Assembly: GCA_002787695.1 (NCBI GenBank) | Contig: PCXL01000011.1 | Span: 61,155-125,154 of the forward strand | DNA length: 64,000 bases | Direction of reading: 5' to 3' | Source of the DNA: Candidatus Zambryskibacteria bacterium CG10_big_fil_rev_8_21_14_0_10_42_12 | GTDB taxonomy: Bacteria; Patescibacteriota; Minisyncoccia; Phycocordibacterales; 1-14-0-10-42-12 | Shown here: one piece after another, positions 1-64,000 of the stretch | Layout of the letters: each line of letters begins with the position of its first letter | Position numbering within the stretch: the first letter of the stretch is position 1 | Position numbers and translations under genes: made by a program | The notes under the pieces: generated by a model | What the model was told of the DNA's origin: nothing | The model's database searches: none | The model's input: the letters and a program-made list of their open reading frames with translations, nothing else

Positions 1-1082
1 GATCCTGCTTCCGCTACTTTTTCTGCAAGCTTTTCTCGAAGATACTTGCTTGCCATAACACCTCCACCAAATGCACATGATTGTGCACCAGATTCGACCA
101 AAGCCTTGAAGAGCTTTGTGGTGAGCACATCGGCGACAGCTTCTTCAAATTCTCTCGCAAGACCCGCCTGCCATTCGGCTTGAGCCGTCAGGCGATTGGC
201 GGGCAGGCCCGCTTTTTCATCCTCACTAAATTCATTATCTCTCACTGCATAGAGCACTGCTGTCTTGAGTCCAGAAAAAGAAAAGTCTAGATCAGGTGTA
301 CCAATCATAGGTCGAGGAAGTTCTACGGGTGAAGGAATCTGTTCTACCCGTGCTCGTTCGGCGAGGCGTCCGATTTCCGGACCGCCGGGATATGAAAGAC
401 CCAAGAGGCGCGCAGTCTTGTCATAGGCTTCACCGACCGCATCGTCGCGTGTTTTGCCGACTATAGTATATGAACCCCAAGAATCCATGTGAATAATCTC
501 TGTGTGTCCACCAGAGACGAGGAGAGTTGTCATGGGGAAGTTTGGTGTCTTGATGACATTATTTTCAAACAGGGCAGAGACGAGGTGTCCCTCCATGTGA
601 TTCACCGGAATAACTTCGACATGAGGCCAGAGCACTTTGAGTGCATGGGCAAAATTGATACCGACCCAAAGCGCCGGTTCGAGCCCTGGGCCTTGCGTGA
701 TGGCAATCACATCAATTCCCTCACCACTTACCCCGAGTAAGTGTTGCACAATATGTTCATAGAGATCAGGTTCACGTTCGAGCACTTTCTGAATTTTTTC
801 TTTTGTCTCGATGCTTGCTTCGATCTGTGTTTTAAAGAGTTCATTTTCTTTTTCTTTACTCTCCGCAATCACTTTCAGCATTACTGGAACCAGGTTCAAT
901 CCATGCTCGCGTTTTGCAAGTGCTGGAAATACTCCCCCGAATTCGGCGTGTAGATTTGCTTGTGAATGCACGATATGTGCCAAAACATCGACAGATATGC
1001 CCGTATCTGTTTTGTGCGTTCGTATGAGTGCAATCGAAGTTTCGTCACAGCTTGTCTCTATAGATAGAATAGTTTTTTGCAT
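1..1082 (-). CDS. tsaD: tRNA N6-adenosine threonylcarbamoyltransferase TsaD (Kae1/Gcp family); C-terminus runs off the window edge
   Basis: Minus-strand translation from ATG at 1082: MQKTILSIETSCDETSIAL...HMEGH...LLVSGGHTEII...VGKTRDDAVGEAYDKTARLLGL...GGGVMASKY. These are canonical TsaD motifs. It has no stop within the window, so it is absent from the ORF track. Confidence 0.9.
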   Translation of the reverse strand, partial: MQKTILSIETSCDETSIALIRTHKTDTGISVDVLAHIVHSQANLHAEFGGVFPALAKREHGLNLVPVMLKVIAESKEKENELFKTQIEASIETKEKIQKVLEREPDLYEHIVQHLLGVSGEGIDVIAITQGPGLEPALWVGINFAHALKVLWPHVEVIPVNHMEGHLVSALFENNVIKTPNFPMTTLLVSGGHTEIIHMDSWGSYTIVGKTRDDAVGEAYDKTARLLGLSYPGGPEIGRLAERARVEQIPSPVELPRPMIGTPDLDFSFSGLKTAVLYAVRDNEFSEDEKAGLPANRLTAQAEWQAGLAREFEEAVADVLTTKLFKALVESGAQSCAFGGGVMASKYLREKLAEKVAEAG

Positions 1083-1127
1083 ACTTTTTGTGCGCGGTGA
1101 GGGACTCCCCGCCTGCCAACGCCTGAA

Positions 1128-1195
1128 GTCGTAGACAATAGCGGGCAGGGAACCCCCGGCATCAACAACGTCAATGTTGCGCTCTACCAACTGAC
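1128..1195 (-). pseudogene. Degenerate tRNA-Val(GAC)-like copy (D-arm and anticodon arm recognisable; acceptor and T arms do not fold canonically)
   Basis: The minus strand reads GGGTCAGTTGGTAGAGCGCAACATTGACGTTGTTG. It has a D-loop like AGTTGGTAGAGC and an anticodon stem CAACA/TGTTG with loop TTGACGT (anticodon GAC), but no acceptable T-arm. It lies directly 3' of the intact tRNA-Val and is bounded by 17-bp direct repeats CCGCCTGCCAACGCCTG at 1109-1125 and 1196-1212. Confidence 0.35.
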
Positions 1196-1210
1196 CCGCC
1201 TGCCAACGCC

Positions 1211-1285
1211 TGGTGATCCTTGGTGGGATCGAACCACCGACCTTTTCGATGTCAACGAAACGCTCTACCACTGAGCTAAAGGATC
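1211..1285 (-). tRNA. tRNA-Val (anticodon GAC)
   Basis: Minus strand: GATCCTTTAGCTCAGTGGTAGAGCGTTTCGTTGACATCGAAAAGGTCGGTGGTTCGATCCCACCAAGGATCACCA. It forms a cloverleaf with anticodon loop TTGACAT and an encoded CCA. Confidence 0.85.
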
Positions 1286-1358
1286 GTATGCATGGCGGGC
1301 AGCTAACCGCGCAGAACGGGGCTATAGTATCGTTTCTGGCTGTATATTTCAAATGGTA

Positions 1359-1769
1359 TTAATCTTCGTACGCAAGTACCACAAGTGCTGAAAACGCGAG
1401 AGTGAGGTTCTTTACAACAAATTCTCCGGCGAGTGAAAGCACGGGGAAATATGGATCAAATACGACGTGCCAGCCGTAGAGAAACGTTGAGAATGTCCCG
1501 GCAAGGTGCGCGACAAGAAGTACATGAGTAAGGCTGCGCGCTTTGTTGATGAGGATCATGATTCCCAAAATAGTTTCTATGATGCCGAGCGTGATGAGGC
1601 CTGCACCGTCTGAAAACCAGGGCACCATAGAGTGGTAAACCAAATCAAAGACAGGATTGAATCCAAATATTTTAAGCAATCCAAACCATATGAAAATAAT
1701 AGCGAGCGTGAGCCTCAGAGCGGTTAATAGATGGTGTTTATGCGGAGATGTTTTTAACATTTTTTCCAT
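1359..1769 (-). CDS. Small polytopic membrane protein, DUF417/YkgB(RclC)-like
   Basis: 136 aa with about four TM helices. N-terminal LRLTLAIIFIWFGLLKIFG resembles the YkgB-family signature. Assignment is from memory of the family. Confidence 0.45.
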   Translation of the reverse strand: MEKMLKTSPHKHHLLTALRLTLAIIFIWFGLLKIFGFNPVFDLVYHSMVPWFSDGAGLITLGIIETILGIMILINKARSLTHVLLVAHLAGTFSTFLYGWHVVFDPYFPVLSLAGEFVVKNLTLAFSALVVLAYED

Positions 1770-1850
1770 AAGAAATATTATATCAATTTAAAGGGTCGCT
1801 ATTTGGGGATTTGTCCCAACATTTCTGTCTAACATAAATCTCACCTTCAT

Positions 1851-1898
1851 CCTGTATACGTTTATTTTATGCTATAGCATAAAATAAACGTATACAGG
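1851..1898. terminator. Perfect 48-bp palindrome (24/24 bp arms, no loop) in the intergenic region
   Basis: CCTGTATACGTTTATTTTATGCTA|TAGCATAAAATAAACGTATACAGG. It lies between the stop of the 1916-2218 gene and the start of the 1359-1769 gene, both on the minus strand. It is either a terminator-like hairpin or a dyad operator. Confidence 0.5.
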
Positions 1899-1915
1899 TG
1901 AAAGAATGTGACCAG

Positions 1916-2218
1916 TTACTTCTTTGATTTTCTGGAGAGTACAAATTTTTGCGAGGGGCTTGCCGGCTTGTCTCTGCGATGAATGCAGCCGGCCCAACAG
2001 CAGGGGCGACGCTTACCTTTGGCAAGGTCACTGACCGCGCGTTTTATATGCTGTGTGCGTGTTTCTGCTTTTTTGACCGATATTACCCAACAGATCCATT
2101 CATTTCGTGCGAGCGGTGTAATATCTTCCCATACCCTTTGTGCTTTTGCTGAAGCAGAAAGTGCTTTCTGGAGATCGGCAGGGAGTTTGTGAGCTACGCC
2201 ATCTGAGAGTTTAGGCAT
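1916..2218 (-). CDS. YdeI/OmpD-associated (OmdA, bacteriocin-protection) family protein
   Basis: 100 aa. PADLQKAL...NEWICWVISVKKAETRTQHIKRAVSDLAKGK matches the P-DL-AL...WI..AKK.ETR..RI...LA.GK pattern of this family. Confidence 0.6.
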   Translation of the reverse strand: MPKLSDGVAHKLPADLQKALSASAKAQRVWEDITPLARNEWICWVISVKKAETRTQHIKRAVSDLAKGKRRPCCWAGCIHRRDKPASPSQKFVLSRKSKK

Positions 2219-2336
2219 ATATTGATTTTAGCAAATATACAAGCCGTCTCGAGTTGGAACTGTGGGAGGCCTTGTCCAGCTTGGTGGATTCAACGACATT
2301 GTAAACTCAATTTGATAGTGTCTCGTGCGTAACTCT

Positions 2337-2693
2337 CTAGATGATAGTTTCAGGATTTATAATTGCTTTAGATGGCACACCTTTCTTTTTTAATTCTTCC
2401 ATAATGATTGATATGACAGACATTTGCATACTCATGCCCATTTCTTTTGTTTTTATAGCACCTTCTGTTTGTAATATTGAAAAAGTGAAGTCAGTGAGAT
2501 TATCCAAGTAAGATATACGTTCATTCATTACCTCTTTTGCTCCATTTGGATTAAATGTTGCATACCTAATTTTAAGCATCTCATTCATAACATCTTGGAT
2601 AGTTTTCTCAGAAGAACTTAGTTTAAGATAGTTTTTTGCTACCCATCGTGCGGTTGAGCCAGTAGCTCCAAATTTAAGGATGAATTTCAACAT
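2337..2693 (-). CDS. Hypothetical protein
   Basis: A 118-aa ORF with no recognisable motifs. The coding call rests on ORF length and composition only. Confidence 0.35.
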   Translation of the reverse strand: MLKFILKFGATGSTARWVAKNYLKLSSSEKTIQDVMNEMLKIRYATFNPNGAKEVMNERISYLDNLTDFTFSILQTEGAIKTKEMGMSMQMSVISIIMEELKKKGVPSKAIINPETII

Positions 2694-2731
2694 AATCTTA
2701 TTGTATCACTAGCATCTCATGCTATCTGTTA

Positions 2732-2770
2732 ATGCGGAGAGGGAGGGAATTTCTCCCTCGACTTAAAACT
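2732..2770 (-). repeat. Partial duplicate of the tRNA-Ser 3' end (T-stem plus acceptor 3' strand, T-loop altered)
   Basis: Plus-strand ATGCGGAGAGGGAGGGA at 2732-2748 is identical to 2912-2928 at the tRNA-Ser 3' end. The six-base T-loop is then different (AATTTC against TTCGAA), followed by the conserved CCCTCG. On the minus strand this gives GAGGG-AGAAATT-CCCTC-CCTCTCC-GCA preceded by a 14-bp-stem hairpin. Confidence 0.5.
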
Positions 2771-2865
2771 TTTTCGTCAAAAAGTTTTAGTCTGGGCACC
2801 GGCTCGCGTACAGGCACTACTGTGCCTGACTTCGTACGCTCCGCCGTTCGAATCCCACCTCATCC

Positions 2866-2898
2866 GTAAAACAAAAGTCGCCCGATGCTACGCATCGG
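2866..2898 (-). terminator. Rho-independent terminator 3' of tRNA-Ser
   Basis: Minus strand CCGATGCGTAGCATCGG (7-bp stem) followed by GCGACTTTTGTTTTA. Confidence 0.5.
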
Positions 2899-2914
2899 AC
2901 TCCTTTGTTTTATG

Positions 2915-3001
2915 CGGAGAGGGAGGGATTCGAACCCTCGGTACGGTTTCCCGTACACCGCGTTTCGAGTGCGGCACATTCGACCACTCTGTCACCTCTC
3001 C
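2915..3001 (-). tRNA. tRNA-Ser (anticodon CGA), type II with long variable arm
   Basis: Minus strand: GGAGAGGTGACAGAGTGGTCGAATGTGCCGCACTCGAAACGCGGTGTACGGGAAACCGTACCGAGGGTTCGAATCCCTCCCTCTCCG. It has anticodon loop CTCGAAA, variable-arm hairpin GTACGG-GAAA-CCGTAC, and T-arm GAGGG/CCCTC. Confidence 0.8.
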
Positions 3002-3070
3002 GTGCAATCTAGAACACTATCATATCTTTTGCATTTTTGGTCAAAAATGATATAGTTTCTGCCGTATTTT

Positions 3071-3142
3071 GGCCCTATCGTCTAACGGTTAGGACATCGG
3101 CTTTTCAAGCCGGTAATCGGGGTTCGATTCCCCGTAGGGTCA
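3071..3142 (+). tRNA. tRNA-Glu (anticodon TTC)
   Basis: GGCCCTATCGTCTAACGGTTAGGACATCGGCTTTTCAAGCCGGTAATCGGGGTTCGATTCCCCGTAGGGTCA. It has anticodon loop TTTTCAA and T-loop TTCGATT. Confidence 0.9.
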
Positions 3143-3200
3143 CATGAAAAATGAAGAGGCTCCCGCAAGGGAGCTTTTTCATGTGACCCTACGGGCAGAA
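3143..3200. terminator. Compound hairpin terminator after tRNA-Glu; its outer stem is an inverted copy of the tRNA 3' end
   Basis: GGGTCACATGAAAAA-TGAAGAG-GCTCCC-GCAA-GGGAGC-TTTTTCATGTGACCC. The inner 6-bp stem plus T-run is flanked by a 15-bp outer inverted repeat. Confidence 0.6.
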
Positions 3201-3330
3201 AGGGGTCGGGGAAACTGGGTGTTTCCCCGTGGAGGAAGGCAGTGAGTCCTCGAACGTTGGAAAACCGTGGGTTTCCAAGGTCTCGTAAGGGTCAATGAAA
3301 AATTATCTGTGACCGAAAGTGTATTCACGT

Positions 3331-3348
3331 TTCCCCGTAGGGTCACAT
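3331..3348 (+). repeat. 18-nt perfect direct repeat of the tRNA-Glu 3' end (TTCCCCGTAGGGTCACAT)
   Basis: Identical to 3128-3145. The two copies bracket a 185-bp hairpin-rich segment at 3146-3330. Confidence 0.8.
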
Positions 3349-3391
3349 CAGGACTGATATTCTCGATAGATAATTATGATATATTTTCTTC

Positions 3392-4222
3392 ATGAAAATA
3401 TATCGCTATGTTATAGATGGGCTTGTGATACTCCTGGCACTCTTTGTTTTTGGTCCACATTTGTATTATCTCTTGCCGTATGACTACGTAGACACAACTC
3501 TTCCGGACGATGTTGCCGATTATAATATTGCGATGTATACGTACCTGGAAAGTTTACCTCAAGATTTCCAGACATTACTCGCAGAGCCAACTGGTCTCAC
3601 TGGTACGCAGCGCTTTCGCACACAGGAAAATCGAAGCTTATTATCGGCAGAAGAAGTGTATGAACAGAGCAAGGACAGTGTGGTGATTATCGAGACGATG
3701 GATATGTATGGAGACCCATATAGTGGCGGCGGTGTTGTGCTGTCATCTGATGGGCTGATTGTCACGAGTTATCATCAATTGCAGGATGCAGAAAAAGTTG
3801 CAGTTTCACTTTATGATGGCAGCATTGTCAAAGTCACCGATGTGGTTGCATACGACGAAGCGCTCGATATTGCATTTATAAAGATCGATAGTGTCGATCT
3901 GCAGCCGATGCCGATAGGAGACAGTGCGCTACTTTCGATCGGTGAGCGAGTCTACTCCATCGGGCATCCTGAAGGATTTCATCACTCGTTTGCAGAGGGT
4001 GTGGTCAGTGGTATCCGTGACTATTCGTCTAGAGGTGAAGGGATACAGATCCAGATGACGAATCCGATTTCAGCAGGGAATAGTGGTGGCGCGTTGCTCA
4101 ATACCTATGGCGAGCTTGTGGGTATTCCATCGTGGTCTCTTGAATACGAAGACAATATCGTCTCTATCCAAAACCTCAATTTCTCCATCCCGATCAGGGA
4201 GGCGCTCGGAATTTTAGAATAA
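3392..4222 (+). CDS. Trypsin-like serine protease (S1C/HtrA-like protease domain, no PDZ), N-terminal membrane anchor
   Basis: Catalytic triad context: TSYHQL (His), DIAFIKI (Asp), GNSGGAL (Ser). 276 aa. Confidence 0.85.
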   Translation: MKIYRYVIDGLVILLALFVFGPHLYYLLPYDYVDTTLPDDVADYNIAMYTYLESLPQDFQTLLAEPTGLTGTQRFRTQENRSLLSAEEVYEQSKDSVVIIETMDMYGDPYSGGGVVLSSDGLIVTSYHQLQDAEKVAVSLYDGSIVKVTDVVAYDEALDIAFIKIDSVDLQPMPIGDSALLSIGERVYSIGHPEGFHHSFAEGVVSGIRDYSSRGEGIQIQMTNPISAGNSGGALLNTYGELVGIPSWSLEYEDNIVSIQNLNFSIPIREALGILE

Positions 4223-4348
4223 GTCCAAACCTTGAAAATACGGCTTTATAAAAGAAAATTTTGTTTTTATATATTATAAAGAGCTTAAATCAGGAGTCGT
4301 CTTTTTTATTGATAAAGTTTATTTTTTGGACTAATATCCATAATACAG

Positions 4349-5671
4349 ATGAATACCAATCAACATCAAAAAAATTATGAGGTGAAACTACCCAGAATAA
4401 TGACGATCGTTTTAAGCATTGCTTCTTATTATAGAAAAACATATTTTAATACTAATGACTTAGCTATATTAGGAAACAAATATAAGCAGGATATAATACG
4501 CACCAGGAAAGATAAGGAGCACTATGCTTTTGCGAATGACACGAATTTCGGCGGAATTAGAGGTAATCTCGCTACTTTGTTGACTTGGAAGGGGGTTATT
4601 AAAAAAGATAATAGATTAGTTAATGCGTATTCTGTTGGCAGAAATGAACAAATAGTTAATGCTGTTGCTAGTGGAAAAATTATGCTTGATCTGACAAACG
4701 ACAAAGCTCATACACAGAATGAGAATCTTTTAAAATTATTGAAGGCTGAGATTTACTTAAGGTCAGTCAGGGAAGGTCAGGCACATATAAAAACATTTAT
4801 AAAGAACAATAACCATATTGGTTTTGGGAGAGATCTTGAGTTTCCAAAAACTTCTGTAGTAAAGACCAGTAAAGGTGTATGTTTTTTGAGGGCAATTGTT
4901 AATAATTTTGTAGATAGTAAAAATGAAGTTCTTAGTTATAGAATAGTCGATTTATGGTCTTCTAAAAAAATTTTAAAAGCTAATATTCATGTCTTATTTG
5001 TTGTTCCTAGAGGTAGTGACTATTGGTGTTCTATCTATGCTTTGTCTTTGGAGGAACTGTGGATCAATAAACCTGCAATTATAAATATAAACTTACTAAA
5101 CAAAAAATGTTTTGATGACATTGGAAAAGAGTATGAATTAAGAAAATTAGATTATGCGATAAATAATTTTACGAAAAGAGATGCAAATATAAATTTGCGT
5201 ATAGGGTATGATCCAAGAGAATTTTTAATTAGATATGTTATTGATGAAACAAAAAATAAGAGAATAAGGGAAAGTGAATTTAGTTTGTTTACCAAGAATT
5301 TCTTGAATTGGAATCCGAGAATAAAAATTAATAATGTGGAGGTGTGTAACATTATTGAATCAAGTTCTGGTGGTGTTGATCTGACACTCCAGTTTGTTAA
5401 TGGATCTGAGGCAAAGGTTGAGCTTGAGCATAATTGGAAAAATTATATTGATCATGGTCATCATACTAGTAACGCATGGTCAAAATGTTGGTTGTATGCT
5501 GATGAGCAGTGGGATTTCGATAATATAAAAAATATTTTTCAAACACATTTTAAAAAGCACGGAGACCGTGTTCCAACAACATTTCTAACTAAAATAGATG
5601 GTAAACAAAAGATATTTAGAGTTGATTGGCATACTCTTGATGTTTCGGAAATCGATATTACAAATTATTGA
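4349..5671 (+). CDS. Putative restriction endonuclease of the adjacent R-M system (no recognisable family; C-terminal D...EAK PD-(D/E)XK-like motif)
   Basis: A 440-aa ORF in a strongly AT-rich block of roughly 30% GC. It is convergent with, and ends 6 bp inside, a two-methyltransferase operon. The C-terminal GGVDLTLQFVNGSEAKVELEH resembles a PD-(D/E)XK core. The call is by genomic context. Confidence 0.4.
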   Translation: MNTNQHQKNYEVKLPRIMTIVLSIASYYRKTYFNTNDLAILGNKYKQDIIRTRKDKEHYAFANDTNFGGIRGNLATLLTWKGVIKKDNRLVNAYSVGRNEQIVNAVASGKIMLDLTNDKAHTQNENLLKLLKAEIYLRSVREGQAHIKTFIKNNNHIGFGRDLEFPKTSVVKTSKGVCFLRAIVNNFVDSKNEVLSYRIVDLWSSKKILKANIHVLFVVPRGSDYWCSIYALSLEELWINKPAIININLLNKKCFDDIGKEYELRKLDYAINNFTKRDANINLRIGYDPREFLIRYVIDETKNKRIRESEFSLFTKNFLNWNPRIKINNVEVCNIIESSSGGVDLTLQFVNGSEAKVELEHNWKNYIDHGHHTSNAWSKCWLYADEQWDFDNIKNIFQTHFKKHGDRVPTTFLTKIDGKQKIFRVDWHTLDVSEIDITNY

Positions 5672-6414
5672 TTTGTGATTTTCTTTATGTTTTTCAATTC
5701 TTTTAGTCTATTGATCATAATTGCGTAGTATTCACTATCTTTTTCTATACTTATACTATTTCTCTCTAGGTCATTTGCAACTTTTGTTATTGTTCCACTA
5801 CCAGCAAAACAGTCTAAAATCAGATCGTTTTTATTGGTGAAAATTTTAATTAGAAATTCAATAACTTTCTCAGGTTTTTGTGTAGGGTGTTTTGTTCTTT
5901 CTTTTCCCATACATATCGGTGTTTCTATAAAATTATGCATCTCTCTTTGGTTGCTAAAGTTGAAAGTGTAGCTGATTTTTTTATTATCGAAACCGTTCGT
6001 TGCCCATACAATTGCCTCATTGGAAGACAAAAAACCATTTTTTCTAATTTGTGGTGCCGGATTTGTTTTATGCCAAATTATTGTTGCATGATGTGAAAAA
6101 CCTAACGATTCGTAGATCCGCTTAATATCACTTATATATTCTAACTTACAGAATAAAACTAAATTACCATTTTCCTTTAAAACTTTTTTAATCTCACTTA
6201 CCCACTTTCTGGTAAAAACCAAGAATTCATCATCTTTAAAATAGTCCCATTCTCCAAAATCAGAAGAAAGAGCTTTTCTACCTTTCAATAATTTCGTATT
6301 TTTATTGGCAGTATTGTAGGGAGGATCCACAATAACGGCATCAACTTTTCTTTTGATTTTACCTAGGGAGTTAAAAACATCTCCAAGGATTAGTGTGTGT
6401 TTGTTCTTTTTCAT
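5665..6414 (-). CDS. Site-specific DNA methyltransferase (beta-class N6A/N4C, DPPY motif before FxGxG)
   Basis: VIVDPPYN (motif IV), HPTQKP, DCFAGSGTT (motif I) at the C-terminus. Its start codon overlaps the stop of the upstream methyltransferase (TAATG), indicating translational coupling. Confidence 0.85.
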   Translation of the reverse strand: MKKNKHTLILGDVFNSLGKIKRKVDAVIVDPPYNTANKNTKLLKGRKALSSDFGEWDYFKDDEFLVFTRKWVSEIKKVLKENGNLVLFCKLEYISDIKRIYESLGFSHHATIIWHKTNPAPQIRKNGFLSSNEAIVWATNGFDNKKISYTFNFSNQREMHNFIETPICMGKERTKHPTQKPEKVIEFLIKIFTNKNDLILDCFAGSGTITKVANDLERNSISIEKDSEYYAIMINRLKELKNIKKITNQ

Positions 6415-7343
6415 TAGGTTTTATTTTTTATTCTATCAATCGACATCTTGTAGAACGCGTTGTCTATTTCGCATCCAGAGTAAAACCTGTTCATTCTTTT
6501 GGCTACCACAGCAGTGGTACCAGATCCGAGAAAAGGGTCGAAAACAATGTCACCGCTGTTTGTTGTTGATTTAATAATTCTTTCTAGTAACCACTCAGGT
6601 TTCTGTGTTGGGTGTATCTTCTTTCCTCCAAAAGTTTTACCTTTTGGCCAAATAGATCTCATTTGCTTGCCATCATTGTCTTTTTTCATTAAATCATAAT
6701 TGAAAATATTCCCCTTTCCTTTTCTGGCCCAAATAAAATTTTCGTGATCTGCTACGAATCTAGTACAAGACAAATTGGGTGTCGCATCTGTTTTATGCCA
6801 CAAGATTTCATTTAATAATTCAAAGCCAGTTTTTTCTAATAAATAACCGGTCGTATAAATACTGTGATAAGTTCCTGCCACCCATATTGCTCCATTTTTT
6901 TTCAAAATACGGAATGCCTCGTCTATCCATTTTTTCGTAAATAGTTCATAATTATCGATTATGTCCCAAAGACCTTTATTAGTATATAGGTCTTTGCCAC
7001 CTGATTTTGTAAATTTAATTTTAAAATTGCTTTTACTGAGATTATAAGGGGGGTCTGCAAAAATGAGGTCTATAGACTCGTCTTCTATTGAGCTCATTAT
7101 CTTTATGCAGTCATCGTTAAAAATCTTATTCTTGAGCCCGTCTTTTGTTATTTTATCTCTCGCCTCTTTTTTAGGTTTTTTAGAGAGGGTAAGTAGATAT
7201 GCTAATGAATCTTTTTCAATTCTTCTGGCACCTCCAATTTTAATAGAAGGAATTATATTTTTAGATATGTATCTTTTTATAGTTATTTCAGACACATTTA
7301 AAAAATCAGAAGCTTCTTTTATTGTGTAAAAATTTGGCTGCAT
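6414..7343 (-). CDS. Site-specific DNA methyltransferase (beta-class) with N-terminal HTH domain
   Basis: N-terminal MQPNFYTIKEASDFLNVSEITIKRYI (HTH). IFADPPYN, HPTQKP, DPFLGSGTT. Confidence 0.85.
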   Translation of the reverse strand: MQPNFYTIKEASDFLNVSEITIKRYISKNIIPSIKIGGARRIEKDSLAYLLTLSKKPKKEARDKITKDGLKNKIFNDDCIKIMSSIEDESIDLIFADPPYNLSKSNFKIKFTKSGGKDLYTNKGLWDIIDNYELFTKKWIDEAFRILKKNGAIWVAGTYHSIYTTGYLLEKTGFELLNEILWHKTDATPNLSCTRFVADHENFIWARKGKGNIFNYDLMKKDNDGKQMRSIWPKGKTFGGKKIHPTQKPEWLLERIIKSTTNSGDIVFDPFLGSGTTAVVAKRMNRFYSGCEIDNAFYKMSIDRIKNKT

Positions 7344-7581
7344 TGTTTTTATCTAAGCTCGTAAAAGTATCAATTGGTATCAATTTTAGCAGTAATGGGT
7401 ATTTTGGTATGGGGATAACGTTTGTAGGTTAAAACCAAGTATAAATTTAGGGGAGGTTTTAGCAGTGGTGTAAAAATATTGGTGGTACATATCTTTGGCA
7501 TGAACAAATTCGCGATAGGAGGTCTTTATATTGTGATCCTACGAAGCATTTAACGGAGAATTGTGATATAACGCTTATATT

Positions 7582-8523
7582 ATGCCAGCAAATAATCTTG
7601 GGAAAATTTCAAAAGTGGAGTTTAGGAAAGCGTGGAATCATGAGGCTTCTGATTTTACAAATTGGCTCGCGGAGGAAGAAAACCTACGCCTCTTGAGTGA
7701 TGAAATCGGTATTGATATTAAACTTATTCAAACAGAAGCAAGTGTGGGGAAATTTAATGTTGATATTCTGGCAGAAGAGGAAAACACAGGAAAGAAGATT
7801 GTCATTGAAAATCAACTCGAAGCGACAAACCATGACCATCTTGGGAAAATTATTACCTATGCGTCTGGCTACGAGGCAAATATTGTCATTTGGGTTGTGA
7901 AGGAAGCGAGAGAGGAACATCGACAAGCGGTCGACTGGCTCAATGAGCATACTGATGAGGATCTTGCATTCTTTTTGATACAAATAGAATTGTGGCAGAT
8001 CGGGATGTCTCCGTTTGCACCTAAGTTTGAAATGATTTCTAAGCCAAATGATTGGGCTAAAACAATAAAGCAATCAGTCGGAAGTAATAAAGTAACCGAA
8101 ACAAAGGCGCAGCAATTGCAATTTTGGGAACAGTTTAAGAATTATGCAAAGGACCATAATACAAATTTGAGATTGCAGAAAGCTTATCCACATCACTGGA
8201 TGAACGTCAGTATTGGGAGTAGCCATGCACATATGGCACTTTCTATGAGTTCATTTGATGAGGTGATGCGAACAGAGCTGTATATACCAGATAATAAAGA
8301 AATATATAATTTTTTGTATAAGCAAAGAGATAAGATTGAAAAAGAATTTGGCATGAAGCTCGAGTGGATGGAATTACCAGAAAGAAAAGCGAGTCGTATA
8401 AAAGTAGAAACTTCAGGCCTTATAGATAATACGGACGAATGGGAAACATATTTTGCATGGCTTCAAAAAACCGCCGAAGATTTTCAACGAGTTTTTTCAA
8501 AAATTTTAAAAAAGTATAAATAA
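7582..8523 (+). CDS. PD-(D/E)XK nuclease-fold protein (DUF4268-like)
   Basis: N-terminal FNVDILAEEEN...KKIVIENQLEATNHDHLGKIITYA is typical of NucS/RecB-like nuclease cores. 313 aa, adjacent to the R-M operon. Confidence 0.5.
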   Translation: MPANNLGKISKVEFRKAWNHEASDFTNWLAEEENLRLLSDEIGIDIKLIQTEASVGKFNVDILAEEENTGKKIVIENQLEATNHDHLGKIITYASGYEANIVIWVVKEAREEHRQAVDWLNEHTDEDLAFFLIQIELWQIGMSPFAPKFEMISKPNDWAKTIKQSVGSNKVTETKAQQLQFWEQFKNYAKDHNTNLRLQKAYPHHWMNVSIGSSHAHMALSMSSFDEVMRTELYIPDNKEIYNFLYKQRDKIEKEFGMKLEWMELPERKASRIKVETSGLIDNTDEWETYFAWLQKTAEDFQRVFSKILKKYK

Positions 8524-8527
8524 TCCC

Positions 8528-8671
8528 ATGAACTCATCTAAAACTCTCTATATCATGTGTGGTGTGGGATTTGCGGGGAAATCTACCCTTGCGAAAAAGA
8601 TCGCGGAATATACCGGGGCGACTTTGGTCAGTCAGGATGCTATGTATTTTGAAAAAGAAGAGGTAAGTTGA
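8528..8671 (+). pseudogene. Truncated P-loop kinase/AAA-type ATPase gene fragment (49 codons, Walker A only)
   Basis: MNSSKTLYIMCGVGFAGKSTLAKKIAEYTGATLVSQDAMYFEKEEVS*. It has a Walker A motif GxxGxGKST and terminates after 49 aa, immediately upstream of a GC-rich ORF. Confidence 0.55.
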
Positions 8672-8714
8672 CACATTACGTGTTAAGTAGTATTAAGTAG
8701 ATGGAGGGCAGAGG

Positions 8715-9362
8715 ATGCCGAATCATACGAAGTGGACTGATGACAGGTTGGCTGTGGTTCGAGAACTTGCGAGTGAGCAAGGTCTTACTGCACGTGCAAT
8801 ATTTGCCCTGCAAAGACCAGAGCTTACTGGATTCACCGAGCGTGCGATCCAAAATACGATGGCTCGGTTTGGGTACACGGATCCAAGGCGGAGCGCGCAA
8901 CGAAAGCGTGCGCGTCGCCTAACGAAGGACGAGAAGGAACGACTGATCGAATATCTCGAAGGTGACGGCGCAAAGAAATCGAACAAGCTCGTGGCAAAGA
9001 AGCTCAAAGTGCCGCTTGCTAGTGTCGAGTACTGGCGTAAGCAACTAGGTCAACGGGTCGATCGTAACAAGATTTTCAAATCTGCTGTGTATCGGCGGAG
9101 CGCGTCACGTCGGGCAACTCTGTATGGCCAAGAGATCAGAGAGGCGCGTCGAGCGCAATTTCGGGCGAGGCGCACACGTCTTATCCAACAACTGAGGAAG
9201 CAACCGGACAAGGTTTGTAGGACCTGTAAGGAGCCTTGGTTTGAAGATGAATTCTTCTTTTATCGCGCTTCGACGCGAAGCAAAGACAACAAGCGCTTAT
9301 TGTTTGCGACGTGCAAGGCGTGCGTCAGTGAACAGAGGGCGCGACAACGACGTCATGTCTGA
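8715..9362 (+). CDS. Hypothetical Arg-rich DNA-binding protein (predicted HTH segments plus C-terminal CxxC...CxxC zinc ribbon)
   Basis: 215 aa, about 52% GC against a roughly 42% background. Contains CRTCKEPW...CKACV. It follows the truncated kinase fragment and may be a mobile-element remnant. Confidence 0.45.
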   Translation: MPNHTKWTDDRLAVVRELASEQGLTARAIFALQRPELTGFTERAIQNTMARFGYTDPRRSAQRKRARRLTKDEKERLIEYLEGDGAKKSNKLVAKKLKVPLASVEYWRKQLGQRVDRNKIFKSAVYRRSASRRATLYGQEIREARRAQFRARRTRLIQQLRKQPDKVCRTCKEPWFEDEFFFYRASTRSKDNKRLLFATCKACVSEQRARQRRHV

Positions 9363-10078
9363 AAATGGGGGTCACCTGAAACACGGGTGACCCTTGTTCT
9401 TTTTTGTCTGAGCATTCTATATAATGTACACGCATAGGTAGACTCGCCGGTTTTCAGGCTCTCAGTTTTTGAAAGAAGATCATCTTCTGAACATGACGCA
9501 TTCTTACATGCAGTTTTTGTATTGCAAAAACCCAGAACGGAGCGTTTGGGGAAACAACCCTTAAAAAGGATTGACAAACGCTCCGTTCTGGGTTTTTAAC
9601 GTGCTTTCACCTTCATGAATGCCTTGCGGGCATTTTAATGATTTACAAGCTAAAGTCAAATATATGGCTCTGTTGGGTTTGACACTCAAAAAAATGTATC
9701 TCTTGTCCACAAAATGTGGATAAAGTTCGTTGACTCTTCATGGTCACGTCGTACCATTAGAAGTACGAGAACTGATGGGAAACCAGTACTCGGTCGCCGA
9801 CTATGCAATACAACTGGTTTCCAAAATTTTTCATAGCAGTATAAAACCGACAAACCCGGGGAAGAGGTATGTCGGTTTTTCGTAAAATTTGAAACCAGTT
9901 AGTCGAGAACCTCGACAATCCAAATGACAGAGCACAGAACGTGTTTGTGTTTTGATATTTGGATTGCCATTACGTATATCCCTTACACGGAGTATGCGTA
10001 TCGCAATTCAAAGTTAATGGTCGATATCATTCTCGTACGAGAAATTTATTACAAGAATTAATTAATCAAAGTAAAGAT

Positions 10079-10714
10079 ATGAAGAAAGTAACAGCAATTA
10101 TTGCTACAGTAGCATTTCTCGCAAGTGTGAACGTAGCAAACGCATGGTACTGGGGCGGATGGAATGATGATGACAATACGGTAAACATCAATACTACAAA
10201 TTCTGCAACAGTTTCAAATACAGTAACTACAAAGGCAAACACTGGCTCAAACACAACAGTTGGCGGTAGTGCTGGTAACACAGTATCTGGGTATGGCAAC
10301 AACGGTGGTAATGATGCTACTGGAGGAGATGCAGATGTTGATACTGGTGATGCAACAGCAGTTAGTGATGTTCTCAACAATGTGAACGGAACTGACATTA
10401 ACGTTGTTGGTCCAGACTGTGGTTGTGAAGGTGACAACGAAGTAAACGTAAACGTTAGAAATAGCGCAACGGTTACAAACGATGTTTACACCAAAGCAAA
10501 CACGGGCTACAACACAACAGTTGGCGGCAGTGCAGGTAATGATGTAGACGGCGCTACTCGCCCATGGTGGAGAAGACATCATGTGGTAAATGGTGGCAAC
10601 AACGGTGGTAATGATGCTACTGGAGGAGATGCAGATGTTGATACTGGAGAAGCAGTAAGTGGTACGGTGGTATCTAATTACGTAAACCAGACAATAGTTC
10701 GCGTACGACGATAA
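10079..10714 (+). CDS. Secreted repeat protein (signal peptide; internal repeats TKANTGxNTTVGGSAGN and NGGNDATGGDADVDTG)
   Basis: Start chosen at MKKVTAIIATVAFLASVNVANA (signal peptide). Two near-identical internal repeat blocks. Confidence 0.6.
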   Translation: MKKVTAIIATVAFLASVNVANAWYWGGWNDDDNTVNINTTNSATVSNTVTTKANTGSNTTVGGSAGNTVSGYGNNGGNDATGGDADVDTGDATAVSDVLNNVNGTDINVVGPDCGCEGDNEVNVNVRNSATVTNDVYTKANTGYNTTVGGSAGNDVDGATRPWWRRHHVVNGGNNGGNDATGGDADVDTGEAVSGTVVSNYVNQTIVRVRR

Positions 10715-10736
10715 TCGTACAAGGTGAGGAAGGTTC

Positions 10737-10782
10737 CCTTCCTCCCGCAAAATCCCATATTTTCGGGATTTTGCGGGAGGAA
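10737..10782. terminator. Intercistronic 16-bp perfect inverted repeat (CCTCCCGCAAAATCCC / GGGATTTTGCGGGAGG)
   Basis: Lies between the stop at 10714 and the start at 10794. Confidence 0.5.
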
Positions 10783-10793
10783 CACCGAAAATT

Positions 10794-11285
10794 ATGAAAA
10801 GAAACATCGTGTACATACTCTATATGGGAATATTATGGGCACTCGCACTCCCTGCGCAGGCTTATACAGAGGTGACAAATACGGTGACAACAGAGGCAAA
10901 TACAGGAGGCGGAGGTGGTACGGCGACGGTCAACACAAAGATCTACACAGAGGTAAATGGGGAGGTGATAACTGATATCGATGAGACAAAGACAAGCACA
11001 GACGGTTCTCCTGTAGTGATAGAAAAGGAAATCACATATTCAGATAATTGGAGAGATATACCAACGGACATAGACATGGTTTCAGAAACTCGTACGGAGA
11101 CATCTGTACAGGTTAAAGAGGATTCAGTAATGATGAATGAAGATGATGTCGATGCTATGGAAGAAGTAATGGAGGAGATGACGGAGGAGCGTCTAGAAGA
11201 TGTTGAGGCAAGATCAGAGGCACAGGTAACCGTGTTTGCACGCATTAAAGTATTTTTCAAAACATATGTATTTTGGTGGCTATAA
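10794..11285 (+). CDS. Secreted acidic protein sharing the T(E/K)ANTG motif with neighbours
   Basis: Signal peptide MKRNIVYILYMGILWALALPAQA, then YTEVTNTVTTEANTGGGGG and an acidic C-terminal half. Confidence 0.5.
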   Translation: MKRNIVYILYMGILWALALPAQAYTEVTNTVTTEANTGGGGGTATVNTKIYTEVNGEVITDIDETKTSTDGSPVVIEKEITYSDNWRDIPTDIDMVSETRTETSVQVKEDSVMMNEDDVDAMEEVMEEMTEERLEDVEARSEAQVTVFARIKVFFKTYVFWWL

Positions 11286-13938
11286 AAAAGACCCAATATG
11301 TGAACAAGTGCTAGCGATATGGATCGCGCTTGTGCTTGTATGTGTTCCTGGTGCACCACTGTATGCTGAAGAAGGTGGAGATGCGGAGATAAACACTGGA
11401 GACGCGACTGTTTCGGTTGAAGCAACAAATAGTGCGAACAACAATGTTGTAGACACTGAACCAGAACCAGATCCAGCAGAGGAAGAAGAACAACCTGAAT
11501 CTGTAGAGGAACAAAGTGCTGGCGAGTCAGATGGATCAACAGAAGAAGGTGGGGACGACGAAGGTGCCACATCATCGCCGAGTTTATTGAGTCAGGAACA
11601 GCATGAATTGGCAACGAGTACGGCAACATCGACAGACCCAGTTGCTCAAACGGAGGTCGCTTCAACAACGGGCACGACTACTACACACACAACTATAGAT
11701 ATTGATAATGAAGCACATCTGGAATCAGGTGCCGATTTACTTGCACAGACAGGCGAGAATACTGCGACAAGCACAGGAACGACCACGATAGAAACGGGTG
11801 ATGCATATGCAAACGTAAATATTTTGAATATTGCGAATACAAATATTATTGATTCCTACGGTTTCATGTTGCTCCTTAATAGTTTTATGGGAGATATTGG
11901 AACGATAGATTTTAGAGATTTTATAGCACCATTACTTTTTAATAATAATCAGCAGTCATCTTGTGGTACCGGAGTTTGTGGAGGAGATGATACGCTCGAT
12001 ATTTCTGGAACCAGTACAACAACCATAAACAATGCCGTTATCGTGCGTTCGCAGACTGGTGGCAACTCTGCTTCTGGTGGTGATGCGTCAATACAAACAG
12101 GAGATGCATATGCGGGTGCTAATGTGGTCAATATCGCGAATACTAATATTGTTGATTCGAACTATATGTTGCTTGCCCTCAACAATTTTGGAGATTGGTC
12201 GGGGGATTTGGTGTTGCCTGGAAAAGATTTCTTTATCAATATGCTCTATGGCATGGGTACGACTGGCGCAGGAACAGTGACGGTGAATACAGAAAACAAT
12301 GCGAACATTGAAAACGGAGTTTCTACAGTTGCCGATACAGGAGGTAACACTGCAACAAGTACAGAGAGTGGAGCCAATATTGAAACAGGAAATGCTACAG
12401 CTCAAACAAACGTAACGAATGTAGTAAACCAAAATTTCTTTAATCAGGATTCACTATTTATTATCTTTAAAGTGCATGGCACATGGTCGGGAAATGTATT
12501 TGGACTACCGCCAGGGCTTTCATGGCGCGAGACACCGCATGGTATTGAAGTATTTGGAAGTGGACAGACGCAGACAGGTTCATCTGGTACTGGCTTGAAT
12601 AATCTCTCGATAAACCAACAGAACAATGCCGACATTAAAAACAACGTAGAACTGTATGCTCTTACGGGAGAAAATGAAGCAGGGGGAGGTAATACATCTA
12701 TTCAAACAGGTAATGCGTACGCCGGTGCCAATGTGGTTAATATGGCAAACACTAATATCATTGGCCGCAACTGGATACTTGCCATCGTAAACATCTTTGG
12801 TGACTGGAATGGAAACTTGGCCTTTGGACGACCTGACCTCTGGATAGGTGGCAAAATAGAGCCCGTAAACCCAATGAGTCCTATTGGACCCGGTTCTGAA
12901 CTTCGATATAAAGTTGTTGTGGTAAATAGAGGAGATTCTGATGCGACAGATGTTGTGCTTAAACATCGTTTTGATGTGCCATTTGTCTCATTTGTAGACA
13001 CAAGTAATCCTCAGAAGGTGAATGAGAGAGATACACTATGGAATATTGGCACGATCGCTGTTGGCGAACATGTTGAAATAACATTGCCTGCAGTGGTAAA
13101 AAGTGCACGTGAAATTGTAAGTGGTACAACTCGTATTGAGAGCATGTTTGAGGTTACGTCGTTTGAAACGGATGCTGACAGTGGTGACAACAAAGAGCAT
13201 CTTTCTGTTGTTATAGATAACTATGATGCAAACCTATCTCCAGTAAATCTAAATCCAAACATAGAAGAACCGGTCGTGCCGGTATTACCAGACTTTAGTG
13301 TAGTGAAGACGAGCAGTACTCATACAACAGTGGCAAGCAGTACAGTGGAATATACCGTGACGCTTAAAAATAATGGTGGGTTTGCGCCTGATGCGGTAGT
13401 GATCGATGCACTCAAAGATGAGAACGGAAATATTGTTTTTGAGCAGGTATGGCAACTCGGTCCCGTCTATGAGAATGAGGAAATTACCATTACATACGGA
13501 ACTATCTTTAGTGGTGATATGGAACCGGGATTATACACAAACACTGCAGAAGTCATTGCAAAAGTATCTACCGATAGCGAAGATGTTATCCGATCTTCCG
13601 CCGATGCGATCGTCGCACTGGAAGCAGGTGTAGTGGTAGAACCGCCAGTGATTCCTGCACCAGTGGTACAGCCTGTCAGACGACAGATTGTGGCGATGAA
13701 TGATACATACGGTATAACCCTGATCCCTCCGATGTGTAGCCTCTACAGTTGCTTAATAGATACGGATGATGAGGCTTCTACTCAATTTGGGTTCGGTAAC
13801 ATGTTTCTCGCATCAGCCTTTGGTAGCGGATTCCCGCCAAGTGACGATAGATCACTCAAACTCTTTATTTTGGCAGCAGTCATGTATGCGGTTGGCAGAC
13901 CAAGAGAGAATCGTCATGGCATGTCACTGTTCTTCTAA
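11266..13938 (+). CDS. Large cell-surface protein: signal peptide, Thr/Asn-rich beta-helix-like repeats (TGxNxAxxGxAxIQTGxAYAGANVVNxANTNI), two DUF11/CARDB-like domains, C-terminal hydrophobic anchor
   Basis: The repeat recurs at least four times. The DUF11-like segments are YKVVVVNRGDSDATDVVLKHRFDVP and YTVTLKNNGGFAPDAVVIDAL. The start is inferred at MYFGGY, overlapping the previous gene. Confidence 0.6.
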   Translation: MYFGGYKKDPICEQVLAIWIALVLVCVPGAPLYAEEGGDAEINTGDATVSVEATNSANNNVVDTEPEPDPAEEEEQPESVEEQSAGESDGSTEEGGDDEGATSSPSLLSQEQHELATSTATSTDPVAQTEVASTTGTTTTHTTIDIDNEAHLESGADLLAQTGENTATSTGTTTIETGDAYANVNILNIANTNIIDSYGFMLLLNSFMGDIGTIDFRDFIAPLLFNNNQQSSCGTGVCGGDDTLDISGTSTTTINNAVIVRSQTGGNSASGGDASIQTGDAYAGANVVNIANTNIVDSNYMLLALNNFGDWSGDLVLPGKDFFINMLYGMGTTGAGTVTVNTENNANIENGVSTVADTGGNTATSTESGANIETGNATAQTNVTNVVNQNFFNQDSLFIIFKVHGTWSGNVFGLPPGLSWRETPHGIEVFGSGQTQTGSSGTGLNNLSINQQNNADIKNNVELYALTGENEAGGGNTSIQTGNAYAGANVVNMANTNIIGRNWILAIVNIFGDWNGNLAFGRPDLWIGGKIEPVNPMSPIGPGSELRYKVVVVNRGDSDATDVVLKHRFDVPFVSFVDTSNPQKVNERDTLWNIGTIAVGEHVEITLPAVVKSAREIVSGTTRIESMFEVTSFETDADSGDNKEHLSVVIDNYDANLSPVNLNPNIEEPVVPVLPDFSVVKTSSTHTTVASSTVEYTVTLKNNGGFAPDAVVIDALKDENGNIVFEQVWQLGPVYENEEITITYGTIFSGDMEPGLYTNTAEVIAKVSTDSEDVIRSSADAIVALEAGVVVEPPVIPAPVVQPVRRQIVAMNDTYGITLIPPMCSLYSCLIDTDDEASTQFGFGNMFLASAFGSGFPPSDDRSLKLFILAAVMYAVGRPRENRHGMSLFF

Positions 13939-14195
13939 ACTTCTACAATAAGAGCAAGCGCCCCGTGATGGGGCGCCTTGGTTAGGAATACGGCCTGTCC
14001 GTTACTGTCCAGAACGGCGATGACATGTTTCAGTTTTTCCTCGAGCTGCTTCAGCTCATCAGGATTTGCAAGTTCGATTTCTTTTTTCAAACTTTCCTCC
14101 AGGGGTATTGATTCTGCCTGTAATAATACGCTATTTTCCTGTTTTTTTAAAAGGACACCTTACAAAGGTTGAACCTTTGTAAGGTTGGGATATGG

Positions 14196-15119
14196 TTACT
14201 TTCCAGCTTTCAAAAAGAGGTAAATGTCTTCAAGAGCTTTTACCGCATCGCCTGCAGCGATGTTGTTTTGGTGGTACTTTACATTCGTACAGTCGCCCGC
14301 AGCCCAGATACCAAGGGTACTCGTGCGCTGATTCCATGGATCGATCTCAATTTGTCCGTAGTCGTTGAGCTTCACCACATCCTTGGTGATGTTTGTTGCG
14401 GGTATTAATCCGATTTCTACAAAGATACCCGGCGCTGCAAGTTCTATGTCTTTGTTTTCTTTTGTGTCAGTGTATACGATGCTTGAGACGAATTTATCTC
14501 CTTTGATTTCTTTAGGTTGTGCGTTTAAAACGAGTTTGAAGTTTGGATGTTTTTTAACTTCATCGATGGTCACGGGATCTGCCTTGAGTGTCTCGCTTCT
14601 GTTGAGGAGGGTGACACTTTTTGCATAGGCGAGGAGCTGCGCCGCTGTTTCAAATGCTGCATTTCCACCACCCACGACCACCGTATCTTGACCTGCAAAC
14701 AGAGGGCCGTCACACGATGCGCAGTAGGTAAGTCCTTTATGTTCGAATGTGTCCGCACCAGGGACTTCGAGACGACGACGTTTGCTGCCGGATGTAATCA
14801 AAACCGTTTTTGTTCCGTAGCTACCCTTATCGGTTTCTACGGTAAAACCATTTCCACTTTGTGAAATATTTTTTACCCACTCGGGTACTTTTACATCCAC
14901 AATATCGCCTGCATATTGCTTTACGTGTGTTTCAAATGATTTAGCGAGATCTGCTCCTGAAATTGTAGGAGTTCCGATCCAGTTTTCAATGCCTTCTGAT
15001 ACATTGCTCTGTCCACCCCATTCTCCGGCAATAATAGCGCTCTTGAGGCGTTTTCGGGCCGCATAGACGGCTGCGGCGGCACCTGCAGGCCCGCCACCAA
15101 TAATGATTAAATCGTACAT
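14196..15119 (-). CDS. trxB: Thioredoxin-disulfide reductase
   Basis: IIIGGGPAGAAAAVYAAR (FAD), CASCDG redox-active disulfide, VVGGGNAA (NADPH). Confidence 0.9.
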   Translation of the reverse strand: MYDLIIIGGGPAGAAAAVYAARKRLKSAIIAGEWGGQSNVSEGIENWIGTPTISGADLAKSFETHVKQYAGDIVDVKVPEWVKNISQSGNGFTVETDKGSYGTKTVLITSGSKRRRLEVPGADTFEHKGLTYCASCDGPLFAGQDTVVVGGGNAAFETAAQLLAYAKSVTLLNRSETLKADPVTIDEVKKHPNFKLVLNAQPKEIKGDKFVSSIVYTDTKENKDIELAAPGIFVEIGLIPATNITKDVVKLNDYGQIEIDPWNQRTSTLGIWAAGDCTNVKYHQNNIAAGDAVKALEDIYLFLKAGK

Positions 15120-15185
15120 GGAACTCAGTATATAGTACTTGGTACGTAGTATCTAGTATGAGATATGAGGTATACTGACTCTAGC

Positions 15186-15488
15186 ATGAAGTACTATAAG
15201 CTCGTACGGGACAAGATTCCCGCCATCATCCAAGATAAAGGGCAAACCTGCACATTTCATGTTGCAGAAGAGGAAGAGTATGAGGTAAAACTCAAGGAAA
15301 AACTACGAGAAGAGATAGAGGAGTTTTTAGCGAAGTTACATGAGGAAGAACTCGCGGACGTGATGGAGGTTATTGAAGCGTTGATGAAGTTTAAGGGCAT
15401 AGATCGCGATCGTCTTGAACGCATCAAGCAACAGAAAAGAGATGAGCGAGGAGGATTTGATGCGCGATGTATTCTTGACGAGGCGTAA
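15186..15488 (+). CDS. MazG-like/HisE-like all-alpha nucleoside triphosphate pyrophosphohydrolase
   Basis: MKYYKLVRDKIPAII...EEFLAKLHEEELADVMEVIEAL matches the small NTP-PPase family. An alternative upstream ATG is at 15165. Confidence 0.6.
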   Translation: MKYYKLVRDKIPAIIQDKGQTCTFHVAEEEEYEVKLKEKLREEIEEFLAKLHEEELADVMEVIEALMKFKGIDRDRLERIKQQKRDERGGFDARCILDEA

Positions 15489-15517
15489 CATGCGCGCGAC
15501 CTCTGGTCGCGCGCATG
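15489..15517. terminator. Bidirectional hairpin (13-bp perfect stem CATGCGCGCGACC-TCT-GGTCGCGCGCATG) between convergent genes
   Basis: Perfect inverted repeat immediately after the stop at 15488 and before the ftsZ stop at 15532. Confidence 0.6.
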
Positions 15518-15531
15518 TTCTTTGTTATTGA

Positions 15532-16773
15532 TTATTTAAGTTTCGATCGTCTGAGAAATGCGGGTACAGCTCCCCAGTCGTCATCATCGTCCTCGTCTTC
15601 TTCATCGACGGGTTGTGGCTCAGGTTGTTTTGGTTGAGGTTTTGGTTCAGCAGGTCTTTGAGGCTGTTGTTGAGGTGCCTCTGTTCTTGGCTGAGAAACA
15701 GTATTAAAGATGCGTCCAATGCCTCTTGGTTCTTCTGAATCAGTCACTTCTTGTTGTTGAGGACGGACGACAGGGGTTGCTGGTTTAGATTCGTGAAAGA
15801 GTGTCTTTTTGAGAGCAGTTTCGGGGAATCCTGTCGCAATGACAGTAACTTTAACCTCACCTTTTTTAAGTTTATCGTCTCTTACTGTTCCAAAGATAAT
15901 TTTTGCTTCAGGATCTGCTGATTCAGTGATAACGCGGGCAGCGTCTTGGATCTCAAACATAGTGAGATCTTCACCGCCTGCAATAGAGAAGAGAACTCCA
16001 CGTGCTCCGTTTACTGAAAGTTCAAGTAGGGGAGAATTAATCGCGTTGCGTGCAGCTTCTTCCGCACGTTTCTCACCACTGGCTTTGCCGATACCCATGA
16101 GTGCAGGTCCTGCATTGGCCATAACTGCTCGTATGTCAGCAAAGTCGATGTTAATGATACCAGGTGTAGTGATAAGATCTGAGATGCCTTCTACTGCAGA
16201 TTTGAGCACATCATCGCACATAGCAAATGCGTTGCGGGCTGATGTGTCTTTGTCGATAGTGGCAAGGAGTCTGTCGTTTGGAATGACAATAATGGCATCA
16301 ACTGATTTTGAAAGTTCTTCAAGGCCTTTTTCAGCAAGGCGCATGCGCTGAGTTCCTTCAAATGAAAATGGTTTTGTCACAACGGCTACTGTCAGTGCGT
16401 CGAGTTCGTGTGCTGTCTTTGCAACTACTGGTGCAGCACCAGTACCAGTACCACCACCGAGGCCACTCGCGATAAACACCATGTCTGCACCTTTGATTGT
16501 TTCCTGGATTTCTTCTTTGGTTTCTTCGGCTGCGCGTTTACCCATGTCAGGGTTCATACCGGTACCGAGACCGCGGGTAAGATTTTTACCAATATGGATT
16601 TTCTTTTTAGCAAAAGAATTGTGAAGGTCTTGTGCATCAGTGTTTACAACGATAAATTCAACCCCTTTCACTTTTGAATTCACCATGTGGTTGACTGCGT
16701 TTTTTCCAGAACCACCAACACCGAGTACTTTGATTCGTGCAAATGTTTCAACATCCGGTTTAATTTGAGGCAT
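15532..16773 (-). CDS. ftsZ: Cell division protein FtsZ
   Basis: GGGTGTGAAPVVA tubulin signature and a long Pro/Gln-rich C-terminal linker. Confidence 0.95.
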   Translation of the reverse strand: MPQIKPDVETFARIKVLGVGGSGKNAVNHMVNSKVKGVEFIVVNTDAQDLHNSFAKKKIHIGKNLTRGLGTGMNPDMGKRAAEETKEEIQETIKGADMVFIASGLGGGTGTGAAPVVAKTAHELDALTVAVVTKPFSFEGTQRMRLAEKGLEELSKSVDAIIVIPNDRLLATIDKDTSARNAFAMCDDVLKSAVEGISDLITTPGIINIDFADIRAVMANAGPALMGIGKASGEKRAEEAARNAINSPLLELSVNGARGVLFSIAGGEDLTMFEIQDAARVITESADPEAKIIFGTVRDDKLKKGEVKVTVIATGFPETALKKTLFHESKPATPVVRPQQQEVTDSEEPRGIGRIFNTVSQPRTEAPQQQPQRPAEPKPQPKQPEPQPVDEEDEDDDDDWGAVPAFLRRSKLK

Positions 16774-16980
16774 AGCTTGTGTAGATTATATGTTCTAACT
16801 AGGGCCAGATATAAGGGAATTTTACTGTTATAAAGACAGAAAAACCGCTAGTTATGACCATAGTACCAAAGAAATAGGGCTTTACCATATTGACATCTTT
16901 TCAATACGGGTTGATGTACATGCTTTGTATGAGAAAGAGAACAGCCCGTCGCGTACGCGACGGGCTGGCGAAATTCATGG

Positions 16981-25539: not shown

Positions 25540-28014
25540 ATGGCAAAAAAGAACGAGGAATATAACCCTGAAGGAGAAGGCTTGATAGAGGCGAGTCGTG
25601 TCATTTCGCAGAGTATTGTCGATGAGATGAAGGCATCTTTTATCGACTATGCAATGTCCGTTATTACTGACCGTGCTCTGCCGGATGTGCGCGACGGATT
25701 AAAGCCGGTGCATCGTCGTATTCTTTTTGCAATGCAAGAAATGAATTTGACCTCAAGCGCAAAAACCAAAAAATCTGCTGCTGTTGTTGGTGAAGTGCTC
25801 GGTAAATATCACCCTCATGGAGATACTTCTGTATACGACGCGATGGTTAAGATGGCACAACCGTTCACTATGCGTTACCCACTTGTTATTGGGCAGGGAA
25901 ACTTCGGGTCTGTTGATGGTGATAGTCCGGCCGCTATGCGTTATACCGAAGCTAAGATGTCCAAACTGGCTGGGGAATTACTACGAGATATCGAAAAAAA
26001 GACTGTCGATACACGTCCAAACTATGACGGTACAAAACGAGAACCAGTCGTTCTTCCAACTGCTGTACCGAACTTATTGTTGAATGGCGGTCTTGGTATT
26101 GCGGTTGGTATGGCAACAAACATTCCGCCACATAACCTTACTGAAGTACTCGATGCGACGACACATTTGGTAGATAATCCGGATGCATCATCGGAAGACC
26201 TTATGCAATTTATAAAAGGTCCCGATTTTCCAACTGGAGGTGTGATTTTTAATGAAAAAGATATTCACCATGCGTATTCAACTGGGCGAGGTGGTATCGT
26301 GGCGCGCGGCGTAGCGGATATTGTTGAAACGAAAGGTGGCATGTTCCAGATTGTGATTTCTGCTATTCCATACCGTGTCAACAAACAGGATATGGTTATT
26401 AAAATTGCGGATTTGGTTCGCGAGAAAAAACTCGAAGGTATCAAAGGGCTTCGCGATGAATCAACAAAAGATATTCGAGTGGTTATTGATCTCAAGACAG
26501 GCGCACAGCCTCAAAAAGTGCTCAACTATTTGTATAAACACACACAGCTCGAAGACACATTCCATTTAAATCTCGTGGCACTTGTAGATGGTGTGCCGAA
26601 GACGCTTTCAGTCAAAGGTGTGCTCGAAGAATTTGTCGGACACCGTAAAGAGGTTATTCGTCGTCGCACAGAGTACGACCTCGAAAAAGCGCTCGATAGA
26701 GAGCATATCTTAATTGGTCTCAAAAAGGCACTTGATCATATAGATGAAATCATTGCGCTTATTAAGAAATCTAAGGATGTAGAAACAGCGCGCGCAGGTC
26801 TCATAAAGACATTTAAGTTCTCAGAGCGACAAGCAAACGCCATTCTTGAGATGAGACTTCAGAAGCTTTCCGGACTTGAACGCAAGAAGATTGAGGATGA
26901 ATTGAAGAGTGTACAAGCATTGATCAAAGAACTTAAATCAATTCTTGAAAGCCCAAAGAAGGTAATTCAGATCATCAAAGACGAGCTTGGGGAGATAAAA
27001 GAAAAATACGGAGATGAACGCCAAACGAAGGTTATGAAGGGAGGCGTAAAGAATATTTCTGTTGAAGACATGATTCCTGATGTTGAAAATGTGTTGGTGA
27101 TGACTGCTGGAGGGTATATCAAACGCACTAATCCTGAAGAATTTAAGCGACAAAAAAGAGGTGGTGTTGGTGTGATTGATCTCAATACCAAGGAGGAAGA
27201 TTTTGTAACACGACTTATTTCTGCTGGTACTCATGATAATGTGCTCTTCTTTACAGATAAGGGCAAAGTGTATCAGATAAAAATGTATGAATTGCCGGAA
27301 GGAAAAAGAGCAACAAAAGGTAAATCTGTTATGAATTTCTTGCCACTTGCTCAGGATGAACATATTACGTCTGTGCTCCCAGTTTCAAAAGAAGAAAAAG
27401 CTCAAAAAGACATGTCTATCATTATGGTAACAGAGGACGGCACCTCAAAGCGTGTATCCGCAGATGCATTTTCTGATGTGCGTACATCTGGAATCATTGC
27501 TATCAAGCTTGCACCGAATGACCGACTTATTGCAGCTTCACTGTTGGCTGAGAAGGATTCGGTGTTGGTAACTACACAGAAAGGCCAATCGATTCATTTC
27601 AAAGCAAATGATATTCGAGAGATGGGACGAACTGCTGGCGGTGTACGTTCTATTAAGCTCGGTAAGGGAGATAAAGTTATTGCAGCCCAAGTGGCACCGG
27701 CCGGCATGAAAGATGCAACACTTTTGATAGTTACAAAGAATGGATATGGCAAGAAAACACTACTCAAGGAATATAAAATACAAAAACGTGGCGGTTCTGG
27801 CATTAAGACAGTAAAACTTACGTCAAAAACAGGAGATCTGATCGCATCTATGATTATTACTGACCCAGAAACTGAAGTTGTGGCAATGTCTACAAAGGGC
27901 CAGGTGATTCGCACAGGAGTAGACGAAATCGCGCAGCTCGGAAGGCAAACTCAGGGAGTCCGTGTAATGAAACTTCGTGAAGGGGACGCCATTGCATCGT
28001 TTACGTGCCTGTAA
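25540..28014 (+). CDS. gyrA: DNA gyrase subunit A
   Basis: [23 protein letters not shown] with active-site Tyr region. C-terminal beta-pinwheel repeats. Confidence 0.95.
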
Positions 28015-28166
28015 TAGGAATTGAAAATTAAAGATTGAAGATTGAAAATTAAGCAGTGCGCCCGAAAGGTGTACTGCTTTGTGTATAACTTCAGTCATAT
28101 ATTATCGTATAATGCATGTATTGGATAAATCTAATACCTAGTACCTGACACCTAATATCTATCTTT

Positions 28167-28700
28167 ATGTTTTCAAATCCTATACAAAATGTACCGCGCT
28201 TTGGGTTGAAGCCCGGTATGAAAGTTGCAGATTTTGGTTCTGGTTCAGGTACTTATGCGAGAGAGCTCGCCCATTTCTTGGGGCCCGATGGCAAAGTGTA
28301 CGCCGTTGATATTCAGCGTGAGCTTCTCAATAATTTGGTTGCAGAAGCGGGCAGAGAGGGATTAAGAAATATTGAGCCAGTCTGGGCAGATCTTGAAAAA
28401 GTTGAGGGTAGTAACATTCCCAGCAATACACTTGATGCAGTAGTTATTTCTAACATTCTGTTTCAGGTCGGTAACAAAGAAGGACTCTTGCGTGAAGCCG
28501 TGCGTGTTACTCACCCGTATGGAAAAGTGATTTTAATCGACTGGATTGATTCATTTGGAAATCTTGGGCCACACCAAGGGAGTGTGGTGACACGAGATGA
28601 TGCTGTAGTACTGGCGGACAAAGTTGGGCTCTCGCTTCGATCAGAATTTGAGGCGGGGAGCAATCATTATGGTCTGATTTTTGAGAAGAAGTCTCAATAA
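28167..28700 (+). CDS. Class I SAM-dependent methyltransferase
   Basis: VADFGSGSGTYAREL (motif I). Confidence 0.75.
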   Translation: MFSNPIQNVPRFGLKPGMKVADFGSGSGTYARELAHFLGPDGKVYAVDIQRELLNNLVAEAGREGLRNIEPVWADLEKVEGSNIPSNTLDAVVISNILFQVGNKEGLLREAVRVTHPYGKVILIDWIDSFGNLGPHQGSVVTRDDAVVLADKVGLSLRSEFEAGSNHYGLIFEKKSQ

Positions 28701-28844
28701 GCTTCATTTTATAAACATGCCAGTCCCACGAGTTATCGTATAATGAAGCCACATGTTTACCGAGCACTTAGAAGTAGAATGTTTTAATAAAATACTGTAT
28801 CGAGGACTAAGTGCTTGGCTTATTAAATTATTCTGTCTATCCGT

Positions 28845-30134
28845 ATGAACCGTTTTCAGATCATTCTCATCGCAGCCTTCGCCTTTTTTGCTGTGTTTGG
28901 TGTATTTCTGTTTGCAACGTTCCGAGGTGCAGGTGAAAACCAACAGATCTCTGTCACGATGTGGGGTACTCTGCCACAGGTTGATTTCTATAGCTGGTAT
29001 AGCAGTACACCACTTAGTAAAAATAATAATATTACGGTCACATATGTGTATAAGAATCCGGATACATTTGACCAAGATTTTGTTGAAGCGCTTGCAGACG
29101 GAAGAGGTCCAGATATCATCTTTTTGCCTCATGAGAAAATTTTAGAACACGGCAACAGGATCTATCCGATTCCGTACGATACCCTTTCAGAACGCAATTT
29201 CAGAGATTTGTTCGTTGAAGGGACAGAGATTTTTCTTGGACCAAATGGATCTTACGCACTTCCGATCATCATTGATCCTTTAGTTATGTATTGGAATCGA
29301 GATATATTCCGAAATGCAGGCATTGCACAAGTACCACAATATTGGGATGAATTTCCATCACTTGCGCTGAGCTTGGTAGAACGTGATTCACTCAAAAATA
29401 TTACGCAAAGCGCTGTTGCTCTTGGAGAATACGGCAATGTATATCGGGCACGAGATATTATCTCCGTATTACTCATGCAAGCCGGTACGCCTATTACGCA
29501 ACAATCTTCATTGGGTCTCCAGTCCGTGTTGGGTAGTACGTTTAATTTTGCAACTATGCCTGCAGATGCGGCACTGACGTTTTATACACAGTTTGCAAAT
29601 CCGGCAAAAGATATTTACTCATGGAATCGCTCATTTAATAATTCATTAAACATTTTTGCATCAGGCGATCTGGGAATCCTGTTTGCACGTTCGTCAGATT
29701 TGTTTGCAATTCAATCACGTAATCCAAATTTAAACTTTGACGTAGCTCTTCTTCCTCAACCGCGTGAAGCGACAAATAAAATGACATATGGATACATGGA
29801 AGGTTTGGCGCTTGTAAAGCAGTCGCAAAAACTCTCTGGCGCATATCGTGTGATACAAGAGCTTACTAGTAAAGAGTCGGTGACTGCACTATCAAACATA
29901 CTCAAACTGCCTCCTGTTCGCCGAGATGTGCTGGTGAGCCGTCCGTCGGATGCATATCTCTCTGTGTTCTACGAGAGTGCTTTAATCTCTCAGGCGTGGC
30001 TTTCGCCACATCCTGCTACCACTGATAGTATTTTTAGAGATATGGTGGAATCTATTACAAGTGGGCGGTTGCGAATGGGTGAAGCGATTCGTGCTGCGAG
30101 TGATGCACTTAATCGTGCGCTCGGACGCAACTAA
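28845..30134 (+). CDS. Extracellular solute-binding protein (ABC transporter SBP family 1-like), N-terminal TM anchor
   Basis: DIIFLPHEKI and LPIIIDPLVMYWNRDIF are typical of sugar-type SBPs. Confidence 0.65.
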   Translation: MNRFQIILIAAFAFFAVFGVFLFATFRGAGENQQISVTMWGTLPQVDFYSWYSSTPLSKNNNITVTYVYKNPDTFDQDFVEALADGRGPDIIFLPHEKILEHGNRIYPIPYDTLSERNFRDLFVEGTEIFLGPNGSYALPIIIDPLVMYWNRDIFRNAGIAQVPQYWDEFPSLALSLVERDSLKNITQSAVALGEYGNVYRARDIISVLLMQAGTPITQQSSLGLQSVLGSTFNFATMPADAALTFYTQFANPAKDIYSWNRSFNNSLNIFASGDLGILFARSSDLFAIQSRNPNLNFDVALLPQPREATNKMTYGYMEGLALVKQSQKLSGAYRVIQELTSKESVTALSNILKLPPVRRDVLVSRPSDAYLSVFYESALISQAWLSPHPATTDSIFRDMVESITSGRLRMGEAIRAASDALNRALGRN

Positions 30135-30138
30135 CAAT

Positions 30139-30519
30139 ATGAAATTTCTAAACATAGCAGTTACAACCCTTATCACCGCGTCTCCTCTTTTATTGTATGC
30201 TCAAGAACAAGACGCAATGAGAGGAGAGATAACCGATGAGCGCTGTGAAGGATTTAGCTGTGATTATGGTGATTTAATAAATCTCATACAGGATATTTTA
30301 TTGTTTATGTTGAAGCTTTCAATACCGATCGCAGCTATCGCCCTTGCGGTTGCTGGGTTCAAGATTTTGACAGCACGAGATTCAGTCACAGAACGTAGTG
30401 AAGCTAAAACCATGATGCTTAAAATAGTAGGTGGCGTTATGATTATGTTGGCAGCAGGACTGATTGTGAATACGATTGTTGGTGCGTTATTGCAAGGCGA
30501 CTTTAATTTTTTGGATTAA
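30139..30519 (+). CDS. Small 2-TM pilin-like protein (TrbC/VirB2-like), paralog 1 of 6
   Basis: Signal peptide MKFLNIAVTTLITASPLLLYAQ, then two TM helices with a charged loop. Confidence 0.5.
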   Translation: MKFLNIAVTTLITASPLLLYAQEQDAMRGEITDERCEGFSCDYGDLINLIQDILLFMLKLSIPIAAIALAVAGFKILTARDSVTERSEAKTMMLKIVGGVMIMLAAGLIVNTIVGALLQGDFNFLD

Positions 30520-30523
30520 CATT

Positions 30524-30973
30524 ATGAAATATATCTTCATTACCGTGATACAGGCTGTTTTCATAGGAATGTTTATGATATCCAGTGTAAGTTTTGCGGA
30601 AACAGGTATTGAACCGGGCACCCCTAGTGGAGGTGGTACAGGTATTGAACCGGGCACCCCAGGTGGCAGTCCTGCGTCCCATCAAATCAACTTTCAAAAC
30701 CCGCTCTCGCTTGGAGAAAATGCAACCATCTCAACATTTATTGAGTCAATCCTTAGAAATATTGTTGTTCCGATAGGAGCAGTCGTATCTGTGTTCTTTA
30801 TTATCTATGCAGGCTTCCTGTTTGTGACAGCGCGCGGAAGCGAAGACAAAGTGACAAAAGCAAAAACTGCACTCCTCAATGCGGTTATTGGTACAGTTAT
30901 TATTTTAGGATCATGGGTGATTGCCCAGGCAATTTCAGGCACTGTCTCACAACTAGGAGGCCCAACGTTATAA
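30524..30973 (+). CDS. Small 2-TM pilin-like protein, paralog 2 (Gly/Pro-rich GIEPGTP repeat insert)
   Basis: Signal peptide, duplicated TGIEPGTPxGG, then TM-loop-TM. Confidence 0.5.
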   Translation: MKYIFITVIQAVFIGMFMISSVSFAETGIEPGTPSGGGTGIEPGTPGGSPASHQINFQNPLSLGENATISTFIESILRNIVVPIGAVVSVFFIIYAGFLFVTARGSEDKVTKAKTALLNAVIGTVIILGSWVIAQAISGTVSQLGGPTL

Positions 30974-30980
30974 ACGTATT

Positions 30981-31319
30981 ATGAAAAAAATCGTCTTACT
31001 TTCTACACTTTTTGCACCTCACCTGCTATTTGCCCAACTAATTACATCAGACTTTAAAAGTTTTGTTACGAGCCTGGTGAATGCGTTTTTACCGACACTG
31101 TTGGGTATCATTGCTCTTATTTTGTTTTTGTATTTCGTCTGGCGTGTAGCACAGTTTATTTTGCATGCAGACAGTAAAGAAACACGTTCATCTGCGAGTC
31201 GAGTGTTTCTCTGGGGTATTCTCGCTCTGTTTGTTGCAGCATCACTTGTTGCCATAATTTCATTTTTACTGGGAGAGTTTGGTTTTGGCGTACCGGTTAT
31301 TCCTAAATTGCCACAATAA
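30981..31319 (+). CDS. Small 2-TM pilin-like protein, paralog 3
   Basis: Signal peptide MKKIVLLSTLFAPHLLFAQ and a VFLWGILALFVAASL core. Confidence 0.5.
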   Translation: MKKIVLLSTLFAPHLLFAQLITSDFKSFVTSLVNAFLPTLLGIIALILFLYFVWRVAQFILHADSKETRSSASRVFLWGILALFVAASLVAIISFLLGEFGFGVPVIPKLPQ

Positions 31320-31378
31320 CAGTGGGTTGTTGATAAATAGTAGTCATTTGAGCATTAAACATATTACAATTAAAAATT

Positions 31379-31753
31379 ATGAAAAAAAGTATATATATAA
31401 GTTTGCTAGCATTATCACCACTCATTGTATTGGCACAACCATCTAGTGGTTATTTAACACAATCACAAGGTTTATTGGATGGAGTTTTAAATACGATTAC
31501 ATTACTTATTGGTATTGCAATTGTGCTCGCGTTTCTATTTTTTGTGTGGGGTATTGCAGAATTTATCCGTAAGGCAGATGATGCTGGCAATAGAGCAGAA
31601 GGTCGCCAGAGAATGATCTGGGGTATTGTTGCGCTCGCTGTTCTTGCAACTGTCTGGGGTATTGTGAGATGGCTACAGATTGAACTTGGTCTTTCTGCAA
31701 ACGAAGCTGCGCCGGGAATATTCCAATTCTTCCAGCTTTGGAGTGGTAACTAA
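31379..31753 (+). CDS. Small 2-TM pilin-like protein, paralog 4
   Basis: Signal peptide, then AGNRAEGRQRMIWGIVALAVLATVWGIV. Confidence 0.55.
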   Translation: MKKSIYISLLALSPLIVLAQPSSGYLTQSQGLLDGVLNTITLLIGIAIVLAFLFFVWGIAEFIRKADDAGNRAEGRQRMIWGIVALAVLATVWGIVRWLQIELGLSANEAAPGIFQFFQLWSGN

Positions 31754-31838
31754 TCCACATTGTATCCTTGCCACTTCCGTAGTAGCATTGTCTCATAGGT
31801 GCTAAACGCCCTTAATTATAAAGTTTTATTTACTCAAA

Positions 31839-32189
31839 ATGAAAAAAGCAGTTATTACTTCTTTGATGCTTGGCGCAATGCCGTTTATTGCAAGTGCCCA
31901 GCTTGAAAACATTGAAGACATTGTTGTATCAATTGGTGATATTATCGACCTTTTGGTACCTATTGTGTTTGCACTCGCTATCCTCTATTTCTTCTGGGGA
32001 CTTGCACAATTTATCTTGGCTTCAGGAGACGAAACCGCACGTGCAGAAGGCCGCCAGAAGATGATCTGGGGTATTGTAGCAATTGCAGTAATGGCATCTA
32101 TCTGGGGACTTGTGTTCTTCTTGCAAGATGCTGTTGGTGTAAGTCGAGTAGACGCACCGTCTATCGATGTTATTCCGACTGTCAACTAA
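31839..32189 (+). CDS. Small 2-TM pilin-like protein, paralog 5
   Basis: Signal peptide, then ARAEGRQKMIWGIVAIAVMASIWGLV, almost the same motif as paralog 4. Confidence 0.55.
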   Translation: MKKAVITSLMLGAMPFIASAQLENIEDIVVSIGDIIDLLVPIVFALAILYFFWGLAQFILASGDETARAEGRQKMIWGIVAIAVMASIWGLVFFLQDAVGVSRVDAPSIDVIPTVN

Positions 32190-32209
32190 CGAGAGTGCTA
32201 TAAGATTCC

Positions 32210-32485
32210 ATGGATAGCTTCGGAACATTGCTTGGTAAGATAAACGAGTTCATTATCAATCCGATTATCTACGTCCTCTTTGCGGTTGCATTTATCTTCT
32301 TCTTTATCGGACTTATACAGGTTGTCAAAGGATCAAAAGAAGGTGGAGATGATTTTGCAAAAGGGAAGAGAAACATGCTCTATGGACTTATCGGATTTGT
32401 CGTGATGTTTGGAGTTTACGGCATTATCAACCTGCTCTTAGGAACATTTGGAATCGATACACCGGAATATCTGCAAGGGTTGTAG
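32210..32485 (+). CDS. Small 2-TM membrane protein related to the pilin-like array (no signal peptide)
   Basis: FAKGKRNMLYGLIGFVVMFGVYGI motif analogous to the paralogs. Confidence 0.45.
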   Translation: MDSFGTLLGKINEFIINPIIYVLFAVAFIFFFIGLIQVVKGSKEGGDDFAKGKRNMLYGLIGFVVMFGVYGIINLLLGTFGIDTPEYLQGL

Positions 32486-32507
32486 AAAAATAAGATTCAG
32501 ATAACGA

Positions 32508-32552
32508 AAGACCGCCTGACGGATCCCTTGCGGGACCGTCAGGCGGTTTTGG
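32508..32552. terminator. Bidirectional compound hairpin terminator
   Basis: ACCGCCTGACGG...CCGTCAGGCGGT plus TTTT, between the pilin array and the convergent minus-strand gene. Confidence 0.6.
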
Positions 32553-32566
32553 TTGTGGAGGCGACA

Positions 32567-34873
32567 TCAGTCTACCTCCGGAAACAGAACCCATAGTCGA
32601 TTGACATATGGCTCTGCATTTTCGGTCATGATCCGGATGGTCCTGAAATTACTTCGCAGGACAGTTCCGGACTGACCGACTCTAAACGGTTCTCCGCCGT
32701 CTAGAGAGATGAGAAGTCGATCATCAACCATCATCAGTCGCTCGAGATTTGTGTATTTCGAGCGCGCTATGATGCTGTCGACTTGCGCCTTACCGTTCTC
32801 CATACCGAGCCGTTCGAGCTCGGAGGAGACATAGGAGCGGAGCTCTTCGACAACATCTATCGTTTCTCCCCAGACGCCATTGCCTGGGGCGGCAAACATG
32901 ATTCCTCTTTTTCTTTGGAATCCCCCTGCTCGAGCTTTTGCCTCGAGCTTGTCGATTGTTCGTTGCCAAGGAGAAAAACTCCTCCCGGCAGCAACATAGA
33001 CGGCATGTGCCCAGCGTACGTGCTCCTCGATGTCATGCTCATACGGGTCAATGCCCATATTGCGAGCAATTCCACCATGGAACCCGGCGTTGACTTGGCA
33101 TAAGCCTATGTCTTCATTGTCCGAACCGCGCAAGATCGTGCCGTCGTCATTGTAGTGACGTAAGCCCGACTCTTCGCGACAAATGGCGAGCATCCACCGG
33201 ACTGCTTCCGGACCTTCGCTGTCGAAGACTTGTTGGATAATCGCCTCTGCTTGAGCGGCAGGTATGAGATTGTGCTGCTCAAGGGCTTGTTCAGTTTGTT
33301 TCGGAGCATCGTCAGATCCTCCAAACCAGTCCAACCAACCTCCTTTATTCTCAGAGCGCTCGAGCTGCTGCTTGTACTGCAGCCAGCGGATACCTTCCTC
33401 CGAGGTTAACGGTTTTCCTGGAACTCCAATTCTCGAAGAACCAGGATTGTTGGCAACGCACGCATAGACGTGCACCATCCACCAATCTCCGTCTTCACCT
33501 GTAGGAGACGTATCTCCCTCAGGGCGACAGTACAGGGCAACCCCCTCTTTTGTGAAGAGGATATTGTCCTCAAAATCCTGCCTCATCTGCTTTGCCGTAT
33601 GGATTACTCCAGGAAGCGAAGTGATAAAGGAGGGAGTGAGAATGGTGAGTACCGTTCCCACAGTGGCTAGTGATGCCAGTGTGGTAAACCATGAACCTAC
33701 AACGCGAGAACCGGTTATCCGGTGGTACACTCCGTTAAAGGTCAGAATAGCGATACCGACCGCCATTATGGTGTGAAGTGTCGAGTGGTCTTTGAGCGGT
33801 AAGTGTGCAAGCATTCCGCTCATGAGACCAACGACCATCAGAAATCCGAGAACGGCCCAATACTTCTGCCGTGCGGGTTTGAAACCCATGAGGCGAAGCA
33901 TGAGTGCTCCTATTCCGAAGAGGAGCACGAGGGGGATTGCATACATAAGCAATTGCCCCAAAATAGATTCCGCTCCACTACCACTCACAACGAGTCCTAG
34001 TGCCAATTTATACCCAAAGTATACGATAAGCGCAGGACCCACGATGAAGATGATGATGGAGAAAGCGAAAACGGTGCATGCCAAGTACCACAGTGCTCGG
34101 GCAACTCTGTCTGCAGGTGCTTCTTCCTGCATCACAAACGGCACTGGGCCGTTTGGCGTGAACACGGGAACCATTCTCCCAGAACCGGCCATTCGTCCGA
34201 GTGACGCTAATCCGGGTCGTCGAGCGATTAAGCTCTCTGCGAACCGGGTGAATTTTTGCCAGCGAGTGGCTTGGTAGAGGAACTCGAGCTGGGACGTAAC
34301 CCACGCATCGTATTCTTGTACCGTTTCACCCTCTTTCATCTTCCGAAAAATACGCCGGAAGATGTTTACGAAAAGCTTTACCGGATCTCCAGCAGAAATC
34401 CAGGTAATGGTTCCATCGGGATTGCGTGTTGCCACGTCAAACCCATTTTTGGCCGCACGCCACGCCTGGCCGATCGCGTTCTCGCGATCGTCGGATGGGT
34501 TGCGGTGGAAATAGTCTTGGGCACGTGTCCAGCCGCTCTTGAGTTGATCGGCCAGGATCATCTTGGCTTCCTTGGCGTATTCGCCGCGGAAGGTTTTGAT
34601 GACGATATTGGCGATGACTTCGGCGGCTTTGTCAGGGTCGCCCCCGAAGCCGCCAACCACCTTTTTCCCCACGCTGATGATGATGTCGTACAGGACTTCA
34701 TCTTTCACCGCAGAGAACATGCCTTTTGCTGCGGATTTGATATTCCGCAGTATGTTTCGTAACATTTCTTCTCTCCTTGGCGCGAGATGCGCCGATACTC
34801 TAGATTGTGATAGACCTAAGTCCTCATATATTATAACAAAAAATGGTGAATTGTCAATGTAATTATTTGACAA
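32567..34873 (-). CDS. Polytopic membrane protein with C-terminal SLT-type lytic transglycosylase domain (VirB1-like activity on a VirB6-like multi-TM body?)
   Basis: Central block of five or more TM helices. C-terminal AICREESGLRHYN...DIGLCQVN...Y gives the SLT catalytic Glu-Ser, GLxQ and Tyr motifs. GC about 52-55%. Confidence 0.65.
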   Translation of the reverse strand: MSNNYIDNSPFFVIIYEDLGLSQSRVSAHLAPRREEMLRNILRNIKSAAKGMFSAVKDEVLYDIIISVGKKVVGGFGGDPDKAAEVIANIVIKTFRGEYAKEAKMILADQLKSGWTRAQDYFHRNPSDDRENAIGQAWRAAKNGFDVATRNPDGTITWISAGDPVKLFVNIFRRIFRKMKEGETVQEYDAWVTSQLEFLYQATRWQKFTRFAESLIARRPGLASLGRMAGSGRMVPVFTPNGPVPFVMQEEAPADRVARALWYLACTVFAFSIIIFIVGPALIVYFGYKLALGLVVSGSGAESILGQLLMYAIPLVLLFGIGALMLRLMGFKPARQKYWAVLGFLMVVGLMSGMLAHLPLKDHSTLHTIMAVGIAILTFNGVYHRITGSRVVGSWFTTLASLATVGTVLTILTPSFITSLPGVIHTAKQMRQDFEDNILFTKEGVALYCRPEGDTSPTGEDGDWWMVHVYACVANNPGSSRIGVPGKPLTSEEGIRWLQYKQQLERSENKGGWLDWFGGSDDAPKQTEQALEQHNLIPAAQAEAIIQQVFDSEGPEAVRWMLAICREESGLRHYNDDGTILRGSDNEDIGLCQVNAGFHGGIARNMGIDPYEHDIEEHVRWAHAVYVAAGRSFSPWQRTIDKLEAKARAGGFQRKRGIMFAAPGNGVWGETIDVVEELRSYVSSELERLGMENGKAQVDSIIARSKYTNLERLMMVDDRLLISLDGGEPFRVGQSGTVLRSNFRTIRIMTENAEPYVNRLWVLFPEVD

Positions 34874-34970
34874 ATAACTTAAATTATGATAATAAAGTGC
34901 TAGAACGGCTCTCTAAAGCCATTCGACCTTTTACATAGAGAATGTGGGTGAGGCCCACAGGGAGAAAATG

Positions 34971-36341
34971 ATGAGGAAACTTATCGTATTGGCGAGCGTG
35001 CTCGCCATGATGTGCACGATGCTGGCTTCGGGCCAGACGTTGTTCGAGGGTGTCATTCAGACGAACGACAACCGCGAGGAGGTCGTCAAAATCACGGAGC
35101 AACCAGCGGTGCAGCCGCAGAAGCAAATCCAGGCTGTTGCGCCACAGGCGCAGCAGATCGAAGAGACTCAGGTGGCGGCACCTGTCGATCAGTCGGCGGT
35201 GACTCCTGAACCGACTGCGCCGGCTCAGGATGTCGCGGTTCAGACAGGCATACCTGACAACCCGACAAGCGAGTGGTTGGTCGAGTACATGCTCGGTGGT
35301 CTCTACTGGATAGTCAGAGCCGCATCAGATCTGACATTCTGGCAGATTTTGCTCATTATCCTGGCTGTATTGGCGGTAGCGGGGTTAGGGTATGGATGGT
35401 CGCAATTTCCGCACCCAGTAGCAGATCTGAAATCAAGAATGCGATCGGTATGGCGCAAGTTGCGGGTAGTGTTCGGTGATCATAAGTATCACCGTACCGA
35501 AACTTCCGGCGGACCGTATCGTAAACTGACGCTACTCGAGGATGTATTACGCCAAGGTTCAAAGTCAGGACCTCAACTGGTCTTGTTCTTGGGACTTTAC
35601 GCTGGTGTAGCGTCGGCGGCAGTGCTGACCAACGAGCCTGTGCTTCACCCACAAAACATCGAGCCGGTTGCCGTTGTTGAGAACACGACGTCGACTGTCA
35701 CGATCAGTTGCACGGCGAACATGTCGTGCAACAAGGTGAAGTCTGCGCGACTGGGTACGTCTGACCACGTGTCTGTAACTGCAACATCCAAAGACAAACT
35801 GGTGTTGCAGGTGAAAACTGGTCCTCGTTCGCACATTCAGGAGGACCGTATCGTTCTCCACTACGGTGATGGGGTGGAAAGGCGAATCGCCGGATTCTTC
35901 ACGCTGCCACGTCAGGCAGCTGAGACGATCGAATTCATGATGCGGTTGCATCCTGGTGAGCAGGAGGCTGGAGGTGCACACAGTGCAATCACTGCGGTCC
36001 TCCAAGCTGAGATCGACCGGATCGACCAGCACAAAGTTGACCCGCTCCGTGAGGAGGTAGAGAAACTCAAAGCTCGTGTCCAAGAAAACGAGCAACGAGT
36101 CAGGACAAATACCGGTCTCATGGCCGAGGTGCGCGACGAAGTCGTTGCTCTTCGTGACAGGGTCGGCGAGACAGAAGAGCGACTCGGCAAGCTCGAGCAC
36201 ACCGAGCGCTCACAGGTACTCTACGCCTGTGCCGGTTTCGGCACACGGCAAGAAAATGGCGCCGCACTTGCTGCGGTTGCCAAACGAGAAGGGAAGACAC
36301 CGAAGCAAGTCTGCGAAGACATGCAAACGGATCCTTTCTGA
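34971..36341 (+). CDS. Hypothetical exported/membrane protein with Gln/Pro-rich linker and C-terminal coiled coil (GC-rich)
   Basis: Signal-like N-terminus MMRKLIVLASVLAMMCTML, an internal TM segment ILLIILAVLAVAGLGYGW, and a C-terminal heptad-rich EEVEKLKARVQENEQRV... About 58% GC. Confidence 0.5.
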   Translation: MRKLIVLASVLAMMCTMLASGQTLFEGVIQTNDNREEVVKITEQPAVQPQKQIQAVAPQAQQIEETQVAAPVDQSAVTPEPTAPAQDVAVQTGIPDNPTSEWLVEYMLGGLYWIVRAASDLTFWQILLIILAVLAVAGLGYGWSQFPHPVADLKSRMRSVWRKLRVVFGDHKYHRTETSGGPYRKLTLLEDVLRQGSKSGPQLVLFLGLYAGVASAAVLTNEPVLHPQNIEPVAVVENTTSTVTISCTANMSCNKVKSARLGTSDHVSVTATSKDKLVLQVKTGPRSHIQEDRIVLHYGDGVERRIAGFFTLPRQAAETIEFMMRLHPGEQEAGGAHSAITAVLQAEIDRIDQHKVDPLREEVEKLKARVQENEQRVRTNTGLMAEVRDEVVALRDRVGETEERLGKLEHTERSQVLYACAGFGTRQENGAALAAVAKREGKTPKQVCEDMQTDPF

Positions 36342-36496
36342 TCTGATCAGTTTCCAAATCCAGACCGAGTAGTACCACGTTGTACTGCTCGGCCTGTTTT
36401 AATTTCGAAAAATGTTTAAAATTAGCCATAAAAATGCTCATGGTATTATTAATAAGGAACACAGCTCTGCAATATATATAGGTATAGGAGGCTCAC

Positions 36497-37156
36497 ATGC
36501 GGAAAGGGGTAGTACTGGTTATCTTGTTGTCTCTTGTCGCAACCATTGTTTTTGGATGGTTGTGGTGGAAGACGACCAAGGTCACGCAGGAAGTCGACAG
36601 AGAGATACGTAGGTTGAGAGAGGATATACAACAATCGGAACAGGAATCACGTATAGAAGCTTTTGTCTCGTCGCAGACACAGGCTTTGACGGAAGCACAC
36701 ACGACCGATATGCGTGGACTGCGACAAGAGTTGGCTCAGAATCGACAAGAACTAGAGCGGATAGTGAAGGAGGTGGAAACTCAGAAGGCACTGATTGCCG
36801 AGCGCACTACTCGACAGGAAGTCCAAAAGGAAATAGACGCAAGAGCGAGTATCTTGGCAGATCGTCTCAAGCAGCTCGCTATACGTGTGCTCGATCTCAG
36901 TCGTCGTGTGCAAGAAAATCTGCAACTTGCTCTTGAAGCCAAAGGTGCTTTGGCGGAATTGCAAGACCATGTGCGACGTATAAAACAGGTGACCGATGAC
37001 AACACGCATGAGATACAGGAATTAAATCAAATGCATACATACCGGATTCGGACTGCCTGTGTGCTTGGATACAGCAATGATCCGGATCTTGTGCTGCGTG
37101 CGGAGCGTGTTCGCCTGTCACCTGCGGAGTTTTGTGAACAATTTTTGTCGCAATAG
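36497..37156 (+). CDS. Hypothetical membrane-anchored coiled-coil protein (GC-rich)
   Basis: N-terminal TM VVLVILLSLVATIVFGWLWW followed by about 150 aa of coiled-coil-like sequence. Confidence 0.5.
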   Translation: MRKGVVLVILLSLVATIVFGWLWWKTTKVTQEVDREIRRLREDIQQSEQESRIEAFVSSQTQALTEAHTTDMRGLRQELAQNRQELERIVKEVETQKALIAERTTRQEVQKEIDARASILADRLKQLAIRVLDLSRRVQENLQLALEAKGALAELQDHVRRIKQVTDDNTHEIQELNQMHTYRIRTACVLGYSNDPDLVLRAERVRLSPAEFCEQFLSQ

Positions 37157-37339
37157 CGACTTTCGTCGAGGAGAAGCGCTCCTCGACGAGTTTTTAATGT
37201 TTGTCAAAAAAGCAAAAATAAGCATACAATAGGGACTGCTTGTCCGGGTGATGGAATCCCAAGTAGCAAAGCGAAGCTTACTACGGGACGGGTTGGTAAC
37301 ATAGGAAAAATTACTGAGTGTTGTTTAATAATTTGGAAT

Positions 37340-37421
37340 GCCCGGGTGGCGGAACTGGTATACGCGCACGACTTAAAATCGTGTTCCGAAAGGGGTGCGG
37401 GTTCGATTCCCGCCCCGGGCA
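37340..37421 (+). tRNA. tRNA-Leu (anticodon TAA), type II
   Basis: GCCCGGGTGGCGGAACTGGTATACGCGCACGACTTAAAATCGTGTTCCGAAAGGGGTGCGGGTTCGATTCCCGCCCCGGGCA. Confidence 0.85.
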
Positions 37422-37610
37422 CAAGAATAAAAGAACTGGGCACGAATGTGTCTCGTGATTTTTATTCTCGCCTCGGGCGGGAATCGAAAGCCGGAGCGCG
37501 CGAAGCCGACCGTAGGTCGTGTGCGAGGCGGGGTCGCGACCTCCGTCGTGAAGATTTACCCAGCACTTATAACATAAGTGCTGGGTTTATCGAAACAGGA
37601 GAGTTGTGAC

Positions 37611-37628
37611 CGATTCCCGCCCCGGGCA
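37611..37628 (+). repeat. 18-nt direct repeat of the tRNA-Leu(TAA) 3' end (CGATTCCCGCCCCGGGCA)
   Basis: Identical to 37404-37421. The 190-bp segment between them contains hairpins and a partial inverted copy of the T-arm (GCGGGAATCGAA). Confidence 0.8.
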
Positions 37629-37677
37629 TCATATAAAAAGGAAATGCCCTCGCGGATGCGAGGGGCTTTATGGGGGA

Positions 37678-37851
37678 CTATGCAGCGTTGGCTGTCTCTC
37701 GGGCCAAAATAAGTTTTGGCCCGACTGGCTTGAGTTCACCACGTTTACCTATTTCAACATGGGTGAAATTTGCGAGCGTGATTAGGGCTCCTGGATTCAT
37801 GGCGACCAGGACGTCAATGACATCGTTAACAGGATAGACGCCAGGTTTCAT
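37678..37851 (-). CDS. Small hypothetical protein (57 aa) with its own hairpin terminator
   Basis: MKPGVYPVNDVIDVLVAMNPGALITLANFTHVEIGKRGELKPVGPKLILARETANAA. The stop is followed on the minus strand by GCCCCTCGCATCCGCGAGGGC plus a T-run. Confidence 0.3.
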   Translation of the reverse strand: MKPGVYPVNDVIDVLVAMNPGALITLANFTHVEIGKRGELKPVGPKLILARETANAA

Positions 37852-37988
37852 TTATATTGTTACTCCATACGAAAGATCGGGCCGAGAGTATTTTTATCAT
37901 ATCCTCGTATATATGCAACATAACGCATTCATGCATGCTTCATATGTAGACTGGGGGCGTCCTTTTTGTTATATTTCTTTTGTTTTAA

Positions 37989-38061
37989 CCGCCCATAGCT
38001 CAGTTGGTAGAGCAGTCGCCTCTTAAGCGAACGGTCGTAGGTTCGAATCCTACTGGGCGGA
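37989..38061 (+). tRNA. tRNA-Lys (anticodon CTT)
   Basis: CCGCCCATAGCTCAGTTGGTAGAGCAGTCGCCTCTTAAGCGAACGGTCGTAGGTTCGAATCCTACTGGGCGGA. It has anticodon loop CTCTTAA and an unusual C1:G72. Confidence 0.75.
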
Positions 38062-38076
38062 TGTAATTTAACTCTC

Positions 38077-38784
38077 GTGCTAATGTTTTTTATATTAATA
38101 TATGGTATACGCTATATGCCTTACAATATTAAATACTACAAAACATATCAGTGGAGTAAAAAGTTGGCATATATAATTGGACTTATTGCAACAGATGGAA
38201 GTCTGTCTGTTGACGAGCGTCATATTGATTTTACATCTAAAGATTTAGAGCTTATCAAAATTTTTAAAGATTGTCTGAAACTTTCAAATAAAATAGGTAT
38301 TAAGAAGAGCGGCACAAACAGAGTTTGTTTTTGTATACAATTTGGTAACAAGAATTTTTACAACTTTCTAAATTCTATAGGGATTTATAAGGCTAAATCC
38401 AAAACTATAAAAAGGATTGATATACCTAATAAATATTTTCCACATTTTTTACGTGGCTGTTTGGATGGCGATGGTAATATTGATTTATACAAACATGCAC
38501 AAAGTCAATATATGCAAATTAGATTTAGATTTGCATCTGCGAGTAAACCATTTCTAGAATGGATATTACAGGTATTAAAAATAAAATATAGTATTGAAGG
38601 AGGTTGGATTTATAGTCAAAAAAATAAATCAACCCATGTTTTAGTCTTTGGTAAGACAGACACTTTGAAAATTGGAAAAATCATGTATCATGACCATGCG
38701 AACTTATGCTTACAAAGGAAGTTTGCAAAATATAAACAATGGGCAAGTGGCGGAATTGGTATACGCGCTAGTCTTAGGAACTAG
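38077..38784 (+). CDS. LAGLIDADG homing endonuclease (double-motif), AT-rich; 3' end overlaps tRNA-Leu(TAG) by about 44 nt
   Basis: Two LAGLIDADG motifs, LAYIIGLIATDGSLS and FLRGCLDGDGNID. About 28% GC. It lies between tRNA-Lys and tRNA-Leu(TAG). Confidence 0.8.
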   Translation: MLMFFILIYGIRYMPYNIKYYKTYQWSKKLAYIIGLIATDGSLSVDERHIDFTSKDLELIKIFKDCLKLSNKIGIKKSGTNRVCFCIQFGNKNFYNFLNSIGIYKAKSKTIKRIDIPNKYFPHFLRGCLDGDGNIDLYKHAQSQYMQIRFRFASASKPFLEWILQVLKIKYSIEGGWIYSQKNKSTHVLVFGKTDTLKIGKIMYHDHANLCLQRKFAKYKQWASGGIGIRASLRN

Positions 38785-38822
38785 TGCCGCAAGGCTTGGG
38801 AGTTCGAGTCTCCCCTTGCCCA
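38741..38822 (+). tRNA. tRNA-Leu (anticodon TAG), type II
   Basis: GGGCAAGTGGCGGAATTGGTATACGCGCTAGTCTTAGGAACTAGTGCCGCAAGGCTTGGGAGTTCGAGTCTCCCCTTGCCCA. Confidence 0.85.
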
Positions 38823-38950
38823 CAGTGAGTTTTCGAACGAGGACAAGGACTAGCTTGTGATAACAAGCGTTAGTCTGACTCGAAGCCTGTTTGAGATATT
38901 TTGTGAGCTGGCGAAACAAAATATCCAAACACGGGTACTGAACCTGTAAG

Positions 38951-38974
38951 GTTCGAGTCTCCCCTTGCCCACAG
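38951..38974 (+). repeat. 24-nt direct repeat of the tRNA-Leu(TAG) 3' end (GTTCGAGTCTCCCCTTGCCCACAG)
   Basis: Identical to 38802-38825. The intervening 125 bp contains the hairpin GATATTTTGT...ACAAAATATC and a partial anticodon/T-arm-like stretch. Confidence 0.8.
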
Positions 38975-38984
38975 AAATATTAAT

Positions 38985-39059
38985 TGGAGGCGTAGAGGGG
39001 AATCGAACCCCTGCATAACGGTTTTGCAGACCGTCGTGTTACCACTTCACCACTACGCC
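38985..39059 (-). tRNA. tRNA-Cys (anticodon GCA), CCA encoded
   Basis: Minus strand GGCGTAGTGGTGAAGTGGTAACACGACGGTCTGCAAAACCGTTATGCAGGGGTTCGATTCCCCTCTACGCCTCCA. Confidence 0.85.
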
Positions 39060-39430
39060 ATTGTATCTGTATCGGACTCCAGATTATCATGTTCTTTAGA
39101 AAGAAGCATGTCGATACGCTGTCTATTTTTCTCTCCTTGATCGATATGAAAATCAATAGAAGGGAGTCTCGCAACTTTATATTTTGATTTGAGAAATGTG
39201 ACAAAATCTCTCCTGTTTCTATTCGCAAATAATGAGGCTTGCTCTTCGTATGATTCAGGAAAGACGGTAAACATGACAGAAGCCTTTTTCTTATCGCTTG
39301 ATAAGAGTACGCGCGTCACGGTAATGAGAGATTTACGATTTGATTCTTGTTCAAAGAAAAGGGCTGCACTTTTTCTAATTGCTTCAGTCAGCTGTTCATC
39401 CTTTTTTGCTTTTTGTTCAGGTGTGAGCAT
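39053..39430 (-). CDS. rbfA: Ribosome-binding factor A
   Basis: KSLITVTRVLLSSDKKKASVMFTV resembles the RbfA KH-like core. Located immediately downstream of infB, the conserved gene order. Confidence 0.75.
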   Translation of the reverse strand: MLTPEQKAKKDEQLTEAIRKSAALFFEQESNRKSLITVTRVLLSSDKKKASVMFTVFPESYEEQASLFANRNRRDFVTFLKSKYKVARLPSIDFHIDQGEKNRQRIDMLLSKEHDNLESDTDTMA

Positions 39431-40935
39431 TACTTTATTTCAATGGTAAACCCTTCGAGCGTGTCACCTGTTGCAACTTCAACACGAGATTCGAGCATGA
39501 GGCCGCATTCGTCTCCAGTCTCTGCCTTGCTTGCTTTTTGCTTGGCCTTTTGAAGTTCTTTGATGACTCCTGTGCCTAGTTTATTATCTCTTCGGTAGAT
39601 GTTTACTCTTCCTCCCAATAGAATCTCGCCTTCTTCTACACGACCGCCAATCACCTGCTTTTCTTTAGTTTTGCTAAACAGTTTGAGAATTTTGAGTTTG
39701 CCAGAAGCGACCTCAGTTTCGCTACGAGGAATACGCTTGTTCAGTATTTCATCGAGGCGTTCTGCGAGTTTGTATATGATATCAAAGCTTTCAGTTATGA
39801 TACCGTATTGTTCCGCAGTTCTTTTGGCTGCCTGATCAATTGCTACATTAAAGCCAATGACGATACCAGGAACTTTGCCAGTTACGAGACGTATGTCATT
39901 TTCAGTGATTGTGCCGATACCTGTGTGAACTATTTTTGGGAACAGACGTTCTTCATCCCATTTTGAAATTTCAAACATCACTGCATCGATACTGCCCGCA
40001 GTGTCTGCTTTGATGGCAATCGGAACTTGCAATGCATCTGCCATTTTTTCGGTTGATTCCGAACGTATATCATGTGGTTTGGCTTTGTGTGACTCTGCTG
40101 CGACAAGGGCTTCTTTTTTAGAATCAAACGTTGTAAATGTGCTTCCAACCTGTGGTAATTCAGACCAGCCAACAATACGGACAGGACTCGAGAATGTCGC
40201 TTCATCAATTGTTTTGCCTAAAAAGTTTTCAATACGCCGAACGGGCACAAAGCTGTTGCCAGACTGAATCGCCTGACCTGTTTTGAGGGTGCCGTTTTTA
40301 ATGATGAGTGTTGCACTGATGCCCTTTTTGGGATCAAGGTTGGTTTCGATTATGGCACCTGTTGCTGGTATAGATGTATCACCGGACAAATCTTCCATCT
40401 CTGCAGTGAGGAGCACTAGATCTAAGAGATCCGAAATACCTTCTCCTGTTTTAGCAGATATCGCTGCATAAGAAATATTTCCACCGTAGCCCTCGACGTA
40501 GACGTTATGTTCAGCGAGTGACTGCTTTGTGTTATCTATGTTTGCGCCCGGTTTATCAATTTTGTTGATTGCAACAATAAAGGTCAGTCCTGCTTCTTGT
40601 ATACAATTGAGTGCGTCCAATGTCTGACGTTTTACACCGTCGTCAGCTGCGACAACAAGAATGGCAATATCGGCAGCCTTGGCTCCACGTGTGCGGACAG
40701 AAGAAAATGCTTCGTGACCTGGTGTATCTAAAAAGGTGATTCGCTCGGTCTTCCCGTGCTGATCCGTGTGTTCGACTTCGTAGCTTGAAATATGTTGTGT
40801 GATACCACCTGCTTCGGTTTCAGTGATATTGGTTTTGCGGATATGGTCAAGAAGCGTCGACTTGCCATGGTCGATGTGTCCAAAAATGCCAACTACAGGC
40901 GGTCGTTTTGATTTGTGTGCGGGTTCTGTTGTCAT
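39430..40935 (-). CDS. infB: Translation initiation factor IF-2 (short form lacking the N-terminal extension)
   Basis: GHIDHGKSTLLD (G1), DTPGHEAF (G3), NKIDK (G4). Confidence 0.9.
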   Translation of the reverse strand: MTTEPAHKSKRPPVVGIFGHIDHGKSTLLDHIRKTNITETEAGGITQHISSYEVEHTDQHGKTERITFLDTPGHEAFSSVRTRGAKAADIAILVVAADDGVKRQTLDALNCIQEAGLTFIVAINKIDKPGANIDNTKQSLAEHNVYVEGYGGNISYAAISAKTGEGISDLLDLVLLTAEMEDLSGDTSIPATGAIIETNLDPKKGISATLIIKNGTLKTGQAIQSGNSFVPVRRIENFLGKTIDEATFSSPVRIVGWSELPQVGSTFTTFDSKKEALVAAESHKAKPHDIRSESTEKMADALQVPIAIKADTAGSIDAVMFEISKWDEERLFPKIVHTGIGTITENDIRLVTGKVPGIVIGFNVAIDQAAKRTAEQYGIITESFDIIYKLAERLDEILNKRIPRSETEVASGKLKILKLFSKTKEKQVIGGRVEEGEILLGGRVNIYRRDNKLGTGVIKELQKAKQKASKAETGDECGLMLESRVEVATGDTLEGFTIEIK

Positions 40936-41005
40936 AAAAGATCAATTCGGAGGTTACCATAAAACAGCAGCTAATGCCACGTAATATATATGTTTTATGT
41001 TTGAT

Positions 41006-41518
41006 TTATGAGAGTTTTGCGCGGGCTTCTTTGATTGCCTGCTTCTCTTCATTGGTGAGTTCAAACGTCGAAGAAAACTTTGAAAGTGGTTTGCCAAAGA
41101 GACTGACTCGTTCTCTAGAATAGAGGCTAGAAACAACAACGCCAGTACCTTCTTCGTCTACGAAGGCTGCAGCAAAACTCTGGTTGCCACCGGACCCTGT
41201 TCCTTTAAATGGATTGAAGCGGACAAGGGAGGTGCCACGCATACTACCTTTCATGCGCGCATCTAAGTTGTTAAACATGTCAGTTGCTGAATCGCGCCAG
41301 TCATCTAGTTCGTTTACGGCTTCACAGAGATCGACAATTGTTTTTTCAAGAGATACTGCACCTTTGCCTCGAACAAGGCGCGAAACACGACGAGATAGAT
41401 ATATTACAAATCCGATGAGAATGATATTTATAATAATCAAAAGCGTCACCGCTAGTGTTAGGGGATTGTTTAGAATCTCAGATCCATAGAATGTTGCTGT
41501 GTCAGTAAATGAGTTCAT
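41006..41518 (-). CDS. DUF4446 family protein (N-terminal TM anchor)
   Basis: RFNPFKGTGSGGNQSFAAAFVDEEGTGVVVSSLYSRE...NEEKQAIKEA matches the DUF4446 pattern as I recall it. Confidence 0.5.
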   Translation of the reverse strand: MNSFTDTATFYGSEILNNPLTLAVTLLIIINIILIGFVIYLSRRVSRLVRGKGAVSLEKTIVDLCEAVNELDDWRDSATDMFNNLDARMKGSMRGTSLVRFNPFKGTGSGGNQSFAAAFVDEEGTGVVVSSLYSRERVSLFGKPLSKFSSTFELTNEEKQAIKEARAKLS

Positions 41519-41593
41519 CGTGAAGATTATGGCAAATCCCTTGACCTTTTACAAATGTGGTGTGGAGAAAAATATCGTGTATACTCCTTACGT

Positions 41594-42790
41594 ATGAAAT
41601 TCCCGTTTTTTCGTGGAGATAAAAAAAGGGTATATCTCGATTATGCATCGAGCACACCAATCGACCCTTCTGTGACTCGCATACTCACAGAGTCGTTTGC
41701 AGTGTTTTATAATCCCTCATCAATTCATAAAGAAGGTGTTCTCGCTCGAAACAAAATTGAGTTAGCACGAAGTGAGGCTGTCCGTTTTATCGACGCACAG
41801 CCGGATGAAATTATTTTTACTGGAAGCGGAACTGAATCGTGCGTACTTGCAATTCGAGGTGTGGTAGAGCAGGCGCGTTCTGTTGTGGGGAAGCCACATG
41901 TCATTACATCAATGATAGAACATGCATCAGTGCTCGAAACGATTAAAGATCTTGAAAGACGAGCTGTTATTCGCGCTACATATCTGCAACCAGATCATGA
42001 AGGAAGAATATCGGTAGATGACATAAAAGAGTCTATACAGGAAGACACTGTACTCATTTCTGTGATGATGGTAAATAATGAAGTGGGTACAATCGAGCCT
42101 ATAAAGGATATTGGATTGCTTGTGAGAAAGCATAAAAATGAAAAAGGATATCCGTTGTTCCATACGGACGCGTCTCAGGCGGTACTCTATAACGAAATAT
42201 CAGTATTGAAACTCCATACAGACCTGTTGACTCTCGATGGTATAAAGTGTCGCGGACCACGCGGTATAGGTTTGTTGTATGTTAAGCGCGGCATTCGACT
42301 CGCACCCGTGTTAACGGGAGGGGGACAAGAAAAAGGATTACGTTCAGGTACAGAAAATATTTCTGCAATATGTGGATTTGCGCATGCACTCACACAAGCA
42401 AAGCAAGAGAGAGAAGTGGAGACAAATCGTGTCGAGGAGGTGCGTGCATACGCAAAAATAAAGATAAAAAACGTGATTCCAAACGTTGTGTTTAATGAAA
42501 GCAAAACACACCATAGTCCTCATATCTTGAGTGTTTGTTTTCCTGCATGCGATGCTGAGTTCGTTGTTATTTCACTAGACGCTCTTGGTATTGCAGCTGC
42601 GTGGGGAAGTGCATGTAAAAGTATTCACGGAGACACGTCGTCATACGTTCTTGCCGCTATGGGCAAAGATGATTGTATGCAGTCATCAGTCCGCTTTTCC
42701 TTTGGAAAAGAAACGACAAAGAAAGATATTGATGCACTTTGTGATGCACTTGTAGAACTTGTCCACCGAAAAGTTATTACAACAACATAA
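41594..42790 (+). CDS. Aminotransferase class V / cysteine desulfurase-like PLP enzyme (SxHK motif is DGIK here)
   Basis: RVYLDYASSTPIDP, GSGTESCVLAIRG, HTDASQAV, and DGIKCRGPRGIGLLYV with the Lys retained and the His replaced. Confidence 0.7.
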   Translation: MKFPFFRGDKKRVYLDYASSTPIDPSVTRILTESFAVFYNPSSIHKEGVLARNKIELARSEAVRFIDAQPDEIIFTGSGTESCVLAIRGVVEQARSVVGKPHVITSMIEHASVLETIKDLERRAVIRATYLQPDHEGRISVDDIKESIQEDTVLISVMMVNNEVGTIEPIKDIGLLVRKHKNEKGYPLFHTDASQAVLYNEISVLKLHTDLLTLDGIKCRGPRGIGLLYVKRGIRLAPVLTGGGQEKGLRSGTENISAICGFAHALTQAKQEREVETNRVEEVRAYAKIKIKNVIPNVVFNESKTHHSPHILSVCFPACDAEFVVISLDALGIAAAWGSACKSIHGDTSSYVLAAMGKDDCMQSSVRFSFGKETTKKDIDALCDALVELVHRKVITTT

Positions 42791-42810
42791 TATTGTTATA
42801 ATACATACAC

Positions 42811-43620
42811 ATGGAAGAACTTAATCAACACCAACTTATTTTACTTGTACTCTTAGTGAGTTTTGTCACCTCTATAGGTACAGGAATCATTACGGTCTCT
42901 CTGCTCCAAGAAGCACCTCCGGTTGTGACATCTACCGTTAATCGCGTGGTTGAAAAAACAATTGAGACAGTCGTACAAGGTCCGTCAGAAAATAATGGAA
43001 ATAATAATACTGAAACGGTACGAGAGGTTACGGTAGTGGTAAACCAAGAAGATCTGGTAACTGAGTCAATTGCACAAAATTCTAAAAGTTTGGTACGCAT
43101 TTATGAGACACGACCACTTGGGAGCGAGCGTTTTTATGGTGTAGGAATTATGGTTCCGGGCGGAGTTATTTCCGGCATATCTTCACCGTATGATGGGTCA
43201 GCAAATTATAGAATCGAATATCCAGATGGTACCGAAACGCTTGTTACAAGGGTGCAAAATACAGCAGAAGAACAATTGGCTGCTTTTAAAATAACTGATG
43301 ATACGACTCATGCACCAGTGACGTTTGGTAATTCAGCTGCACTTAAACTCGGACAGACACTTATAACGATTGGTGGAGAATCGCAAAACGTGATATCTAT
43401 TGGCACGCTTTCGTCTCTCGTCACAGATGCAAGTGGTGTGCCAACAAGACTCGATCTTTCTATTGATGAAAAAGACTCTATAGCGGGTGCTCCTGTTATT
43501 ACATTACAGGGTAATATTGTAGGTATTCGTACACGCGAAACTCTCGCAGATGGAACGGTACGCGTGCGCTATATTCCTGCTCACGTTATTCAAAGTACGA
43601 TAGCTAAAATATCCAGTTAG
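42811..43620 (+). CDS. Membrane-anchored trypsin-like peptidase-domain protein, probably non-catalytic (no GNSGG serine motif)
   Basis: N-terminal TM. PDZ-less S1-like fold features GVGIMVPGGVISGISSPYDG and GAPVITLQGNIVGIRTRE. No His/Asp/Ser triad context found. Confidence 0.45.
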   Translation: MEELNQHQLILLVLLVSFVTSIGTGIITVSLLQEAPPVVTSTVNRVVEKTIETVVQGPSENNGNNNTETVREVTVVVNQEDLVTESIAQNSKSLVRIYETRPLGSERFYGVGIMVPGGVISGISSPYDGSANYRIEYPDGTETLVTRVQNTAEEQLAAFKITDDTTHAPVTFGNSAALKLGQTLITIGGESQNVISIGTLSSLVTDASGVPTRLDLSIDEKDSIAGAPVITLQGNIVGIRTRETLADGTVRVRYIPAHVIQSTIAKISS

Positions 43621-43744
43621 AAGGTTAGAATCCTATTGCATTTTATCAATTTTTGAAGTATAATTTGCCCATCAGTTGGTGCACATTGACTGTTTTTCAT
43701 CATTTCTACACGGGACAACTGGATAATTTAAAACGTATACATAT

Positions 43745-46423
43745 ATGCCACCATTTGGAAATTTCACAACTAAAGCAAAAGAAGCAATTAAACGAGCTCA
43801 TGAGCTTGCTATTGAACGTGGACAAAACCACGTAAACCAGCTTCATCTCCTAGCCTCATTATTGCTCCAGGATGAAAGCATGGTTATTTCTGTTCTTGAT
43901 CGATTAGAAATAGACACGGTACTACTCTCTGATGTAACGGTAGAAAGTATTGAGACACCAGATGCGGGTGGAACGCTGTCTCCTTCATACCAGATTTATC
44001 TCACGCCAGAACTGGCACACACGATCGAACATTCAGCAAAGGTGGCGCGCGAGATGGGAGATGAGTTTGTCTCAACCGAGCACTTGTTCCTCGCTATCCT
44101 TGATGTGAAAGGTCCTGCTACAGAAGTTCTTGCAAAGTTTAAGATCGAACGATCTGATGTACTTCGTCTCATCAATGAGATCAAGCATAGTCGCGAAGCA
44201 GAGGTTCCTCAGCAAAAGAAATTTAAATTTCTTGCAAAATTCACACGAAATCTTACGAAGCTTGCATTGCAAAACAAACTTGATCCGGTCATTGGTCGCG
44301 ATGAAGAAATTTCTCGTATCATTCAGATTCTTTCTCGTCGTACCAAAAACAATCCTATTTTAATTGGTGAAGCTGGTGTTGGAAAAACAGCAATTGTTGA
44401 AGGGCTCGCTATTCGCATGGCGACAGGCGACGTGCCAGAGTCACTCAAAAATAAAGAACTCGTTTCTCTCGATCTCGGACTTTTGATTGCTGGAACAAAA
44501 TATCGTGGAGAATTTGAAGAGCGACTCAAAAATATCTTGAAAGAAATCGAACGCGCTGACGGCAACATCATCATATTTATCGATGAGATTCATACGATTG
44601 TTGGTGCAGGATCTGCAGAAGGGTCAATCGATGCTTCAAATATGCTCAAACCGCCACTGGCTCGTGGAGAACTCCGAGCTATTGGTGCAACAACTATAAA
44701 AGAATATCAGCAACACATCGAAAAGGATCCGGCGCTCACGCGTCGTTTTCAGCCCGTGTTTGTCGAGGAACCTTCTCTTGATGACGCAGTGACAATCATG
44801 CGTGGTCTCAAAGAACGATACGAGCTCTATCATGGTGTACGTATTACAGATGATGCAATTGTCGCTTCCGTACATCTTTCCAGTCGTTACATCGCAGACC
44901 GATTCTTGCCTGATAAAGCAGTTGATCTTATTGATGAAGCAGCATCTCACCTCAAGATCTCTCTTGAGAGTATGCCCGCTGAACTTGAAGAAACGCACTC
45001 AAAGATTGTGAAGCTTGAAATAGAAAGAGAAGCTTTGAATCAGGAAGTGAGTGCATCTACGCGTAACGCAAAAGCAAAAAAACGCATTAAAGAAATCGAA
45101 CAAGAAATCGCTGATCTCCGAGAAACGACGAGTGAGCTTGAGATGCGTTGGAAAACAGAAAAAGAAATCGTAACTGATATTAAGTCTGTAAAAAAACAAC
45201 TTGATGAACTTCGCATTGAAGCTGAGGGGGCAGAAGCGCAGGCTGATCTTTCACGCGCCGCAGAGATTCGTTATGGAAAAATTCCAACCCTCGAGAAAGA
45301 ACTTGATCAAAATACCAAACGTCTTAAAACACTTCAGAAATCACGTCGCATTTTGAAAGAAGAAATTACGGAACAAGATATTGCGGACATTGTCTCACGA
45401 TGGACCGGGATTCCTGTTTCTCGCATGCTCGAAGAAGAAGCTGAGCGACTTCAAAAAATGGAAGACGAACTCAAGAAGCGCGTTGTAGGACAAGGTGAGG
45501 CCGTGTCGCGAATCGCGGATACTATCCGACGTTCACGTGTGGGAATTTCTGATCCAAATAGACCAATCGGCTCATTCATCTTCCTGGGACCAACTGGTGT
45601 TGGTAAAACAGAACTCACGAAAGCACTTGCCGAGTTTATGTTTGACGACGAAAAAGCACTTGTCCGCGTAGACATGTCTGAGTTTATGGAGAAGCATTCG
45701 GTTTCTAAACTGATTGGTTCACCTCCTGGATATGTGGGACATGACGAAGGAAGTGCGTTTGCAGAGAAGATTCGCCATCGACCATATTCTGTCGTTCTCT
45801 TTGATGAGATCGAAAAAGCTCATCCTGAAGTATTCAATGTATTGCTTCAAGTTCTTGATGACGGTCGTCTTACCGATGGAAAGGGACGTGTGATTAACTT
45901 CAAAAACGCTATCATCATTATGACCTCAAATATTGGTGCACAGTATATTGATAAAATGGAAAAGATTGGGTTCCATGGTGGCAGTGAAGCTGAAAAATAT
46001 GCAGACATGAAGGAGAAGGTGCTTGAAGCGCTCAAAGACCATTTCCGTCCAGAATTCATTAACCGTCTCGATGAAGTCATTGTCTTTGATGTCCTCGCAC
46101 CAGAGGTGATTAGCGATATCGTACATATTCAGATTGATGAAGTGAAGAAGCGATTGCTCGAAAAAGAAATTACATTGAAGCTTACTGATGAAGCACTCAA
46201 GGAACTCGGTAAGCAAGGATACAACCCAGAGTTCGGTGCACGTCCCTTGAAACGATTGATTCAGACAAAGATTCTCAATCATGCTGCGTCACTTATTATT
46301 TCAAAAGGAATTCAGCGCGGTGGTGAGATTATGGTTGATTGGAAAAATAATGAGTTTGTCTTTGAAGTGAAGAAGGGGAGGAAGGGGAGTATCTTGAAGA
46401 AGGCATTGGTGGAGACGGTGTAA
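43745..46423 (+). CDS. clpB: ATP-dependent chaperone ClpB
   Basis: Two AAA+ modules ([15 protein letters not shown]; [15 protein letters not shown]) and a long middle coiled-coil domain. Confidence 0.95.
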
Positions 46424-46470
46424 AATTCATACGAAGTAACGAATAAATACACAAATTGCTACGAAAAAAC

Positions 46471-46499
46471 AAAAACCGCCTGAGGCGGTTTTTGTTTTG
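46471..46499 (+). terminator. Rho-independent terminator after clpB
   Basis: AACCGCC-TGAG-GGCGGTT followed by TTTTGTTTT. Confidence 0.7.
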
Positions 46500-46624
46500 G
46501 TGCGCCGGGAAGGACTGCGAACACCTTGGAAACCCACAAACCGGGAAGGATTCGCCCCACATTTTATTTATAGAAACAAAACTGTTAACATTAATACTCA
46601 ACAGGTCAATTGTGAAATATAAGA

Positions 46625-47431
46625 ATGGCTAGACGCTGGACAAAAGAAGAAGAGAAGTATTATCGAGATGAATTAGTAAATTTATATTACTCCAAAAACT
46701 TGAGCATGCATGAGGTAGCAAAGGTTTTGAATATAAAATCAGCTACGGTTTTTGATAGATTGCGCCGGTTACGTATTAACACGGTGCCTCATCTTAAGAA
46801 GGGTTATCGAAACGTTCGCAAAGATATTCGTATCCCAGATTGTCATGATGCAAATTTGGCAGAATTTTTTGGCATCATGTTGGGCGACGGCCACCTTTCT
46901 CATTTTCAAGTAACCGTAACATTGGGAACAAAAGAATATGTGTATGTGCAATATGTAAAAAAGTTAATGGAAAAAATTTTTAAAGTGCCAGTTAAAATCT
47001 CAGAAAGGAAGTTTAAGCGAACGGATAATAAGCATTATACTGTTTATTTTGGTTCAACCGTAACGAGTCAGTGGTTAAAAACTGAGGGTTTAGTAGAAAA
47101 TAAAGTGAAAAATCAAGTCGATGTTCCAAAGTGGATATTTGAAAATAATATATTCATGGAAAGATTTTTAAGAGGGTTTTTTGATACTGATGGATCGGTT
47201 TATAAATTGAGGCACGGCATACAAATTGGACTAACAAACCGTTCACTACCGATGCTGAAATCTTTACAATTGATGCTAAAAACACTAGAATACAGGACGT
47301 CTGAAATCAGTGGTTTTCGCTTGTATATAACAAAGAAGCAGGATCTAAAAAGGTTTTTTAAAGAGATTAAACCGAAAAATCCAAAACATACTGCCAGATT
47401 TCAGGAATATCTCAATGCGTCAGTCGCATAG
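46625..47431 (+). CDS. LAGLIDADG homing endonuclease (double-motif) with N-terminal HTH; 3' end overlaps tRNA-Tyr by 15 nt
   Basis: Two LAGLIDADG motifs, LAEFFGIMLGDGHLS and FLRGFFDTDGSVY. N-terminal LSMHEVAKVLNIKSATVFDRLRRL is HTH-like. AT-rich. The stop codon TAG lies inside the tRNA-Tyr acceptor/D region. Confidence 0.8.
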   Translation: MARRWTKEEEKYYRDELVNLYYSKNLSMHEVAKVLNIKSATVFDRLRRLRINTVPHLKKGYRNVRKDIRIPDCHDANLAEFFGIMLGDGHLSHFQVTVTLGTKEYVYVQYVKKLMEKIFKVPVKISERKFKRTDNKHYTVYFGSTVTSQWLKTEGLVENKVKNQVDVPKWIFENNIFMERFLRGFFDTDGSVYKLRHGIQIGLTNRSLPMLKSLQLMLKTLEYRTSEISGFRLYITKKQDLKRFFKEIKPKNPKHTARFQEYLNASVA

Positions 47432-47500
47432 TGGCAATTGCACGAGACTGTAAATCTCGCGGCCTTTTGGCCTACGGGGGTTCGAGTCCCTCCTGGCGCA
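47417..47500 (+). tRNA. tRNA-Tyr (anticodon GTA), type II
   Basis: GCGTCAGTCGCATAGTGGCAATTGCACGAGACTGTAAATCTCGCGGCCTTTTGGCCTACGGGGGTTCGAGTCCCTCCTGGCGCA. Confidence 0.8.
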
Positions 47501-47568
47501 CAATAAAGTAAAACAGCTCGCAAGGAGCTGTTTTACTTTGTATTGCTCTGTTTGGTATATTTAATCCT

Positions 47569-48435
47569 ATGTCAGAATCATACTGTTTTCTAAACGGAAA
47601 GATTATCCCTGAAAAGGATGCATCACTACCTCTTTCAGACATCGGAATTTTGCGGGCATTTTCTGTCTATGACGGCATTGCGTCATTTGAGGGTAAACCA
47701 TTTCTTTTTCAAAATCATTACGAAAGGTTTGTGCGATCGGCTACTGCGCTCGGTATAGCTATTCCATACAGTAATGAAGAACTCTATGAGGCACTCTGCG
47801 AAATGCTACAAAAGTCTCACCTAACTGAGCGTGCAAATATTCGCGCGGTTGCAACTGGAGGTACGACTATCGCGGGTATTGAATTTAAACCAGAAAACAG
47901 CACTATATTTTTTACAGCAGTAAATTTTGTACCATTGCCGAAAGAATTTTACGAGACGGGTGCAAAACTTATCACCCATGAGTACAAACGAGAATTTCCA
48001 GAATATAAAACAGTAAACTATATCACTGGTGTACTTCTACAAAAACGAAGAAAGGAAGCGGGAGCAGTGGAAATACTTTATGTGAAAGACGGACACGTAT
48101 ACGAATGTGCAACCAGCAATATTTTTATTGTGAAGAATGGCGAACTCGTTACTCCGCACAAAGACGTGCTTCCGGGGATTACAAAGAAACTTGTCTGTGT
48201 ATTAGCGATGAAAGAAGGGATTGTTTGTAGAGAAGGAGACGTATCGGTCGATGATCTATTTGCTGCTGAAGAGGTATTTATTACCTCCAGTTTCAAAGAT
48301 ATTGTGCCTATTGTGGAGATAGATGGAAAGATGATTAAAGACGGAAAAAAAGGTTTAAAAACGAGGCAGATTATGAGTTTGGTTCAGAATTATCTTGATT
48401 CGCGACAGGGACTTGATCTCCAAACCAGAGTGTAG
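47569..48435 (+). CDS. Class IV (fold type IV) PLP aminotransferase (branched-chain amino acid / D-amino acid aminotransferase family)
   Basis: GILRAFSVYDG, EVFITSS, about 290 aa. Confidence 0.75.
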   Translation: MSESYCFLNGKIIPEKDASLPLSDIGILRAFSVYDGIASFEGKPFLFQNHYERFVRSATALGIAIPYSNEELYEALCEMLQKSHLTERANIRAVATGGTTIAGIEFKPENSTIFFTAVNFVPLPKEFYETGAKLITHEYKREFPEYKTVNYITGVLLQKRRKEAGAVEILYVKDGHVYECATSNIFIVKNGELVTPHKDVLPGITKKLVCVLAMKEGIVCREGDVSVDDLFAAEEVFITSSFKDIVPIVEIDGKMIKDGKKGLKTRQIMSLVQNYLDSRQGLDLQTRV

Positions 48436-48630
48436 TAAAGTATGCGAGAACTTTTTTCGAAAATAATAGGCTAAGCAAGTCTGAAAATTTTGAGAAAAAA
48501 ATAGAGGATGAGGAGGGAGTTCTAGCACCGCTAAAACAACTGACGAAACACGATTTTTTGCCAAAATTTTCAGGTTTGATTGTCTAAGATTTATTTGGTT
48601 ATTTTCGAGAGAAGTTCTAAACACAAAATT

Positions 48631-48804
48631 ATGTCACAGGATAGACTCATAAAACTTGTTACGAAAGGCGACGAAAAAGGCGTGGGCAAAGGTCACACGT
48701 ACTATACCTTTAAGAATAAGAAAAAAGTTGAACGCAAAATCGAGCTCAAAAAATATAACCCAATCGCTCGAAAGCACACCGTTTACAAGGAAGCAAAGAA
48801 ATAA
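48631..48804 (+). CDS. rpmG: 50S ribosomal protein L33
   Basis: [33 protein letters not shown]. Followed by the terminator AAACCCCAGACATGGGGTTTTGTTT. Confidence 0.75.
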
Positions 48805-48839
48805 ACAAAACCCCAGACATGGGGTTTTGTTTATACTAG

Positions 48840-48911
48840 CGGGTCCACGAGGACTCGAACCTCGAACTTCGGTTTTGGAGACCGACGTTTTACCATTGAA
48901 ACTATAGACCC
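48840..48911 (-). tRNA. tRNA-Trp (anticodon CCA)
   Basis: Minus strand GGGTCTATAGTTTCAATGGTAAAACGTCGGTCTCCAAAACCGAAGTTCGAGGTTCGAGTCCTCGTGGACCCG. Confidence 0.85.
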
Positions 48912-48927
48912 TGACGGCCCGAGTATA

Positions 48928-49824
48928 TCACAAACGGATTAGATTGAGGATCTTGGCGATTTCATTTTTTTCAATCCATTTAATCTCCTTATTCCTCTTA
49001 AACCACGTCATTTGGCGCTTGGCATAATCGACAATAGCTTTTTCAAGCTGAACAATCATTTTTTCTTTTGATATTTTGTTTTGAAGATAATCGGCGAGGT
49101 ACCTGTATTCAAGCCCGAGTTCACGCATGCGTTTGTATGACAATCTATTCTCATGAAGTCGTTGTGCTTCAGTAACCATACCCTTTTTCATACGAGAAAT
49201 GAGGCGATCGTGGATGCGTTTTTTGAGTTCTTCTGGTTCCGACTTAATACCAATCCATGTGACATCATAAGGAACGTTATTTTTTTGCTTGGGAACTTTA
49301 CCAAGAGATTTTACTATCTCAATAGCACGTATGAGGCGTACTTTATTATGGTGGTCTATTGTTTGTGCGCGCTCCGGATCAAGTTTTTTGAGTGTTTCAA
49401 AAAGTTTTTCAGTACTTTGTTTTTGTAGTTCGTTGCGCAGTTTTTTGTTCGGCAAGACTTCGGGGAATGTTTGACCTAAAAGGAGTGCATCAATATAAAA
49501 ACCAGTGCCTCCGCACACAATTGGTGCCTTACTACGATCAAGAATATTCGTAATGGTTTTGTTTGCATCACGCGTAAACTGTGCAACGGTGTATGTTTTT
49601 TTGGGATCTGTCACATCAAGTAGGTGGTGTGGAACGCCTCGCATTTCGCGTTTTGTTATTTTTCCAGTGCCAATATCAAGTCCTTTGTATACTTGGCGAG
49701 AGTCTGCAGAAATTACCTCACCTCCAATTTTTTGAGCAAGCAAAACCGCGAGATCACTCTTGCCGGATGCAGTCGGTCCGACAATCGCAATTACTCGCGG
49801 TCTTGTTTTTTTCTTGAGAGCCAT
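48928..49824 (-). CDS. miaA: tRNA dimethylallyltransferase
   Basis: VIAIVGPTASGKSDLAV (P-loop), DSRQVYKGLDIGTGK. Confidence 0.9.
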   Translation of the reverse strand: MALKKKTRPRVIAIVGPTASGKSDLAVLLAQKIGGEVISADSRQVYKGLDIGTGKITKREMRGVPHHLLDVTDPKKTYTVAQFTRDANKTITNILDRSKAPIVCGGTGFYIDALLLGQTFPEVLPNKKLRNELQKQSTEKLFETLKKLDPERAQTIDHHNKVRLIRAIEIVKSLGKVPKQKNNVPYDVTWIGIKSEPEELKKRIHDRLISRMKKGMVTEAQRLHENRLSYKRMRELGLEYRYLADYLQNKISKEKMIVQLEKAIVDYAKRQMTWFKRNKEIKWIEKNEIAKILNLIRL

Positions 49825-49831
49825 TTAGGAA

Positions 49832-50770
49832 TTAATTATATGTGGGTGCAGGCGCGTATGTGGGAGCAGATGTATAAGCTGGTGCATCTCCGTAACTTGG
49901 TGCGGACGTATATGCAGGAGCGCTACCGTACGCTGGTGCTGACTGATAGTCCGGAGTAGATCCATATGTAGGTGCGCCACTGTATGTTGGGGCATTATCG
50001 GACGTTCGCGCATTGCTGTATGCTGGCGCATCTCCATATGTTGGCGCGGTGCCATAGTTGGGAGCATCATCGTATGTAGAAGCATTTCCGTAGGTTGGAG
50101 CAGTATTGTATGTTGGACCGTCTGAATAAGATGGTGCTTCGCCGTATGCTGGAGCACTACCATAACGAGGAGTATTGCCGTAACTCGGTGCTGATTGGTA
50201 GGATGGAGCGTTGCCATAAGAAGGCGCATTTCTATAGTCTGGTGCGTTATCATATGATGGTGCACGACGGTACGATCCGCTATTTCGATACGATGATGTA
50301 CGTGAATATTGCACATTCTTGTATCGAGGCGCTGACTCATAAGCCGGAGCGTCTTCATACGCAATTGATTCGTACGAGTCTACTTTTTCGTATGTTTGTG
50401 TTCGTGTTTCATTTCCTTCACGATTTGTTGCTTCATCGAATGCAGCAACTGCTTCTTCTCTGAAATAGCCGTCTGCTATAAAACGAGGATCAAGAGATTG
50501 TTTCGCCCAAAATTCTGGACAGTCTGGGTCGTCCATATCAATAAGGCCGTCGCCGTCGTTGTCTGATGCATCGGCGCATTTTGGACAGTCGATATCTTCA
50601 AGGTCGGCATATCCATCGCCGTCGTTGTCTATACCATCAAAACACATAGCATAAAGTGGGGCAGGATAGGGCAGTGTGTCGTTTGGAATTTCGGCAATAA
50701 CTAAAGACGGCACTATGACAGAAAGTGCTAAAAATGAGCTAAAAACCTTATTCTTTAGGCTTAATTTCAT
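49832..50770 (-). CDS. Secreted protein with Ca-binding-like DxDxDG motifs and a long C-terminal Tyr/Pro/Ala hexapeptide tandem repeat (xAPxYG)n
   Basis: Signal peptide. DGIDNDGDGYADLEDIDC and DNDGDGLIDMDDPDC. About 30 consecutive hexamers such as NAPSYG, SAPSYG, TAPTYG, DAPAYS. Confidence 0.6.
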   Translation of the reverse strand: MKLSLKNKVFSSFLALSVIVPSLVIAEIPNDTLPYPAPLYAMCFDGIDNDGDGYADLEDIDCPKCADASDNDGDGLIDMDDPDCPEFWAKQSLDPRFIADGYFREEAVAAFDEATNREGNETRTQTYEKVDSYESIAYEDAPAYESAPRYKNVQYSRTSSYRNSGSYRRAPSYDNAPDYRNAPSYGNAPSYQSAPSYGNTPRYGSAPAYGEAPSYSDGPTYNTAPTYGNASTYDDAPNYGTAPTYGDAPAYSNARTSDNAPTYSGAPTYGSTPDYQSAPAYGSAPAYTSAPSYGDAPAYTSAPTYAPAPTYN

Positions 50771-50821
50771 ATTAGTATATTATAACACTTAATATTATGA
50801 AAATCAAGTGAATCAGGATTT

Positions 50822-50867
50822 GTATTGTATGTGCCACGCGAGGGAATTGAACCCTCATGGATCACTC
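50822..50867 (-). pseudogene. 3'-half fragment of a tRNA-Leu-like gene (variable arm, T-arm, acceptor 3' strand only)
   Basis: Minus strand GATCGTGTGGAGTGATCCATGAGGGTTCAATTCCCTCGCGTGGCA is about 75% identical to the 3' half of the adjacent tRNA-Leu(CAA). No 5' half is present. Confidence 0.6.
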
Positions 50868-50899
50868 CACACGATCTGCTTCAGGCTTTGAAAACACGG

Positions 50900-50981
50900 T
50901 GCTGGGAGGGAGAATCGAACTCCCATGGATTGCTCCACACGATTTTGAGTCGTGCGCGTCTACCAATTCCGCCACCCCAGC
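50900..50981 (-). tRNA. tRNA-Leu (anticodon CAA), type II
   Basis: Minus strand GCTGGGGTGGCGGAATTGGTAGACGCGCACGACTCAAAATCGTGTGGAGCAATCCATGGGAGTTCGATTCTCCCTCCCAGCA. Confidence 0.85.
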
Positions 50982-51075
50982 ATGCGCGTTTAGTCTAGCG
51001 CAGAAGGATATTCTTCTCAACATTTTTGAGTCTAGAGATCTTTCCCGTATAATGACAGAGTAACTTAAAACAGGC

Positions 51076-52071
51076 ATGTCACATTTCTTTCAAGATTCAG
51101 TATTTTGGGTTGAGCTCGATAAGATAAAACCCAATCCATATCAGCCGCGTCGTGAATTTGATGAAGCGGAACTCAAGAGTCTCGCAGACTCTATTCGTCA
51201 GTACGGTCTTTTGCAAGCGCTTGTGGTAACGCGTACAGAGGTTCCGCGTGAAGATGGTGGACTTGCAGTTGAATACGAACTTATTGCTGGCGAGCGACGA
51301 CTCCGGGCTTCTAAAATTGCAGGACTTTCTCAGGTTCCGGTTCTTATTAAATCTGGTGAAGAGAGCGGACTCATGAAGCTTGAGCTTGCCATTATTGAAA
51401 ACGTACAACGAGAAGATCTGAATGCAGTTGATCGAGCACGCGCTTTTGATCGGTTGGCTTCAGAATTTGGACTAAAACATGTCGATATTGCAAAAAAGAT
51501 TGGTAAAAGTCGAGAATATGTATCAAACACGATGCGCATCTTGGCTCTTCCAGATGACATGCTCTCAGCACTTGCAGAAGGACAGATTGCAGAAGGTCAC
51601 ACGCGGCCACTCTTGATGCTCATTGAGCGTCCTGATGAACAAAGAACATTGTTTAAAGAAATTATTCACAAAAAAATGCCGGTGCGTGAAGCGGAACTTA
51701 TAGCGCGCGGTATTGCGTTTGAACGTGCACGAAAAAGAGAGTCTCTTAATGACCCGGAGATTGCAACGCTGGAACATCAGCTCTCAGAGTCACTCGGGAC
51801 ACGTGTTAAAATTGAAGCAAAAGAGAAAGGGGGCAAGATTCATATCGACTATTTTTCACCAGATGATCTGCGATTTATTCTTGAGGCACTTAAAAATCGA
51901 GAAAAAAGAGGAGAACACGGCATGCTCAACGACCATATTGCAAAAGTTGGAGATCAGGAATCACAAAGTGACGGCGAGCATCCACGGAATGTTTCTTTTG
52001 AACCTGAAGAGAAAAAAGAACAGGATTTTGACACCGATGATATGTATTCAATCTCGAATTTTTCTGTATAA
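51076..52071 (+). CDS. parB: ParB/Spo0J-family partition protein (no parA in window)
   Basis: LIAGERRLRASKIAG (ParB box II region), followed by an HTH and an acidic C-terminal tail. Confidence 0.8.
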   Translation: MSHFFQDSVFWVELDKIKPNPYQPRREFDEAELKSLADSIRQYGLLQALVVTRTEVPREDGGLAVEYELIAGERRLRASKIAGLSQVPVLIKSGEESGLMKLELAIIENVQREDLNAVDRARAFDRLASEFGLKHVDIAKKIGKSREYVSNTMRILALPDDMLSALAEGQIAEGHTRPLLMLIERPDEQRTLFKEIIHKKMPVREAELIARGIAFERARKRESLNDPEIATLEHQLSESLGTRVKIEAKEKGGKIHIDYFSPDDLRFILEALKNREKRGEHGMLNDHIAKVGDQESQSDGEHPRNVSFEPEEKKEQDFDTDDMYSISNFSV

Positions 52072-52109
52072 TATATGAGGATCAACAGATTCGCGCTTCC
52101 TTCATGGGT

Positions 52110-52148
52110 GGTGGCAAGTTGTCGGGGGACGCTTGCCACCTATTTTTA
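52110..52148 (+). terminator. Rho-independent terminator after parB
   Basis: GGTGGCAAG...CTTGCCACC plus TATTTTTA. Confidence 0.6.
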
Positions 52149-52228
52149 ATGAGTGATATGATAAATCAGTCGGTGCAATGCCGACCATTAGGTCCGGGTC
52201 CCGCGCTACGCTCCACACACCCCCGGAC

Positions 52229-53749
52229 CTATTTTTTATAGTGATTATTATTTTCTTGAATTGCTGATCGTATTTTTCTTCGGGCACTTGCAGTTTTTGC
52301 GTATTCGAGCCACTTAGAAGACGGTTTTGCATTTTTTTTAGTAACAATTTCTACGATATCTCCATTGTGCAATGTGGTGCCAAGGGAAATCATTTTTCCA
52401 TTTATGCGAGCACCAGAAATATGACCACCAATTTCAGAATGAATTGCATATGCAAAATCAATTGGGGTAGAATCGATCGGCAGATCGATTACATCACCTT
52501 CCGGAGTAAAGACAAAAATGCGATGACTGAAAAAATCAGATTTGATTTGGTCTCCCCATTCGTCTTCTCCGTCGGATTCATGTTTTTGATAGTCGACTAA
52601 ATCTCTTATCCAATTCGGCACATCTTCGACGCCATCTTCTTTGGTGGCACCATGTTGTATTGGTTGTGGAGTAATTAGTCGTTTGATCCAGTCGAGTCCT
52701 GGAAGTGGTAACGTGCGGCCGGCTATTTTGGCTTTGTATCGGAGGTGGGACGCAATACCGTACTCTGATTCGCGATGCATTTCTTCTGTTTTTATTTGAA
52801 TTTCTACGATATTTCGATCTCCTGTAAACACAGTGGTGTGAATCGCTCGGTAGCCATTTGGTTTTGGAAAAGCGATAAAGTCTTTGATACGACCTGGGAG
52901 CGGTCTCCACGTCGAGTGGATTGCTCCAAGTGCACGGTAACAATCGCCAACAGTTGGGACAACAACGCGGAGTGCTAAAATATCGTAAATATTCTCGATC
53001 TCTTTTTTACGTCGTAACTTTCGATATAACGAGAATAGACCTTTGATGCGATAATCAGTTTTTATTTGTGTAATACCGGATGTCCCTAAAGTTTTTTTCA
53101 AATTTCTTAAAAATTTCTCGAGACTTTCTTCCATTTCTTTACGCTTTCGCTTGAGTAGACTTTCTGTTTCTCTGTGAGCTTCTGGGTCAATAAAAGGAAA
53201 GCAGAGGTCTTCCAGTTCACGATGCAGTTTCCTAATACCAAGTCTATAAGCAATCGGTACGTATACTTCCATAGTTTCGCGCGCGATGCGTTCCTGTTTT
53301 TCTTTTGGAACATACGAGAGTGTGCGCATGTTATGGAGTCGGTCGGCGAGCTTTACGATAAGTACTCGAATGTCTTTTGACATTGCAACAAAAAGTTTAC
53401 GCAGACTTTCGTTGTGTCTGTCTGATCCACGATATCGTACGTGACCCAGTTTAGTAACACCATCGACAATGAACAAAATGTCTTTGCCGAATTCTTTTTC
53501 GATGGTTTCTGGTGTGACTCCTGCGTCTTCGATAGAATCGTGAAGTAGTCCTGCGGCAACTGTGGTGGCACTCATGCCAAGTTCAGCAAGTGTTTTGGCA
53601 GTTTCGTAGAGATGTACAAAATATGGTTCACCGGAGTTTCTTTTATGCTCTTTGTGAGCGCCTTCTGCGAAATAGTATGCTTTTTCAACAAGTGCAACGT
53701 CTTGAGGTGTGGCGTTTAAAAGTTTGTCTGTAATATCTTTTGGCAACAT
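52229..53749 (-). CDS. relA: Bifunctional (p)ppGpp synthetase/hydrolase (short RSH: HD, synthetase and TGS domains)
   Basis: HD motif LLHDSIED, synthetase RVVVPTVGDCY...AIHTTV, TGS FVFTPEGDVIDLP. Confidence 0.9.
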   Translation of the reverse strand: MLPKDITDKLLNATPQDVALVEKAYYFAEGAHKEHKRNSGEPYFVHLYETAKTLAELGMSATTVAAGLLHDSIEDAGVTPETIEKEFGKDILFIVDGVTKLGHVRYRGSDRHNESLRKLFVAMSKDIRVLIVKLADRLHNMRTLSYVPKEKQERIARETMEVYVPIAYRLGIRKLHRELEDLCFPFIDPEAHRETESLLKRKRKEMEESLEKFLRNLKKTLGTSGITQIKTDYRIKGLFSLYRKLRRKKEIENIYDILALRVVVPTVGDCYRALGAIHSTWRPLPGRIKDFIAFPKPNGYRAIHTTVFTGDRNIVEIQIKTEEMHRESEYGIASHLRYKAKIAGRTLPLPGLDWIKRLITPQPIQHGATKEDGVEDVPNWIRDLVDYQKHESDGEDEWGDQIKSDFFSHRIFVFTPEGDVIDLPIDSTPIDFAYAIHSEIGGHISGARINGKMISLGTTLHNGDIVEIVTKKNAKPSSKWLEYAKTASARRKIRSAIQENNNHYKK

Positions 53750-53814
53750 ATCCTCATTGTACTCGGCTTTATATTTTTAACAAAGACTGTCGTTAGCGAC
53801 AGTCTTTGTTGCGG

Positions 53815-56010
53815 TTATTTTTTCTTGGTACGTCCTCGTCTTGTTTTCTTTGGTTCCTTTAATATTTCAAGGGCACGAGGAAGTTCTATCTTATAGACGT
53901 CATCTTCCTTAAGAGATCGGAAGTCGCCGTCATGGACAATATATGGTCCAAAGCGTCCGTTGTTCGCAACAATTTCCTTTCCCGTATCTGGATGATTGCC
54001 AAGTATACGAGGGAGGGAGAGGTAGGTGAGCGCATCGTCGAGAGTGACTTCGTCCATTTTTTTATCTTTGGGAAGGCTGGCGCGTTTTGGTTTTGTTTTC
54101 TTTCCTTTTTCAAGTTCACCCAGTTGCACATATGGTCCAAACCGTCCATCAAGTACAAAGACAGGGAGCTCTGATTCTGGATCAGTGCCAAGCGGTTCTG
54201 CATCCTTAATCTCTTCTCCGGTAATGGTCCGTGCACCTTCACAATCTGGGAAACGTTCACAGCTCATAAATTTACCACCACGGCCGAGCTTAATAATCAT
54301 AGGACTACTACATTTTGGACATTTCCATTTACTGTCTGCTTTACCAAGGTCAGTAATCTTTGGACTATTTTCTTTAGCTTCTACATCTTTGGTGAATGGT
54401 TTGTAAAAGTCGGTAAGTGTTTTGGTGTAATCTCTTTTACCTTCGGCAATTTCGTCCAATTCATTTTCCATTTCAGCCGTAAAAGAGTCGCTGATATATT
54501 TCATAAAATTGTTTTCGAGGAAGGTAGATACCACATCTCCTGTATCTGTTGGAATAAGTGTTCGTCCGTTTTTTTCTACATATCCTCGATCGACAATAGT
54601 TTTAATGATTGATGCATATGTTGAAGGGCGACCGATATCTCTTTTTTCAAGTTCTTTCACGAGACCTGCTTCGGTATACCGATGAGGTGGCTCTGTTTGT
54701 TTTTCTTCGGAATCAAGAGAAAGTAGGGCGAGTGGTTCGCCAGAGGTTACCTTAGGAAGTTCAACATCTTCACCACGTGCTTGTGGGTCGGCGAGCAGCC
54801 AACCAGGAGAAATGACACGAGATCCGGTAATGGCAAAATGAGGAATAGAAGTATCTGTGATGTTTGCTTCTATGCGAGTGCGCATGATCTTTGCGTCCTG
54901 CATCTGTGAAGAAACCGTGCGTTGCCAAATAAGTCTGTAAAGACGCTTTTGTTCGTCAGTGTTACCGGCACCCGTCTTGAGACAATTTGTCGGCCGAATT
55001 GCTTCGTGGGCTTCTTGAGCATTCTTACTTTTAGTTTTATATGCACGGTTTTGATAGAGTTCGCTTCCAAATTCTTCCTCAACGTATTTTTTTATTTGAC
55101 TATACGCAAGACCAGACAGGTTTGTGCTGTCTGTACGCATATAGGTGATATGACCTGCTTCGTAGAGTTTTTGTGCAATACCCATGGTACGAGATGGAGA
55201 AAAGCCGAGGCGAGAACTCGCTGCTTGCTGGAGCGTTGATGTGGTAAACGGTGGACGAGGACTACGTTTCGCTTCGGTTTCTTTTACGTCTGTGATTGAC
55301 CAATCATGCGTCTTACCTTTCTCTAGGATCTCCTCTGCTTGTTTTTTGTCTCTAGGCTCTTCAGAACAGGTGAGCTTTATGTCATCTCCTGATTTAGTTT
55401 TAAATAACCCCTCGATAACATAAAACGTTTCTGGAATGAATGCGCGGATTTCTCGTTCGCGCTCCATCAAAATACGAAGTGCAGGAGATTGCACACGTCC
55501 TGCTGAAAGTCCGTAGCGAACTTTCTTCCAGATAAGACCAGAAAGGTCGTAGCCGACGAGTCGGTCGAGAACGCGGCGTGCTTCTTGGGCACGGCGGAGA
55601 TTTTCATCTATATCACGTGGATGTTTGATAGCTTCTGCTACCGCGTCTTTGGTGATTTCGTGAAAAACTACGCGCTTTGGATGCGAGAGTTTTGCCGCCT
55701 CTGCAATATGCCAAGCGATCGCTTCGCCTTCTCGGTCGGGGTCGGTTGCGAGGTAGACTTCGCTTGCATTTTTTGCGAGTGCTTTGATATCAGAAACTAC
55801 CTTCTCTTTGCCTTTAGAAATTTCGTAGTGGGGGAGAAATCCTTTTTCAATATCAACTGCTTTTTTGTTGCTTTTAGGAAGATCACGAATGTGGCCGACA
55901 GACGCGGTTACAAGAAAATCTCCACCGAGATATTTACCGATTGTTTTTGCTTTAGCAGGGGACTCAACTATTAAAAGTTTCTTGCCCGTTGCGTTTTTTG
56001 TAGAAGTCAT
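53815..56010 (-). CDS. topA: DNA topoisomerase I with C-terminal zinc-ribbon repeats
   Basis: TOPRIM LLIVESPAKAKTIGKYLG, active-site Tyr region, CPKCSSPMIIKLGRGGKFMSCERFPDC. Confidence 0.95.
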   Translation of the reverse strand: MTSTKNATGKKLLIVESPAKAKTIGKYLGGDFLVTASVGHIRDLPKSNKKAVDIEKGFLPHYEISKGKEKVVSDIKALAKNASEVYLATDPDREGEAIAWHIAEAAKLSHPKRVVFHEITKDAVAEAIKHPRDIDENLRRAQEARRVLDRLVGYDLSGLIWKKVRYGLSAGRVQSPALRILMEREREIRAFIPETFYVIEGLFKTKSGDDIKLTCSEEPRDKKQAEEILEKGKTHDWSITDVKETEAKRSPRPPFTTSTLQQAASSRLGFSPSRTMGIAQKLYEAGHITYMRTDSTNLSGLAYSQIKKYVEEEFGSELYQNRAYKTKSKNAQEAHEAIRPTNCLKTGAGNTDEQKRLYRLIWQRTVSSQMQDAKIMRTRIEANITDTSIPHFAITGSRVISPGWLLADPQARGEDVELPKVTSGEPLALLSLDSEEKQTEPPHRYTEAGLVKELEKRDIGRPSTYASIIKTIVDRGYVEKNGRTLIPTDTGDVVSTFLENNFMKYISDSFTAEMENELDEIAEGKRDYTKTLTDFYKPFTKDVEAKENSPKITDLGKADSKWKCPKCSSPMIIKLGRGGKFMSCERFPDCEGARTITGEEIKDAEPLGTDPESELPVFVLDGRFGPYVQLGELEKGKKTKPKRASLPKDKKMDEVTLDDALTYLSLPRILGNHPDTGKEIVANNGRFGPYIVHDGDFRSLKEDDVYKIELPRALEILKEPKKTRRGRTKKK

Positions 56011-56065
56011 TGGACTACATTAATACTCTAAATGAAAATGAATTGCAATTCACAAGTGAAATTTA

Positions 56066-56117
56066 GAAAAAAGAAAACGCCCCGGCACGGTCGCGAATGG
56101 AACACATTCGCGACCGT
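56066..56117 (-). terminator. Rho-independent terminator after dprA (14-bp perfect stem)
   Basis: CACGGTCGCGAATG-GAACA-CATTCGCGACCGTG, followed on the minus strand by a T-rich run. Confidence 0.65.
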
Positions 56118-56300
56118 GCGCCGGTGCGGGCAACTCAACTCCATTTTCTGTTGGTGAGCCAGCGTCCCGTAGGGACGGCGACAAGCACCAGCAGACAAAA
56201 AAAGCCGATGCAGTATAGCAATGGCGGCATCTCTCCTCCAAAAGGTCCATGGATGGTACCTGATTAAAATAATAATATATTTATATAAAAAAGTCAAGTA

Positions 56301-57170
56301 TCAAAATTTGAGGGAAATTTCACTAGATATTTCTTTGATGAATCCTTTTATTTCTAGACTCATAAGGGCGATTTGTGCTCGGGATATTTCGAGACCTGAA
56401 TTTTGAATGAGTAAATCTTTTTCAAGCGATCTTTGTCCTAATGTTTTTACGATTTTTTGCTCGTCTTCGCTTAAGGCACTCATATCAATTTCTTTTTGTG
56501 ATTGTGCTTCTGCTTCAATGCTAAGTGCTTCTAATATGTCTTCTGGTTTTGTCACTGGCGTTGCACCAAGACGGATAAGCATATGTGGTCCGGCACTTTG
56601 TGATGAGAAAATTGATCCAGGCACGGTGAGTACTTCGCGATTGTATTCCGTGGCGAGACGTGAGGTTATAAGTGTTCCTGATTTTTCTTCTGCTTCTACT
56701 ACAAGCACAGCGTGGCTCATTCCTGCCATAATTCTGTTTCTTTGTGGAAATGACCATTTGGTTGCATCAAAGTCTGGTTCAAATTCAGATAATAATCCAC
56801 CACCACTTTCGGTAATTTCTTCTGCGAGGTGTACGTGTGATTTCGGGTAGAGTACCTTTGGTGATAAACCAGAACCGGGAACTGCGATAGTTTGTAAACC
56901 ATGTTTAAGTGCAGATTTGTGTGCAATAGAATCAATGCCGAGTGCGAGGCCGGAGACAATAGTAATGGGGTATCCTTTAAGGCCTTCCAGTAAAGATTCA
57001 CAGACTTCTTTTCCATACGGACTATACTTTCGTGAGCCGACAACGGTGAGAATTTTATTGTTTTTATGAGGAAGAGATCCAGCTAGAAAAAGCTTCTTGG
57101 GTTTGTCTGGTATCTCATGAAGAAGTTCTGGCCAGTCTGTTTGTGGTAGTTCTCTGATCTCGTATGCCAT
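56301..57170 (-). CDS. dprA: DNA processing protein DprA (Smf)
   Basis: TVVGSRKYSPYGKEV...VSGLALGIDSIAHKSAL Rossmann-like DprA core. Confidence 0.9.
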   Translation of the reverse strand: MAYEIRELPQTDWPELLHEIPDKPKKLFLAGSLPHKNNKILTVVGSRKYSPYGKEVCESLLEGLKGYPITIVSGLALGIDSIAHKSALKHGLQTIAVPGSGLSPKVLYPKSHVHLAEEITESGGGLLSEFEPDFDATKWSFPQRNRIMAGMSHAVLVVEAEEKSGTLITSRLATEYNREVLTVPGSIFSSQSAGPHMLIRLGATPVTKPEDILEALSIEAEAQSQKEIDMSALSEDEQKIVKTLGQRSLEKDLLIQNSGLEISRAQIALMSLEIKGFIKEISSEISLKF

Positions 57171-57185
57171 ACATATATTGTATCA

Positions 57186-57214
57186 ATAACAGTTTACACA
57201 TATAATGGCTTTAC
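57186..57214 (+). promoter_or_regulatory. Candidate sigma70-type promoter for serS (TTGTAT-17 nt-TATAAT)
   Basis: TTGTATCAATAACAGTTTACACATATAAT, 14 nt upstream of the serS ATG. Confidence 0.4.
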
Positions 57215-57227
57215 ATAACGCAGAAAT

Positions 57228-58499
57228 ATGCTCGATATAAAATTCATTAGAGAGAATAAGGACATTATTAAAGAAGCGGCTCGCAAGAAGCATGTGAAGT
57301 TTGAAGTGGACGAGCTGTTGAAGGTGGACGAGGAACGCCGAGAGGTGTTGCAGGTAGTTGAAGAGCTTCGTTTTAAGCAAAACGATGTGTCTCGCAGAAT
57401 CAATAATGTGTCTGAACCAGAGCGTCCTTTTGTTATCAAAGAGATGCAAGGTGTAAAGGAAGAACTTAAGGAAAAAGAAGAAAAACTAAAGGGAATCATG
57501 AAAGACTGGCAGACACTCATGCTTCAGGTGCCGAATATTCCGGATATGTCTGTGCCCGAAGGAAAAACTGATGAAGAAAATAAAGAAGTGAAAGACTGGG
57601 GGGAGAAAAAAGAATTTTCATTCAAACCAAAAAACCATATCGAACTCTGTGAACTGCATGACTTGGCAGATTTCGAGCGTGGCACTAAGATCGCAGGATT
57701 TCGTGGATATGTTTTAAAAAATGAAGGTGCAGCGTTGTCGTTTGCACTGTGGCAACTGGCATTTAAACACTTTACCCAAAAAGGATTTGAACCAATGGTT
57801 GTACCGTCTCTTGTACGTAAAGAGCTTCTGTATGGAAGTGGATATTTGCCACAAGGCGAAGACGATCTCTATAAAACGCAGGACGAAGATTACTTGGCTG
57901 GAACCGGTGAAGTTTCTACGATGGGTTACTACATGAATGAGGTGCTACCAAAAGACATGTTGTCAAAAAAAATGTTGGCATTTTCACCGTGTTTTAGGCG
58001 TGAAGCTGGAAGCCATAGTAAAGACACAAAAGGATTGATGCGTGTGCATGAATTTTTCAAACTAGAACAAGTAGTGCTTTGTGAAGCGAGTCATGAAGTG
58101 TCGGTTAAACTGCATGAAGAAATCAATCGAAACACTGAAGAGCTTATTGAAATACTCGGTATTCCGTATCGTACGGTTGTAAATTGTGGCGGTGACCTAG
58201 GGCTTGGTCAGGTTAAAAAATACGACATCGAGTTATGGGTACCTTCGCAGGATACCTATAGGGAAATTAGTTCAGCATCATACTTTCATGATTTTCAGAC
58301 ACGGAGACTTAATATCAAATATAAAGATGATGATGGCACTATGCGATTTGCGCACTCTCTTAACTGCACAGGATTACCTAGTCCGCGTATACTGATTGCG
58401 CTTTTAGAAAACAATCAAAACGAAGATGGTTCGATTACTATTCCAGAAGTACTGCGTCCATATCTTGGTGGTCAAGAGATCATAAATAAAAAACAATAA
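57228..58499 (+). CDS. serS: Seryl-tRNA synthetase
   Basis: N-terminal coiled-coil arm and class II motifs (FRREAGS, GLGQVKKYDIE). Confidence 0.95.
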   Translation: MLDIKFIRENKDIIKEAARKKHVKFEVDELLKVDEERREVLQVVEELRFKQNDVSRRINNVSEPERPFVIKEMQGVKEELKEKEEKLKGIMKDWQTLMLQVPNIPDMSVPEGKTDEENKEVKDWGEKKEFSFKPKNHIELCELHDLADFERGTKIAGFRGYVLKNEGAALSFALWQLAFKHFTQKGFEPMVVPSLVRKELLYGSGYLPQGEDDLYKTQDEDYLAGTGEVSTMGYYMNEVLPKDMLSKKMLAFSPCFRREAGSHSKDTKGLMRVHEFFKLEQVVLCEASHEVSVKLHEEINRNTEELIEILGIPYRTVVNCGGDLGLGQVKKYDIELWVPSQDTYREISSASYFHDFQTRRLNIKYKDDDGTMRFAHSLNCTGLPSPRILIALLENNQNEDGSITIPEVLRPYLGGQEIINKKQ

Positions 58500-58503
58500 G
58501 TAT

Positions 58504-59343
58504 ATGATGTTGGGAAGAGACGCCCTGCACTCTCGCTCTTATGCGAGAAAATATAAAAAAAGGTCAAAGATTTTTCTGTGGCTTGCCGGTATCCTATTTC
58601 TGCTCGGTATTCTTTTTTCATGGTGGGTCACCGATAAGTCACCACTGGTTATAAAACATGTAGAAGTTGTTGGTGCTCGCGCACTGTCGGTTAGCAGTAT
58701 ACAAGATGTGGCTCAAAACGAATTACAACATAGGTATCTCATGTGGCACGTTGGAAATGCAATCTTGGCGCCGAGAAAACGTATTGAAGAGCAGCTCAAA
58801 GAGAAATTCTCACTTATTAAAACAGTCGATGTGGAAGTGAAAGGTATTTCGAATTTAGAAATATCTATTGAAGAATACGAGTCTACATATCTCATATGCT
58901 CTCAAACAGACCCTTCTCGATGTTATTTGGCTGATGGAACAGGATATGTGTTTGCGCCAGCTATTCTTTCGGAGGAAACGCGTGCGTATATACGATTTAA
59001 TGTAACATTTGGTGATGAGGTGGTAGGTAGTCGTGTTATCTCTCGAAATAATTTTGAAAAAATAATTTTGTTTAAAGAAGCGCTTGCTGACAGTGGATTG
59101 TCTGTACAAGAGATTACGGTCGTTAGTGATCAAGAAGTAAAACTTCGAATCATAGAAGGAGCCAATATTGTGATAGATATGCAAAGTAATATAGATGAAA
59201 TGCTCGGAAACTTCCTATTATTGCTTGCAGAAGAAACGGAAAAAAATTCGAGTCGGGAGGTGTTTTTAGAGAATACAGAGTACATTGATGTACGTCATGG
59301 AAATAAAGTTTTCTACAAGGCACGTGGAGAGAATGCTTTATAA
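58504..59343 (+). CDS. FtsQ/DivIB-like cell-division protein (cytoplasmic N-terminus, one TM, POTRA-like domain)
   Basis: TM ILFLLGILFSWWV, then VIKHVEVVGARALSVSSIQDV, which is POTRA-like. Confidence 0.5.
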   Translation: MMLGRDALHSRSYARKYKKRSKIFLWLAGILFLLGILFSWWVTDKSPLVIKHVEVVGARALSVSSIQDVAQNELQHRYLMWHVGNAILAPRKRIEEQLKEKFSLIKTVDVEVKGISNLEISIEEYESTYLICSQTDPSRCYLADGTGYVFAPAILSEETRAYIRFNVTFGDEVVGSRVISRNNFEKIILFKEALADSGLSVQEITVVSDQEVKLRIIEGANIVIDMQSNIDEMLGNFLLLLAEETEKNSSREVFLENTEYIDVRHGNKVFYKARGENAL

Positions 59344-59351
59344 TATACATC

Positions 59352-59741
59352 ATGACACAGGCGCTGCTTTTAGCAGATTACATGAGGTGGCACTATACGC
59401 GCGCATTCTCTTCAATGTGGCGTGTCACCAATAATTTTGTTTATTTTTTTTATAATCTTTTTTCAATTTCATTATTGCTCCATACGTTTTTTGCGCCATG
59501 GAAAATGATGACAGAACAAAAAACAAAAGGATTTACATCACTGAGTTCATTATTTGAAAGAATTTTTGGAAATTTTTTGGTGCGTGTGATAGGTGCGATC
59601 ATTCGCTTTGTGACGATAACTATCGGTCTTATCTTTTGTGTGGGTACGTTTTTATGTGGGTTGGTATTTACGATCTTTTGGGTTGTCGCACCATTAGTGA
59701 TGGTCTTTTCTCTAATTGTTGGTATTCGTTTGATTATATAA
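59352..59741 (+). CDS. Hypothetical 4-TM membrane protein
   Basis: 129 aa, hydrophobic, no motifs. Confidence 0.35.
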   Translation: MTQALLLADYMRWHYTRAFSSMWRVTNNFVYFFYNLFSISLLLHTFFAPWKMMTEQKTKGFTSLSSLFERIFGNFLVRVIGAIIRFVTITIGLIFCVGTFLCGLVFTIFWVVAPLVMVFSLIVGIRLII

Positions 59742-59743
59742 AT

Positions 59744-62146
59744 ATGACGTGGAACGACTTAGCACAAAAAGTACATAAATGGCGAGGAGTTTTGTGGCTT
59801 AATCACATATTTCCTCATGCCATACGAAAAATCCTATTTTTTATAAGTGCAGTGGCATTGCTCATTTCCGTAACACTCTCATTGCCGGTAGTGAATATGG
59901 GAAATGAATTTATTTACGGTGTGTTTTTTGTAGGTGCGAGTATCTGGCTTTTCGTGTTTATGCTCGAGGCCTATTATAAATCATATTATTTTGCTGGAAT
60001 TATTGATCGAAAAGGTAAGGCGGATCTTTATACTTATGAAATTGCAGACATTCTCATGGTGGGGGCAGGTACGGATGTTGCGCGCGGTATATTCTTTTCT
60101 GAACTTGGAAAAGAAAGAATAATTCGACTCGGAATCAAGACGCAAGATGTAGACATGTTTTTCAAAAGTCGCCATCGACCGATTGGTTCGCATATTCTTG
60201 AATATACAGGAGACAATGTAACAGCGAGAGAGCTCGCAAAAGCTGTTATTGAATATGATGCTGAACTCAAGGAATTTCTTGCGGGATATGGTATTACACC
60301 GCAAACATTTGTCGGTGCAGTAGATTGGGTTTCAAAAACTCATATGATCACCTTGCAAGAAGAAGCATGGTGGACGAGACAAAAGCTCTCGAGAATACCA
60401 GGTATTGGCAAGAGTTGGTCCCTTGGATATGTATCTGAACTTTCTCGTTTAGGCAATCCACTTTCAGAGAGTCCAGAATATAAAGTAGTAACGATAACAT
60501 CGACTTCAGAAAAGACAGTTGATGAAATTGAGTCAATTCTCTCGAGAACAAACAACGCAAACGTACTCGTGGTAGGAGAGAATCAACACAACATGATGGG
60601 TCTGGTAGCGTCTCTCGGTAGGCGTATCGAACAAGGTAGCGCATATCCGGAGATTGAACACAAACGCATGTATGTGCTGTATCATGATCGTATTTTTGCA
60701 GAAGCAAAAGATACACAAACTCTTGAATCGTTGCTTCATAAAATGTTTAAAGAAGCTGTCAGATCAGAAGAAGTGATAATCGTGATTCGGGATCTCAATG
60801 GATTTATAGAAACTGCTCGAAGCTATTCAGTCGATCTTATTGAGTTTATGAGACCGTATATTTCTTCACCCTTGGTGCAGATTATTGGTTTGGTTGAGAA
60901 GTCTGTGTTCGAGTCATCTATGAGAACGAATCACAATATACTTGGTCTATTTGATCATGTCTCGTATGACGAAAAAGAAACAAACGATTCGTTACTCCAG
61001 ATAGTTGAGCAGGAGGTACTCACGATAGAACATGACGTTGATGTTCGTTTTACCTATGCTGCAGTACATGTGGCATCGGAACAAATCGGCAGATTGTTTG
61101 CAACAGGCGAGCAATTGACACGTGTTCATACGATTCTATCTGAATTAGCACTCAAGGCGAAAAATGAAAAACACGGTTTTGTTACAAAGAATGATGTTGA
61201 GGATTTGCTTCACGTAAAAACTGGAGTACCAGGTAGTCATGTCTCAAAAGAAGAAAAGGCGATACTATTGGAACTTGAATCGTTACTCCATAATCGTGTC
61301 GTGGGACAAGATGATGCGATTCGTGCGATTGGTGATGCTCTGCGGAAAAAACGATCTGGTATTGGGAACCCTAACAAACCAATCGGTTCATTCCTGTTTT
61401 TGGGCTCAACGGGTGTGGGAAAGACGGAAACAGCGCGGACACTTGCAGATGTATTTTTTGGTAGTGAAAGCGATATGGTTCGGTTTGACATGACTGAATT
61501 CAGTGGTGCAGACGCACTCGTACGGTTGTTGGGTGATTTTAAAACTGGTAAGCCAGGATTACTTGTGTCAAAACTTCGTGAAAAACCATACAGCATTATT
61601 TTGTTAGACGAGTTTGAAAAAGCACATAAAGATGTGCACGATTTGTTTCTTCAGATCCTTGATGAGGGAGTATTTTCAGATATGAAAGGGGAACAGGTGA
61701 ATGCGCGCAACACGATCATTGTTGCCACATCAAATGCAGGAAGCGATCTTATTTGGAATTTGATGGCGAAACAGACACCGCCCGCACATATGCGTGAGAC
61801 AGTGATAGATCATATTATTGATGAGGCAATATTTCGCCCAGAATTACTCAATCGATTTGACGGGGTCATTGTCTTTCACCCTCTTGAGAAATCTCATTTG
61901 AGCCAAGTTGCAGAGAGAATGCTTGCAAAACTTTCAGAACGTTTGCGAGATCAAGGGTATCATTTTTCATACAGCAAGGACCTCGTAGATCGATTGGTGC
62001 AAATAGGTAGTGATCCAAAATTTGGTGCACGCCCTATTGCACGTGCTATATCTGAACGGGTAGAAGGTGCTATTGCACGACATATTCTCCAAGGGAAAAT
62101 AAAGACGGGGGACACCATACATATTTCTGCTAAGGATCTTTTGTAG
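59744..62146 (+). CDS. Membrane-anchored Clp/Hsp100-like AAA+ protein with degenerate first ATPase domain (Walker A lost) and intact second domain
   Basis: N-terminal two TM helices. The D1-homologous region VDEIESILSRTNNANVLVVGENQHNMMGLVASLGRR aligns to Clp[38 protein letters not shown] but lacks GxxGxGKT. D2 is intact: FLFLGSTGVGKTETARTLA, a sensor, and a C-terminal small domain. Confidence 0.7.
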   Translation: MTWNDLAQKVHKWRGVLWLNHIFPHAIRKILFFISAVALLISVTLSLPVVNMGNEFIYGVFFVGASIWLFVFMLEAYYKSYYFAGIIDRKGKADLYTYEIADILMVGAGTDVARGIFFSELGKERIIRLGIKTQDVDMFFKSRHRPIGSHILEYTGDNVTARELAKAVIEYDAELKEFLAGYGITPQTFVGAVDWVSKTHMITLQEEAWWTRQKLSRIPGIGKSWSLGYVSELSRLGNPLSESPEYKVVTITSTSEKTVDEIESILSRTNNANVLVVGENQHNMMGLVASLGRRIEQGSAYPEIEHKRMYVLYHDRIFAEAKDTQTLESLLHKMFKEAVRSEEVIIVIRDLNGFIETARSYSVDLIEFMRPYISSPLVQIIGLVEKSVFESSMRTNHNILGLFDHVSYDEKETNDSLLQIVEQEVLTIEHDVDVRFTYAAVHVASEQIGRLFATGEQLTRVHTILSELALKAKNEKHGFVTKNDVEDLLHVKTGVPGSHVSKEEKAILLELESLLHNRVVGQDDAIRAIGDALRKKRSGIGNPNKPIGSFLFLGSTGVGKTETARTLADVFFGSESDMVRFDMTEFSGADALVRLLGDFKTGKPGLLVSKLREKPYSIILLDEFEKAHKDVHDLFLQILDEGVFSDMKGEQVNARNTIIVATSNAGSDLIWNLMAKQTPPAHMRETVIDHIIDEAIFRPELLNRFDGVIVFHPLEKSHLSQVAERMLAKLSERLRDQGYHFSYSKDLVDRLVQIGSDPKFGARPIARAISERVEGAIARHILQGKIKTGDTIHISAKDLL

Positions 62147-62175
62147 GCTTTGCTAAATTTAAGTTTTAGTTTACC

Positions 62176-63315
62176 TTGTTATCCATGTCTTACTATATGG
62201 GATTTTGGGAAAAACTGAAAAAACCGATTTATGCATTGGCGCCGATGGCGGATGTTACTGATGCAGCTTTCAGGCAACTCATCGCACGAAAAAGTAAATT
62301 TGATAAAAAAGGCGGTAATACAGGTGCGGAGTATGTCTCATGGACAGAATTTGTTTCAGCAGACGGTCTTGCACTTGCTCCCGAAGAAGGGAGACAGAAA
62401 CTGATGAAAGCGTTACTGTATTCCGAGATTGAACGGCCCATTGTCGCACAATTTTTTGGAAGCAATCCGGATCATATGGAAGCAGCGGCACGCCTTGCGT
62501 TAGAGCTCGGTTTTGATGGAGTAGATATCAATATGGGTTGCCCAGATCGCTCTATTGAGAAACAAGGTGCAGGTGCTGCGATGATAAAAACTCCTGAGGT
62601 GGCACGTGAGATTATTCGTGCTGTAAAACGAGGTGCCCGCCTGCCATCGTCTACGACTTCAGTCAATGGCGGGCAGGCTACACAGGGAGACAAACAAATC
62701 CCTGTTTCTGTAAAAACGCGTCTTGGGTACAACAAAGATGAACTCGATACATGGCTTCTTGTACTTCTGGAAGAAAAGCCGGCAGCTGTAACAATTCATG
62801 CGAGAACAAGAAAGGAGATGTCTAAAGTTCCTGCACACTGGAACAGGATTAAAGATGCGGTAGATATCAGAAACGAGATGGGAAGTAAAACTTTGATTAT
62901 TGGTAATGGAGATTTGGGGACACTTAGTGATGGGGATCAGAAAATACAAGAGACTGGTGCAGATGGGGTCATGTTTGGTCGTGGAGTTTTTGGTAATCCA
63001 TGGTTTTTTAATAAAGAATTAGTTTCAGATGATGAAGTTGCTTTACCAGTTCGTGGTCAGACAGAAGGAGATAAGGTGCGATACAGTAATACTAAAATTT
63101 CCCAGGAAGACAGATTGAAAACTTTGTTAGAACATGCAGAATTGTTTGATGAATTTTTGGGAGACACTAAAAGTTTTGCTGTCATGAAAAAACATGTGAA
63201 GGCATATATCTCCGGTTTCCTCGGCGCAAAGGAAATCCGTGATCAACTTATGCAGACAAAAGATCTTCAAGAATTTCGCAACTCTCTTAAAATTTATAAA
63301 CTTGCTACCGACTGA
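62176..63315 (+). CDS. dus: tRNA-dihydrouridine synthase with an in-frame insert of about 20 aa encoded by a GC-rich hairpin repeat element
   Basis: ALAPMADVTDAAFR, GVDINMGCP, IPVSVKTRLGY. The insert RGARLPSSTTSVNGGQATQGDKQ corresponds to the 42-bp element at 62636-62677. Confidence 0.85.
   Translation: MLSMSYYMGFWEKLKKPIYALAPMADVTDAAFRQLIARKSKFDKKGGNTGAEYVSWTEFVSADGLALAPEEGRQKLMKALLYSEIERPIVAQFFGSNPDHMEAAARLALELGFDGVDINMGCPDRSIEKQGAGAAMIKTPEVAREIIRAVKRGARLPSSTTSVNGGQATQGDKQIPVSVKTRLGYNKDELDTWLLVLLEEKPAAVTIHARTRKEMSKVPAHWNRIKDAVDIRNEMGSKTLIIGNGDLGTLSDGDQKIQETGADGVMFGRGVFGNPWFFNKELVSDDEVALPVRGQTEGDKVRYSNTKISQEDRLKTLLEHAELFDEFLGDTKSFAVMKKHVKAYISGFLGAKEIRDQLMQTKDLQEFRNSLKIYKLATD
62636..62677. 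repeat. 42-bp GC-rich hairpin element (arms CCCGCCTGCCA ... GCGGGCAGG), copy B, in-frame within dus; copy A at 1108-1149
   Basis: Copies A and B have identical length and identical arms in the same orientation. The central 14-bp core (CTGAAGTCGTAGAC against GTCTACGACTTCAG) is inverted between them. Confidence 0.6.
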
Positions 63316-63490
63316 TATTGCTAATAAATTTAGTATTGGCTATGATAAGGAGAGTATCAAACTGTTTGCGAGAATTGTCTCGCAACACTCTGCTCTTTAC
63401 TCTACCTTGTAGAGTGTACCCTCGATATCAACCCCACGCCGTCCATCCTCAGGTGGACGGCGTAACCCTTTTTTGCGAAAATAGACAGAC

Positions 63491-64000
63491 ATGCAGGAAA
63501 CAGATGGTTCTAAAAAATTTTCTACCATATTGCTCGCCCTTATCCTTATGGTTGGATCCTACTCAGTGGGATATTCTCGTGGACACACGAGTGGCGAAAT
63601 AGAAGGTTCTACGCAACATATTTTAAACAGAGACCCAGAGGCTCTTTCCGTTGACTTTGCGCCATTTTGGAAGGCGTGGGGGATTCTTGAAGAGAAATAT
63701 GTATCGACCTCAACCACTACTACTGAGGTGACGGATCAGCAAAAAATCTGGGGTTCTATTGCAGGCCTTGCATCATCGCTCGGAGATCCATATACCGTCT
63801 TCTTCCCACCTCAAGAAGCAAAGACATTTGCAGAAGATATTAGCGGCAATTTTCAGGGTGTAGGCATGGAAATGACCGTGCGCGACGGTGTGTTGACTGT
63901 CATTGCGCCCCTCAAGGGTATGCCTGCTGATAGGGCTGGAATCATGGCGGGTGATAAAGTGATCGGTATTGATGGAGAATCAACTGGCAATATGACAATC
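63491..64000 (+). CDS. C-terminal processing peptidase (S41 family), N-terminal part; continues beyond the window
   Basis: Signal/TM KFSTILLALILMVG, then IWGSIAGLASSLGDPYTVFF...GNFQGVGMEM (S41 N-domain), and a PDZ start GIMAGDKVIGIDGEST. No stop before the window end. Confidence 0.7.
   Translation, partial: MQETDGSKKFSTILLALILMVGSYSVGYSRGHTSGEIEGSTQHILNRDPEALSVDFAPFWKAWGILEEKYVSTSTTTTEVTDQQKIWGSIAGLASSLGDPYTVFFPPQEAKTFAEDISGNFQGVGMEMTVRDGVLTVIAPLKGMPADRAGIMAGDKVIGIDGESTGNMTI

Follow-up and report, generated by a model that had tools for sequence, protein, structure and literature searches.

What do six small, paralogous membrane proteins of the conjugative pilin type build in a bacterium when no T4SS gene is encoded beside them? 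The question arises at positions 30139-32485 of a 64,000-nucleotide stretch of DNA (the window) from Candidatus Zambryskibacteria, of the Paceibacteria, which an earlier note, made from the letters alone, had read as a tandem array of TrbC/VirB2-like genes. The association with CPR bacteria that was drawn there fits this source, and the matter bears on how ultrasmall CPR/Patescibacteria attach to their hosts and obtain nourishment from them: in the one CPR species with genetics, the T4SS and a pilin array are essential.

The Array and Its Family

Six neighbouring ORFs, P1 to P6, were found on the + strand just where the earlier note had placed six consecutive same-strand genes of 91-149 aa, and with the sizes given there. 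P1 (30139..30519, 126 aa) is a class-1 pilin-like protein with a signal peptide, two TM helices and a Cys pair that is conserved across orthologs, and P2 (30524..30973, 149 aa) is a class-2 pilin-like protein with a Gly/Pro-rich linker containing a 12-aa duplication. P3 (30981..31319, 112 aa; signal peptide and two TM helices), P4 (31379..31753, 124 aa) and P5 (31839..32189, 116 aa) belong to a middle pilin-like class, and P6 (32210..32485, 91 aa) represents a terminal, leaderless class with two TM helices. The intergenic gaps within the array measure 1-85 nt and the GC3 of the pilin genes is native. By BLASTP, P4 and P5 are 44% identical (E 9e-29), P3 is 34% identical to P4 (E 3e-17) and 30% to P5, P6 matches P4 at 27% identity (E 6e-12) and P5 at E 6e-13, and P2 is 35% identical to P1 (E 7e-9) and 32% to P6 (E 7e-7). 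Local pairwise identities among the six range from 15% to 44%, and in a multiple alignment the other paralogs are 18-24% identical to P1. A family HMM run over the 64-kb window matched exactly P1-P6 and no other ORF.

The segment said to be shared by P4 and P5 is present, but with 19 of 26 positions identical it is not "near-identical", and P5 does not fit the written pattern A[GR]NRAEG exactly. The duplicated GIEPGTP insert of P2 is real. It corresponds to a 29-nt direct repeat (30602-30630 and 30638-30666, 93% identical) that was overlooked by Tandem Repeats Finder and detected by a direct-repeat search, and in other lineages the P2 linker carries different duplications at the same place.

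Profile searches supported the TrbC/VirB2-like assignment, with four of the six genes passing a curated Pfam cutoff and the other two falling marginally below. P1 scored 29.7 bits against PF04956 TrbC/VirB2 (cutoff 27.9), and P2, P4 and P5 scored 37.9, 42.2 and 39.3 bits against PF18895 T4SS_pilin (cutoff 26.6), P2 also giving 27.2 bits against PF04956. P3 (22.7 bits) and P6 (25.3 bits, slightly under) stay below the PF18895 cutoff and are still paralogous to P4/P5 (E 1e-12 to 1e-17); each of the six has E ≤ 1e-4 to one or other family. The top NCBIfam match for all six is NF045849, a Mycoplasma ICE pilin-like conjugal transfer protein, at 20-37 bits, where its cutoff is 40 and all NCBIfam matches of P1-P6 are sub-threshold. 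It is the sole NCBIfam match for five paralogs, and P6 additionally has a weaker one to TIGR03943. A tblastn search of plasmids with P1 gave only three weak matches (E=2), each of which carries the annotation TrbC/VirB2 family protein. Against PDB sequences the pilin profile retrieved no pilin, only chance matches at E > 0.04, and for the array proteins neither a sequence nor a fold match to solved pilins was found. Holins and bacteriocin immunity proteins, the unrelated families that the earlier note had named as the result that would speak against pilins, were absent from the matches, which were inspected to E = 1 for Pfam and to E = 0.01 for NCBIfam. Judged by these profile and pairwise scores, P1-P6 are paralogous members of the VirB2/TrbC superfamily.

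P1-P5 each consist of a signal peptide followed by two hydrophobic helices joined by a charged loop. The proposed architecture of signal peptide, TM1, charged loop and TM2 therefore holds for five genes rather than six, since P6 has two hydrophobic segments only and lacks the signal peptide, as is typical of its class, in which 22 of 23 members have just two such segments. This leaderless state is absent from the earlier note. The AlphaFold2 model of P4 (pLDDT 73) is a helical hairpin formed by residues 25-64 and 72-102. In the P4/P5 group a conserved Ala followed by Gln forms an A|Q site, and signal peptidase I is predicted to cleave after this Ala, which would leave an N-terminal Gln; processed VirB2 likewise begins with Gln.

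Conservation among Related Genomes

For comparison we assembled 27 related genome loci, in which 28 arrays were classified since one locus, L023, carries two. Array size is 4-7 genes at almost every one of these loci, with a mode of 6, the exceptions being L009 with two genes, the contig-truncated L020, which shows three, and L023 with 6+4. The order P1-like, P2-like, two to four P3/4/5-like and leaderless P6-like is exact in 15 of the 28 arrays and nearly exact in L005, and elsewhere it is uncontradicted save for one middle gene of L034, which scores marginally best as P6-like. The P1-like gene comes first in 20 arrays and the P6-like gene last in 21, with the copy number of the middle class varying between lineages. 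P1-P6 have one-to-one, same-order orthologs in L002 (57-79% identity) and in L005 (38-65%), where GyrA is 89% and 86% identical, respectively; the neighbours of the array are 81-96% identical in L002. For P4, ortholog identity is 57% in L002 and 50% in L005; P6 shows the highest identity of all six to L002 (79%) and is level with P5 against L005 (64% and 65%).

Orthology and the four-class order persist across genomes in which GyrA is only 61-70% identical. Four old classes keep a fixed order over so deep a divergence, and the paralogs are therefore probably not interchangeable copies, which suggests distinct roles for the classes, e.g., as base, major, minor or exposed subunits. Recent amplification of the array, or its homogenisation by gene conversion, was rejected because the orthologs are one-to-one.

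The SBP-Pilin Operon

The array lies between gyrA and infB. Directly 5' of it is the gene for a membrane-anchored solute-binding protein (SBP; family SBP_bac_1; 28845..30134, + strand), with matches to PF01547 (E 9e-20) and PF13416 (E 3e-17) and a hydrophobic anchor at its N-terminus, and its stop precedes the start of P1 by 4 nt. We call this SBP an orphan because no ABC permease or ATPase gene for it was found in the 64-kb window or adjoining it in the relatives. Of the 27 related species-level loci, 23 have an SBP ortholog immediately 5' of the array, and in 19 of these 23 the distance from the SBP stop to the array start is about -4 to +22 nt, at SBP identities that in most loci reach only 36-46%. 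The S1-MBL-GyrA-MTase-SBP neighbourhood is syntenic as a whole, so the SBP may adjoin the array in part because gene order here is conserved generally.

A sigma-70-like sequence upstream of the SBP gene (28717..28744, + strand; ATGCCA-16-TATAAT, 10 of 12 consensus matches) is a weak pattern match and a possible operon promoter. At the other end, the space between the convergent genes holds a strong hairpin and, after it, a T-run (32509..32550), forming an intrinsic terminator that closes the pilin operon: the RNA of 32486-32566 folds with -40 kcal/mol (z -6.4), a stability that not one of 200 shuffled sequences reached. The SBP gene, as the first gene, and the six pilin-like genes are thus one operon, which is deeply conserved. 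The earlier note had made no mention of the SBP gene as part of it. Tight coupling to an SBP is not accounted for by a pilus model.

A Convergent Lysozyme-like Membrane Protein

The gene that follows on the opposite strand (32567..34765, - strand) had been described as encoding a polytopic membrane protein with a lytic transglycosylase domain. The protein is indeed polytopic and its extracytoplasmic domain is lysozyme/GH23-like; the gene stands tail-to-tail with the array, and the domain, having no Pfam match of its own, was recognised from profile and fold evidence. Its length is 717 aa at NCBI and 732 aa at JGI, and the mechanical ORF comprises 768 aa. In the numbering of the latter, residues 257-417 contain at least four hydrophobic stretches, two of which could hold two helices each. 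A perfect sigma-70 consensus promoter with an extended -10 element (34830..34857, - strand; TTGACA-16-TG-TATAAT, 12 of 12) precedes the gene, and because this promoter falls within the 768-aa ORF, the true start lies downstream of the promoter.

The protein itself has no Pfam match even at E up to 10, neither its separate halves nor the L002 ortholog gave a credible one, the 768-aa protein was its own sole match in a word-indexed homolog search, and phmmer against the PDB found nothing. The lysozyme-like domain became visible only after an exhaustive HMMER search and profile building. Its catalytic core (32954..33211, - strand; residues ~555-640, motif CREESG...DIGLCQVN) has about 100 small homologs in a full-library HMMER search, and the profile built from them matches C-type lysozymes in the PDB (E 1.4e-3). 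Among 39 family members, 14 match PF18896 SLT_3 and 13 match PF01464 SLT at E up to 0.1, with best E values of 3e-4 and 2.7e-5, respectively. The AF2 model (pLDDT 84.5) gave as its top Foldseek matches the lytic transglycosylase MltE (probability 0.97, E 0.057). The catalytic Glu of the E-S/T motif is retained in 10 of 11 syntenic homologs from different lineages, and six positions of the core (E, G, D, G, Q and W), this Glu among them, do not vary across an alignment of 49 sequences. A homolog is convergent right after the array in 12 lineages, at a distance of 48-230 nt and of 1.2 kb in L011; overall, roughly half of the lineages have such a gene after the array and roughly half lack it. The protein is only 30% identical between close relatives and its gene has a foreign composition. 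From its sequence and its modelled fold it is a candidate VirB1-like hydrolase.

T4SS Genes in the Window and in the Genome

The absence of a VirB4/VirD4 ATPase from the window, as claimed in the earlier note, was confirmed by a Pfam scan, which found no VirB4, VirD4, VirB6 or other T4SS core gene in the 64 kb. The scan included all 55 plausible-gene ORFs of at least 150 aa, which cover every listed locus of this size (a list of 56), with the exception of eight ORFs overlapping a scanned gene. About 3.2 kb of the contig past the left end of the window contain no T4SS genes, and extension at the window ends likewise revealed none. T4SS core genes, including VirB4/VirD4, are also absent within 10 kb of the array in each of the 27 related loci. 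A T4SS ATPase, whose absence from the genome the earlier note had named as evidence against its reading, is probably encoded elsewhere in it: in Table S1 of PMC12102498, VirB4 is entered as present for GCA_002787695.1, an assembly that agrees with the window in name and in GC (42.8%). Because no T4SS genes lie near the array, the link to a T4SS in this lineage is drawn from family membership and from other classes of Patescibacteria.

Discussion

We favour, with a probability of about 0.6, the joint explanation that the region is native and vertically inherited in this Paceibacteria genome, that it represents the VirB2 arrays in their Paceibacteria form, and that its products serve a VirB4-dependent filament. 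P1-P5 would be exported by Sec and then cut by signal peptidase I, P6 would insert into the membrane without a leader, and all six would form helical hairpins within the membrane, their charged loops facing the cytoplasm. The six pilin-like proteins would be extracted by a machine of the VirB4 type whose genes lie elsewhere in the genome, and the extracted subunits could polymerise into a surface filament or conduit contacting the host cell, while the convergent membrane-bound lysozyme-like enzyme may open the wall locally in the manner of VirB1.

The constancy of the SBP gene could instead mean that the six two-helix proteins and the co-transcribed SBP form a membrane-resident hetero-oligomer, such as an SBP-fed uptake pore, which would be independent of a T4SS and contain no filament subunits. 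Such a pore would be in keeping with the position and tight spacing of the SBP gene despite the divergence of the SBP itself, with the lack of VirB4 within 10 kb in any locus and of a permease or ATPase near the SBP, and also with four classes in fixed order, which are compatible with a defined hetero-complex. However, all profile matches are to conjugative pilin families, the same Pfam family is found within T4SS clusters of other Patescibacteria classes and is essential there, and the adjacency of the SBP may in part be synteny. To our knowledge, no transporter is built from two-TM hairpins with cleaved leaders, and we consider a pore of this kind unlikely. We are similarly doubtful about a broader version, in which the SBP, the ordered pilin set (P1, P2, middle class and leaderless P6) and the membrane-bound muramidase make up a self-contained envelope apparatus of Paceibacteria, a heteromeric filament or conduit that takes up host-derived molecules and is possibly VirB4-independent; if true, the VirB2 fold would here serve a new purpose, with no conjugative pilus.

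The faster divergence of the pilins than of their neighbours in L002, the growth and shrinkage of the middle class between two and four copies and the independent duplications of the P2 linker in several lineages would all suit interchangeable pilin variants that provide antigenic or host-range variation, as proposed for the virB2 paralogs of Bartonella and Anaplasma and put forward for Patescibacteria in PMC12102498. This is difficult to reconcile with one-to-one orthologs and a four-class order that are kept where GyrA is only 61-70% identical, with classes that are structurally unlike (the Cys pair of P1, the linker of P2, the leaderless P6) and with a single operon in which neither silent cassettes nor invertible promoters were seen, making variation an improbable purpose of the array. 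Small two-TM proteins adjoining a lysozyme-like gene, with an island of foreign composition downstream, might also recall holins or bacteriocin immunity proteins, the neighbour then being an endolysin. We rejected a holin-endolysin pair and immunity genes as extremely improbable: the Pfam and NCBIfam searches gave no match to either family, five of the six proteins have predicted cleavable signal peptides, and the array is of native composition in a housekeeping neighbourhood conserved in 23 of the 27 related loci. In addition, no phage genes were found nearby, and the lysozyme-like protein is polytopic, its gene being convergent, under its own promoter and missing in about half of the lineages.

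The favoured reading, a VirB4-dependent filament, places P1-P6 beside several known systems. With VirB2 of the Agrobacterium T-pilin and TrbC of RP4 they share small size, a predicted cleaved leader (in P1-P5), two helices and a short charged loop, and P1 passes the PF04956 cutoff. Diderm VirB2/TrbC systems have one pilin gene beside virB3/virB4, plus a VirB5 tip protein, whereas here there are six paralogs with short, ordinary signal peptides, no adjoining T4SS genes and a monoderm envelope. Mbov_0395/MMCAP2_0565 (NF045849), the top NCBIfam match, comes from a monoderm-type MPF-FATA conjugation system, but occurs as one gene within the transfer cluster of an ICE, in contrast to a chromosomal six-gene array scoring below 40. 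The convergent protein resembles VirB1-type hydrolases (TrsG/CD419/PrgK-like) in having a membrane-anchored GH23/lysozyme-like domain next to T4SS-family genes, and differs from them in its at least four hydrophobic stretches, its long cytoplasmic N-terminus, the lack of CHAP/M23 and of a Pfam match of its own, its foreign composition and the low identity between close relatives.

Tandem amplified, divergent VirB2 genes are known from the host-dependent bacteria Bartonella and Anaplasma phagocytophilum (as cited in PMC12102498). Those arrays lie in or beside the virB loci of diderms and are thought to give variation, whereas the classes described here are old, ordered and orthologous between species. 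Closer still are the arrays of Patescibacteria themselves: a survey that used the same HMMs counted 441 of them, each of 2-11 genes, among 383 assemblies (PMC12102498, Quinonero-Coronel et al. 2025). That survey defined an array as at least two PF04956/PF18895 genes, in tandem or one gene apart, at i-Evalue < 0.001; it reported a mean identity between array copies of 25% (maximum 54%), a pilin gene near virB4 in 1135 of 1948 assemblies, and arrays mainly in Microgenomatia and Saccharimonadia (PMC12102498). With all E ≤ 1e-4, paralogs diverged to 15-44% identity and a Patescibacteria genome, P1-P6 fall within this definition, and the source assembly was very probably part of the dataset. The T4SS cluster of Southlakia epibionticum ML1 contains an essential array of six predicted pilins (PMC10633639, Wang et al. 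2023; PMC12857230); no pilus of the T4SS-pilin family has been observed in any Patescibacterium, and reviews call the function of the T4SS "completely unknown" (PMC11665869).

The present array has in common with these the tandem same-strand PF04956/PF18895 genes, six copies, low identity and a monoderm CPR host. Unlike that of Southlakia, it lies outside a T4SS cluster, in the gyrA-infB interval and at least 30 kb from any VirB4, and it departs from the surveyed arrays in its co-transcribed SBP, its four classes in fixed order and its Paceibacteria host. Since tandem VirB2 arrays and the essential six-pilin array of Southlakia are already published, the observation from which we started is correct but essentially known, and this is no new kind of system. 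What goes beyond that observation is the four-class order, the SBP coupling and the recurrent convergent lysozyme-like gene. Together with the leaderless class and the distance to VirB4, these features argue for a defined multi-subunit structure over interchangeable variants, and the comparison names the SBP and the muramidase as specific partners, which makes the problem more testable.

Family assignment of the six-gene array

The array consists of six consecutive small ORFs on the plus strand (window 30139-32485), namely P1 (30139-30519, 126 aa), P2 (30524-30973, 149 aa), P3 (30981-31319, 112 aa), P4 (31379-31753, 124 aa), P5 (31839-32189, 116 aa) and P6 (32210-32485, 91 aa), separated by gaps of 1-85 nt. 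The corresponding NCBI entries (PIR38239-PIR38245, locus tags COV34_01330-01360) are all labelled 'hypothetical protein'. P1-P5 each start with a hydrophobic leader whose last residues are A-Q or A-E, followed by two long hydrophobic segments separated by a charged loop of some 15 residues. The earlier note had given this architecture to all six products, but P6 has the two hydrophobic segments only and is leaderless. Pairwise BLASTP comparison shows the predicted products to be true paralogs, with identities of 44% for P4-P5 (E 9e-29), 34% for P3-P4, 30% for P3-P5, 27% for P4-P6 (E 6e-12), 35% for P1-P2 (E 7e-9) and 32% for P2-P6 (E 7e-7), in agreement with the tandem paralogous array that had been proposed. 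A segment shared by P4 and P5 is present, although with 19 of 26 residues identical it is not 'near-identical'; the reported GIEPGTP duplication in P2 corresponds to a 29-nt direct repeat, 93% identical, with copies starting at 30602 and 30638. When the 64-kb window was searched with a family HMM, P1-P6 were matched and no further ORF.

Pfam placed P1 in TrbC/VirB2 (PF04956) with 29.7 bits (cutoff 27.9), and P2, P4 and P5 in T4SS_pilin (PF18895) with 37.9, 42.2 and 39.3 bits (cutoff 26.6), while P6 (25.3 bits) and P3 (22.7 bits) scored near the threshold, below the PF18895 cutoff. The closest NCBIfam model, NF045849, a pilin-like conjugal transfer protein of Mycoplasma ICEs, was the top match for all six and the sole match for five, P6 having an additional weaker match to TIGR03943; all these scores were below cutoff. 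No holin or immunity family, which the earlier note had named as matches that would refute the pilin reading, appeared among the Pfam and NCBIfam matches of P1-P6. The TrbC/VirB2-like pilin reading was right, given the PF04956/PF18895 matches and the published arrays of Patescibacteria. A tblastn search of plasmids with P1 gave weak matches only (E=2), every one annotated as a TrbC/VirB2 family protein. These are genes on plasmids of the Gram-positive Macrococcus (NZ_CP083605.1, 13357-13557; NZ_CP091282.1, 32004-32204), an annotation in conflict with the generalisation that VirB2 homologs are absent from the T4SSs of monoderms.

Conservation of the array and its operon

Directly 5' of P1 lies the gene of a membrane-anchored SBP_bac_1 solute-binding protein (SBP; 28845-30134, plus strand; Pfam E 9e-20), whose stop codon is 4 nt from the P1 start, and P6 is followed by a hairpin (-40 kcal/mol, z -6.4) and a T-run. 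Using our own ORF calls and HMMs, we compared the locus with close relatives (L002-L007) and 27 species-level loci (L008-L034). Nearly all carry same-strand arrays of four to seven pilin-like genes, most commonly six, the exceptions being L009 with two, the contig-truncated L020 with three visible and L023 with 6+4. In two of the close relatives, P1-P6 have one-to-one orthologs in the same order, at 57-79% identity in L002 and 38-65% in L005, compared with 89% and 86% for GyrA and 81% and 72% for the SBP. The paralogs are older than these species, each one has been kept, and the predicted pilins diverge faster than the neighbouring genes.

The arrays have a fixed class order of P1-like, P2-like, two to four P3/P4/P5-like and P6-like genes. 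Fifteen of 28 arrays match it exactly and L005 nearly so; elsewhere a single marginal assignment, in L034, is all that contradicts it. A Cys pair is conserved in the P1 class, 22 of 23 members of the P6 class lack a leader, and the low-complexity linker of the P2 class is variable, tandem duplications having arisen in it independently in several lineages. This linker, which precedes TM1, is Gly/Pro/Ser-rich and its short duplications differ by lineage (L024 among the loci), with TGIEPGTP twice in the window (30602-30666), QQNPGDIG twice in L002 (9115-9567), EGGRSGPV twice in L005 (9078-9533) and SGPTNTP twice in L032, suggesting a repeat-prone and probably surface-exposed region.

The gene order S1-MBL-GyrA-MTase-SBP-array-variable genes-IF2 is kept where GyrA is just 61-70% identical, and of the 23 loci where an SBP gene precedes the array, 19 have a distance of about -4 to +22 nt from the SBP stop to the first pilin start. 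L023 (Paceibacterota) is without an upstream SBP; its two arrays (3298-5516, six genes; 9244-11079, four genes) flank five minus-strand genes, and its last gene encodes a protein of 259 aa whose N-terminal part is a T4SS_pilin domain (PF18895, 36.5 bits). Several loci (L018, L028-L032), from TPA assemblies, bear the title 'uncultured Candidatus Saccharibacteria bacterium'; since they show Paceibacteria-type GyrA-MTase-SBP-array synteny and a GyrA 64-69% identical to that of the window, these labels may be unreliable.

Neighbouring genes and the search for T4SS components

The statement that VirB4 and VirD4 are missing from the window was borne out by Pfam scans in which every locus with an ORF of 150 aa or more was represented (55 ORFs, with eight that overlap scanned genes omitted) and no VirB4, VirD4 or VirB6 was detected. 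About 3.2 kb of sequence to the left of the window held nothing relevant, and among ORFs of 480 aa or longer lying up to 10 kb from the array, no VirB4-type ATPase was found at any locus.

Housekeeping genes in the window (GC 42.8%) include those of FtsZ, FtsA, S1, GyrA, IF2, ClpB, ParB, RelA, TopA, DprA and SerRS. Positions 4000-8000 are low in GC (0.32-0.34). This stretch codes for a DUF4268 protein and, on the minus strand, for two N6/N4 DNA methylases in adjoining genes (5665-6414 and 6414-7343), pointing to a restriction-modification or mobile island. Large DUF11/CLIPPER-repeat proteins, likely surface adhesins of an epibiont-type genome, are encoded at 11236-13938 (900 aa) and just upstream of the window (L035, 1987-6303; 1438 aa). 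Free-standing LAGLIDADG endonuclease ORFs adjoin tRNA genes: one (38077-38784) lies between tRNA-Lys (37989-38061) and tRNA-Leu (38741-38823) and overlaps the latter, and the other (46625-47431) overlaps tRNA-Tyr (47417-47501).

A convergent lysozyme-like membrane protein

The gene after the array (32567-34765, minus strand) is convergent to it and encodes a product of 717 aa (NCBI) or 732 aa (JGI). Because a perfect extended -10 sigma-70 promoter (TTGACA-16-TG-TATAAT; 34857-34830, minus strand) lies within the ORF of 768 aa that was called mechanically, the gene itself starts downstream of the start of that ORF. In the protein, four or more hydrophobic stretches, including two whose length would each accommodate two helices, are followed by an extracytoplasmic C-terminal region. 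An exhaustive HMMER search returned some 100 small proteins homologous to residues ~555-640, whose profile matched C-type lysozymes (E 1.4e-3); among 39 family members, 14 matched SLT_3 and 13 matched SLT. The motif Glu, E567 in the numbering of the 768-aa ORF, is invariant in the alignment, and the AF2 model (pLDDT 84.5) has the lytic transglycosylase MltE as its best fold match (prob 0.97). Altogether, these results support membership in the lysozyme-like superfamily, with a putative enzyme activity. The lytic transglycosylase domain that the note had assigned to this neighbour thus stands at the superfamily level (profile, motif Glu and fold), but the C-terminal region itself has no Pfam match. 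A multi-TM lysozyme-like protein is convergent right after the array in 12 lineages, at 48-230 nt (1.2 kb in L011). SPFH/Band_7 membrane proteins recur just 3' of the array, among variable minus-strand genes (L005, 12234-13178; L018, 12478-14130), in lineages without the lysozyme-like protein.

Window positions 32567-37200 form a compositionally foreign island (GC 0.50-0.53 versus ~0.42 elsewhere), with GC3 values of 0.56 for the lysozyme-like gene, 0.61 for the gene of a 465-aa coiled-coil protein and 0.48 for that of a 219-aa protein, compared with 0.28-0.46 for the pilins and 0.33-0.40 for housekeeping genes. It ends at a tRNA-Leu (37340). GC is also high at this position in L002, L005 and L006, where the sequence is hypervariable, and the big island protein shares 30% identity with its counterpart in L002 and is missing from L005; repeated replacement and biased gene conversion are possible origins.

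Interpretation and comparison with known systems

With family membership, operon structure and conservation directly observed, the locus is best read as a native operon encoding pilin-like proteins of the VirB2 superfamily, the form that the published arrays take in Paceibacteria. By analogy with the family and with Southlakia genetics, the pilins would insert into the membrane and their leaders would be cleaved, a VirB4 machine encoded elsewhere would extract and polymerise them, the muramidase may open the cell wall locally, and contact would be made with the host cell. A published suggestion holds that such paralogs are interchangeable host-range variants; the fixed class order across arrays argues against this and favours a defined multi-subunit structure. 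The pilus model does not account for the conserved link with an orphan SBP, which leaves room for an SBP-linked conduit that may be T4SS-independent; we consider such a conduit unlikely, and retain the operon of pilin-like proteins.

Arrays of this kind have already been published. Quinonero-Coronel et al. (2025) searched 3,035 Patescibacteria assemblies, very probably with the present one among them, using PF04956 and PF18895 and reported 441 'VirB2 arrays' of 2-11 genes across 383 assemblies, with a mean identity within arrays of 25% and a maximum of 54%; virB4 had a pilin gene nearby in 1135 of 1948 assemblies, and their Table S1 gives VirB4 as present for GCA_002787695.1 (PMC12102498). The P1-P6 locus was very probably counted in that survey. 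The predicted pilins of the Southlakia T4SS cluster are essential (Wang et al., 2023; PMC10633639), and a 2025 review describes them as six VirB2-like, structurally conserved and sequence-divergent proteins, speculating on a pilus-like conduit (PMC12857230), while the T4SS function has been called completely unknown (PMC11665869). To these systems the present comparison adds the class order, the SBP coupling and the lysozyme-like neighbour, features that suggest concrete experiments.

Follow-up and report, generated by a model that had tools for sequence, protein, structure and literature searches.

Several described systems place a wall-cutting enzyme beside a pilus. In VirB1 of Agrobacterium, and likewise in PrgK, TraG of pIP501 and TcpG, a glycosidase module of the lysozyme superfamily is found next to pilin genes of the type IV secretion type, and the proposed task, for these hydrolases as for the protein described here, is to open the wall locally so that an envelope-spanning structure can be accommodated. 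The 64-kb window examined here (the whole stretch of Candidatus Zambryskibacteria DNA that was analysed) contains a gene, designated X, with a comparable module next to such pilin genes, and its product, like PrgK and TraG(pIP501), is predicted to be membrane-anchored with the catalytic part outside. Unlike these proteins, X has no Pfam SLT or CHAP/NlpC match, is predicted to have, in place of a single anchor, about five transmembrane (TM) helices together with a 230-aa cytoplasmic domain, possesses an aspartate that hhalign pairs with D52 of hen lysozyme, and is adjoined by pilin genes rather than virB4; moreover, its catalytic module is optional within the X family.

Likeness to three wider groups is also only partial. 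With the lysozyme-like superfamily, X shares an invariant Glu-Ser after helix 1, a G-L-x-Q-x-N beta-hairpin, a distal Trp and, in its model, a helical lobe with a small beta-hairpin, but it fits no one family (SLT/GH23, C-type/GH22, Rpf-type 'Transglycosylas', SLT_3 or phage tail lysozyme), falling below every threshold, and has no significant fold match to a solved structure. VirB6/TrbL proteins, including extended VirB6 proteins such as TraG of the F plasmid, are polytopic inner-membrane proteins encoded beside VirB2-type pilin genes and have a large exposed C-terminal extension; X resembles them in architecture only, no similarity having been detected in sequence or fold. The replacement-type flexible genomic islands (O-antigen, capsule and pilin-modification loci) have, as does the segment containing X, a fixed slot, conserved flanks, envelope-related content, atypical composition, and alleles far more diverged than, and uncorrelated with, the genome. 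The present slot differs in being GC-richer rather than GC-poorer than the genome, in holding its composition across hosts and in encoding membrane proteins rather than sugar pathways, and exchange is here inferred.

The Patescibacteria (CPR) account for a large part of bacterial diversity, and in the only species so far tested their type-IV-secretion-like genes are essential. In a published survey, a recognisable VirB1 was missing from most genomes encoding VirB2-like pilins, and other glycosidases were left as possible substitutes (PMC12102498). The X family, whose members are unannotated membrane-anchored lysozyme-like proteins strictly linked to pilin arrays, is a candidate for this missing wall cutting, and the cassette described below possibly supplies a VirB1-like activity that has gone undetected in most Patescibacteria. 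On balance, the evidence inclines us to regard the segment as this genome's allele of a hypervariable envelope cassette, occupying a fixed slot downstream of a VirB2/TrbC-like pilin array in Paceibacteria, with X as a putative wall-cutting enzyme.

Composition and borders of the segment

The GC content of positions 32567 to 37156 is 0.517, compared with 0.421 in the remainder of the window, and no other stretch of 4590 bp is as GC-rich (mean 0.427, sd 0.030). The segment that the first-pass annotation had set against a background of about 42% GC thus persists in proper window statistics; of the three genes to which it had assigned 52-58% GC, X (GC 0.526; GC3 0.562, z +3.2 against 46 background genes) and Y (0.559) are in that range, whereas Z is at only 0.488. 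The composition steps are sharp, at about 32500 and 37200. The open reading frames of X, Y and Z were found where that annotation had placed them, and their proteins are 100% identical in an independent ENA assembly, indicating that the segment is not chimeric.

The two-way terminator and the tRNA-Leu(taa) gene previously named as bounds of the segment are both present (Table 1). The terminator hairpin forms the slot's left border; its predicted energies are -39.9 kcal/mol (+ strand, z -7.3) and -34.3 kcal/mol (- strand, z -5.9), with U-rich tails on both strands, and the genes on either side of it are convergent. The right border is the terminator 3' of Z. No direct repeat bracketing 32500-37200 was found, nor did domain searches find integrase or transposase domains in the segment. 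The tRNA-Leu gene has a promoter-like site of its own at 37201-37230, and its 3' end is repeated 207 bp downstream (copies at 37404 and 37611), outside the cassette.

Table 1. Features of the variable slot and its surroundings, in window coordinates
Feature	Position	Strand	Details and evidence
Array of six small VirB2/TrbC-like pilin genes	30139-32485	+	T4SS_pilin PF18895 / TrbC PF04956, E 2.4e-9 to 1.6e-5
Two-way intrinsic terminator hairpin	32508-32550	both	Inverted repeat I10; between last pilin gene and 3' end of X
Gene X	32567-34765	-	Polytopic membrane protein with lysozyme-like exo-domain; ORF, homologues
X C-terminal alpha/beta domain	32570-32923	-	aa 651-768 (118 aa), beta-rich; alignment A1; pLDDT 71-95
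X lysozyme-like domain	32924-33265	-	aa 537-650; homologues, profiles, AlphaFold model
X Asp588	33110-33112	-	In motif D588-I-G-L-C-Q-V-N
X Glu568	33170-33172	-	In motif C-R-E-E568-S
X two-Cys module	33284-33565	-	aa 437-530, predicted extracytoplasmic; conserved in X family, alignment A1
X membrane region	33566-34078	-	aa 266-436, about 5 predicted TM helices; hydropathy
X N-domain	34079-34765	-	aa 37-265, predicted cytoplasmic, mostly helical; alignment A1
Sigma-70-type consensus promoter for X	34830-34857	-	TTGACA, 16 nt spacer, extended TG (TGnTATAAT); 12/12 hexamer matches
Gene Y	34968-36341	+	Probably 457 aa; ORF, GGGAGA then ATG at 34968; divergent from X
Gene Z	36497-37156	+	219 aa; ORF; TM anchor, helical/coiled-coil stalk, two-Cys knob
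Terminator 3' of Z	37162-37190	+	12-bp stem then TTTTT; -20.4 kcal/mol, z -3.5
tRNA-Leu(taa)	37340-37422	+	ARAGORN; Rfam 61.6 bits; 97% identical to L082; conserved flank

A variable slot beside a conserved pilin array

In 81 loci the same order of gyrA, methyltransferase, binding protein (SBP) and pilin array was found, and in about 80 Paceibacteria loci the series continues with the variable slot and then tRNAs/rbfA/infB. The pilin array of the window, directly 3' of the SBP gene, is of host-normal composition (pilin minus host GC3 = -0.009). Downstream sequence could be read in 63 loci, and there the array is followed first by a gene for a convergent membrane protein; in 20 of them this gene falls in the X-type cluster (c1). 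Apart from the window and the related locus L082, 14 loci have a lysozyme-like HMM match (E <0.01). The association with a pilin-like array that had been suggested for this genome is strong: every X relative with readable context converges on the final gene of a pilin array of the PF18895/PF04956 type, with P0003, P0006, P0007, P0008 and P0011 all at the same position beside it. The further suggestion of a fragment of a T4SS-like apparatus fared less well: searches of the large ORFs across the 64-kb window found no VirB4, VirB6 or VirD4 domains, which leaves a secretion machine conjectural, and where a VirB1-type enzyme would have a T4SS cluster with virB4 adjoining, only VirB2-like pilins adjoin X within the window.

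The slot evolves differently from its flanks. Between the window and L082 the flank proteins are 80-89% identical, whereas X is 30% identical and Y is 35-40% identical at its C-terminus only, and nucleotide similarity stops at 32490 and resumes at 37194. The slot in L082 and in many other Paceibacteria is not empty but holds homologous, highly diverged genes. Identity of X-type proteins does not follow that of SBP (Spearman correlation -0.05, compared with 0.79 for gyrA and SBP), identities being those of local BLAST alignments and the relatives' ORFs being called mechanically. In 19 other genomes the GC3 of X-type genes is 0.59 against a host value of 0.35 (p 2e-5), the regression of X-type GC3 on host GC3 has a slope of -0.31, and slot composition is kept across hosts with GC3 from 0.27 to 0.60. 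GC richness characterizes the cassette family from host to host; in combination with the uncoupled divergence of slot and flanks, it favours repeated replacement of alleles, or recombination, at the slot over a single recent insertion.

A single recent horizontal acquisition, making the segment a genomic island peculiar to this genome as the first-pass annotation had implied, is highly improbable. Such an event would be consistent with the top GC content for a segment of this size, with the sharp borders, and with the lack of any homologue of more than 50% identity to X or Y among 1.84 billion representative proteins, but a 30%-identical X and Y/Z-type genes are in the same place in L082, relatives in general fill the slot with divergent and likewise GC-rich homologues, the same GC excess is found at the slot in 19 of 20 genomes, and there are neither mobility genes nor bracketing repeats. 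A fixed slot that keeps a foreign-looking, near-constant GC content across hosts of widely differing composition, and whose genes diverge without regard to genome relatedness, is an unusual evolutionary pattern; it could mark determinants of host specificity and is amenable to study in existing metagenomes.

Architecture of X and its lysozyme-like domain

The mechanical ORF of X has 768 codons, the length previously reported for the protein, and reaches a TTG at 34873, upstream of a perfect promoter (34857-34830) that is contained in the 5' end of this ORF. Translation probably starts at the ATG at 34765, which is preceded by AAGGAG, giving a protein of 732 aa; the NCBI annotation has 717 aa. 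The N-domain is common to P0003, P0007, P0011 and P0035; among local loci its HMM matches only X and the L082 orthologue, and residues 60-160 of the AlphaFold model have pLDDT of 70-93. There are 34 Lys and Arg residues before TM1, and the hydropathy profile has four strong peaks and one weaker helix, with a positively charged loop after TM2; the AlphaFold model has six helices between residues 217 and 399, with low confidence. Hydropathy and charge distribution predict an N-in, C-out topology with about five TM segments, in line with a polytopic inner-membrane protein of the VirB6/TrbL kind, for which at least five would be expected, and in keeping with the earlier description of a long cytoplasmic N-terminus and at least five TM helices.

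The two-Cys module that follows the membrane region has the motif CRP...W..VY.C..NPG...G.PG..LT..E...WL.W and matches the HMM 'Cys' at 1e-31 in X and 1e-28 in L082, its pLDDT being low. The lysozyme-like domain, which had been placed at the C-terminus of X, is in fact followed by the beta-rich domain, which is common to P0003, P0004, P0005 and P0007 and for which Foldseek gave only a weak, cupin-like match (E 0.09, prob 0.92).

The first-pass annotation had recognized an ES...GLCQVN signature and attributed it to an SLT domain. The signature is present, with the catalytic Glu in an E-S motif (E568-S569) and a G-L-M-Q-type hairpin (G590-L-C-Q593-V-N595). An exhaustive phmmer search gave 110 matches, with about 100 homologues aligning to aa 555-638 of X, and in an alignment of 93 homologues (A2) the Glu, Gly and Gln are invariant and the Asp is at least 90% conserved. 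Pfam matches among these 93 are to SLT (22), SLT_3 (22), Lys, the C-type lysozymes (7), and Rpf-like domains (5), and those to SLT are sub-threshold to weak (best E 3.3e-6). X has no match to Pfam SLT (PF01464), for which membership was taken as a score at or above the gathering score of 21.3 bits, at E up to 1, nor has the isolated domain at E up to 0.01; neither Pfam nor NCBIfam gave a curated lysozyme/SLT match to X itself, and there was none to PDB sequences.

The family profile, by comparison, matches C-type lysozymes in PDB (E 5e-4), and in hhalign E568 and D588 align with E35 and D52, respectively, of hen lysozyme (E 7.6e-5, probability 62%), although only 7 of the 93 homologues match Pfam Lys. 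AlphaFold modelled the C-terminal 243 aa with a pLDDT of 89.8 (93-98 in the lysozyme-like domain), and Foldseek searches of BFVD gave a best E of 6.8e-5 with an rmsd of 2.3 A over 103 columns, the matches including, at prob 0.9-1.0, several proteins named 'phage tail lysozyme', 'SLT domain' or 'lysozyme-like'; Foldseek of the X models against PDB gave nothing significant. Evidence from homologues, the profile and a high-confidence model thus assigns the domain to the lysozyme-like superfamily, and the narrower assignment to the SLT family is not sustained. The failure of the SLT motif in profile searches, which the first-pass annotation had named as refuting its reading, therefore formally applies at the level of the family but not at that of the superfamily. 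The general-acid Glu568 and the Asp588 in a C-type-lysozyme-like D-x-G-L-x-Q-x-N hairpin suggest that the domain would cleave peptidoglycan along its MurNAc-GlcNAc backbone, perhaps acting by hydrolysis and not as a lytic transglycosylase.

Not every family member has the lysozyme-like module: P0006 to P0009, P0011, P0024 and P0035 have different exo-domains at the corresponding locus, and so wall cutting cannot be the constant function of the family. A constant membrane body with an optional module is also compatible with a strongly diverged 'extended VirB6-like' platform, in which the polytopic body would be a pilin assembly or channel subunit and the exo-domains interchangeable add-ons, as in TraG of the F plasmid. 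The large exo-domain and the strict location of the family beside VirB2-like pilin arrays wherever context is readable agree with this, as does the report that VirB6 homologues are hard to detect in several classes of Patescibacteria (PMC12102498). We nevertheless consider it quite unlikely, because the VirB6/TrbL-like body proposed earlier finds no TrbL/VirB6 Pfam match (PF04610) in X or in 10 relatives (including P0003-P0008 and P0035), the X body has no PDB sequence match, its low-confidence TM model gave no fold match, and the window has no VirB4 gene nearby.

The domain might instead be directed outwards, as a weapon or feeding tool that attacks host peptidoglycan at the contact site of a presumed epibiont, with hypervariability the product of an arms race over host specificity. 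The extreme divergence uncoupled from the genome, the swapping of exo-domains among family members and the approximately 100 small secreted homologues of the lysozyme-like domain would all suit this role, and it has been proposed that patescibacterial lytic transglycosylases compromise the envelopes of hosts (PMC11665869). The domain of X, however, is predicted to be tethered to the producer's own membrane by about five TM helices, with only about 100 linker residues from the last of these, which makes its reach to a host wall doubtful, and no secretion or cleavage signal was identified; a host-directed function is therefore unlikely.

In the reading that we prefer, the domain, tethered at the outer face of the membrane, would open the producer's wall locally and allow passage of a putative pilin-based structure, X thereby taking a VirB1-like role though it is not a VirB1 protein. 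More tentatively, and with considerable doubt, the Paceibacteria cassette as a whole may have its own GC3 of about 0.6 whatever the host, swap exo-domains on a conserved polytopic body and provide VirB1-like wall cutting in many lineages, as a modular specificity-and-penetration unit of the pilin-array system.

Genes Y and Z

The neighbours of X, described earlier as secreted or membrane coiled-coil proteins, are indeed membrane or envelope proteins with predicted TM segments and heptad-like regions. Single-membrane (monoderm-type) cells have no need of spanins, which disrupt outer membranes, and this bears on whether the segment could be the remnant of a prophage or integrative element at a tRNA gene, with a lysis-type cassette consisting of a muramidase membrane protein and Rz-like coiled-coil proteins. 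Faint PHROG 'Rz-like spanin' and 'holin' matches of Y and Z (E 0.14-0.23), the fold matches of X to phage tail-lysozyme domains, the atypical GC and GC3 and the adjoining tRNA-Leu with its repeated 3' end are what such a remnant might leave. The PHROG matches, however, are not significant, spanins would be needless in a monoderm-type cell, the tRNA repeat lies beyond the tRNA gene, leaving the cassette unbracketed, and the segment is without integrase, capsid, tail or conjugation genes. No match was found in 50,697 phage records (tblastn), 72,556 plasmids or IMG/VR, and the same slot holds homologous genes between housekeeping flanks in dozens of genomes. Descent from a prophage or integrative element is accordingly hardly credible.

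As parts of the envelope cassette, Y and Z would be lineage-specific accessory proteins, membrane-anchored, with an extracytoplasmic helical stalk and a common C-terminal knob. Y has a signal peptide or TM segment, an Ala/Pro/Gln/Thr-rich segment, two TM segments, an exposed domain, a short coiled coil (heptad-like region at aa 350-399, with coiled-coil-type Pfam matches) and a two-Cys knob (nt 36204-36338). Z has its TM segment at aa 4-22 and a stalk of about 150 aa, with heptad-like segments at aa 66-182, before the knob (nt 37016-37153). The C-terminal two-Cys motif, in which the cysteines are probably disulfide-bonded, is common to Y, Z and two L082 genes, and its HMM matches Z at E 6.8e-23.

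Gene models, borders and base composition of the segment

The window is ordinary chromosome (gyrA, ftsZ, ftsA, topA, infB, rbfA, clpB, relA/spoT, hisS and ten tRNAs) of an organism in the Candidate Phyla Radiation, within its Paceibacteria/Parcubacteria part. The GC-rich segment at 32567-37156 contains the three open reading frames recognized in the first-pass annotation, here called X, Y and Z, and it is indeed bounded, as had been described, by a two-way terminator and by tRNA-Leu(taa), which a second terminator precedes (see table). The left border hairpin folds with -39.9 and -34.3 kcal/mol on the two strands, and no shuffled sequence was equally stable; within the window and around the right border, Rfam detected only tRNAs. 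An assembly chimera was ruled out because a second, independent assembly (ENA ERZ27293400) includes a matching stretch of 21 kb that encodes identical proteins; synteny is also kept in related genomes.

Since the 5' end of the 768-codon frame encloses a promoter, and AAGGAG precedes the first ATG beyond it (34765), X most likely begins at that ATG and would comprise 732 amino acids (717 in the NCBI model); residues are nevertheless numbered here by the 768-codon frame. For Y, the most likely start is ATG 34968, which GGGAGA precedes; this would add a signal-peptide-like N-terminus absent from the database model.

Features of the GC-rich segment (X residues in 768-codon numbering; TM, transmembrane)
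Feature	Position	GC	GC3	Description
Left border hairpin	32508-32550			Both strands; 15-bp stem between convergent genes, U-rich tails on both sides
X	32567-34873 (-)	0.526	0.562	
X promoter	34857-34830			Within 5' end of 768-codon ORF; perfect extended -10 (TTGACA, 16 nt, TG-n-TATAAT)
X N-domain	aa 37-265			Helical cytoplasmic domain (predicted)
X membrane body	aa 266-436			About five predicted TM helices; positively charged loop past TM2
X Cys module	aa 437-530			Two-Cys module, motif CRP...W..VY.C..NPG
X lysozyme-like domain	aa 537-650			
X beta domain	aa 651-768			Beta-rich
Y	34944-36341 (+)	0.559	Not comparable (GC2 0.65)	Signal peptide/TM; low-complexity Ala/Pro/Gln/Thr segment; two TM helices; exposed domain; short heptad region aa 350-400; C-terminal motif as in Z
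Z	36497-37156 (+)			N-terminal TM anchor; stalk of about 150 residues, heptad-like and poor in Pro/Gly; two Cys in a C-terminal segment of about 45 residues
Right border	37162-37190			Terminator, then promoter-like site, then tRNA-Leu(taa)
46 background genes		0.416	0.356 (sd 0.064)	

The compositional anomaly survived proper window statistics: GC is 0.517 in the segment versus 0.421 elsewhere, and this is the top window of 4590 bp (mean 0.427, sd 0.030). The excess in X peaks at third codon positions and is therefore mainly synonymous, so that amino-acid composition was rejected as its cause; in Y, part of the excess reflects a protein rich in Ala, Pro, Thr, Gly and Arg. An effect of strand or replication orientation was rejected, as GC is normal in rbfA and infB, which lie on the same strand.

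Order and divergence of the locus in relatives

Scanning a single genome per species with the neighbouring solute-binding protein (SBP) yielded 80 Paceibacteria loci, or 81 with the independent-assembly copy of the window's locus; ORF calls in these loci are mechanical, identities are those of local BLAST alignments, and several of the GTDB records have doubtful taxon labels. All 81 loci present gyrA, a methyltransferase gene, the SBP gene and then an array of five to seven VirB2-like pilin genes. The SBP is a membrane-anchored family-1 protein (28845-30134 in the window), encoded directly before the array in 81 of 81 loci and separated from it by 4 bp in the window; it may share an operon and a function with the pilins.

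Sequence past the array is readable in 63 loci. The gene that comes first there almost always encodes a convergent membrane protein, which clusters with X in 20 loci (243-768 aa), and a lysozyme-like domain was detected (E below 0.01) in 14 loci besides the window and L082, the locus of a related genome. The second gene past the array in 46 of the 63 loci encodes an SPFH/Band_7-like membrane protein (345-470 aa) with a smaller GC excess than the X-type genes (GC3 +0.09); the window and L082 lack it and have Y/Z-type genes in its place. Where the contig is long enough (25 loci), rbfA and infB come next. Closer relatives of X (P0003, which is the L082 counterpart, P0006, P0007, P0008 and P0011) are all encoded in the same position next to the pilin array, and P0004 comes after a Band_7 gene. 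Thus, a genetic link between X and the pilin array is borne out by position. The possibility that X arose by fusion of a lysozyme-like gene to the neighbouring SPFH/Band_7 gene of its relatives was rejected, the N-terminal half of X having no similarity to those proteins.

The flanks of L082 are 80-89% identical to those of the window at the protein level (gyrA 89, SBP 81, infB 82, rbfA 80), whereas X and its counterpart are 30% identical over their full length, and similarity of Y is confined to the last 70-130 residues (35-40%). Nucleotide similarity between the two genomes ends at 32490 and restarts at 37194, which are the borders of the segment. Across loci, pairwise identities of X-type proteins show no correlation with those of the flanks (Spearman -0.05, versus 0.79 for gyrA with SBP), and in striking cases the SPFH-type protein is only 24% identical despite 85% identity of SBP and 95% of gyrA. 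In 19 of 20 genomes, X-type genes exceed the flanking housekeeping genes in GC (mean +0.10 GC, +0.24 GC3), and their GC3 of 0.59 (sd 0.10) is independent of that of the host (0.27-0.60; slope -0.31); composition of the neighbouring pilin genes is that of the host. A one-off island, as had been implied, does not account for a site that divergent X-type genes occupy in relatives and where they are GC-rich too. The break points with L082, the uncoupled divergence and the host-independent GC3 indicate instead a conserved hypervariable slot with a composition of its own. This compositional and evolutionary behaviour is unusual, and possible explanations are that alleles drawn from a shared pool have repeatedly replaced one another, that a recombination hot spot undergoes biased gene conversion, or that GC3 is under selection. 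That the segment is the remnant of a prophage or ICE is unlikely: it has neither mobility nor structural genes, tblastn of X against phage and plasmid collections gave no match, a scan of IMG/VR contained no X relatives, and the flanks are housekeeping genes in dozens of genomes. A pattern scan of JGI metagenomes likewise contained no X relatives.

Domains of X, Y and Z and the proposed role of X

No significant match to X, Y or Z was obtained with Pfam, NCBIfam, PHROGs or PADLOC, apart from coiled-coil noise for Y and Z only; even at E up to 1, X matched neither Pfam SLT nor any lysozyme model, its C-terminal half had no match among PDB sequences, and a word-indexed homologue search with X and Y retrieved nothing but the queries. 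With phmmer, an exhaustive search of 1.84 billion representative proteins identified 110 relatives of X, about 100 of which are small secreted proteins matching aa 555-638. In 93 aligned homologues, Glu568, Gly590, Gln593 and Trp636 are invariant, and conservation is at least 90% for Ser569, Asp588 and Asn595; scanned singly, 22 of the 93 match SLT, 22 SLT_3, 7 C-type lysozyme and 5 the Rpf-type transglycosylase-like family. The best solved relatives by domain-family profile are C-type lysozymes (E from 5e-4), and hhalign pairs Glu568 and Asp588 with Glu35 and Asp52 of hen lysozyme (E 7.6e-5, probability 62%). AlphaFold modelled the last 243 residues with pLDDT 89.8 overall and 93-98 in the lysozyme-like domain. 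Foldseek with this model found no PDB match below E 0.09, and one clear match among predicted viral structures (E 6.8e-5, rmsd 2.3 A), with further matches there at probability 0.9-1.0 to proteins annotated as "phage tail lysozyme", "SLT domain" or "lysozyme-like"; the full-length model was uninformative against the PDB because it is multi-domain (pTM 0.33). Thus, of the SLT domain originally assigned to X, the lysozyme-like superfamily stands, by family profile, model and fold matches, and membership of SLT family 1 does not. The conserved Asp588 suggests the chemistry of a hydrolase rather than that of a lytic transglycosylase.

A VirB6/TrbL-like body had also been proposed for X. The membrane body of X and those of ten relatives gave no TrbL or other match, a profile of the whole X family gave only noise against PDB sequences, and no fold match was found for the membrane body, the transmembrane part of the model being poor; the likeness to VirB6/TrbL is architectural only. 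In the closer X family, the N-domain, membrane body and Cys module are constant and the exo-domains vary (a lysozyme-like and a beta domain, only a beta domain, or unrelated domains rich in Cys). As the family can do without the lysozyme-like module, the function common to its members may reside in the membrane body, as in a functional "extended VirB6-like" reading, although neither sequence nor fold supports membership of X in the VirB6 family.

The helices of X and the positive loop past TM2 predict an N-in, C-out topology. X is proposed to be a membrane-tethered peptidoglycan glycosidase, with its catalytic domain at the outer face of the membrane and genetically tied to the VirB2-like pilin array, that would probably open the wall locally for the product of the array. 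Pilin arrays are present in hundreds of Patescibacteria genomes, and VirB1 is undetectable in most genomes bearing VirB2, for which other glycosidases have been suggested as substitutes (PMC12102498); a wall-opening role of X would fit this pattern. The main rival is wall-degrading action aimed at host cells, as proposed for wall-degrading enzymes of Patescibacteria (PMC11665869). Overall, the first-pass observation largely held, as did, in outline, the reading as a pilin-linked envelope enzyme; the SLT and VirB6 family assignments and the island interpretation did not.

Y and Z share with two same-position genes of the related genome a C-terminal motif, x-x-A-C-x(n)-L-x-A-x-A-K/E-R-x-x-x-T/S-P-x-E/Q-x-C (HMM E 1e-23 to 1e-28). 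Its profile had no match in a database of 5.8 billion proteins and, among 88 local loci, none outside the window, its duplicate from the independent assembly and L082.

Other features of the window

The terminal 18 nt of tRNA-Leu(taa), CGATTCCCGCCCCGGGCA, are found again in direct orientation 207 bp further downstream (37611-37628) and in inverted orientation at 37470-37488, and the GC-rich 190 bp between the tRNA 3' end and the direct copy have no Rfam match. The repeats at 37404-37640 resemble an att-type scar or else a small insertion at the 3' end of the tRNA; the pair lies outside the variable segment between pilin array and tRNA and does not bracket it. Between tRNA-Lys and tRNA-Leu(tag) is a LAGLIDADG-type homing-endonuclease ORF (PF14528, GC 0.30; 38077-38784) that overlaps the start of tRNA-Leu(tag). 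The equivalent space in L082 contains an HNH-motif ORF (158 aa), and this inter-tRNA slot is therefore variable also.

A GC-rich stretch (about 0.53) at 22100-22520, after a peptidyl-tRNA hydrolase-like ORF, has no convincing ORF, Pfam match or Rfam match (Rfam up to E 1), and may represent either an RNA gene not yet described or a small gene that evolves fast. The block at 4000-9400 is low in GC (0.30-0.35), with ORFs 4349-5671 and 5665-7343 lacking Pfam matches, followed by a GC-rich (0.53), Arg-rich ORF of 215 aa (8715-9362), likewise without a match; it resembles a classical acquired island more than 32567-37156 does. Two proteins encoded within 9959-13938, one secreted and rich in N/G/T/D-rich repeats (251 aa) and the other with DUF11 repeats (900 aa), suggest a further surface-protein cluster.

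Follow-up and report, generated by a model that had tools for sequence, protein, structure and literature searches.

The 18-nt direct repeat that begins in a tRNA-Leu(UAA) gene was shown to consist of two copies of the tRNA 3′ end flanking a structured element of about 190 nt (189 bp) without an open reading frame (ORF). The gene lies in a 64,000-nt stretch of contig PCXL01000011.1 of Candidatus Zambryskibacteria bacterium CG10_big_fil_rev_8_21_14_0_10_42_12 (hereafter, the window). The element is a member of a large and widespread family of ORF-less elements of about 110–190 nt in Patescibacteria (candidate phyla radiation, CPR), which we call type A and which is apparently undescribed so far. 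We put at roughly one half the probability that it is a miniature element that was inserted between positions 55 and 56 of the tRNA, with duplication or regeneration of the tRNA 3′ end, and that structural constraint now maintains as part of the tRNA transcript.

The tRNA-Leu(UAA) gene (37340 to 37421/22, + strand; ARAGORN; Rfam tRNA model, 61.6 bits) does not encode CCA. The 18-nt repeat CGATTCCCGCCCCGGGCA of the original prediction was found in exact copies at 37404–37421 and 37611–37628. Dinucleotide shuffles gave 0.02 expected matches to it, and none of 100 shuffles reached three. The first copy (X1, 37404–37421, +) runs from C56 in the T-loop to the discriminator A73 of the tRNA. The second copy (X2, 37611–37628, +) repeats nt 56–73 and forms the 3′ strand of a helix, P1; it is a displaced or duplicated tRNA 3′ fragment. 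Between the two copies, on the same strand, lie a hairpin with a U-rich 3′ side (37425–37467), a segment antisense to nt 54–72 of the tRNA (X′, 37470–37488) and a three-way-junction core of type A (37489–37610). The hairpin is equivalent to the family hairpin P0 described below, although it is atypical in lacking the CUGC loop of most family members. The T-loop/T-stem portion of X′ pairs at 10 of 10 positions, and its mismatches are in the acceptor portion. No ORF was found inside the 189-nt insert.

The partial inverted T-arm copy and the hairpins that had been named earlier for the enclosed segment were also present. The inverted copy of the 18-mer is at 37469–37486, with three mismatches. 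The hairpins are GAATAAAA...TTTTATTC at 37425–37467 and CCCAGCACTTAT-AAC-ATAAGTGCTGGG at 37559–37585, and the latter is the tip of an unusually long P3 hairpin, hp2. In the core, the junction AG is followed by helix P2 (CC/GG, GGAGCG at 37493–37498, hairpin hp1 at 37499–37522 and GCGAGGCGGGG at 37523–37533), and the junction CGGG by helix P3 (GUCGC at 37533–37537 with GUGAC at 37606–37610, enclosing hp2 at 37540–37603). The predicted fold of the 225 nt from 37404 to 37628 had −123.5 kcal/mol on the + strand (z = −10.0) and was weaker on the − strand (−102.3 kcal/mol, z = −6.7). The covariance model of the family, CM R1, matched 37473–37624, 51 nt past tRNA-Leu(UAA), with 58 bits (E 2e-15). The insert is thus of type A as we define it: a match to CM R1, with a three-way junction whose P2 and P3 covary, on the same strand as a tRNA or tmRNA gene and at most 130 nt 3′ of it.

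A k-mer scan of all ten tRNAs in the window revealed such inserts at four of them, with at least three core types. The three further 3′-end copies lie 125–185 nt past the end of the tRNA gene, and their repeats begin in or beside the T-loop. The tRNA-Ser(CGA) insert (2732–2928, −; X1 2912–2928, X2 2732–2748, 17-nt repeat) shares core sequence with the tRNA-Leu(UAA) insert: its core is a diverged type A, matched by the model at 2741–2862 (−) with 34 bits (E 9e-8). The tRNA-Glu insert (3125–3348, +) consists of X1 (3125–3145), a terminator hairpin, X′ (3180–3195) and X2 (3328–3348), with 18 nt of the repeat exact, and has a third core type. The tRNA-Leu(UAG) insert (38802–38974, +) has a 24-nt exact repeat (38802–38825 and 38951–38974), a 125-nt core that we call type B and an antisense segment X′b, GACTCGAA, at 38877–38884. 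The type B module, CCUU..GAGAU-hairpin-AUCCAAA..GGUGUACWGAWYCUGUAAGRWUC, is at 38890–38950 of the window and was also found nested in a type A element at about 515 (−) of locus L067 (L numbers denote loci). This nesting suggests that the cores are modular.

A different flavour of tRNA-flank insert is present past tRNA-Val(GAC) at 1100–1210 (−). There, two copies of a 16-nt direct repeat, GGCGTTGGCAGGCGGG, about 87 nt apart, flank a tRNA-like fragment that has a D-arm and anticodon-like hairpins but was not called by ARAGORN.

Across the family, type A elements lie directly 3′ of tRNA or tmRNA genes, invariably in tRNA-sense orientation and in many cases separating tRNAs of the same operon, with the layout X1, P0, X′, three-way-junction core and X2. 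The pattern GGAGCG-N15-45-GCGAGNCGGGGYYGCGA had at least 120 matches in metagenome contigs. Among the matches listed, 64 were within 130 nt 3′ of a same-strand tRNA, and these tRNAs were of 18 isotypes; the others followed tmRNA genes (L044, L050, L116 and L123) or lay at contig ends. CM R1 detected 121 type A copies in the loci examined. In these loci, which were selected for having an element, 84 of 189 tRNAs carried one. A search with IF-2 brought up about 25 loci from Paceibacteria/Parcubacteria MAGs (45–54% identity). Most of these relatives have a compact Cys-Leu(UAA)-Lys-Leu(UAG) cluster with spacers of 3–150 nt. Inserts were found at tRNA-Tyr in L001, at tRNA-Cys in L019 (two in tandem), at tRNA-Leu(UAG) in L029, and at tRNA-Cys, tRNA-Trp and tRNA-Tyr in L005.

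Two boundaries predominated. Among the matches listed, the sequence directly after the core began with CGA or CAA, corresponding to C56 of the T-loop copy, in 52 of 96 (T-loop class), and with CAC, GAC or CAT, corresponding to about nt 72 in the acceptor end or to the trailer, in 28 of 96 (acceptor-end class). An exact direct repeat of 10 nt or more was present in 36 of the 64 tRNA-linked copies, and an inverted copy in 34. X2 often included 3–6 nt of gene-specific trailer, which implies copying at the level of DNA or of a precursor.

In L054, L056 and L150 (also in L039, L062, L063 and L146), X2 was followed by a CCA that the gene does not encode. Such CCA looks enriched over chance but is too rare to prove an RNA-derived origin. 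A retro-origin from mature tRNA was rejected because CCA follows X2 in few copies and most carry gene-specific trailer.

An alignment of 38 copies (A1) supported the three-way junction. X′ and X form P1, which is followed by the junction AAAG. P2 is made up of S-C/G-S′ pairs, a GGA/GA internal loop, GCG/CGC, an AU bulge and a variable hairpin, and is followed by the junction CGGG. P3 contains GYYGC/GURRC, in which one pair is G·U, as well as a GA step, a variable hairpin that carries tandem G·A pairs, and a bulged A; X comes directly after P3. In A1, 82.6% of the cells were paired, compared with 63% in shuffles and 31–43% with the partners slid. In the alignment of the copies found with CM R1, the corresponding values were 85.4%, 59.7% and 33–50%, and 40 of 41 pairs showed compensatory changes. 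G·U exceeded A·C by 52 to 18, and one G·U pair was kept in 104 of 117 copies. These G·U biases indicate that the fold belongs to the tRNA-sense strand.

In the family as a whole, X′ is antisense to nt 54–65 of the tRNA, sometimes further, and is able to pair with X1 or X2. In 27 of 35 copies it was complementary to the T-loop and the 3′ strand of the T-stem at 9 or more of 10 positions. A complement of the acceptor strand was present in only 3–7 of 35 (8/8 in only three), which is the chance level. This restriction to the T-loop and T-stem would suit a mimic of a recombination site and not a mimic of a full tRNA; a full tRNA minihelix of the t-element kind was rejected on the same ground. X2 had decayed in about 20–30% of the copies. 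Where X2 had diverged, X′ still matched X1 in 10–11 of 11 informative cases.

A P0 hairpin with a CUGC loop followed 46 of the 84 element-bearing tRNAs but only 5 of 105 others. This specificity for element-bearing tRNAs led us to reject the view of P0 as just the normal terminator of a tRNA gene. P0 does have the form of a canonical terminator, with a U-run, in the acceptor-end class, but usually not in the T-loop class.

Three predicted folds were compared for the tRNA-Leu(UAA) element. The processed trailer (37423–37632) folded into P0 and the junction closed by X′:X2. The segment from C56 of X1 to GUGAC formed this junction too, but with X1:X′ as the closing helix and with the two ends of the segment side by side. 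In the minimum free energy (MFE) fold of the whole tRNA-plus-element transcript, X1 paired with X′, and the 5′ acceptor strand of the tRNA paired with X2. According to these folds, the RNA would have two near-equivalent topological isomers.

Known families did not account for the element. Rfam 15 returned only tRNA, tmRNA and RNase P for the window and for the canonical copies L041, L054 and L118, at the gathering score and at E up to 1–10; the type A motif is missing from Rfam. The Intron_gpI and group II models gave no match at E up to 10 and the tRNA is contiguous, so the insert is not a group I intron. When ORFs within 4 kb of 90 loci were clustered all-vs-all, there was no recurrent neighbour, only scattered housekeeping genes at no more than six of the 90 loci, and no recombinase, transposase or reverse transcriptase (RT) was consistently near these loci. 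The strict pattern had no match in IMG/VR, and BLASTN found no type A copies among the phages and plasmids of INPHARED and PLSDB. A looser pattern gave 120 matches in IMG/VR, which were all dismissed as chance matches in GC-rich phages because they lacked the hairpins and the GAAAG/YYGCGA context. Three other candidates were rejected as well: TIGR arrays, whose unit architecture is unrelated; a derivative of a MITE or insertion sequence, since the repeats are tRNA-derived and locus-specific and non-tandem copies are mostly 30–66% identical; and a retron ncRNA, which would share the closing inverted repeat and variable hairpin but for which no RT or conserved neighbour was found. Full-text literature searches gave no description of such elements, the nearest being group I introns in anticodon loops (PMC13011429).

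In tandem arrays (L080 and L094) the units are identical, which points to unequal crossover. Non-tandem copies in one contig are mostly 30–66% identical, with L005 (89%) and L041 (78%) as exceptions, and the median between genomes is 45%. Most copies within a contig are as diverged as those between genomes, so there is no sign of recent transposition bursts. Orthologous tRNA-Lys copies persist in L009/L015 and in L003/L029 with compensatory substitutions. Those of L009 and L015 are about 94% identical as judged by eye, compared with 77% by BLASTN for the surrounding 16 kb. L007 and L011, from genomes that are 82–84% identical with tRNAs that are 98.5% identical, differ in the insert that follows their shared tRNA-Lys. 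The search for an allele with an empty site gave none, and other assemblies of the same strain were 100% identical.

A 1.2-kb JGI contig, L154, is 99.9% identical to 2151–3143 of the window. In its positions 1–220 it diverges within the 3′ strand of the tRNA-Glu acceptor and runs into tRNA-Val without the Glu element. A strain variant that lacks the insert and a chimeric assembly are the two possible explanations.

An insertion at 55/56 could have taken the following course. The element would have entered the tRNA gene in the T-loop, with a second class entering at the acceptor end, and would have regenerated or duplicated the tRNA 3′ end in the manner of tDNA-integrating islands, but lacking an integrase and having only about 1% of the size of such islands. 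The X1-P0-X′ hairpin and the junction may bring the two ends of the element together and present a duplex copy of the target. IMEX of the CTX-phage type provide a precedent, in which a folded single-stranded attP hairpin is recombined by the host XerCD. Their order of target copy, loop, inverted imperfect copy, body and target copy (X, loop, X′, body, X) is found here too, and in both cases the element encodes no integrase. The topology a-X-loop-X′-body-X-b would be the expected product of a CTX-phage-like integration of a folded single strand with a recombinase acting in trans. Unlike these elements, type A targets tRNA or tmRNA genes and not dif, and it is 0.2 kb of non-coding DNA and not a phage; the single-stranded form and the recombinase are purely inferred. 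Once resident, the element would be co-transcribed with the tRNA, and the tRNA would be freed by normal processing. X′ would be sequestered in P1 with X2, closing the junction. Mutations that unfold the element would release X′ to invade the T-arm of the tRNA. Such disruption of the tRNA would keep each copy under structural selection, as an intron must stay splicing-competent.

Many of the observations favour such an insertion. The architecture recurs at four of the ten tRNAs in the window and in relatives, with at least 120 pattern matches, at 18 isotypes and at tmRNA genes. X2 starts exactly at C56 (52 of 96) or at about nt 72 or the trailer (28 of 96) among the matches listed, and often carries trailer nucleotides. 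The compensatory changes (40 of 41 pairs), the strand-specific G·U pairs, the association of CUGC-loop P0 with element-bearing tRNAs and the limitation of X′ to the T-loop and T-stem add to this. X′ matches X1 where X2 has decayed, as expected if X2 is the displaced fragment. L007 and L011 differ in their inserts at one tRNA-Lys, tandem arrays have identical units, and the closed form from X1 to GUGAC folds as predicted, with juxtaposed ends. On the other side, the loci have no consistent neighbour gene for a recombinase, transposase or RT, the phage and plasmid collections hold no copies, within-contig copies are mostly diverged with no sign of recent bursts, and no empty site was recovered, L154 being ambiguous. 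X′ is specific to each tRNA, and we know of no insertion mechanism that automatically creates a tRNA-specific X′. In the acceptor-end class, the canonical terminator lies upstream of the core, which argues against strong co-transcription there. Finally, a host function would explain equally well why orthologous copies are retained, acquire compensatory changes and diverge less rapidly than the sequence around them.

Such a function is the main rival, and we regard it as possible, at odds of about one to two. The element would then be a cis-acting RNA that benefits the host, a structured domain in the spacer or 3′ trailer of the tRNA precursor. X′ and the identical X copies would form a conformational switch or a processing module: either the tRNA is folded and X′:X2 closes the junction, or X1 pairs with X′ and the 5′ strand of the tRNA pairs with X2. 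The junction would bind a protein or small molecule, tuning tRNA maturation or yielding a stable spacer RNA. The strong covariation, the strand-specific fold and the constant tRNA-sense orientation, often between tRNAs of one operon, agree with this. Copies within a genome are old and diverged but structurally intact, orthologues persist with compensatory changes, and no mobility gene and no phage or plasmid copy is associated with them. Both alternative pairings are present in the MFE fold of the entire transcript, and complementarity of X′b to the tRNA is retained. However, only some tRNAs have the element (four of ten here), and it is absent from many relatives with compact tRNA clusters. 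At one and the same site, close relatives can have different core types, X2 has decayed in about 20–30% of the copies, and a canonical terminator precedes the core in the acceptor-end class. The starts at C56 and at the acceptor end match the sublocations that integrases reportedly use in tRNA genes (described by Williams in 2002) and not a known logic of RNA processing. To our knowledge, no ligand or protein partner of the element is known, which also counts against a host RNA.

We consider it unlikely that the element is a T-loop intron-like RNA. In that case the sequence from C56 of X1 to GUGAC would be an insertion between nt 55 and 56 of a tRNA that is completed by X2, X′ would be a guide pairing with the 3′ exon, and movement would be by reverse splicing and then reverse transcription; X1 would make splicing dispensable. 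The precise 55/56 boundary, the ends juxtaposed at the junction, the MFE pairing of the tRNA 5′ strand with X2, and the CCA not encoded by the gene after some X2 (L054, L056, L150 and others) would agree with this. Group I introns are common in the anticodon loop of Patescibacteria tRNA genes and are known in the T-loop of tmRNA in other bacteria (PMC13011429). Type A resembles them as a structured ORF-less RNA in tRNA or tmRNA genes of the same phylum, with structural constraint and limited horizontal transfer. Group I introns, however, are located within the anticodon loop (or, in tmRNA, the T-loop) and depend on splicing, whereas at type A elements the tRNA is intact without splicing, and there was no match to Intron_gpI or to group II models at E up to 10. 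The core of about 100 nt is far below the size of known self-splicing ribozymes, and most X2 have gene-specific trailer and not CCA. Group II introns, and hence their RTs, are reported to be absent from Patescibacteria (PMC13011429).

The GC-rich zone next to this tRNA is real, with GC of 0.49–0.56 over 32500–38000 and about 0.42 outside. It includes a lineage-specific island (32567–37156) with the ORFan genes p768, p465 and p219, which adjoins the element and is not part of it. GC3 was 0.48–0.61 in the island ORFs and 0.33–0.38 in the flanking housekeeping genes. None of the three genes had a homologue in the syntenic loci of more than 20 relatives, and p768 matched only itself among 5.8 billion proteins. 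The expectation that the repeat does not delimit the island held: no tRNA-derived copy is at the 32.5-kb edge, and in 32.3–32.8 kb there was no copy of the repeat at up to three mismatches and no 9-mer or longer match to the 3′ end of any tRNA of the cluster.

More than 10 relatives share the order SBP-p165-p112-p124-p116-p91-[slot]-tRNA cluster-rbfA-infB. The slot, which separates p91 from the tRNA cluster, measures between 50 nt (L011) and 4.1 kb (L003), contains unrelated membrane or low-complexity ORFs, and is 3′ of tRNA-Leu(UAG) in most of these relatives. The Leu(UAA)-Lys-Leu(UAG) block has the opposite orientation in the window, which places the island against the 5′ side of tRNA-Leu(UAA). 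On these grounds, and with no tRNA-derived repeat at its far edge, we take the island to be an acquisition that is specific to this lineage, occupies a hypervariable slot and is unconnected with the 18-nt repeat. The original prediction of a tRNA-linked island was therefore right about an att-like repeat and a foreign-looking island, but the island is 5′ of the tRNA and is not a classical island at a tRNA 3′ end. Likewise, the repeat is an att-like duplicate of the tRNA end, but that it bounds a member of a conserved family of structured elements, recurring at tRNA-Leu(UAG), tRNA-Glu and tRNA-Ser, had been missed.

On the other side of the island, a solute-binding protein gene and five tandem paralogous genes for small membrane proteins (p165, p112, p124, p116 and p91) occupy 28845–32485 (+). 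This whole arrangement, which stops at the hypervariable slot, has syntenic counterparts in more than 10 Paceibacteria relatives. Between X2 and tRNA-Lys is a 57-aa ORF (37678–37851, −) with an island-like GC of 0.49, so the GC-rich zone extends to both sides of tRNA-Leu(UAA).

In tDNA islands, the tRNA gene is regenerated and a displaced 3′ fragment is left as a direct repeat (Islander, PMC4383910). The present insert has an intact tRNA and an 18/18-nt repeat of its 3′ fragment, but no tyrosine or serine integrase inside its 189 nt. Like tDNA islands and prophages with tyrosine-integrase att sites, type A targets the 3′ part of tRNA or tmRNA genes with a repeat from the T-loop or the acceptor end. 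Unlike both, it is 110–190 bp and not kilobases long, has no integrase or ORF, and has an antisense target copy and a three-way junction; it is also absent from the phage and plasmid collections searched. That the repeat is the scar of an integrase-borne island or prophage (attL and attR after an internal deletion), or the border of the GC-rich island, is largely refuted and very improbable: the repeat of the tRNA 3′ end from the T-loop on, the foreign-looking island nearby and the principle of a regenerated target with a displaced fragment (PMC4383910) speak for it, but the insert is one of more than 120 similarly sized members of a conserved structured family, whose compact architecture recurs at many tRNAs, it holds no remnant of an integrase, and the island lies on the 5′ side of the tRNA with no repeat at its far edge.

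Type A can also be compared with small structured sequences of other kinds. Plant-mitochondrial t-elements, mascRNA and tmRNA-like sequences are tRNA mimics. As in these mimics, the 3′ segment of type A equals the 3′ strands of a tRNA T-stem and acceptor with the discriminator and could be read by tRNA-processing enzymes. Unlike in these, the acceptor-stem complement is usually lacking, and the T-loop is replaced by a large junction. MITEs, REP/BIME repeats and integron attC sites are likewise small, non-coding and hairpin-rich, and attC shares a strand-specific structure. In type A, however, the repeats derive from the target, copies are not near-identical, and the sites are exclusively 3′ ends of tRNA or tmRNA genes.

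The genomes of Patescibacteria are tiny and streamlined, yet a large share of the tRNA genes in the examined loci carries folded inserts. If type A is mobile, it would be a minimal tRNA-targeting element without a gene of its own, a new handle on the recognition of tDNA sites, and it might serve as a compact insertion system that can be programmed. As a host RNA, it would instead be a new abundant class of structured RNA tied to the maturation of tRNA and tmRNA, in a phylum with very few known regulators. We suggest, quite tentatively, one of two things: a class of ORF-less elements of about 0.1–0.2 kb whose RNA or single-stranded DNA fold targets and repairs tRNA and tmRNA genes at 55/56, or a riboregulator in tRNA precursors that gates tRNA folding through antisense and decoy copies of the 3′ end. 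Either might be a third and hitherto unrecognised route, besides introns and islands, for structured nucleic acids in tRNA genes of ultra-small bacteria. Duplications of tRNA ends such as these could be misread as att sites by island-finding tools.

Two further observations concern the neighbourhood of tRNA genes. L146 (11.8 kb) contains about 35 tRNA genes, an RNase P RNA gene and two type A elements, and may represent a tRNA array, either in a CPR genome or in a mobile element. In the window, a free-standing ORF like a LAGLIDADG_3 homing endonuclease (38077–38784, +; Pfam E 1.8e-13; GC 30%, GC3 25%) lies between tRNA-Lys and tRNA-Leu(UAG), extending over the start of tRNA-Leu(UAG). In L001, a homologue with 30% identity is found between rbfA and tRNA-Cys, and several relatives have a type A element at the position of this ORF.

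Follow-up and report, generated by a model that had tools for sequence, protein, structure and literature searches.

Homing endonucleases survive in essential genes by means of introns or inteins, and genomic islands and prophages integrate into tRNA genes via tyrosine integrases, restoring the gene with a 3' copy borne by the element. In phage T4, the tRNA gene cluster contains SegB, a free-standing GIY-YIG homing endonuclease whose recognition site takes in conserved tRNA sequence, the T-psi-C motif, and which, with cleavage demonstrated, drives its own inheritance and that of neighboring tRNA genes by co-conversion (PMC2330249). Bacterial tRNA genes also host endonucleases in group I introns: LAGLIDADG ORFs are found in cyanobacterial tRNA-Arg(CCU) introns at position 36/37, whereas the ORFs in tRNA-Asn introns of Patescibacteria are of the HNH type, and at the tRNAs of this phylum the same study reports no LAGLIDADG gene (PMC13011429). 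LAGLIDADG genes are also located inside insertions in the rRNA genes of CPR bacteria, in a report that does not mention tRNAs (PMC11270868).

Here we report the analysis of a 64,000-nucleotide stretch of DNA from Candidatus Zambryskibacteria (hereafter, the window), in which a LAGLIDADG gene runs into a complete tRNA-Leu gene, and we propose that the locus as a whole is probably explained by an intron-less homing cassette living inside a tRNA gene. SegB is likewise an intron-less endonuclease gene among tRNA genes; however, it belongs to another nuclease family, resides in a phage genome instead of a cellular one, is intergenic with no tRNA overlap, and comes without a tRNA-half leftover, a duplicated tRNA half, or a tRNA-derived promoter, and its cleavage activity is demonstrated, whereas that of the cassette enzyme is predicted. 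The tRNA group I intron endonucleases resemble the cassette in their anticodon-loop sites, including 36/37, and in having tRNA halves as homology arms, and the cyanobacterial tRNA-Arg(CCU) intron enzymes are of the same enzyme family, but these introns rely on RNA splicing, in contrast to a cassette with no detected ribozyme and a 5' half duplicated at the DNA level. The LAGLIDADG genes of CPR rRNA insertions share both phylum and superfamily with the cassette but target rRNA genes. Finally, islands and prophages also keep an essential tRNA intact through a replacement piece and leave a displaced fragment behind; they duplicate the 3' part of the tRNA, whereas the cassette duplicates the 5' part, carries the endonuclease as its sole gene, and would spread by break repair.

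The features of the Lys-Leu locus are as follows.

37989..38061, + strand: tRNA-Lys(CTT), left neighbor of the putative cassette (ARAGORN; Rfam, 70.5 bits)
38062..38102, + strand: left junction DNA (alignment to the sister species; consensus scan)
38103..38123, + strand: leftover of a tRNA-Leu 5' half, D-loop to anticodon loop, TGGTATACGCTATATGCCTTA (fixed-pattern scan)
38116..38784, + strand: LAGLIDADG homing-endonuclease gene, family 1 (ORF list, Pfam, alignment, AlphaFold2, Foldseek)
38741..38822/3, + strand: complete tRNA-Leu(TAG), all arms present (ARAGORN; Rfam, 58.9 bits)

The ORF at this locus extends from a GTG codon at 38077 to 38784, and the likely start of the gene is the ATG at 38116, which is the start in the public gene call P0001 and agrees with the aligned N-termini of homologues. 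This start gives a protein of 222 amino acids ending at the TAG codon 38782-38784, and leaves 55 nt between tRNA-Lys and the beginning of the gene, where an earlier note on this DNA had counted 16 nt. That note had also described a double-motif LAGLIDADG ORF of about 28% GC, and this description holds: the ORF matches the Pfam family LAGLIDADG_3 (PF14528) with E=1.8e-13 and a score of 51 bits, well over the cutoff of 22.5, the GC content of its body is 28.8% compared with 42.8% for the whole window, and its two motifs, LAYIIGLIATDG and FLRGCLDGDG, mark a two-motif, single-chain protein in which D27/G28 and D117-G120 are invariant across the family-1 alignment (n=24 sequences). The AlphaFold2 model (pLDDT 89.8, pTM 0.87, with a disordered tail) has a pseudo-dimeric fold with a double alpha-beta-beta-alpha-beta-beta-alpha arrangement. 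Its top Foldseek match is I-Tsp061I (E=1e-11, TM 0.68/0.73; PDB 2DCH), an archaeal rRNA-intron endonuclease of the same protein superfamily that is the best match by sequence as well as by structure, at about 19% identity; I-AniI, I-SceI, and I-DmoI are likewise among the best structural matches, and the matches also include WhiA and the bI3 maturase. The ORF stands alone in the ORF list, with no in-frame fusion to a host protein. Sequence and model thus support a free-standing two-motif LAGLIDADG homing-endonuclease gene that is not an intron ORF, with cleavage activity predicted. The exact family-1 protein is recorded from ENA assemblies only, while the IF2 and family-2 proteins of the same organism are also in NCBI.

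The gene and tRNA-Leu overlap by 44 nt (38741-38784), that is, by 14 codons and the stop codon, so that residues 209-222 are encoded by the tRNA gene. The overlap spans the acceptor stem, D-arm, and anticodon loop, and the TAG stop is part of the anticodon stem, on its 3' strand; the earlier account of a reading frame whose last 15 codons run through the tRNA was right about the overlap and too narrow in confining it to the acceptor stem and D-arm. The overlap is also an annotation trap. Another ORF of the window that ends in a tRNA is that of RbfA (39053-39430, - strand), which overlaps tRNA-Cys by 7 nt, so that running into a downstream tRNA is here not confined to endonuclease genes.

Upstream of the family-1 gene lies a second, partial copy of tRNA-Leu. 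Aligning the upstream region to its own tRNA and searching with an nhmmer profile of the tRNA half were too insensitive for leftovers of 20-30 nt; we therefore detected them by a fixed pattern with a genome-wide control. The strict tRNA-Leu pattern is present in 45 of 81 family-1 loci (chance expectation, 0.01 per 140 nt), mostly in the form ..TTGGyAnACGCTATATGGyTTAG followed by TATAAT. The leftover stops at the anticodon, and its anticodon triplet is that of the adjacent tRNA in all 45 strict matches (36 TAG, 9 GAG). The leftover of the window is a near miss to the strict pattern, with TTAc in place of TTAG, and the start codon of the endonuclease gene at 38116 falls within it. Taken together, a 5'-half leftover that ends at the anticodon upstream and a complete tRNA downstream place the putative cassette at nucleotides 36/37: read in this way, it is an endonuclease gene inserted in the anticodon loop of a tRNA-Leu gene. 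Both flanking tRNAs had been regarded as complete, with the ORF wedged between them; their completeness is confirmed by Rfam and ARAGORN, but the gene lies inside a former tRNA-Leu, as the leftover at 38103-38123 indicates, rather than simply between two tRNAs.

A tRNA-Leu 5' half ending at the anticodon and standing upstream of the ORF is also what would be expected if the ORF belonged to a group I intron in a split tRNA-Leu, with the leftover as 5' exon and the tRNA matured by splicing, all the more as 36/37 is a known site of bacterial tRNA introns, which are common in Patescibacteria tRNAs (PMC13011429). We consider this reading hardly credible. The downstream tRNA-Leu is complete by itself, and the leftover of the window is truncated, lacking the acceptor strand and the 5' strand of the D-stem, so that it could not form an exon. 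Rfam searches, run with E<=10 over 36800-39600 and with gathering thresholds across the window, returned tRNAs and noise only, without a ribozyme of group I or any other family, and ARAGORN with the intron and tmRNA options reported only four plain tRNAs. Of the Lys-Leu spacer only about 50 nt are non-coding, and the insert has less than about 60 nt of non-coding DNA, which is too little for a ribozyme core. The earlier judgment that this is no simple tRNA intron agrees with the ribozyme search around the ORF, and of the contrary scenario that it had envisaged, a split tRNA, the part that stands is that tRNA halves flank the ORF in DNA, with no intron.

In the relatives, the leftover seems to have a further role in the homing cassette that we favor. 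A TAnnnT box follows the leftover 17-19 nt from TTGGyA in 33 of the 45 strict matches, and at this spacing from a -10 box the D-loop sequence TTGGyA is probably the -35 element of the endonuclease promoter; the displaced tRNA 5' half thus appears to supply a putative promoter for the endonuclease gene. The leftovers are closer to one another (..ACGCTATATGG..) than to the local tRNAs, so they may be passed on as part of the cassette, serving as its promoter, instead of arising anew with every invasion. In L070, L071, L080, and L087, a ggTATAAT box 7-10 nt ahead of tRNA-Leu(GAG) is a candidate internal promoter for the tRNA. The leftover of the window is short and does not keep the D-loop/-10 spacing of the relatives. 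Its left junction DNA, which stands where the empty site described below has a 19-nt spacer between Lys and Leu, contains a weak sigma-70-like match (TTAACT at 38068-38073, 17 nt, TATATT at 38091-38096) that agrees with 9 of 12 consensus positions, no better than shuffled background.

The association between gene and tRNA extends far beyond this locus. In one scan, at least 473 family-1 relatives were found, and there are 898 proteins related to family 2, so free-standing LAGLIDADG genes, which the earlier note took to be uncommon in bacteria, are not uncommon in this phylum. A tRNA-Leu lies directly beside the family-1 gene in 80 of 80 species-level genomes with the best matches, nearly all of them CPR: in about 68 it is on the same strand and starts between -204 and +72 nt from the stop codon of the gene, and in the remaining 12 it is directly upstream. 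The right junction is fixed, as the tRNA starts 7-8 codons past an invariant Arg-Lys in most loci. By comparison, when 37 distant LAGLIDADG relatives encoded on viral contigs were examined, only 1 adjoined a tRNA, and with this control the surveys of both families exclude a chance overlap of ORF and tRNA. A9 and a flipped 12-23 pair are seen in many of the tRNAs linked to a cassette, but not in the tRNA-Leu of the window.

The earlier note had recognized that the pairing of gene and tRNA recurs in the window, and it does, in a second family with the following features.

46603..46614, + strand: short tRNA-Tyr D-loop leftover, AGGTCAATTGTG, upstream of the family-2 gene
46625..47431, + strand: LAGLIDADG homing-endonuclease gene, family 2 (Pfam, alignment, locus survey)
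47417..47501, + strand: tRNA-Tyr(GTA), partner of the family-2 gene (ARAGORN, Rfam)

The family-2 gene has a GC content of 34.5%, ends with 15 nt inside tRNA-Tyr, and encodes a protein of 268 amino acids with a helix-turn-helix at its N-terminus and a match of 62 bits to PF14528 (cutoff 22.5); D88/G89 and D187-G190 are invariant across its alignment (n=27 sequences). A tRNA-Tyr lies directly downstream in 78 of 78 informative metagenome loci. The tRNA-Tyr D-loop motif is found upstream of the gene in 52 of 79 family-2 loci (chance expectation, 0.003 per 100 nt), and full tRNA-Tyr leftovers covering nucleotides 1-27 are present in two loci, L136 and L146. A third family, related to family 1, stands before tRNA-Cys with an overlap of 10 nt, which makes the suggested link to type-II tRNAs incidental. 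The loci of one family covered no partner tRNA of the other, and so gave no count of occupied tRNA-Leu or tRNA-Tyr genes.

An empty site was located via IF2 homologues; a search for RbfA relatives in JGI metagenome contigs with the same aim found none. The sister species identified in this way has an IF2 83% identical to that of the window and the same gene order, and its locus consists of tRNA-Lys, a 19-nt spacer, and tRNA-Leu, with both the endonuclease gene and the leftover absent; it is a relative lacking the ORF, of the kind that the earlier note proposed to look for. The family-2 gene is absent from the sister species as well. Between window and sister, tRNA-Leu(TAA), tRNA-Lys, and tRNA-Trp are 100% identical, whereas tRNA-Leu(TAG), tRNA-Tyr, and tRNA-Cys are 72%, 84%, and 80% identical, respectively, and the tRNA-Tyr of the window is inverted relative to that of the sister. 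The comparison does not polarize gain versus loss, because the contigs of the next relatives, with IF2 about 70% identical, end at the locus, 85-135 nt past tRNA-Cys. The first 46 nt of the window tRNA-Leu equal those of a cassette-linked tRNA in a distant CPR genome (L214), and the two diverge beyond this point. Across loci, endonuclease identity tracks the identity of tRNA nucleotides 8-31, although modestly (Mantel rho 0.21, p=0.0003), and is uncorrelated with that of the variable and T arms (Mantel rho 0.01, p=0.43).

So strict and widespread a linkage to one tRNA could also reflect domestication, in which the LAGLIDADG protein would serve the adjacent tRNA gene as a WhiA-like DNA-binding regulator or a maturase-like RNA chaperone, and the fixed position of the gene would mirror co-regulation with the tRNA. 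A retained cellular function would fit the observation that the ORFs are full length in the best 80 loci of both families, a set chosen as best matches, as well as the extra helix-turn-helix of family 2, the WhiA label given to relatives by some sources, and the presence of WhiA and the bI3 maturase among the structural matches. We nevertheless regard domestication as unlikely: the catalytic acidic residues are invariant in both motifs of both families, both genes are missing from the sister species although its gene order is the same, the AT content of the endonuclease genes always exceeds that of the host (their GC content is 3-22 points under that of the flanks in the surveyed loci), and decaying copies, split or truncated, occur (L012, L064). 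In addition, the tRNAs beside the genes appear to have been replaced, and a leftover combined with a duplicated tRNA half is the architecture of a mobile insertion.

Downstream of tRNA-Leu, an exact 24-nt direct repeat of the tRNA 3' end (38951-38974) lies 149 nt away. With tRNA genes being hot spots for small 3'-end-duplicating insertions in these genomes, this repeat would suit a tyrosine-recombinase island that had integrated at tRNA-Leu with the endonuclease gene as passenger, the locus being cargo or scar of an integrative element that targets tRNAs. This alternative is very improbable, since the endonuclease gene is on the upstream side of the tRNA, beyond the repeat-bounded segment, and an integrase is absent from the neighborhood. 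Moreover, 3'-end duplications also occur at tRNAs without an endonuclease gene, most cassette-linked tRNAs lack them, and the junctions accompanying the endonuclease gene from locus to locus fall at tRNA nucleotides 36/37 and +1, not at the T-loop. Two further readings of the repeat, one as the cassette's right border and one as what remains of the resident tRNA, were rejected, as it matches the new tRNA rather than the sister allele, and similar elements are found at many tRNAs without endonuclease genes. A permissive-threshold Rfam search for ribozymes at the gene and the downstream elements found nothing. The gamma element, considered as a hammerhead, was rejected, being a three-way junction almost without an unpaired core and having no Rfam match; a consensus fold was sought from six copies, for which the automatic alignment was poor.

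As read from the sequence, the inserted block combines a -10 box and a short leader with the endonuclease ORF and, behind it, a fresh copy of tRNA nucleotides 1-36. As the block brings its own nucleotides 1-36, an uninterrupted tRNA-Leu is rebuilt downstream with the ORF ending within it, and the original 5' half, displaced upstream, persists as a decaying leftover. According to the homing-cassette model, tRNA-Leu alleles that lack the cassette are the predicted substrate of the enzyme, which would cut them within the anticodon arm or close to it, a target site deduced solely from the insertion point. Repair of the break would take a cassette-bearing copy as template, the two tRNA halves serving as portable homology arms, and would copy in the cassette and replace the 5' half of the recipient tRNA, and often more. 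A point against the model is that the rebuilt tRNA has an intact anticodon arm, so that the presumed target would be expected to persist in an allele with the cassette; immunity of the rebuilt tRNA to cutting has to be presumed. The overlap could couple endonuclease expression to tRNA processing, because RNase P, in cutting at the tRNA 5' end, would separate the endonuclease message from its stop codon.

The same design may operate at tRNA-Tyr, with the second gene of the window, and at tRNA-Cys in relatives; it recurs at hundreds of CPR tRNA genes and is, apparently, undescribed. We tentatively propose, with slightly less than even confidence, a CPR class of intron-free 'exon-duplicating' cassettes, comprising three families or more (tRNA-Leu, tRNA-Tyr, tRNA-Cys), that would drive the horizontal replacement of tRNA halves across the phylum. 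In such a class, the halves of the target tRNA would be universal homology arms and the displaced half a promoter, each ORF would end within the rebuilt tRNA, and the cassettes could derive from group I introns of the anticodon loop in which splicing was swapped for repair at the DNA level.

The cassettes would be a source of hundreds of compact natural meganucleases with predicted cleavage activity, whose likely targets, the tRNA anticodon arms, can be predicted from position, which makes their specificity directly testable. If the model is true, homing endonucleases would have, besides introns and inteins, a third means of occupying an essential gene without killing the host, the DNA-level duplication of part of the target. 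It would also explain how sister CPR species come to have sharply different tRNA genes beside identical ones, and would make tRNA genes hubs of gene flow in reduced genomes.

The first endonuclease gene lies among the following genes, of which the four tRNA genes were called concordantly by ARAGORN and Rfam.

37340-37422, tRNA-Leu(TAA)
37989-38061, tRNA-Lys(CTT)
38741-38822, tRNA-Leu(TAG)
38985-39059, minus strand, tRNA-Cys(GCA)
39430-40935, IF2 gene

The IF2 protein is 100% identical to one listed at NCBI under a Candidatus Zambryskibacteria bacterium, a member of the Paceibacteria (CPR). The 679-nt spacer between tRNA-Lys and tRNA-Leu(TAG) contains a single long ORF (38077, GTG, to 38784), which matches Pfam LAGLIDADG_3 (E=1.8e-13), carries two intact catalytic LAGLIDADG motifs (LAYIIGLIATDG and FLRGCLDGDG), and has a GC content of 28.8% compared to 42.8% for the window, much as the earlier note had described. 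The ORF that the note began shortly after tRNA-Lys does exist from the GTG, but ATG 38116 is the likely start, being used in the public gene call of this protein (P0001, 222 aa) and equivalent in position to the homologue starts. Likewise, the reported overlap with tRNA-Leu(TAG) is real, but it reaches past the acceptor and D arms named there: nt 1-44 of the tRNA are the final 44 nt of the ORF, with the stop already on the 3' side of the anticodon stem. The minus-strand RbfA ORF overlaps the tRNA-Cys 5' end by 7 nt (39053-39059), so running into a tRNA is also true of an ordinary gene and is not special in this compact genome. An AlphaFold2 model of the endonuclease built with 24 homologues (pLDDT 89.8, pTM 0.87) is confident over residues 9 to about 210, with disorder predicted for the tRNA-encoded tail. 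The top structural matches of the model are I-Tsp061I, I-AniI, I-SceI, and I-DmoI, the first of which is also the best sequence match among solved structures (E=1.3e-5). Neither a group I intron nor any other ribozyme family was found around the gene at Rfam E<=10 or across the whole window at the Rfam gathering thresholds, and the intron and tmRNA modes of ARAGORN detected no intron at the locus. The note's observation is confirmed, and its interpretation as something other than a simple tRNA intron is supported.

In most loci, the stretch of about 40 nt upstream of the family-1 genes (the gene at 38116-38784 and its relatives) contains the sequence (A)TTGGyAnACGCTATATGGyTTAG with TATAAT directly after it. 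This motif is a displaced tRNA-Leu 5' half, here called the leftover, which starts in the D-loop, includes the 5' side of the anticodon stem, and ends with the anticodon; in some loci (L047 and L044) it is kept from the acceptor stem onward. A strict leftover pattern occurs in 45 of 81 family-1 loci, against 0.01 expected per 140 nt in the rest of these loci, and many of the remaining loci show near misses, including the window (38103-38123, TGGTATACGCTATATGCCTTAc). In all 45 strict matches, the leftover anticodon is that of the adjacent functional tRNA (36 TAG and 9 GAG). A TAnnnT box follows within 10 nt in 33 of these 45, and the distance from the D-loop TTGGyA to TAnnnT is 17 nt in 22 loci, 18 nt in seven, and 19 nt in four, a spacing that corresponds to the geometry of a putative sigma-70 promoter. 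In the window this geometry has drifted: the leftover contains the ATG, and the one promoter match upstream is weak. At the right junction, the tRNA starts 7-8 codons past an invariant Arg-Lys in most loci. The upstream leftover and this fixed right junction therefore delimit the insert as the -10 box, leader, endonuclease ORF, and tRNA nt 1-36, which sits at nt 36/37 (or 37/38) of the tRNA-Leu gene, the displaced 5' half staying upstream. A comparison of 53 TAG-type loci supports this independently: the more similar two endonucleases are, the more similar nt 8-31 of their tRNAs tend to be (Mantel rho 0.21, p=0.0003); for the variable and T arms there is no correlation (rho 0.01, p=0.43). The leftovers resemble one another more than the local tRNAs, and may be inherited along with the cassette (the endonuclease gene and new tRNA 5' half), not re-made at each invasion.

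Database relatives of the family-1 protein number 255 at 40-55% identity, nearly all from Paceibacteria/Parcubacteria; the C-terminal peptides of several are translated tRNA-Leu sequence, and the tail of one (P0026) is identical to that of the window protein. A scan with one genome per species yielded at least 473 relatives, whose best 80 loci, a sample biased toward intact genes, span many CPR lineages. In approximately 68 of these best 80, a same-strand tRNA-Leu starts -204 to +72 nt from the endonuclease stop, which is most commonly formed by tRNA nt 8-10 (U8-A9-G10), while in the remaining 12 tRNA-Leu lies directly upstream. The isoacceptor, mostly TAG but also GAG and CAG, tracks protein similarity, with TAG at >=46% identity and GAG, CAG, and CAA at 40-46%. 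Endonuclease GC is always 3-22 points under that of the flanks, yet loosely tracks host GC. In GAG-type loci (L070, L071, L080, L087), a ggTATAAT box, with a perfect TATAAT, lies within the ORF 3' end, 7-10 nt before tRNA +1, and the tRNA-Leu(GAG) probably has its own promoter embedded in the endonuclease coding sequence. Two endonuclease copies are apparently decaying, one with an in-frame stop (L012 2465-3133) and one with the N-terminal part missing (L064 2765-3139). In the L003-L009 lineage (L003 2834-3624), a complete tRNA-Leu(TAG) is followed by 45 nt, the leftover, and the endonuclease gene, after which there is no tRNA; L004 has a different left flank, exchanged exactly at the tRNA 3' end.

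The ORF-free locus that the note had proposed to look for in relatives is present in a sister species (contigs L093 and L095), which has the same gene order, 83% identical IF2, and approximately 75-78% nucleotide identity in coding DNA. Its tRNA-Lys and tRNA-Leu(TAG) are separated by 19 nt, with no endonuclease gene between them; it also lacks the family-2 gene, and its tRNA-Tyr is in the opposite orientation. Between the window and this species, tRNA-Leu(TAA), tRNA-Lys, and tRNA-Trp are 100% identical, whereas tRNA-Leu(TAG), tRNA-Tyr, and tRNA-Cys share only 72%, 84%, and 80% identity, respectively. One of the two lineages must therefore have replaced the tRNAs that pair with an endonuclease family. 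Over its first 46 nt, the window tRNA-Leu(TAG) is identical to the tRNA next to the cassette in a distantly related Paceibacterium (L214), whose endonuclease shares only 47% identity with that of the window and whose tRNA differs in the variable and T arms.

Other rearrangements were seen in the same comparison. tRNA-Tyr (47417-47501) and tRNA-Trp (48839-48911) are inverted relative to the flanking genes between the window and L095, with tRNA-Trp still 100% identical. The tRNA-Leu(TAA)-tRNA-Lys spacer is non-homologous throughout (window 37423-37988, L095 12233-12882) between two identical tRNAs; DNA around tRNA genes turns over much faster than the tRNA genes themselves. Four assemblies, each independent and from this species or a close relative (L090, L216, L217, L218), break at the same place, either at nt 8 of tRNA-Leu(TAG) or 85-135 nt past tRNA-Cys, which may point to strain heterogeneity or to repeats here.

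Small non-coding elements that occur independently of the endonuclease genes sit immediately 3' of tRNA genes at the following places.

38823-38974, window
37423-37640, window
3144-3346, window
46497-46560, minus strand, window
L014, L018, L022, L023, L033, L037, L039, L054, other loci
L071, L103, L141, L153, L169, L095, other loci, continued

Of 282 tRNA genes, 22 have such an element, and the identities of these tRNAs vary widely. Each element has a short hairpin, 11-19 nt antisense to the T-arm and acceptor 3' strand of its own tRNA, a structured core that is conserved, and then the tRNA 3' end from about nt 53-56, repeated in direct orientation. Three core sequence families are common to different tRNAs and genomes, the copy after tRNA-Leu(TAG) in the window folds with z=-5, and no Rfam family matches the elements. 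Candidate explanations are mobile mini-elements, recombination-site modules, and RNA elements.

The endonuclease-tRNA pairing recurs, as the note had pointed out, at a second gene of the window (46625-47431). Its family-2 protein combines a helix-turn-helix domain with LAGLIDADG_3, is only 24% identical to the family-1 protein, and has 898 database relatives. tRNA-Tyr(GTA) starts -39 to +21 nt from the family-2 stop in 78 of 80 metagenome loci, and in the other two the contig ends before any tRNA could show. A frequent stop is UAA, formed by anticodon nt 35-36 and A37. A tRNA-Tyr D-loop leftover lies within 100 nt upstream of the ATG in 52 of 79 loci (chance 0.003 per 100 nt), extends in full as far as nt 25-27 in L136 and L146, and in 21 loci presents the D-stem AATTGCA 16-17 nt before a TAnnnT box. 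Family 2 follows the same principle as family 1, with a less sharp exact junction. A third LAGLIDADG family (L217 6509-7408 and L218 2956-3843, in relatives with approximately 70% identical IF2) lies between RbfA and tRNA-Cys(GCA); its ORF matches the family-1 profile (E=6e-37) and stops 10 nt inside tRNA-Cys, and no clear tRNA-Cys leftover was seen upstream of these two genes. Distant LAGLIDADG relatives on viral contigs served as a control, and for 36 of these 37 the surrounding 2.5 kb contained no tRNA. A distant LAGLIDADG gene with 28% identity on a 359-kb viral contig, a very large phage genome (L178 2356-3430), lies between tRNA-Gly(TCC) and tRNA-Gly(GCC), and may represent the tRNA-linked design in a phage.

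The analysis shows a recurrent architecture, an empty site, replaced tRNAs, and catalytic motifs that are intact. Beyond this, we propose that the endonuclease would cut cassette-free tRNA genes near the insertion point, that the cassette-bearing copy would serve as the repair template with the tRNA halves as homology arms, and that the cassette together with the donor tRNA 5' half would be copied into the recipient. The low endonuclease GC and the decaying L012 and L064 copies look like signs of such a homing life cycle. Since the anticodon arm is intact in the rebuilt tRNA, immunity of the occupied allele is a weak point of the homing model. The proposed process is that of intron homing, but here DNA duplication, and not splicing, preserves an uninterrupted gene. 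In function, the nearest known counterpart is T4 SegB; this free-standing endonuclease is encoded within a tRNA cluster, recognises a motif of tRNA genes, and carries adjacent tRNA genes along with it (PMC2330249), whereas cleavage by the cassette enzyme is postulated. We speculate that, wherever one transcript contains both the tRNA and the endonuclease ORF, tRNA 5' processing would remove the ORF stop and could limit the enzyme. In the manner of I-TevI, the leftover, which overlaps the putative promoter, could be an operator for autorepression.

A survey of group I introns in Patescibacteria tRNA genes describes HNH ORFs in tRNA-Asn introns and no LAGLIDADG genes at tRNAs (PMC13011429), and a survey of LAGLIDADG genes in CPR rRNA insertions leaves tRNAs unmentioned (PMC11270868). 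Neither free-standing LAGLIDADG genes linked to tRNAs nor the duplicate-half design is described in the literature searched, whose incomplete coverage makes an earlier description possible. The finding in the window generalises to an apparently undescribed design of homing cassette at tRNA genes.
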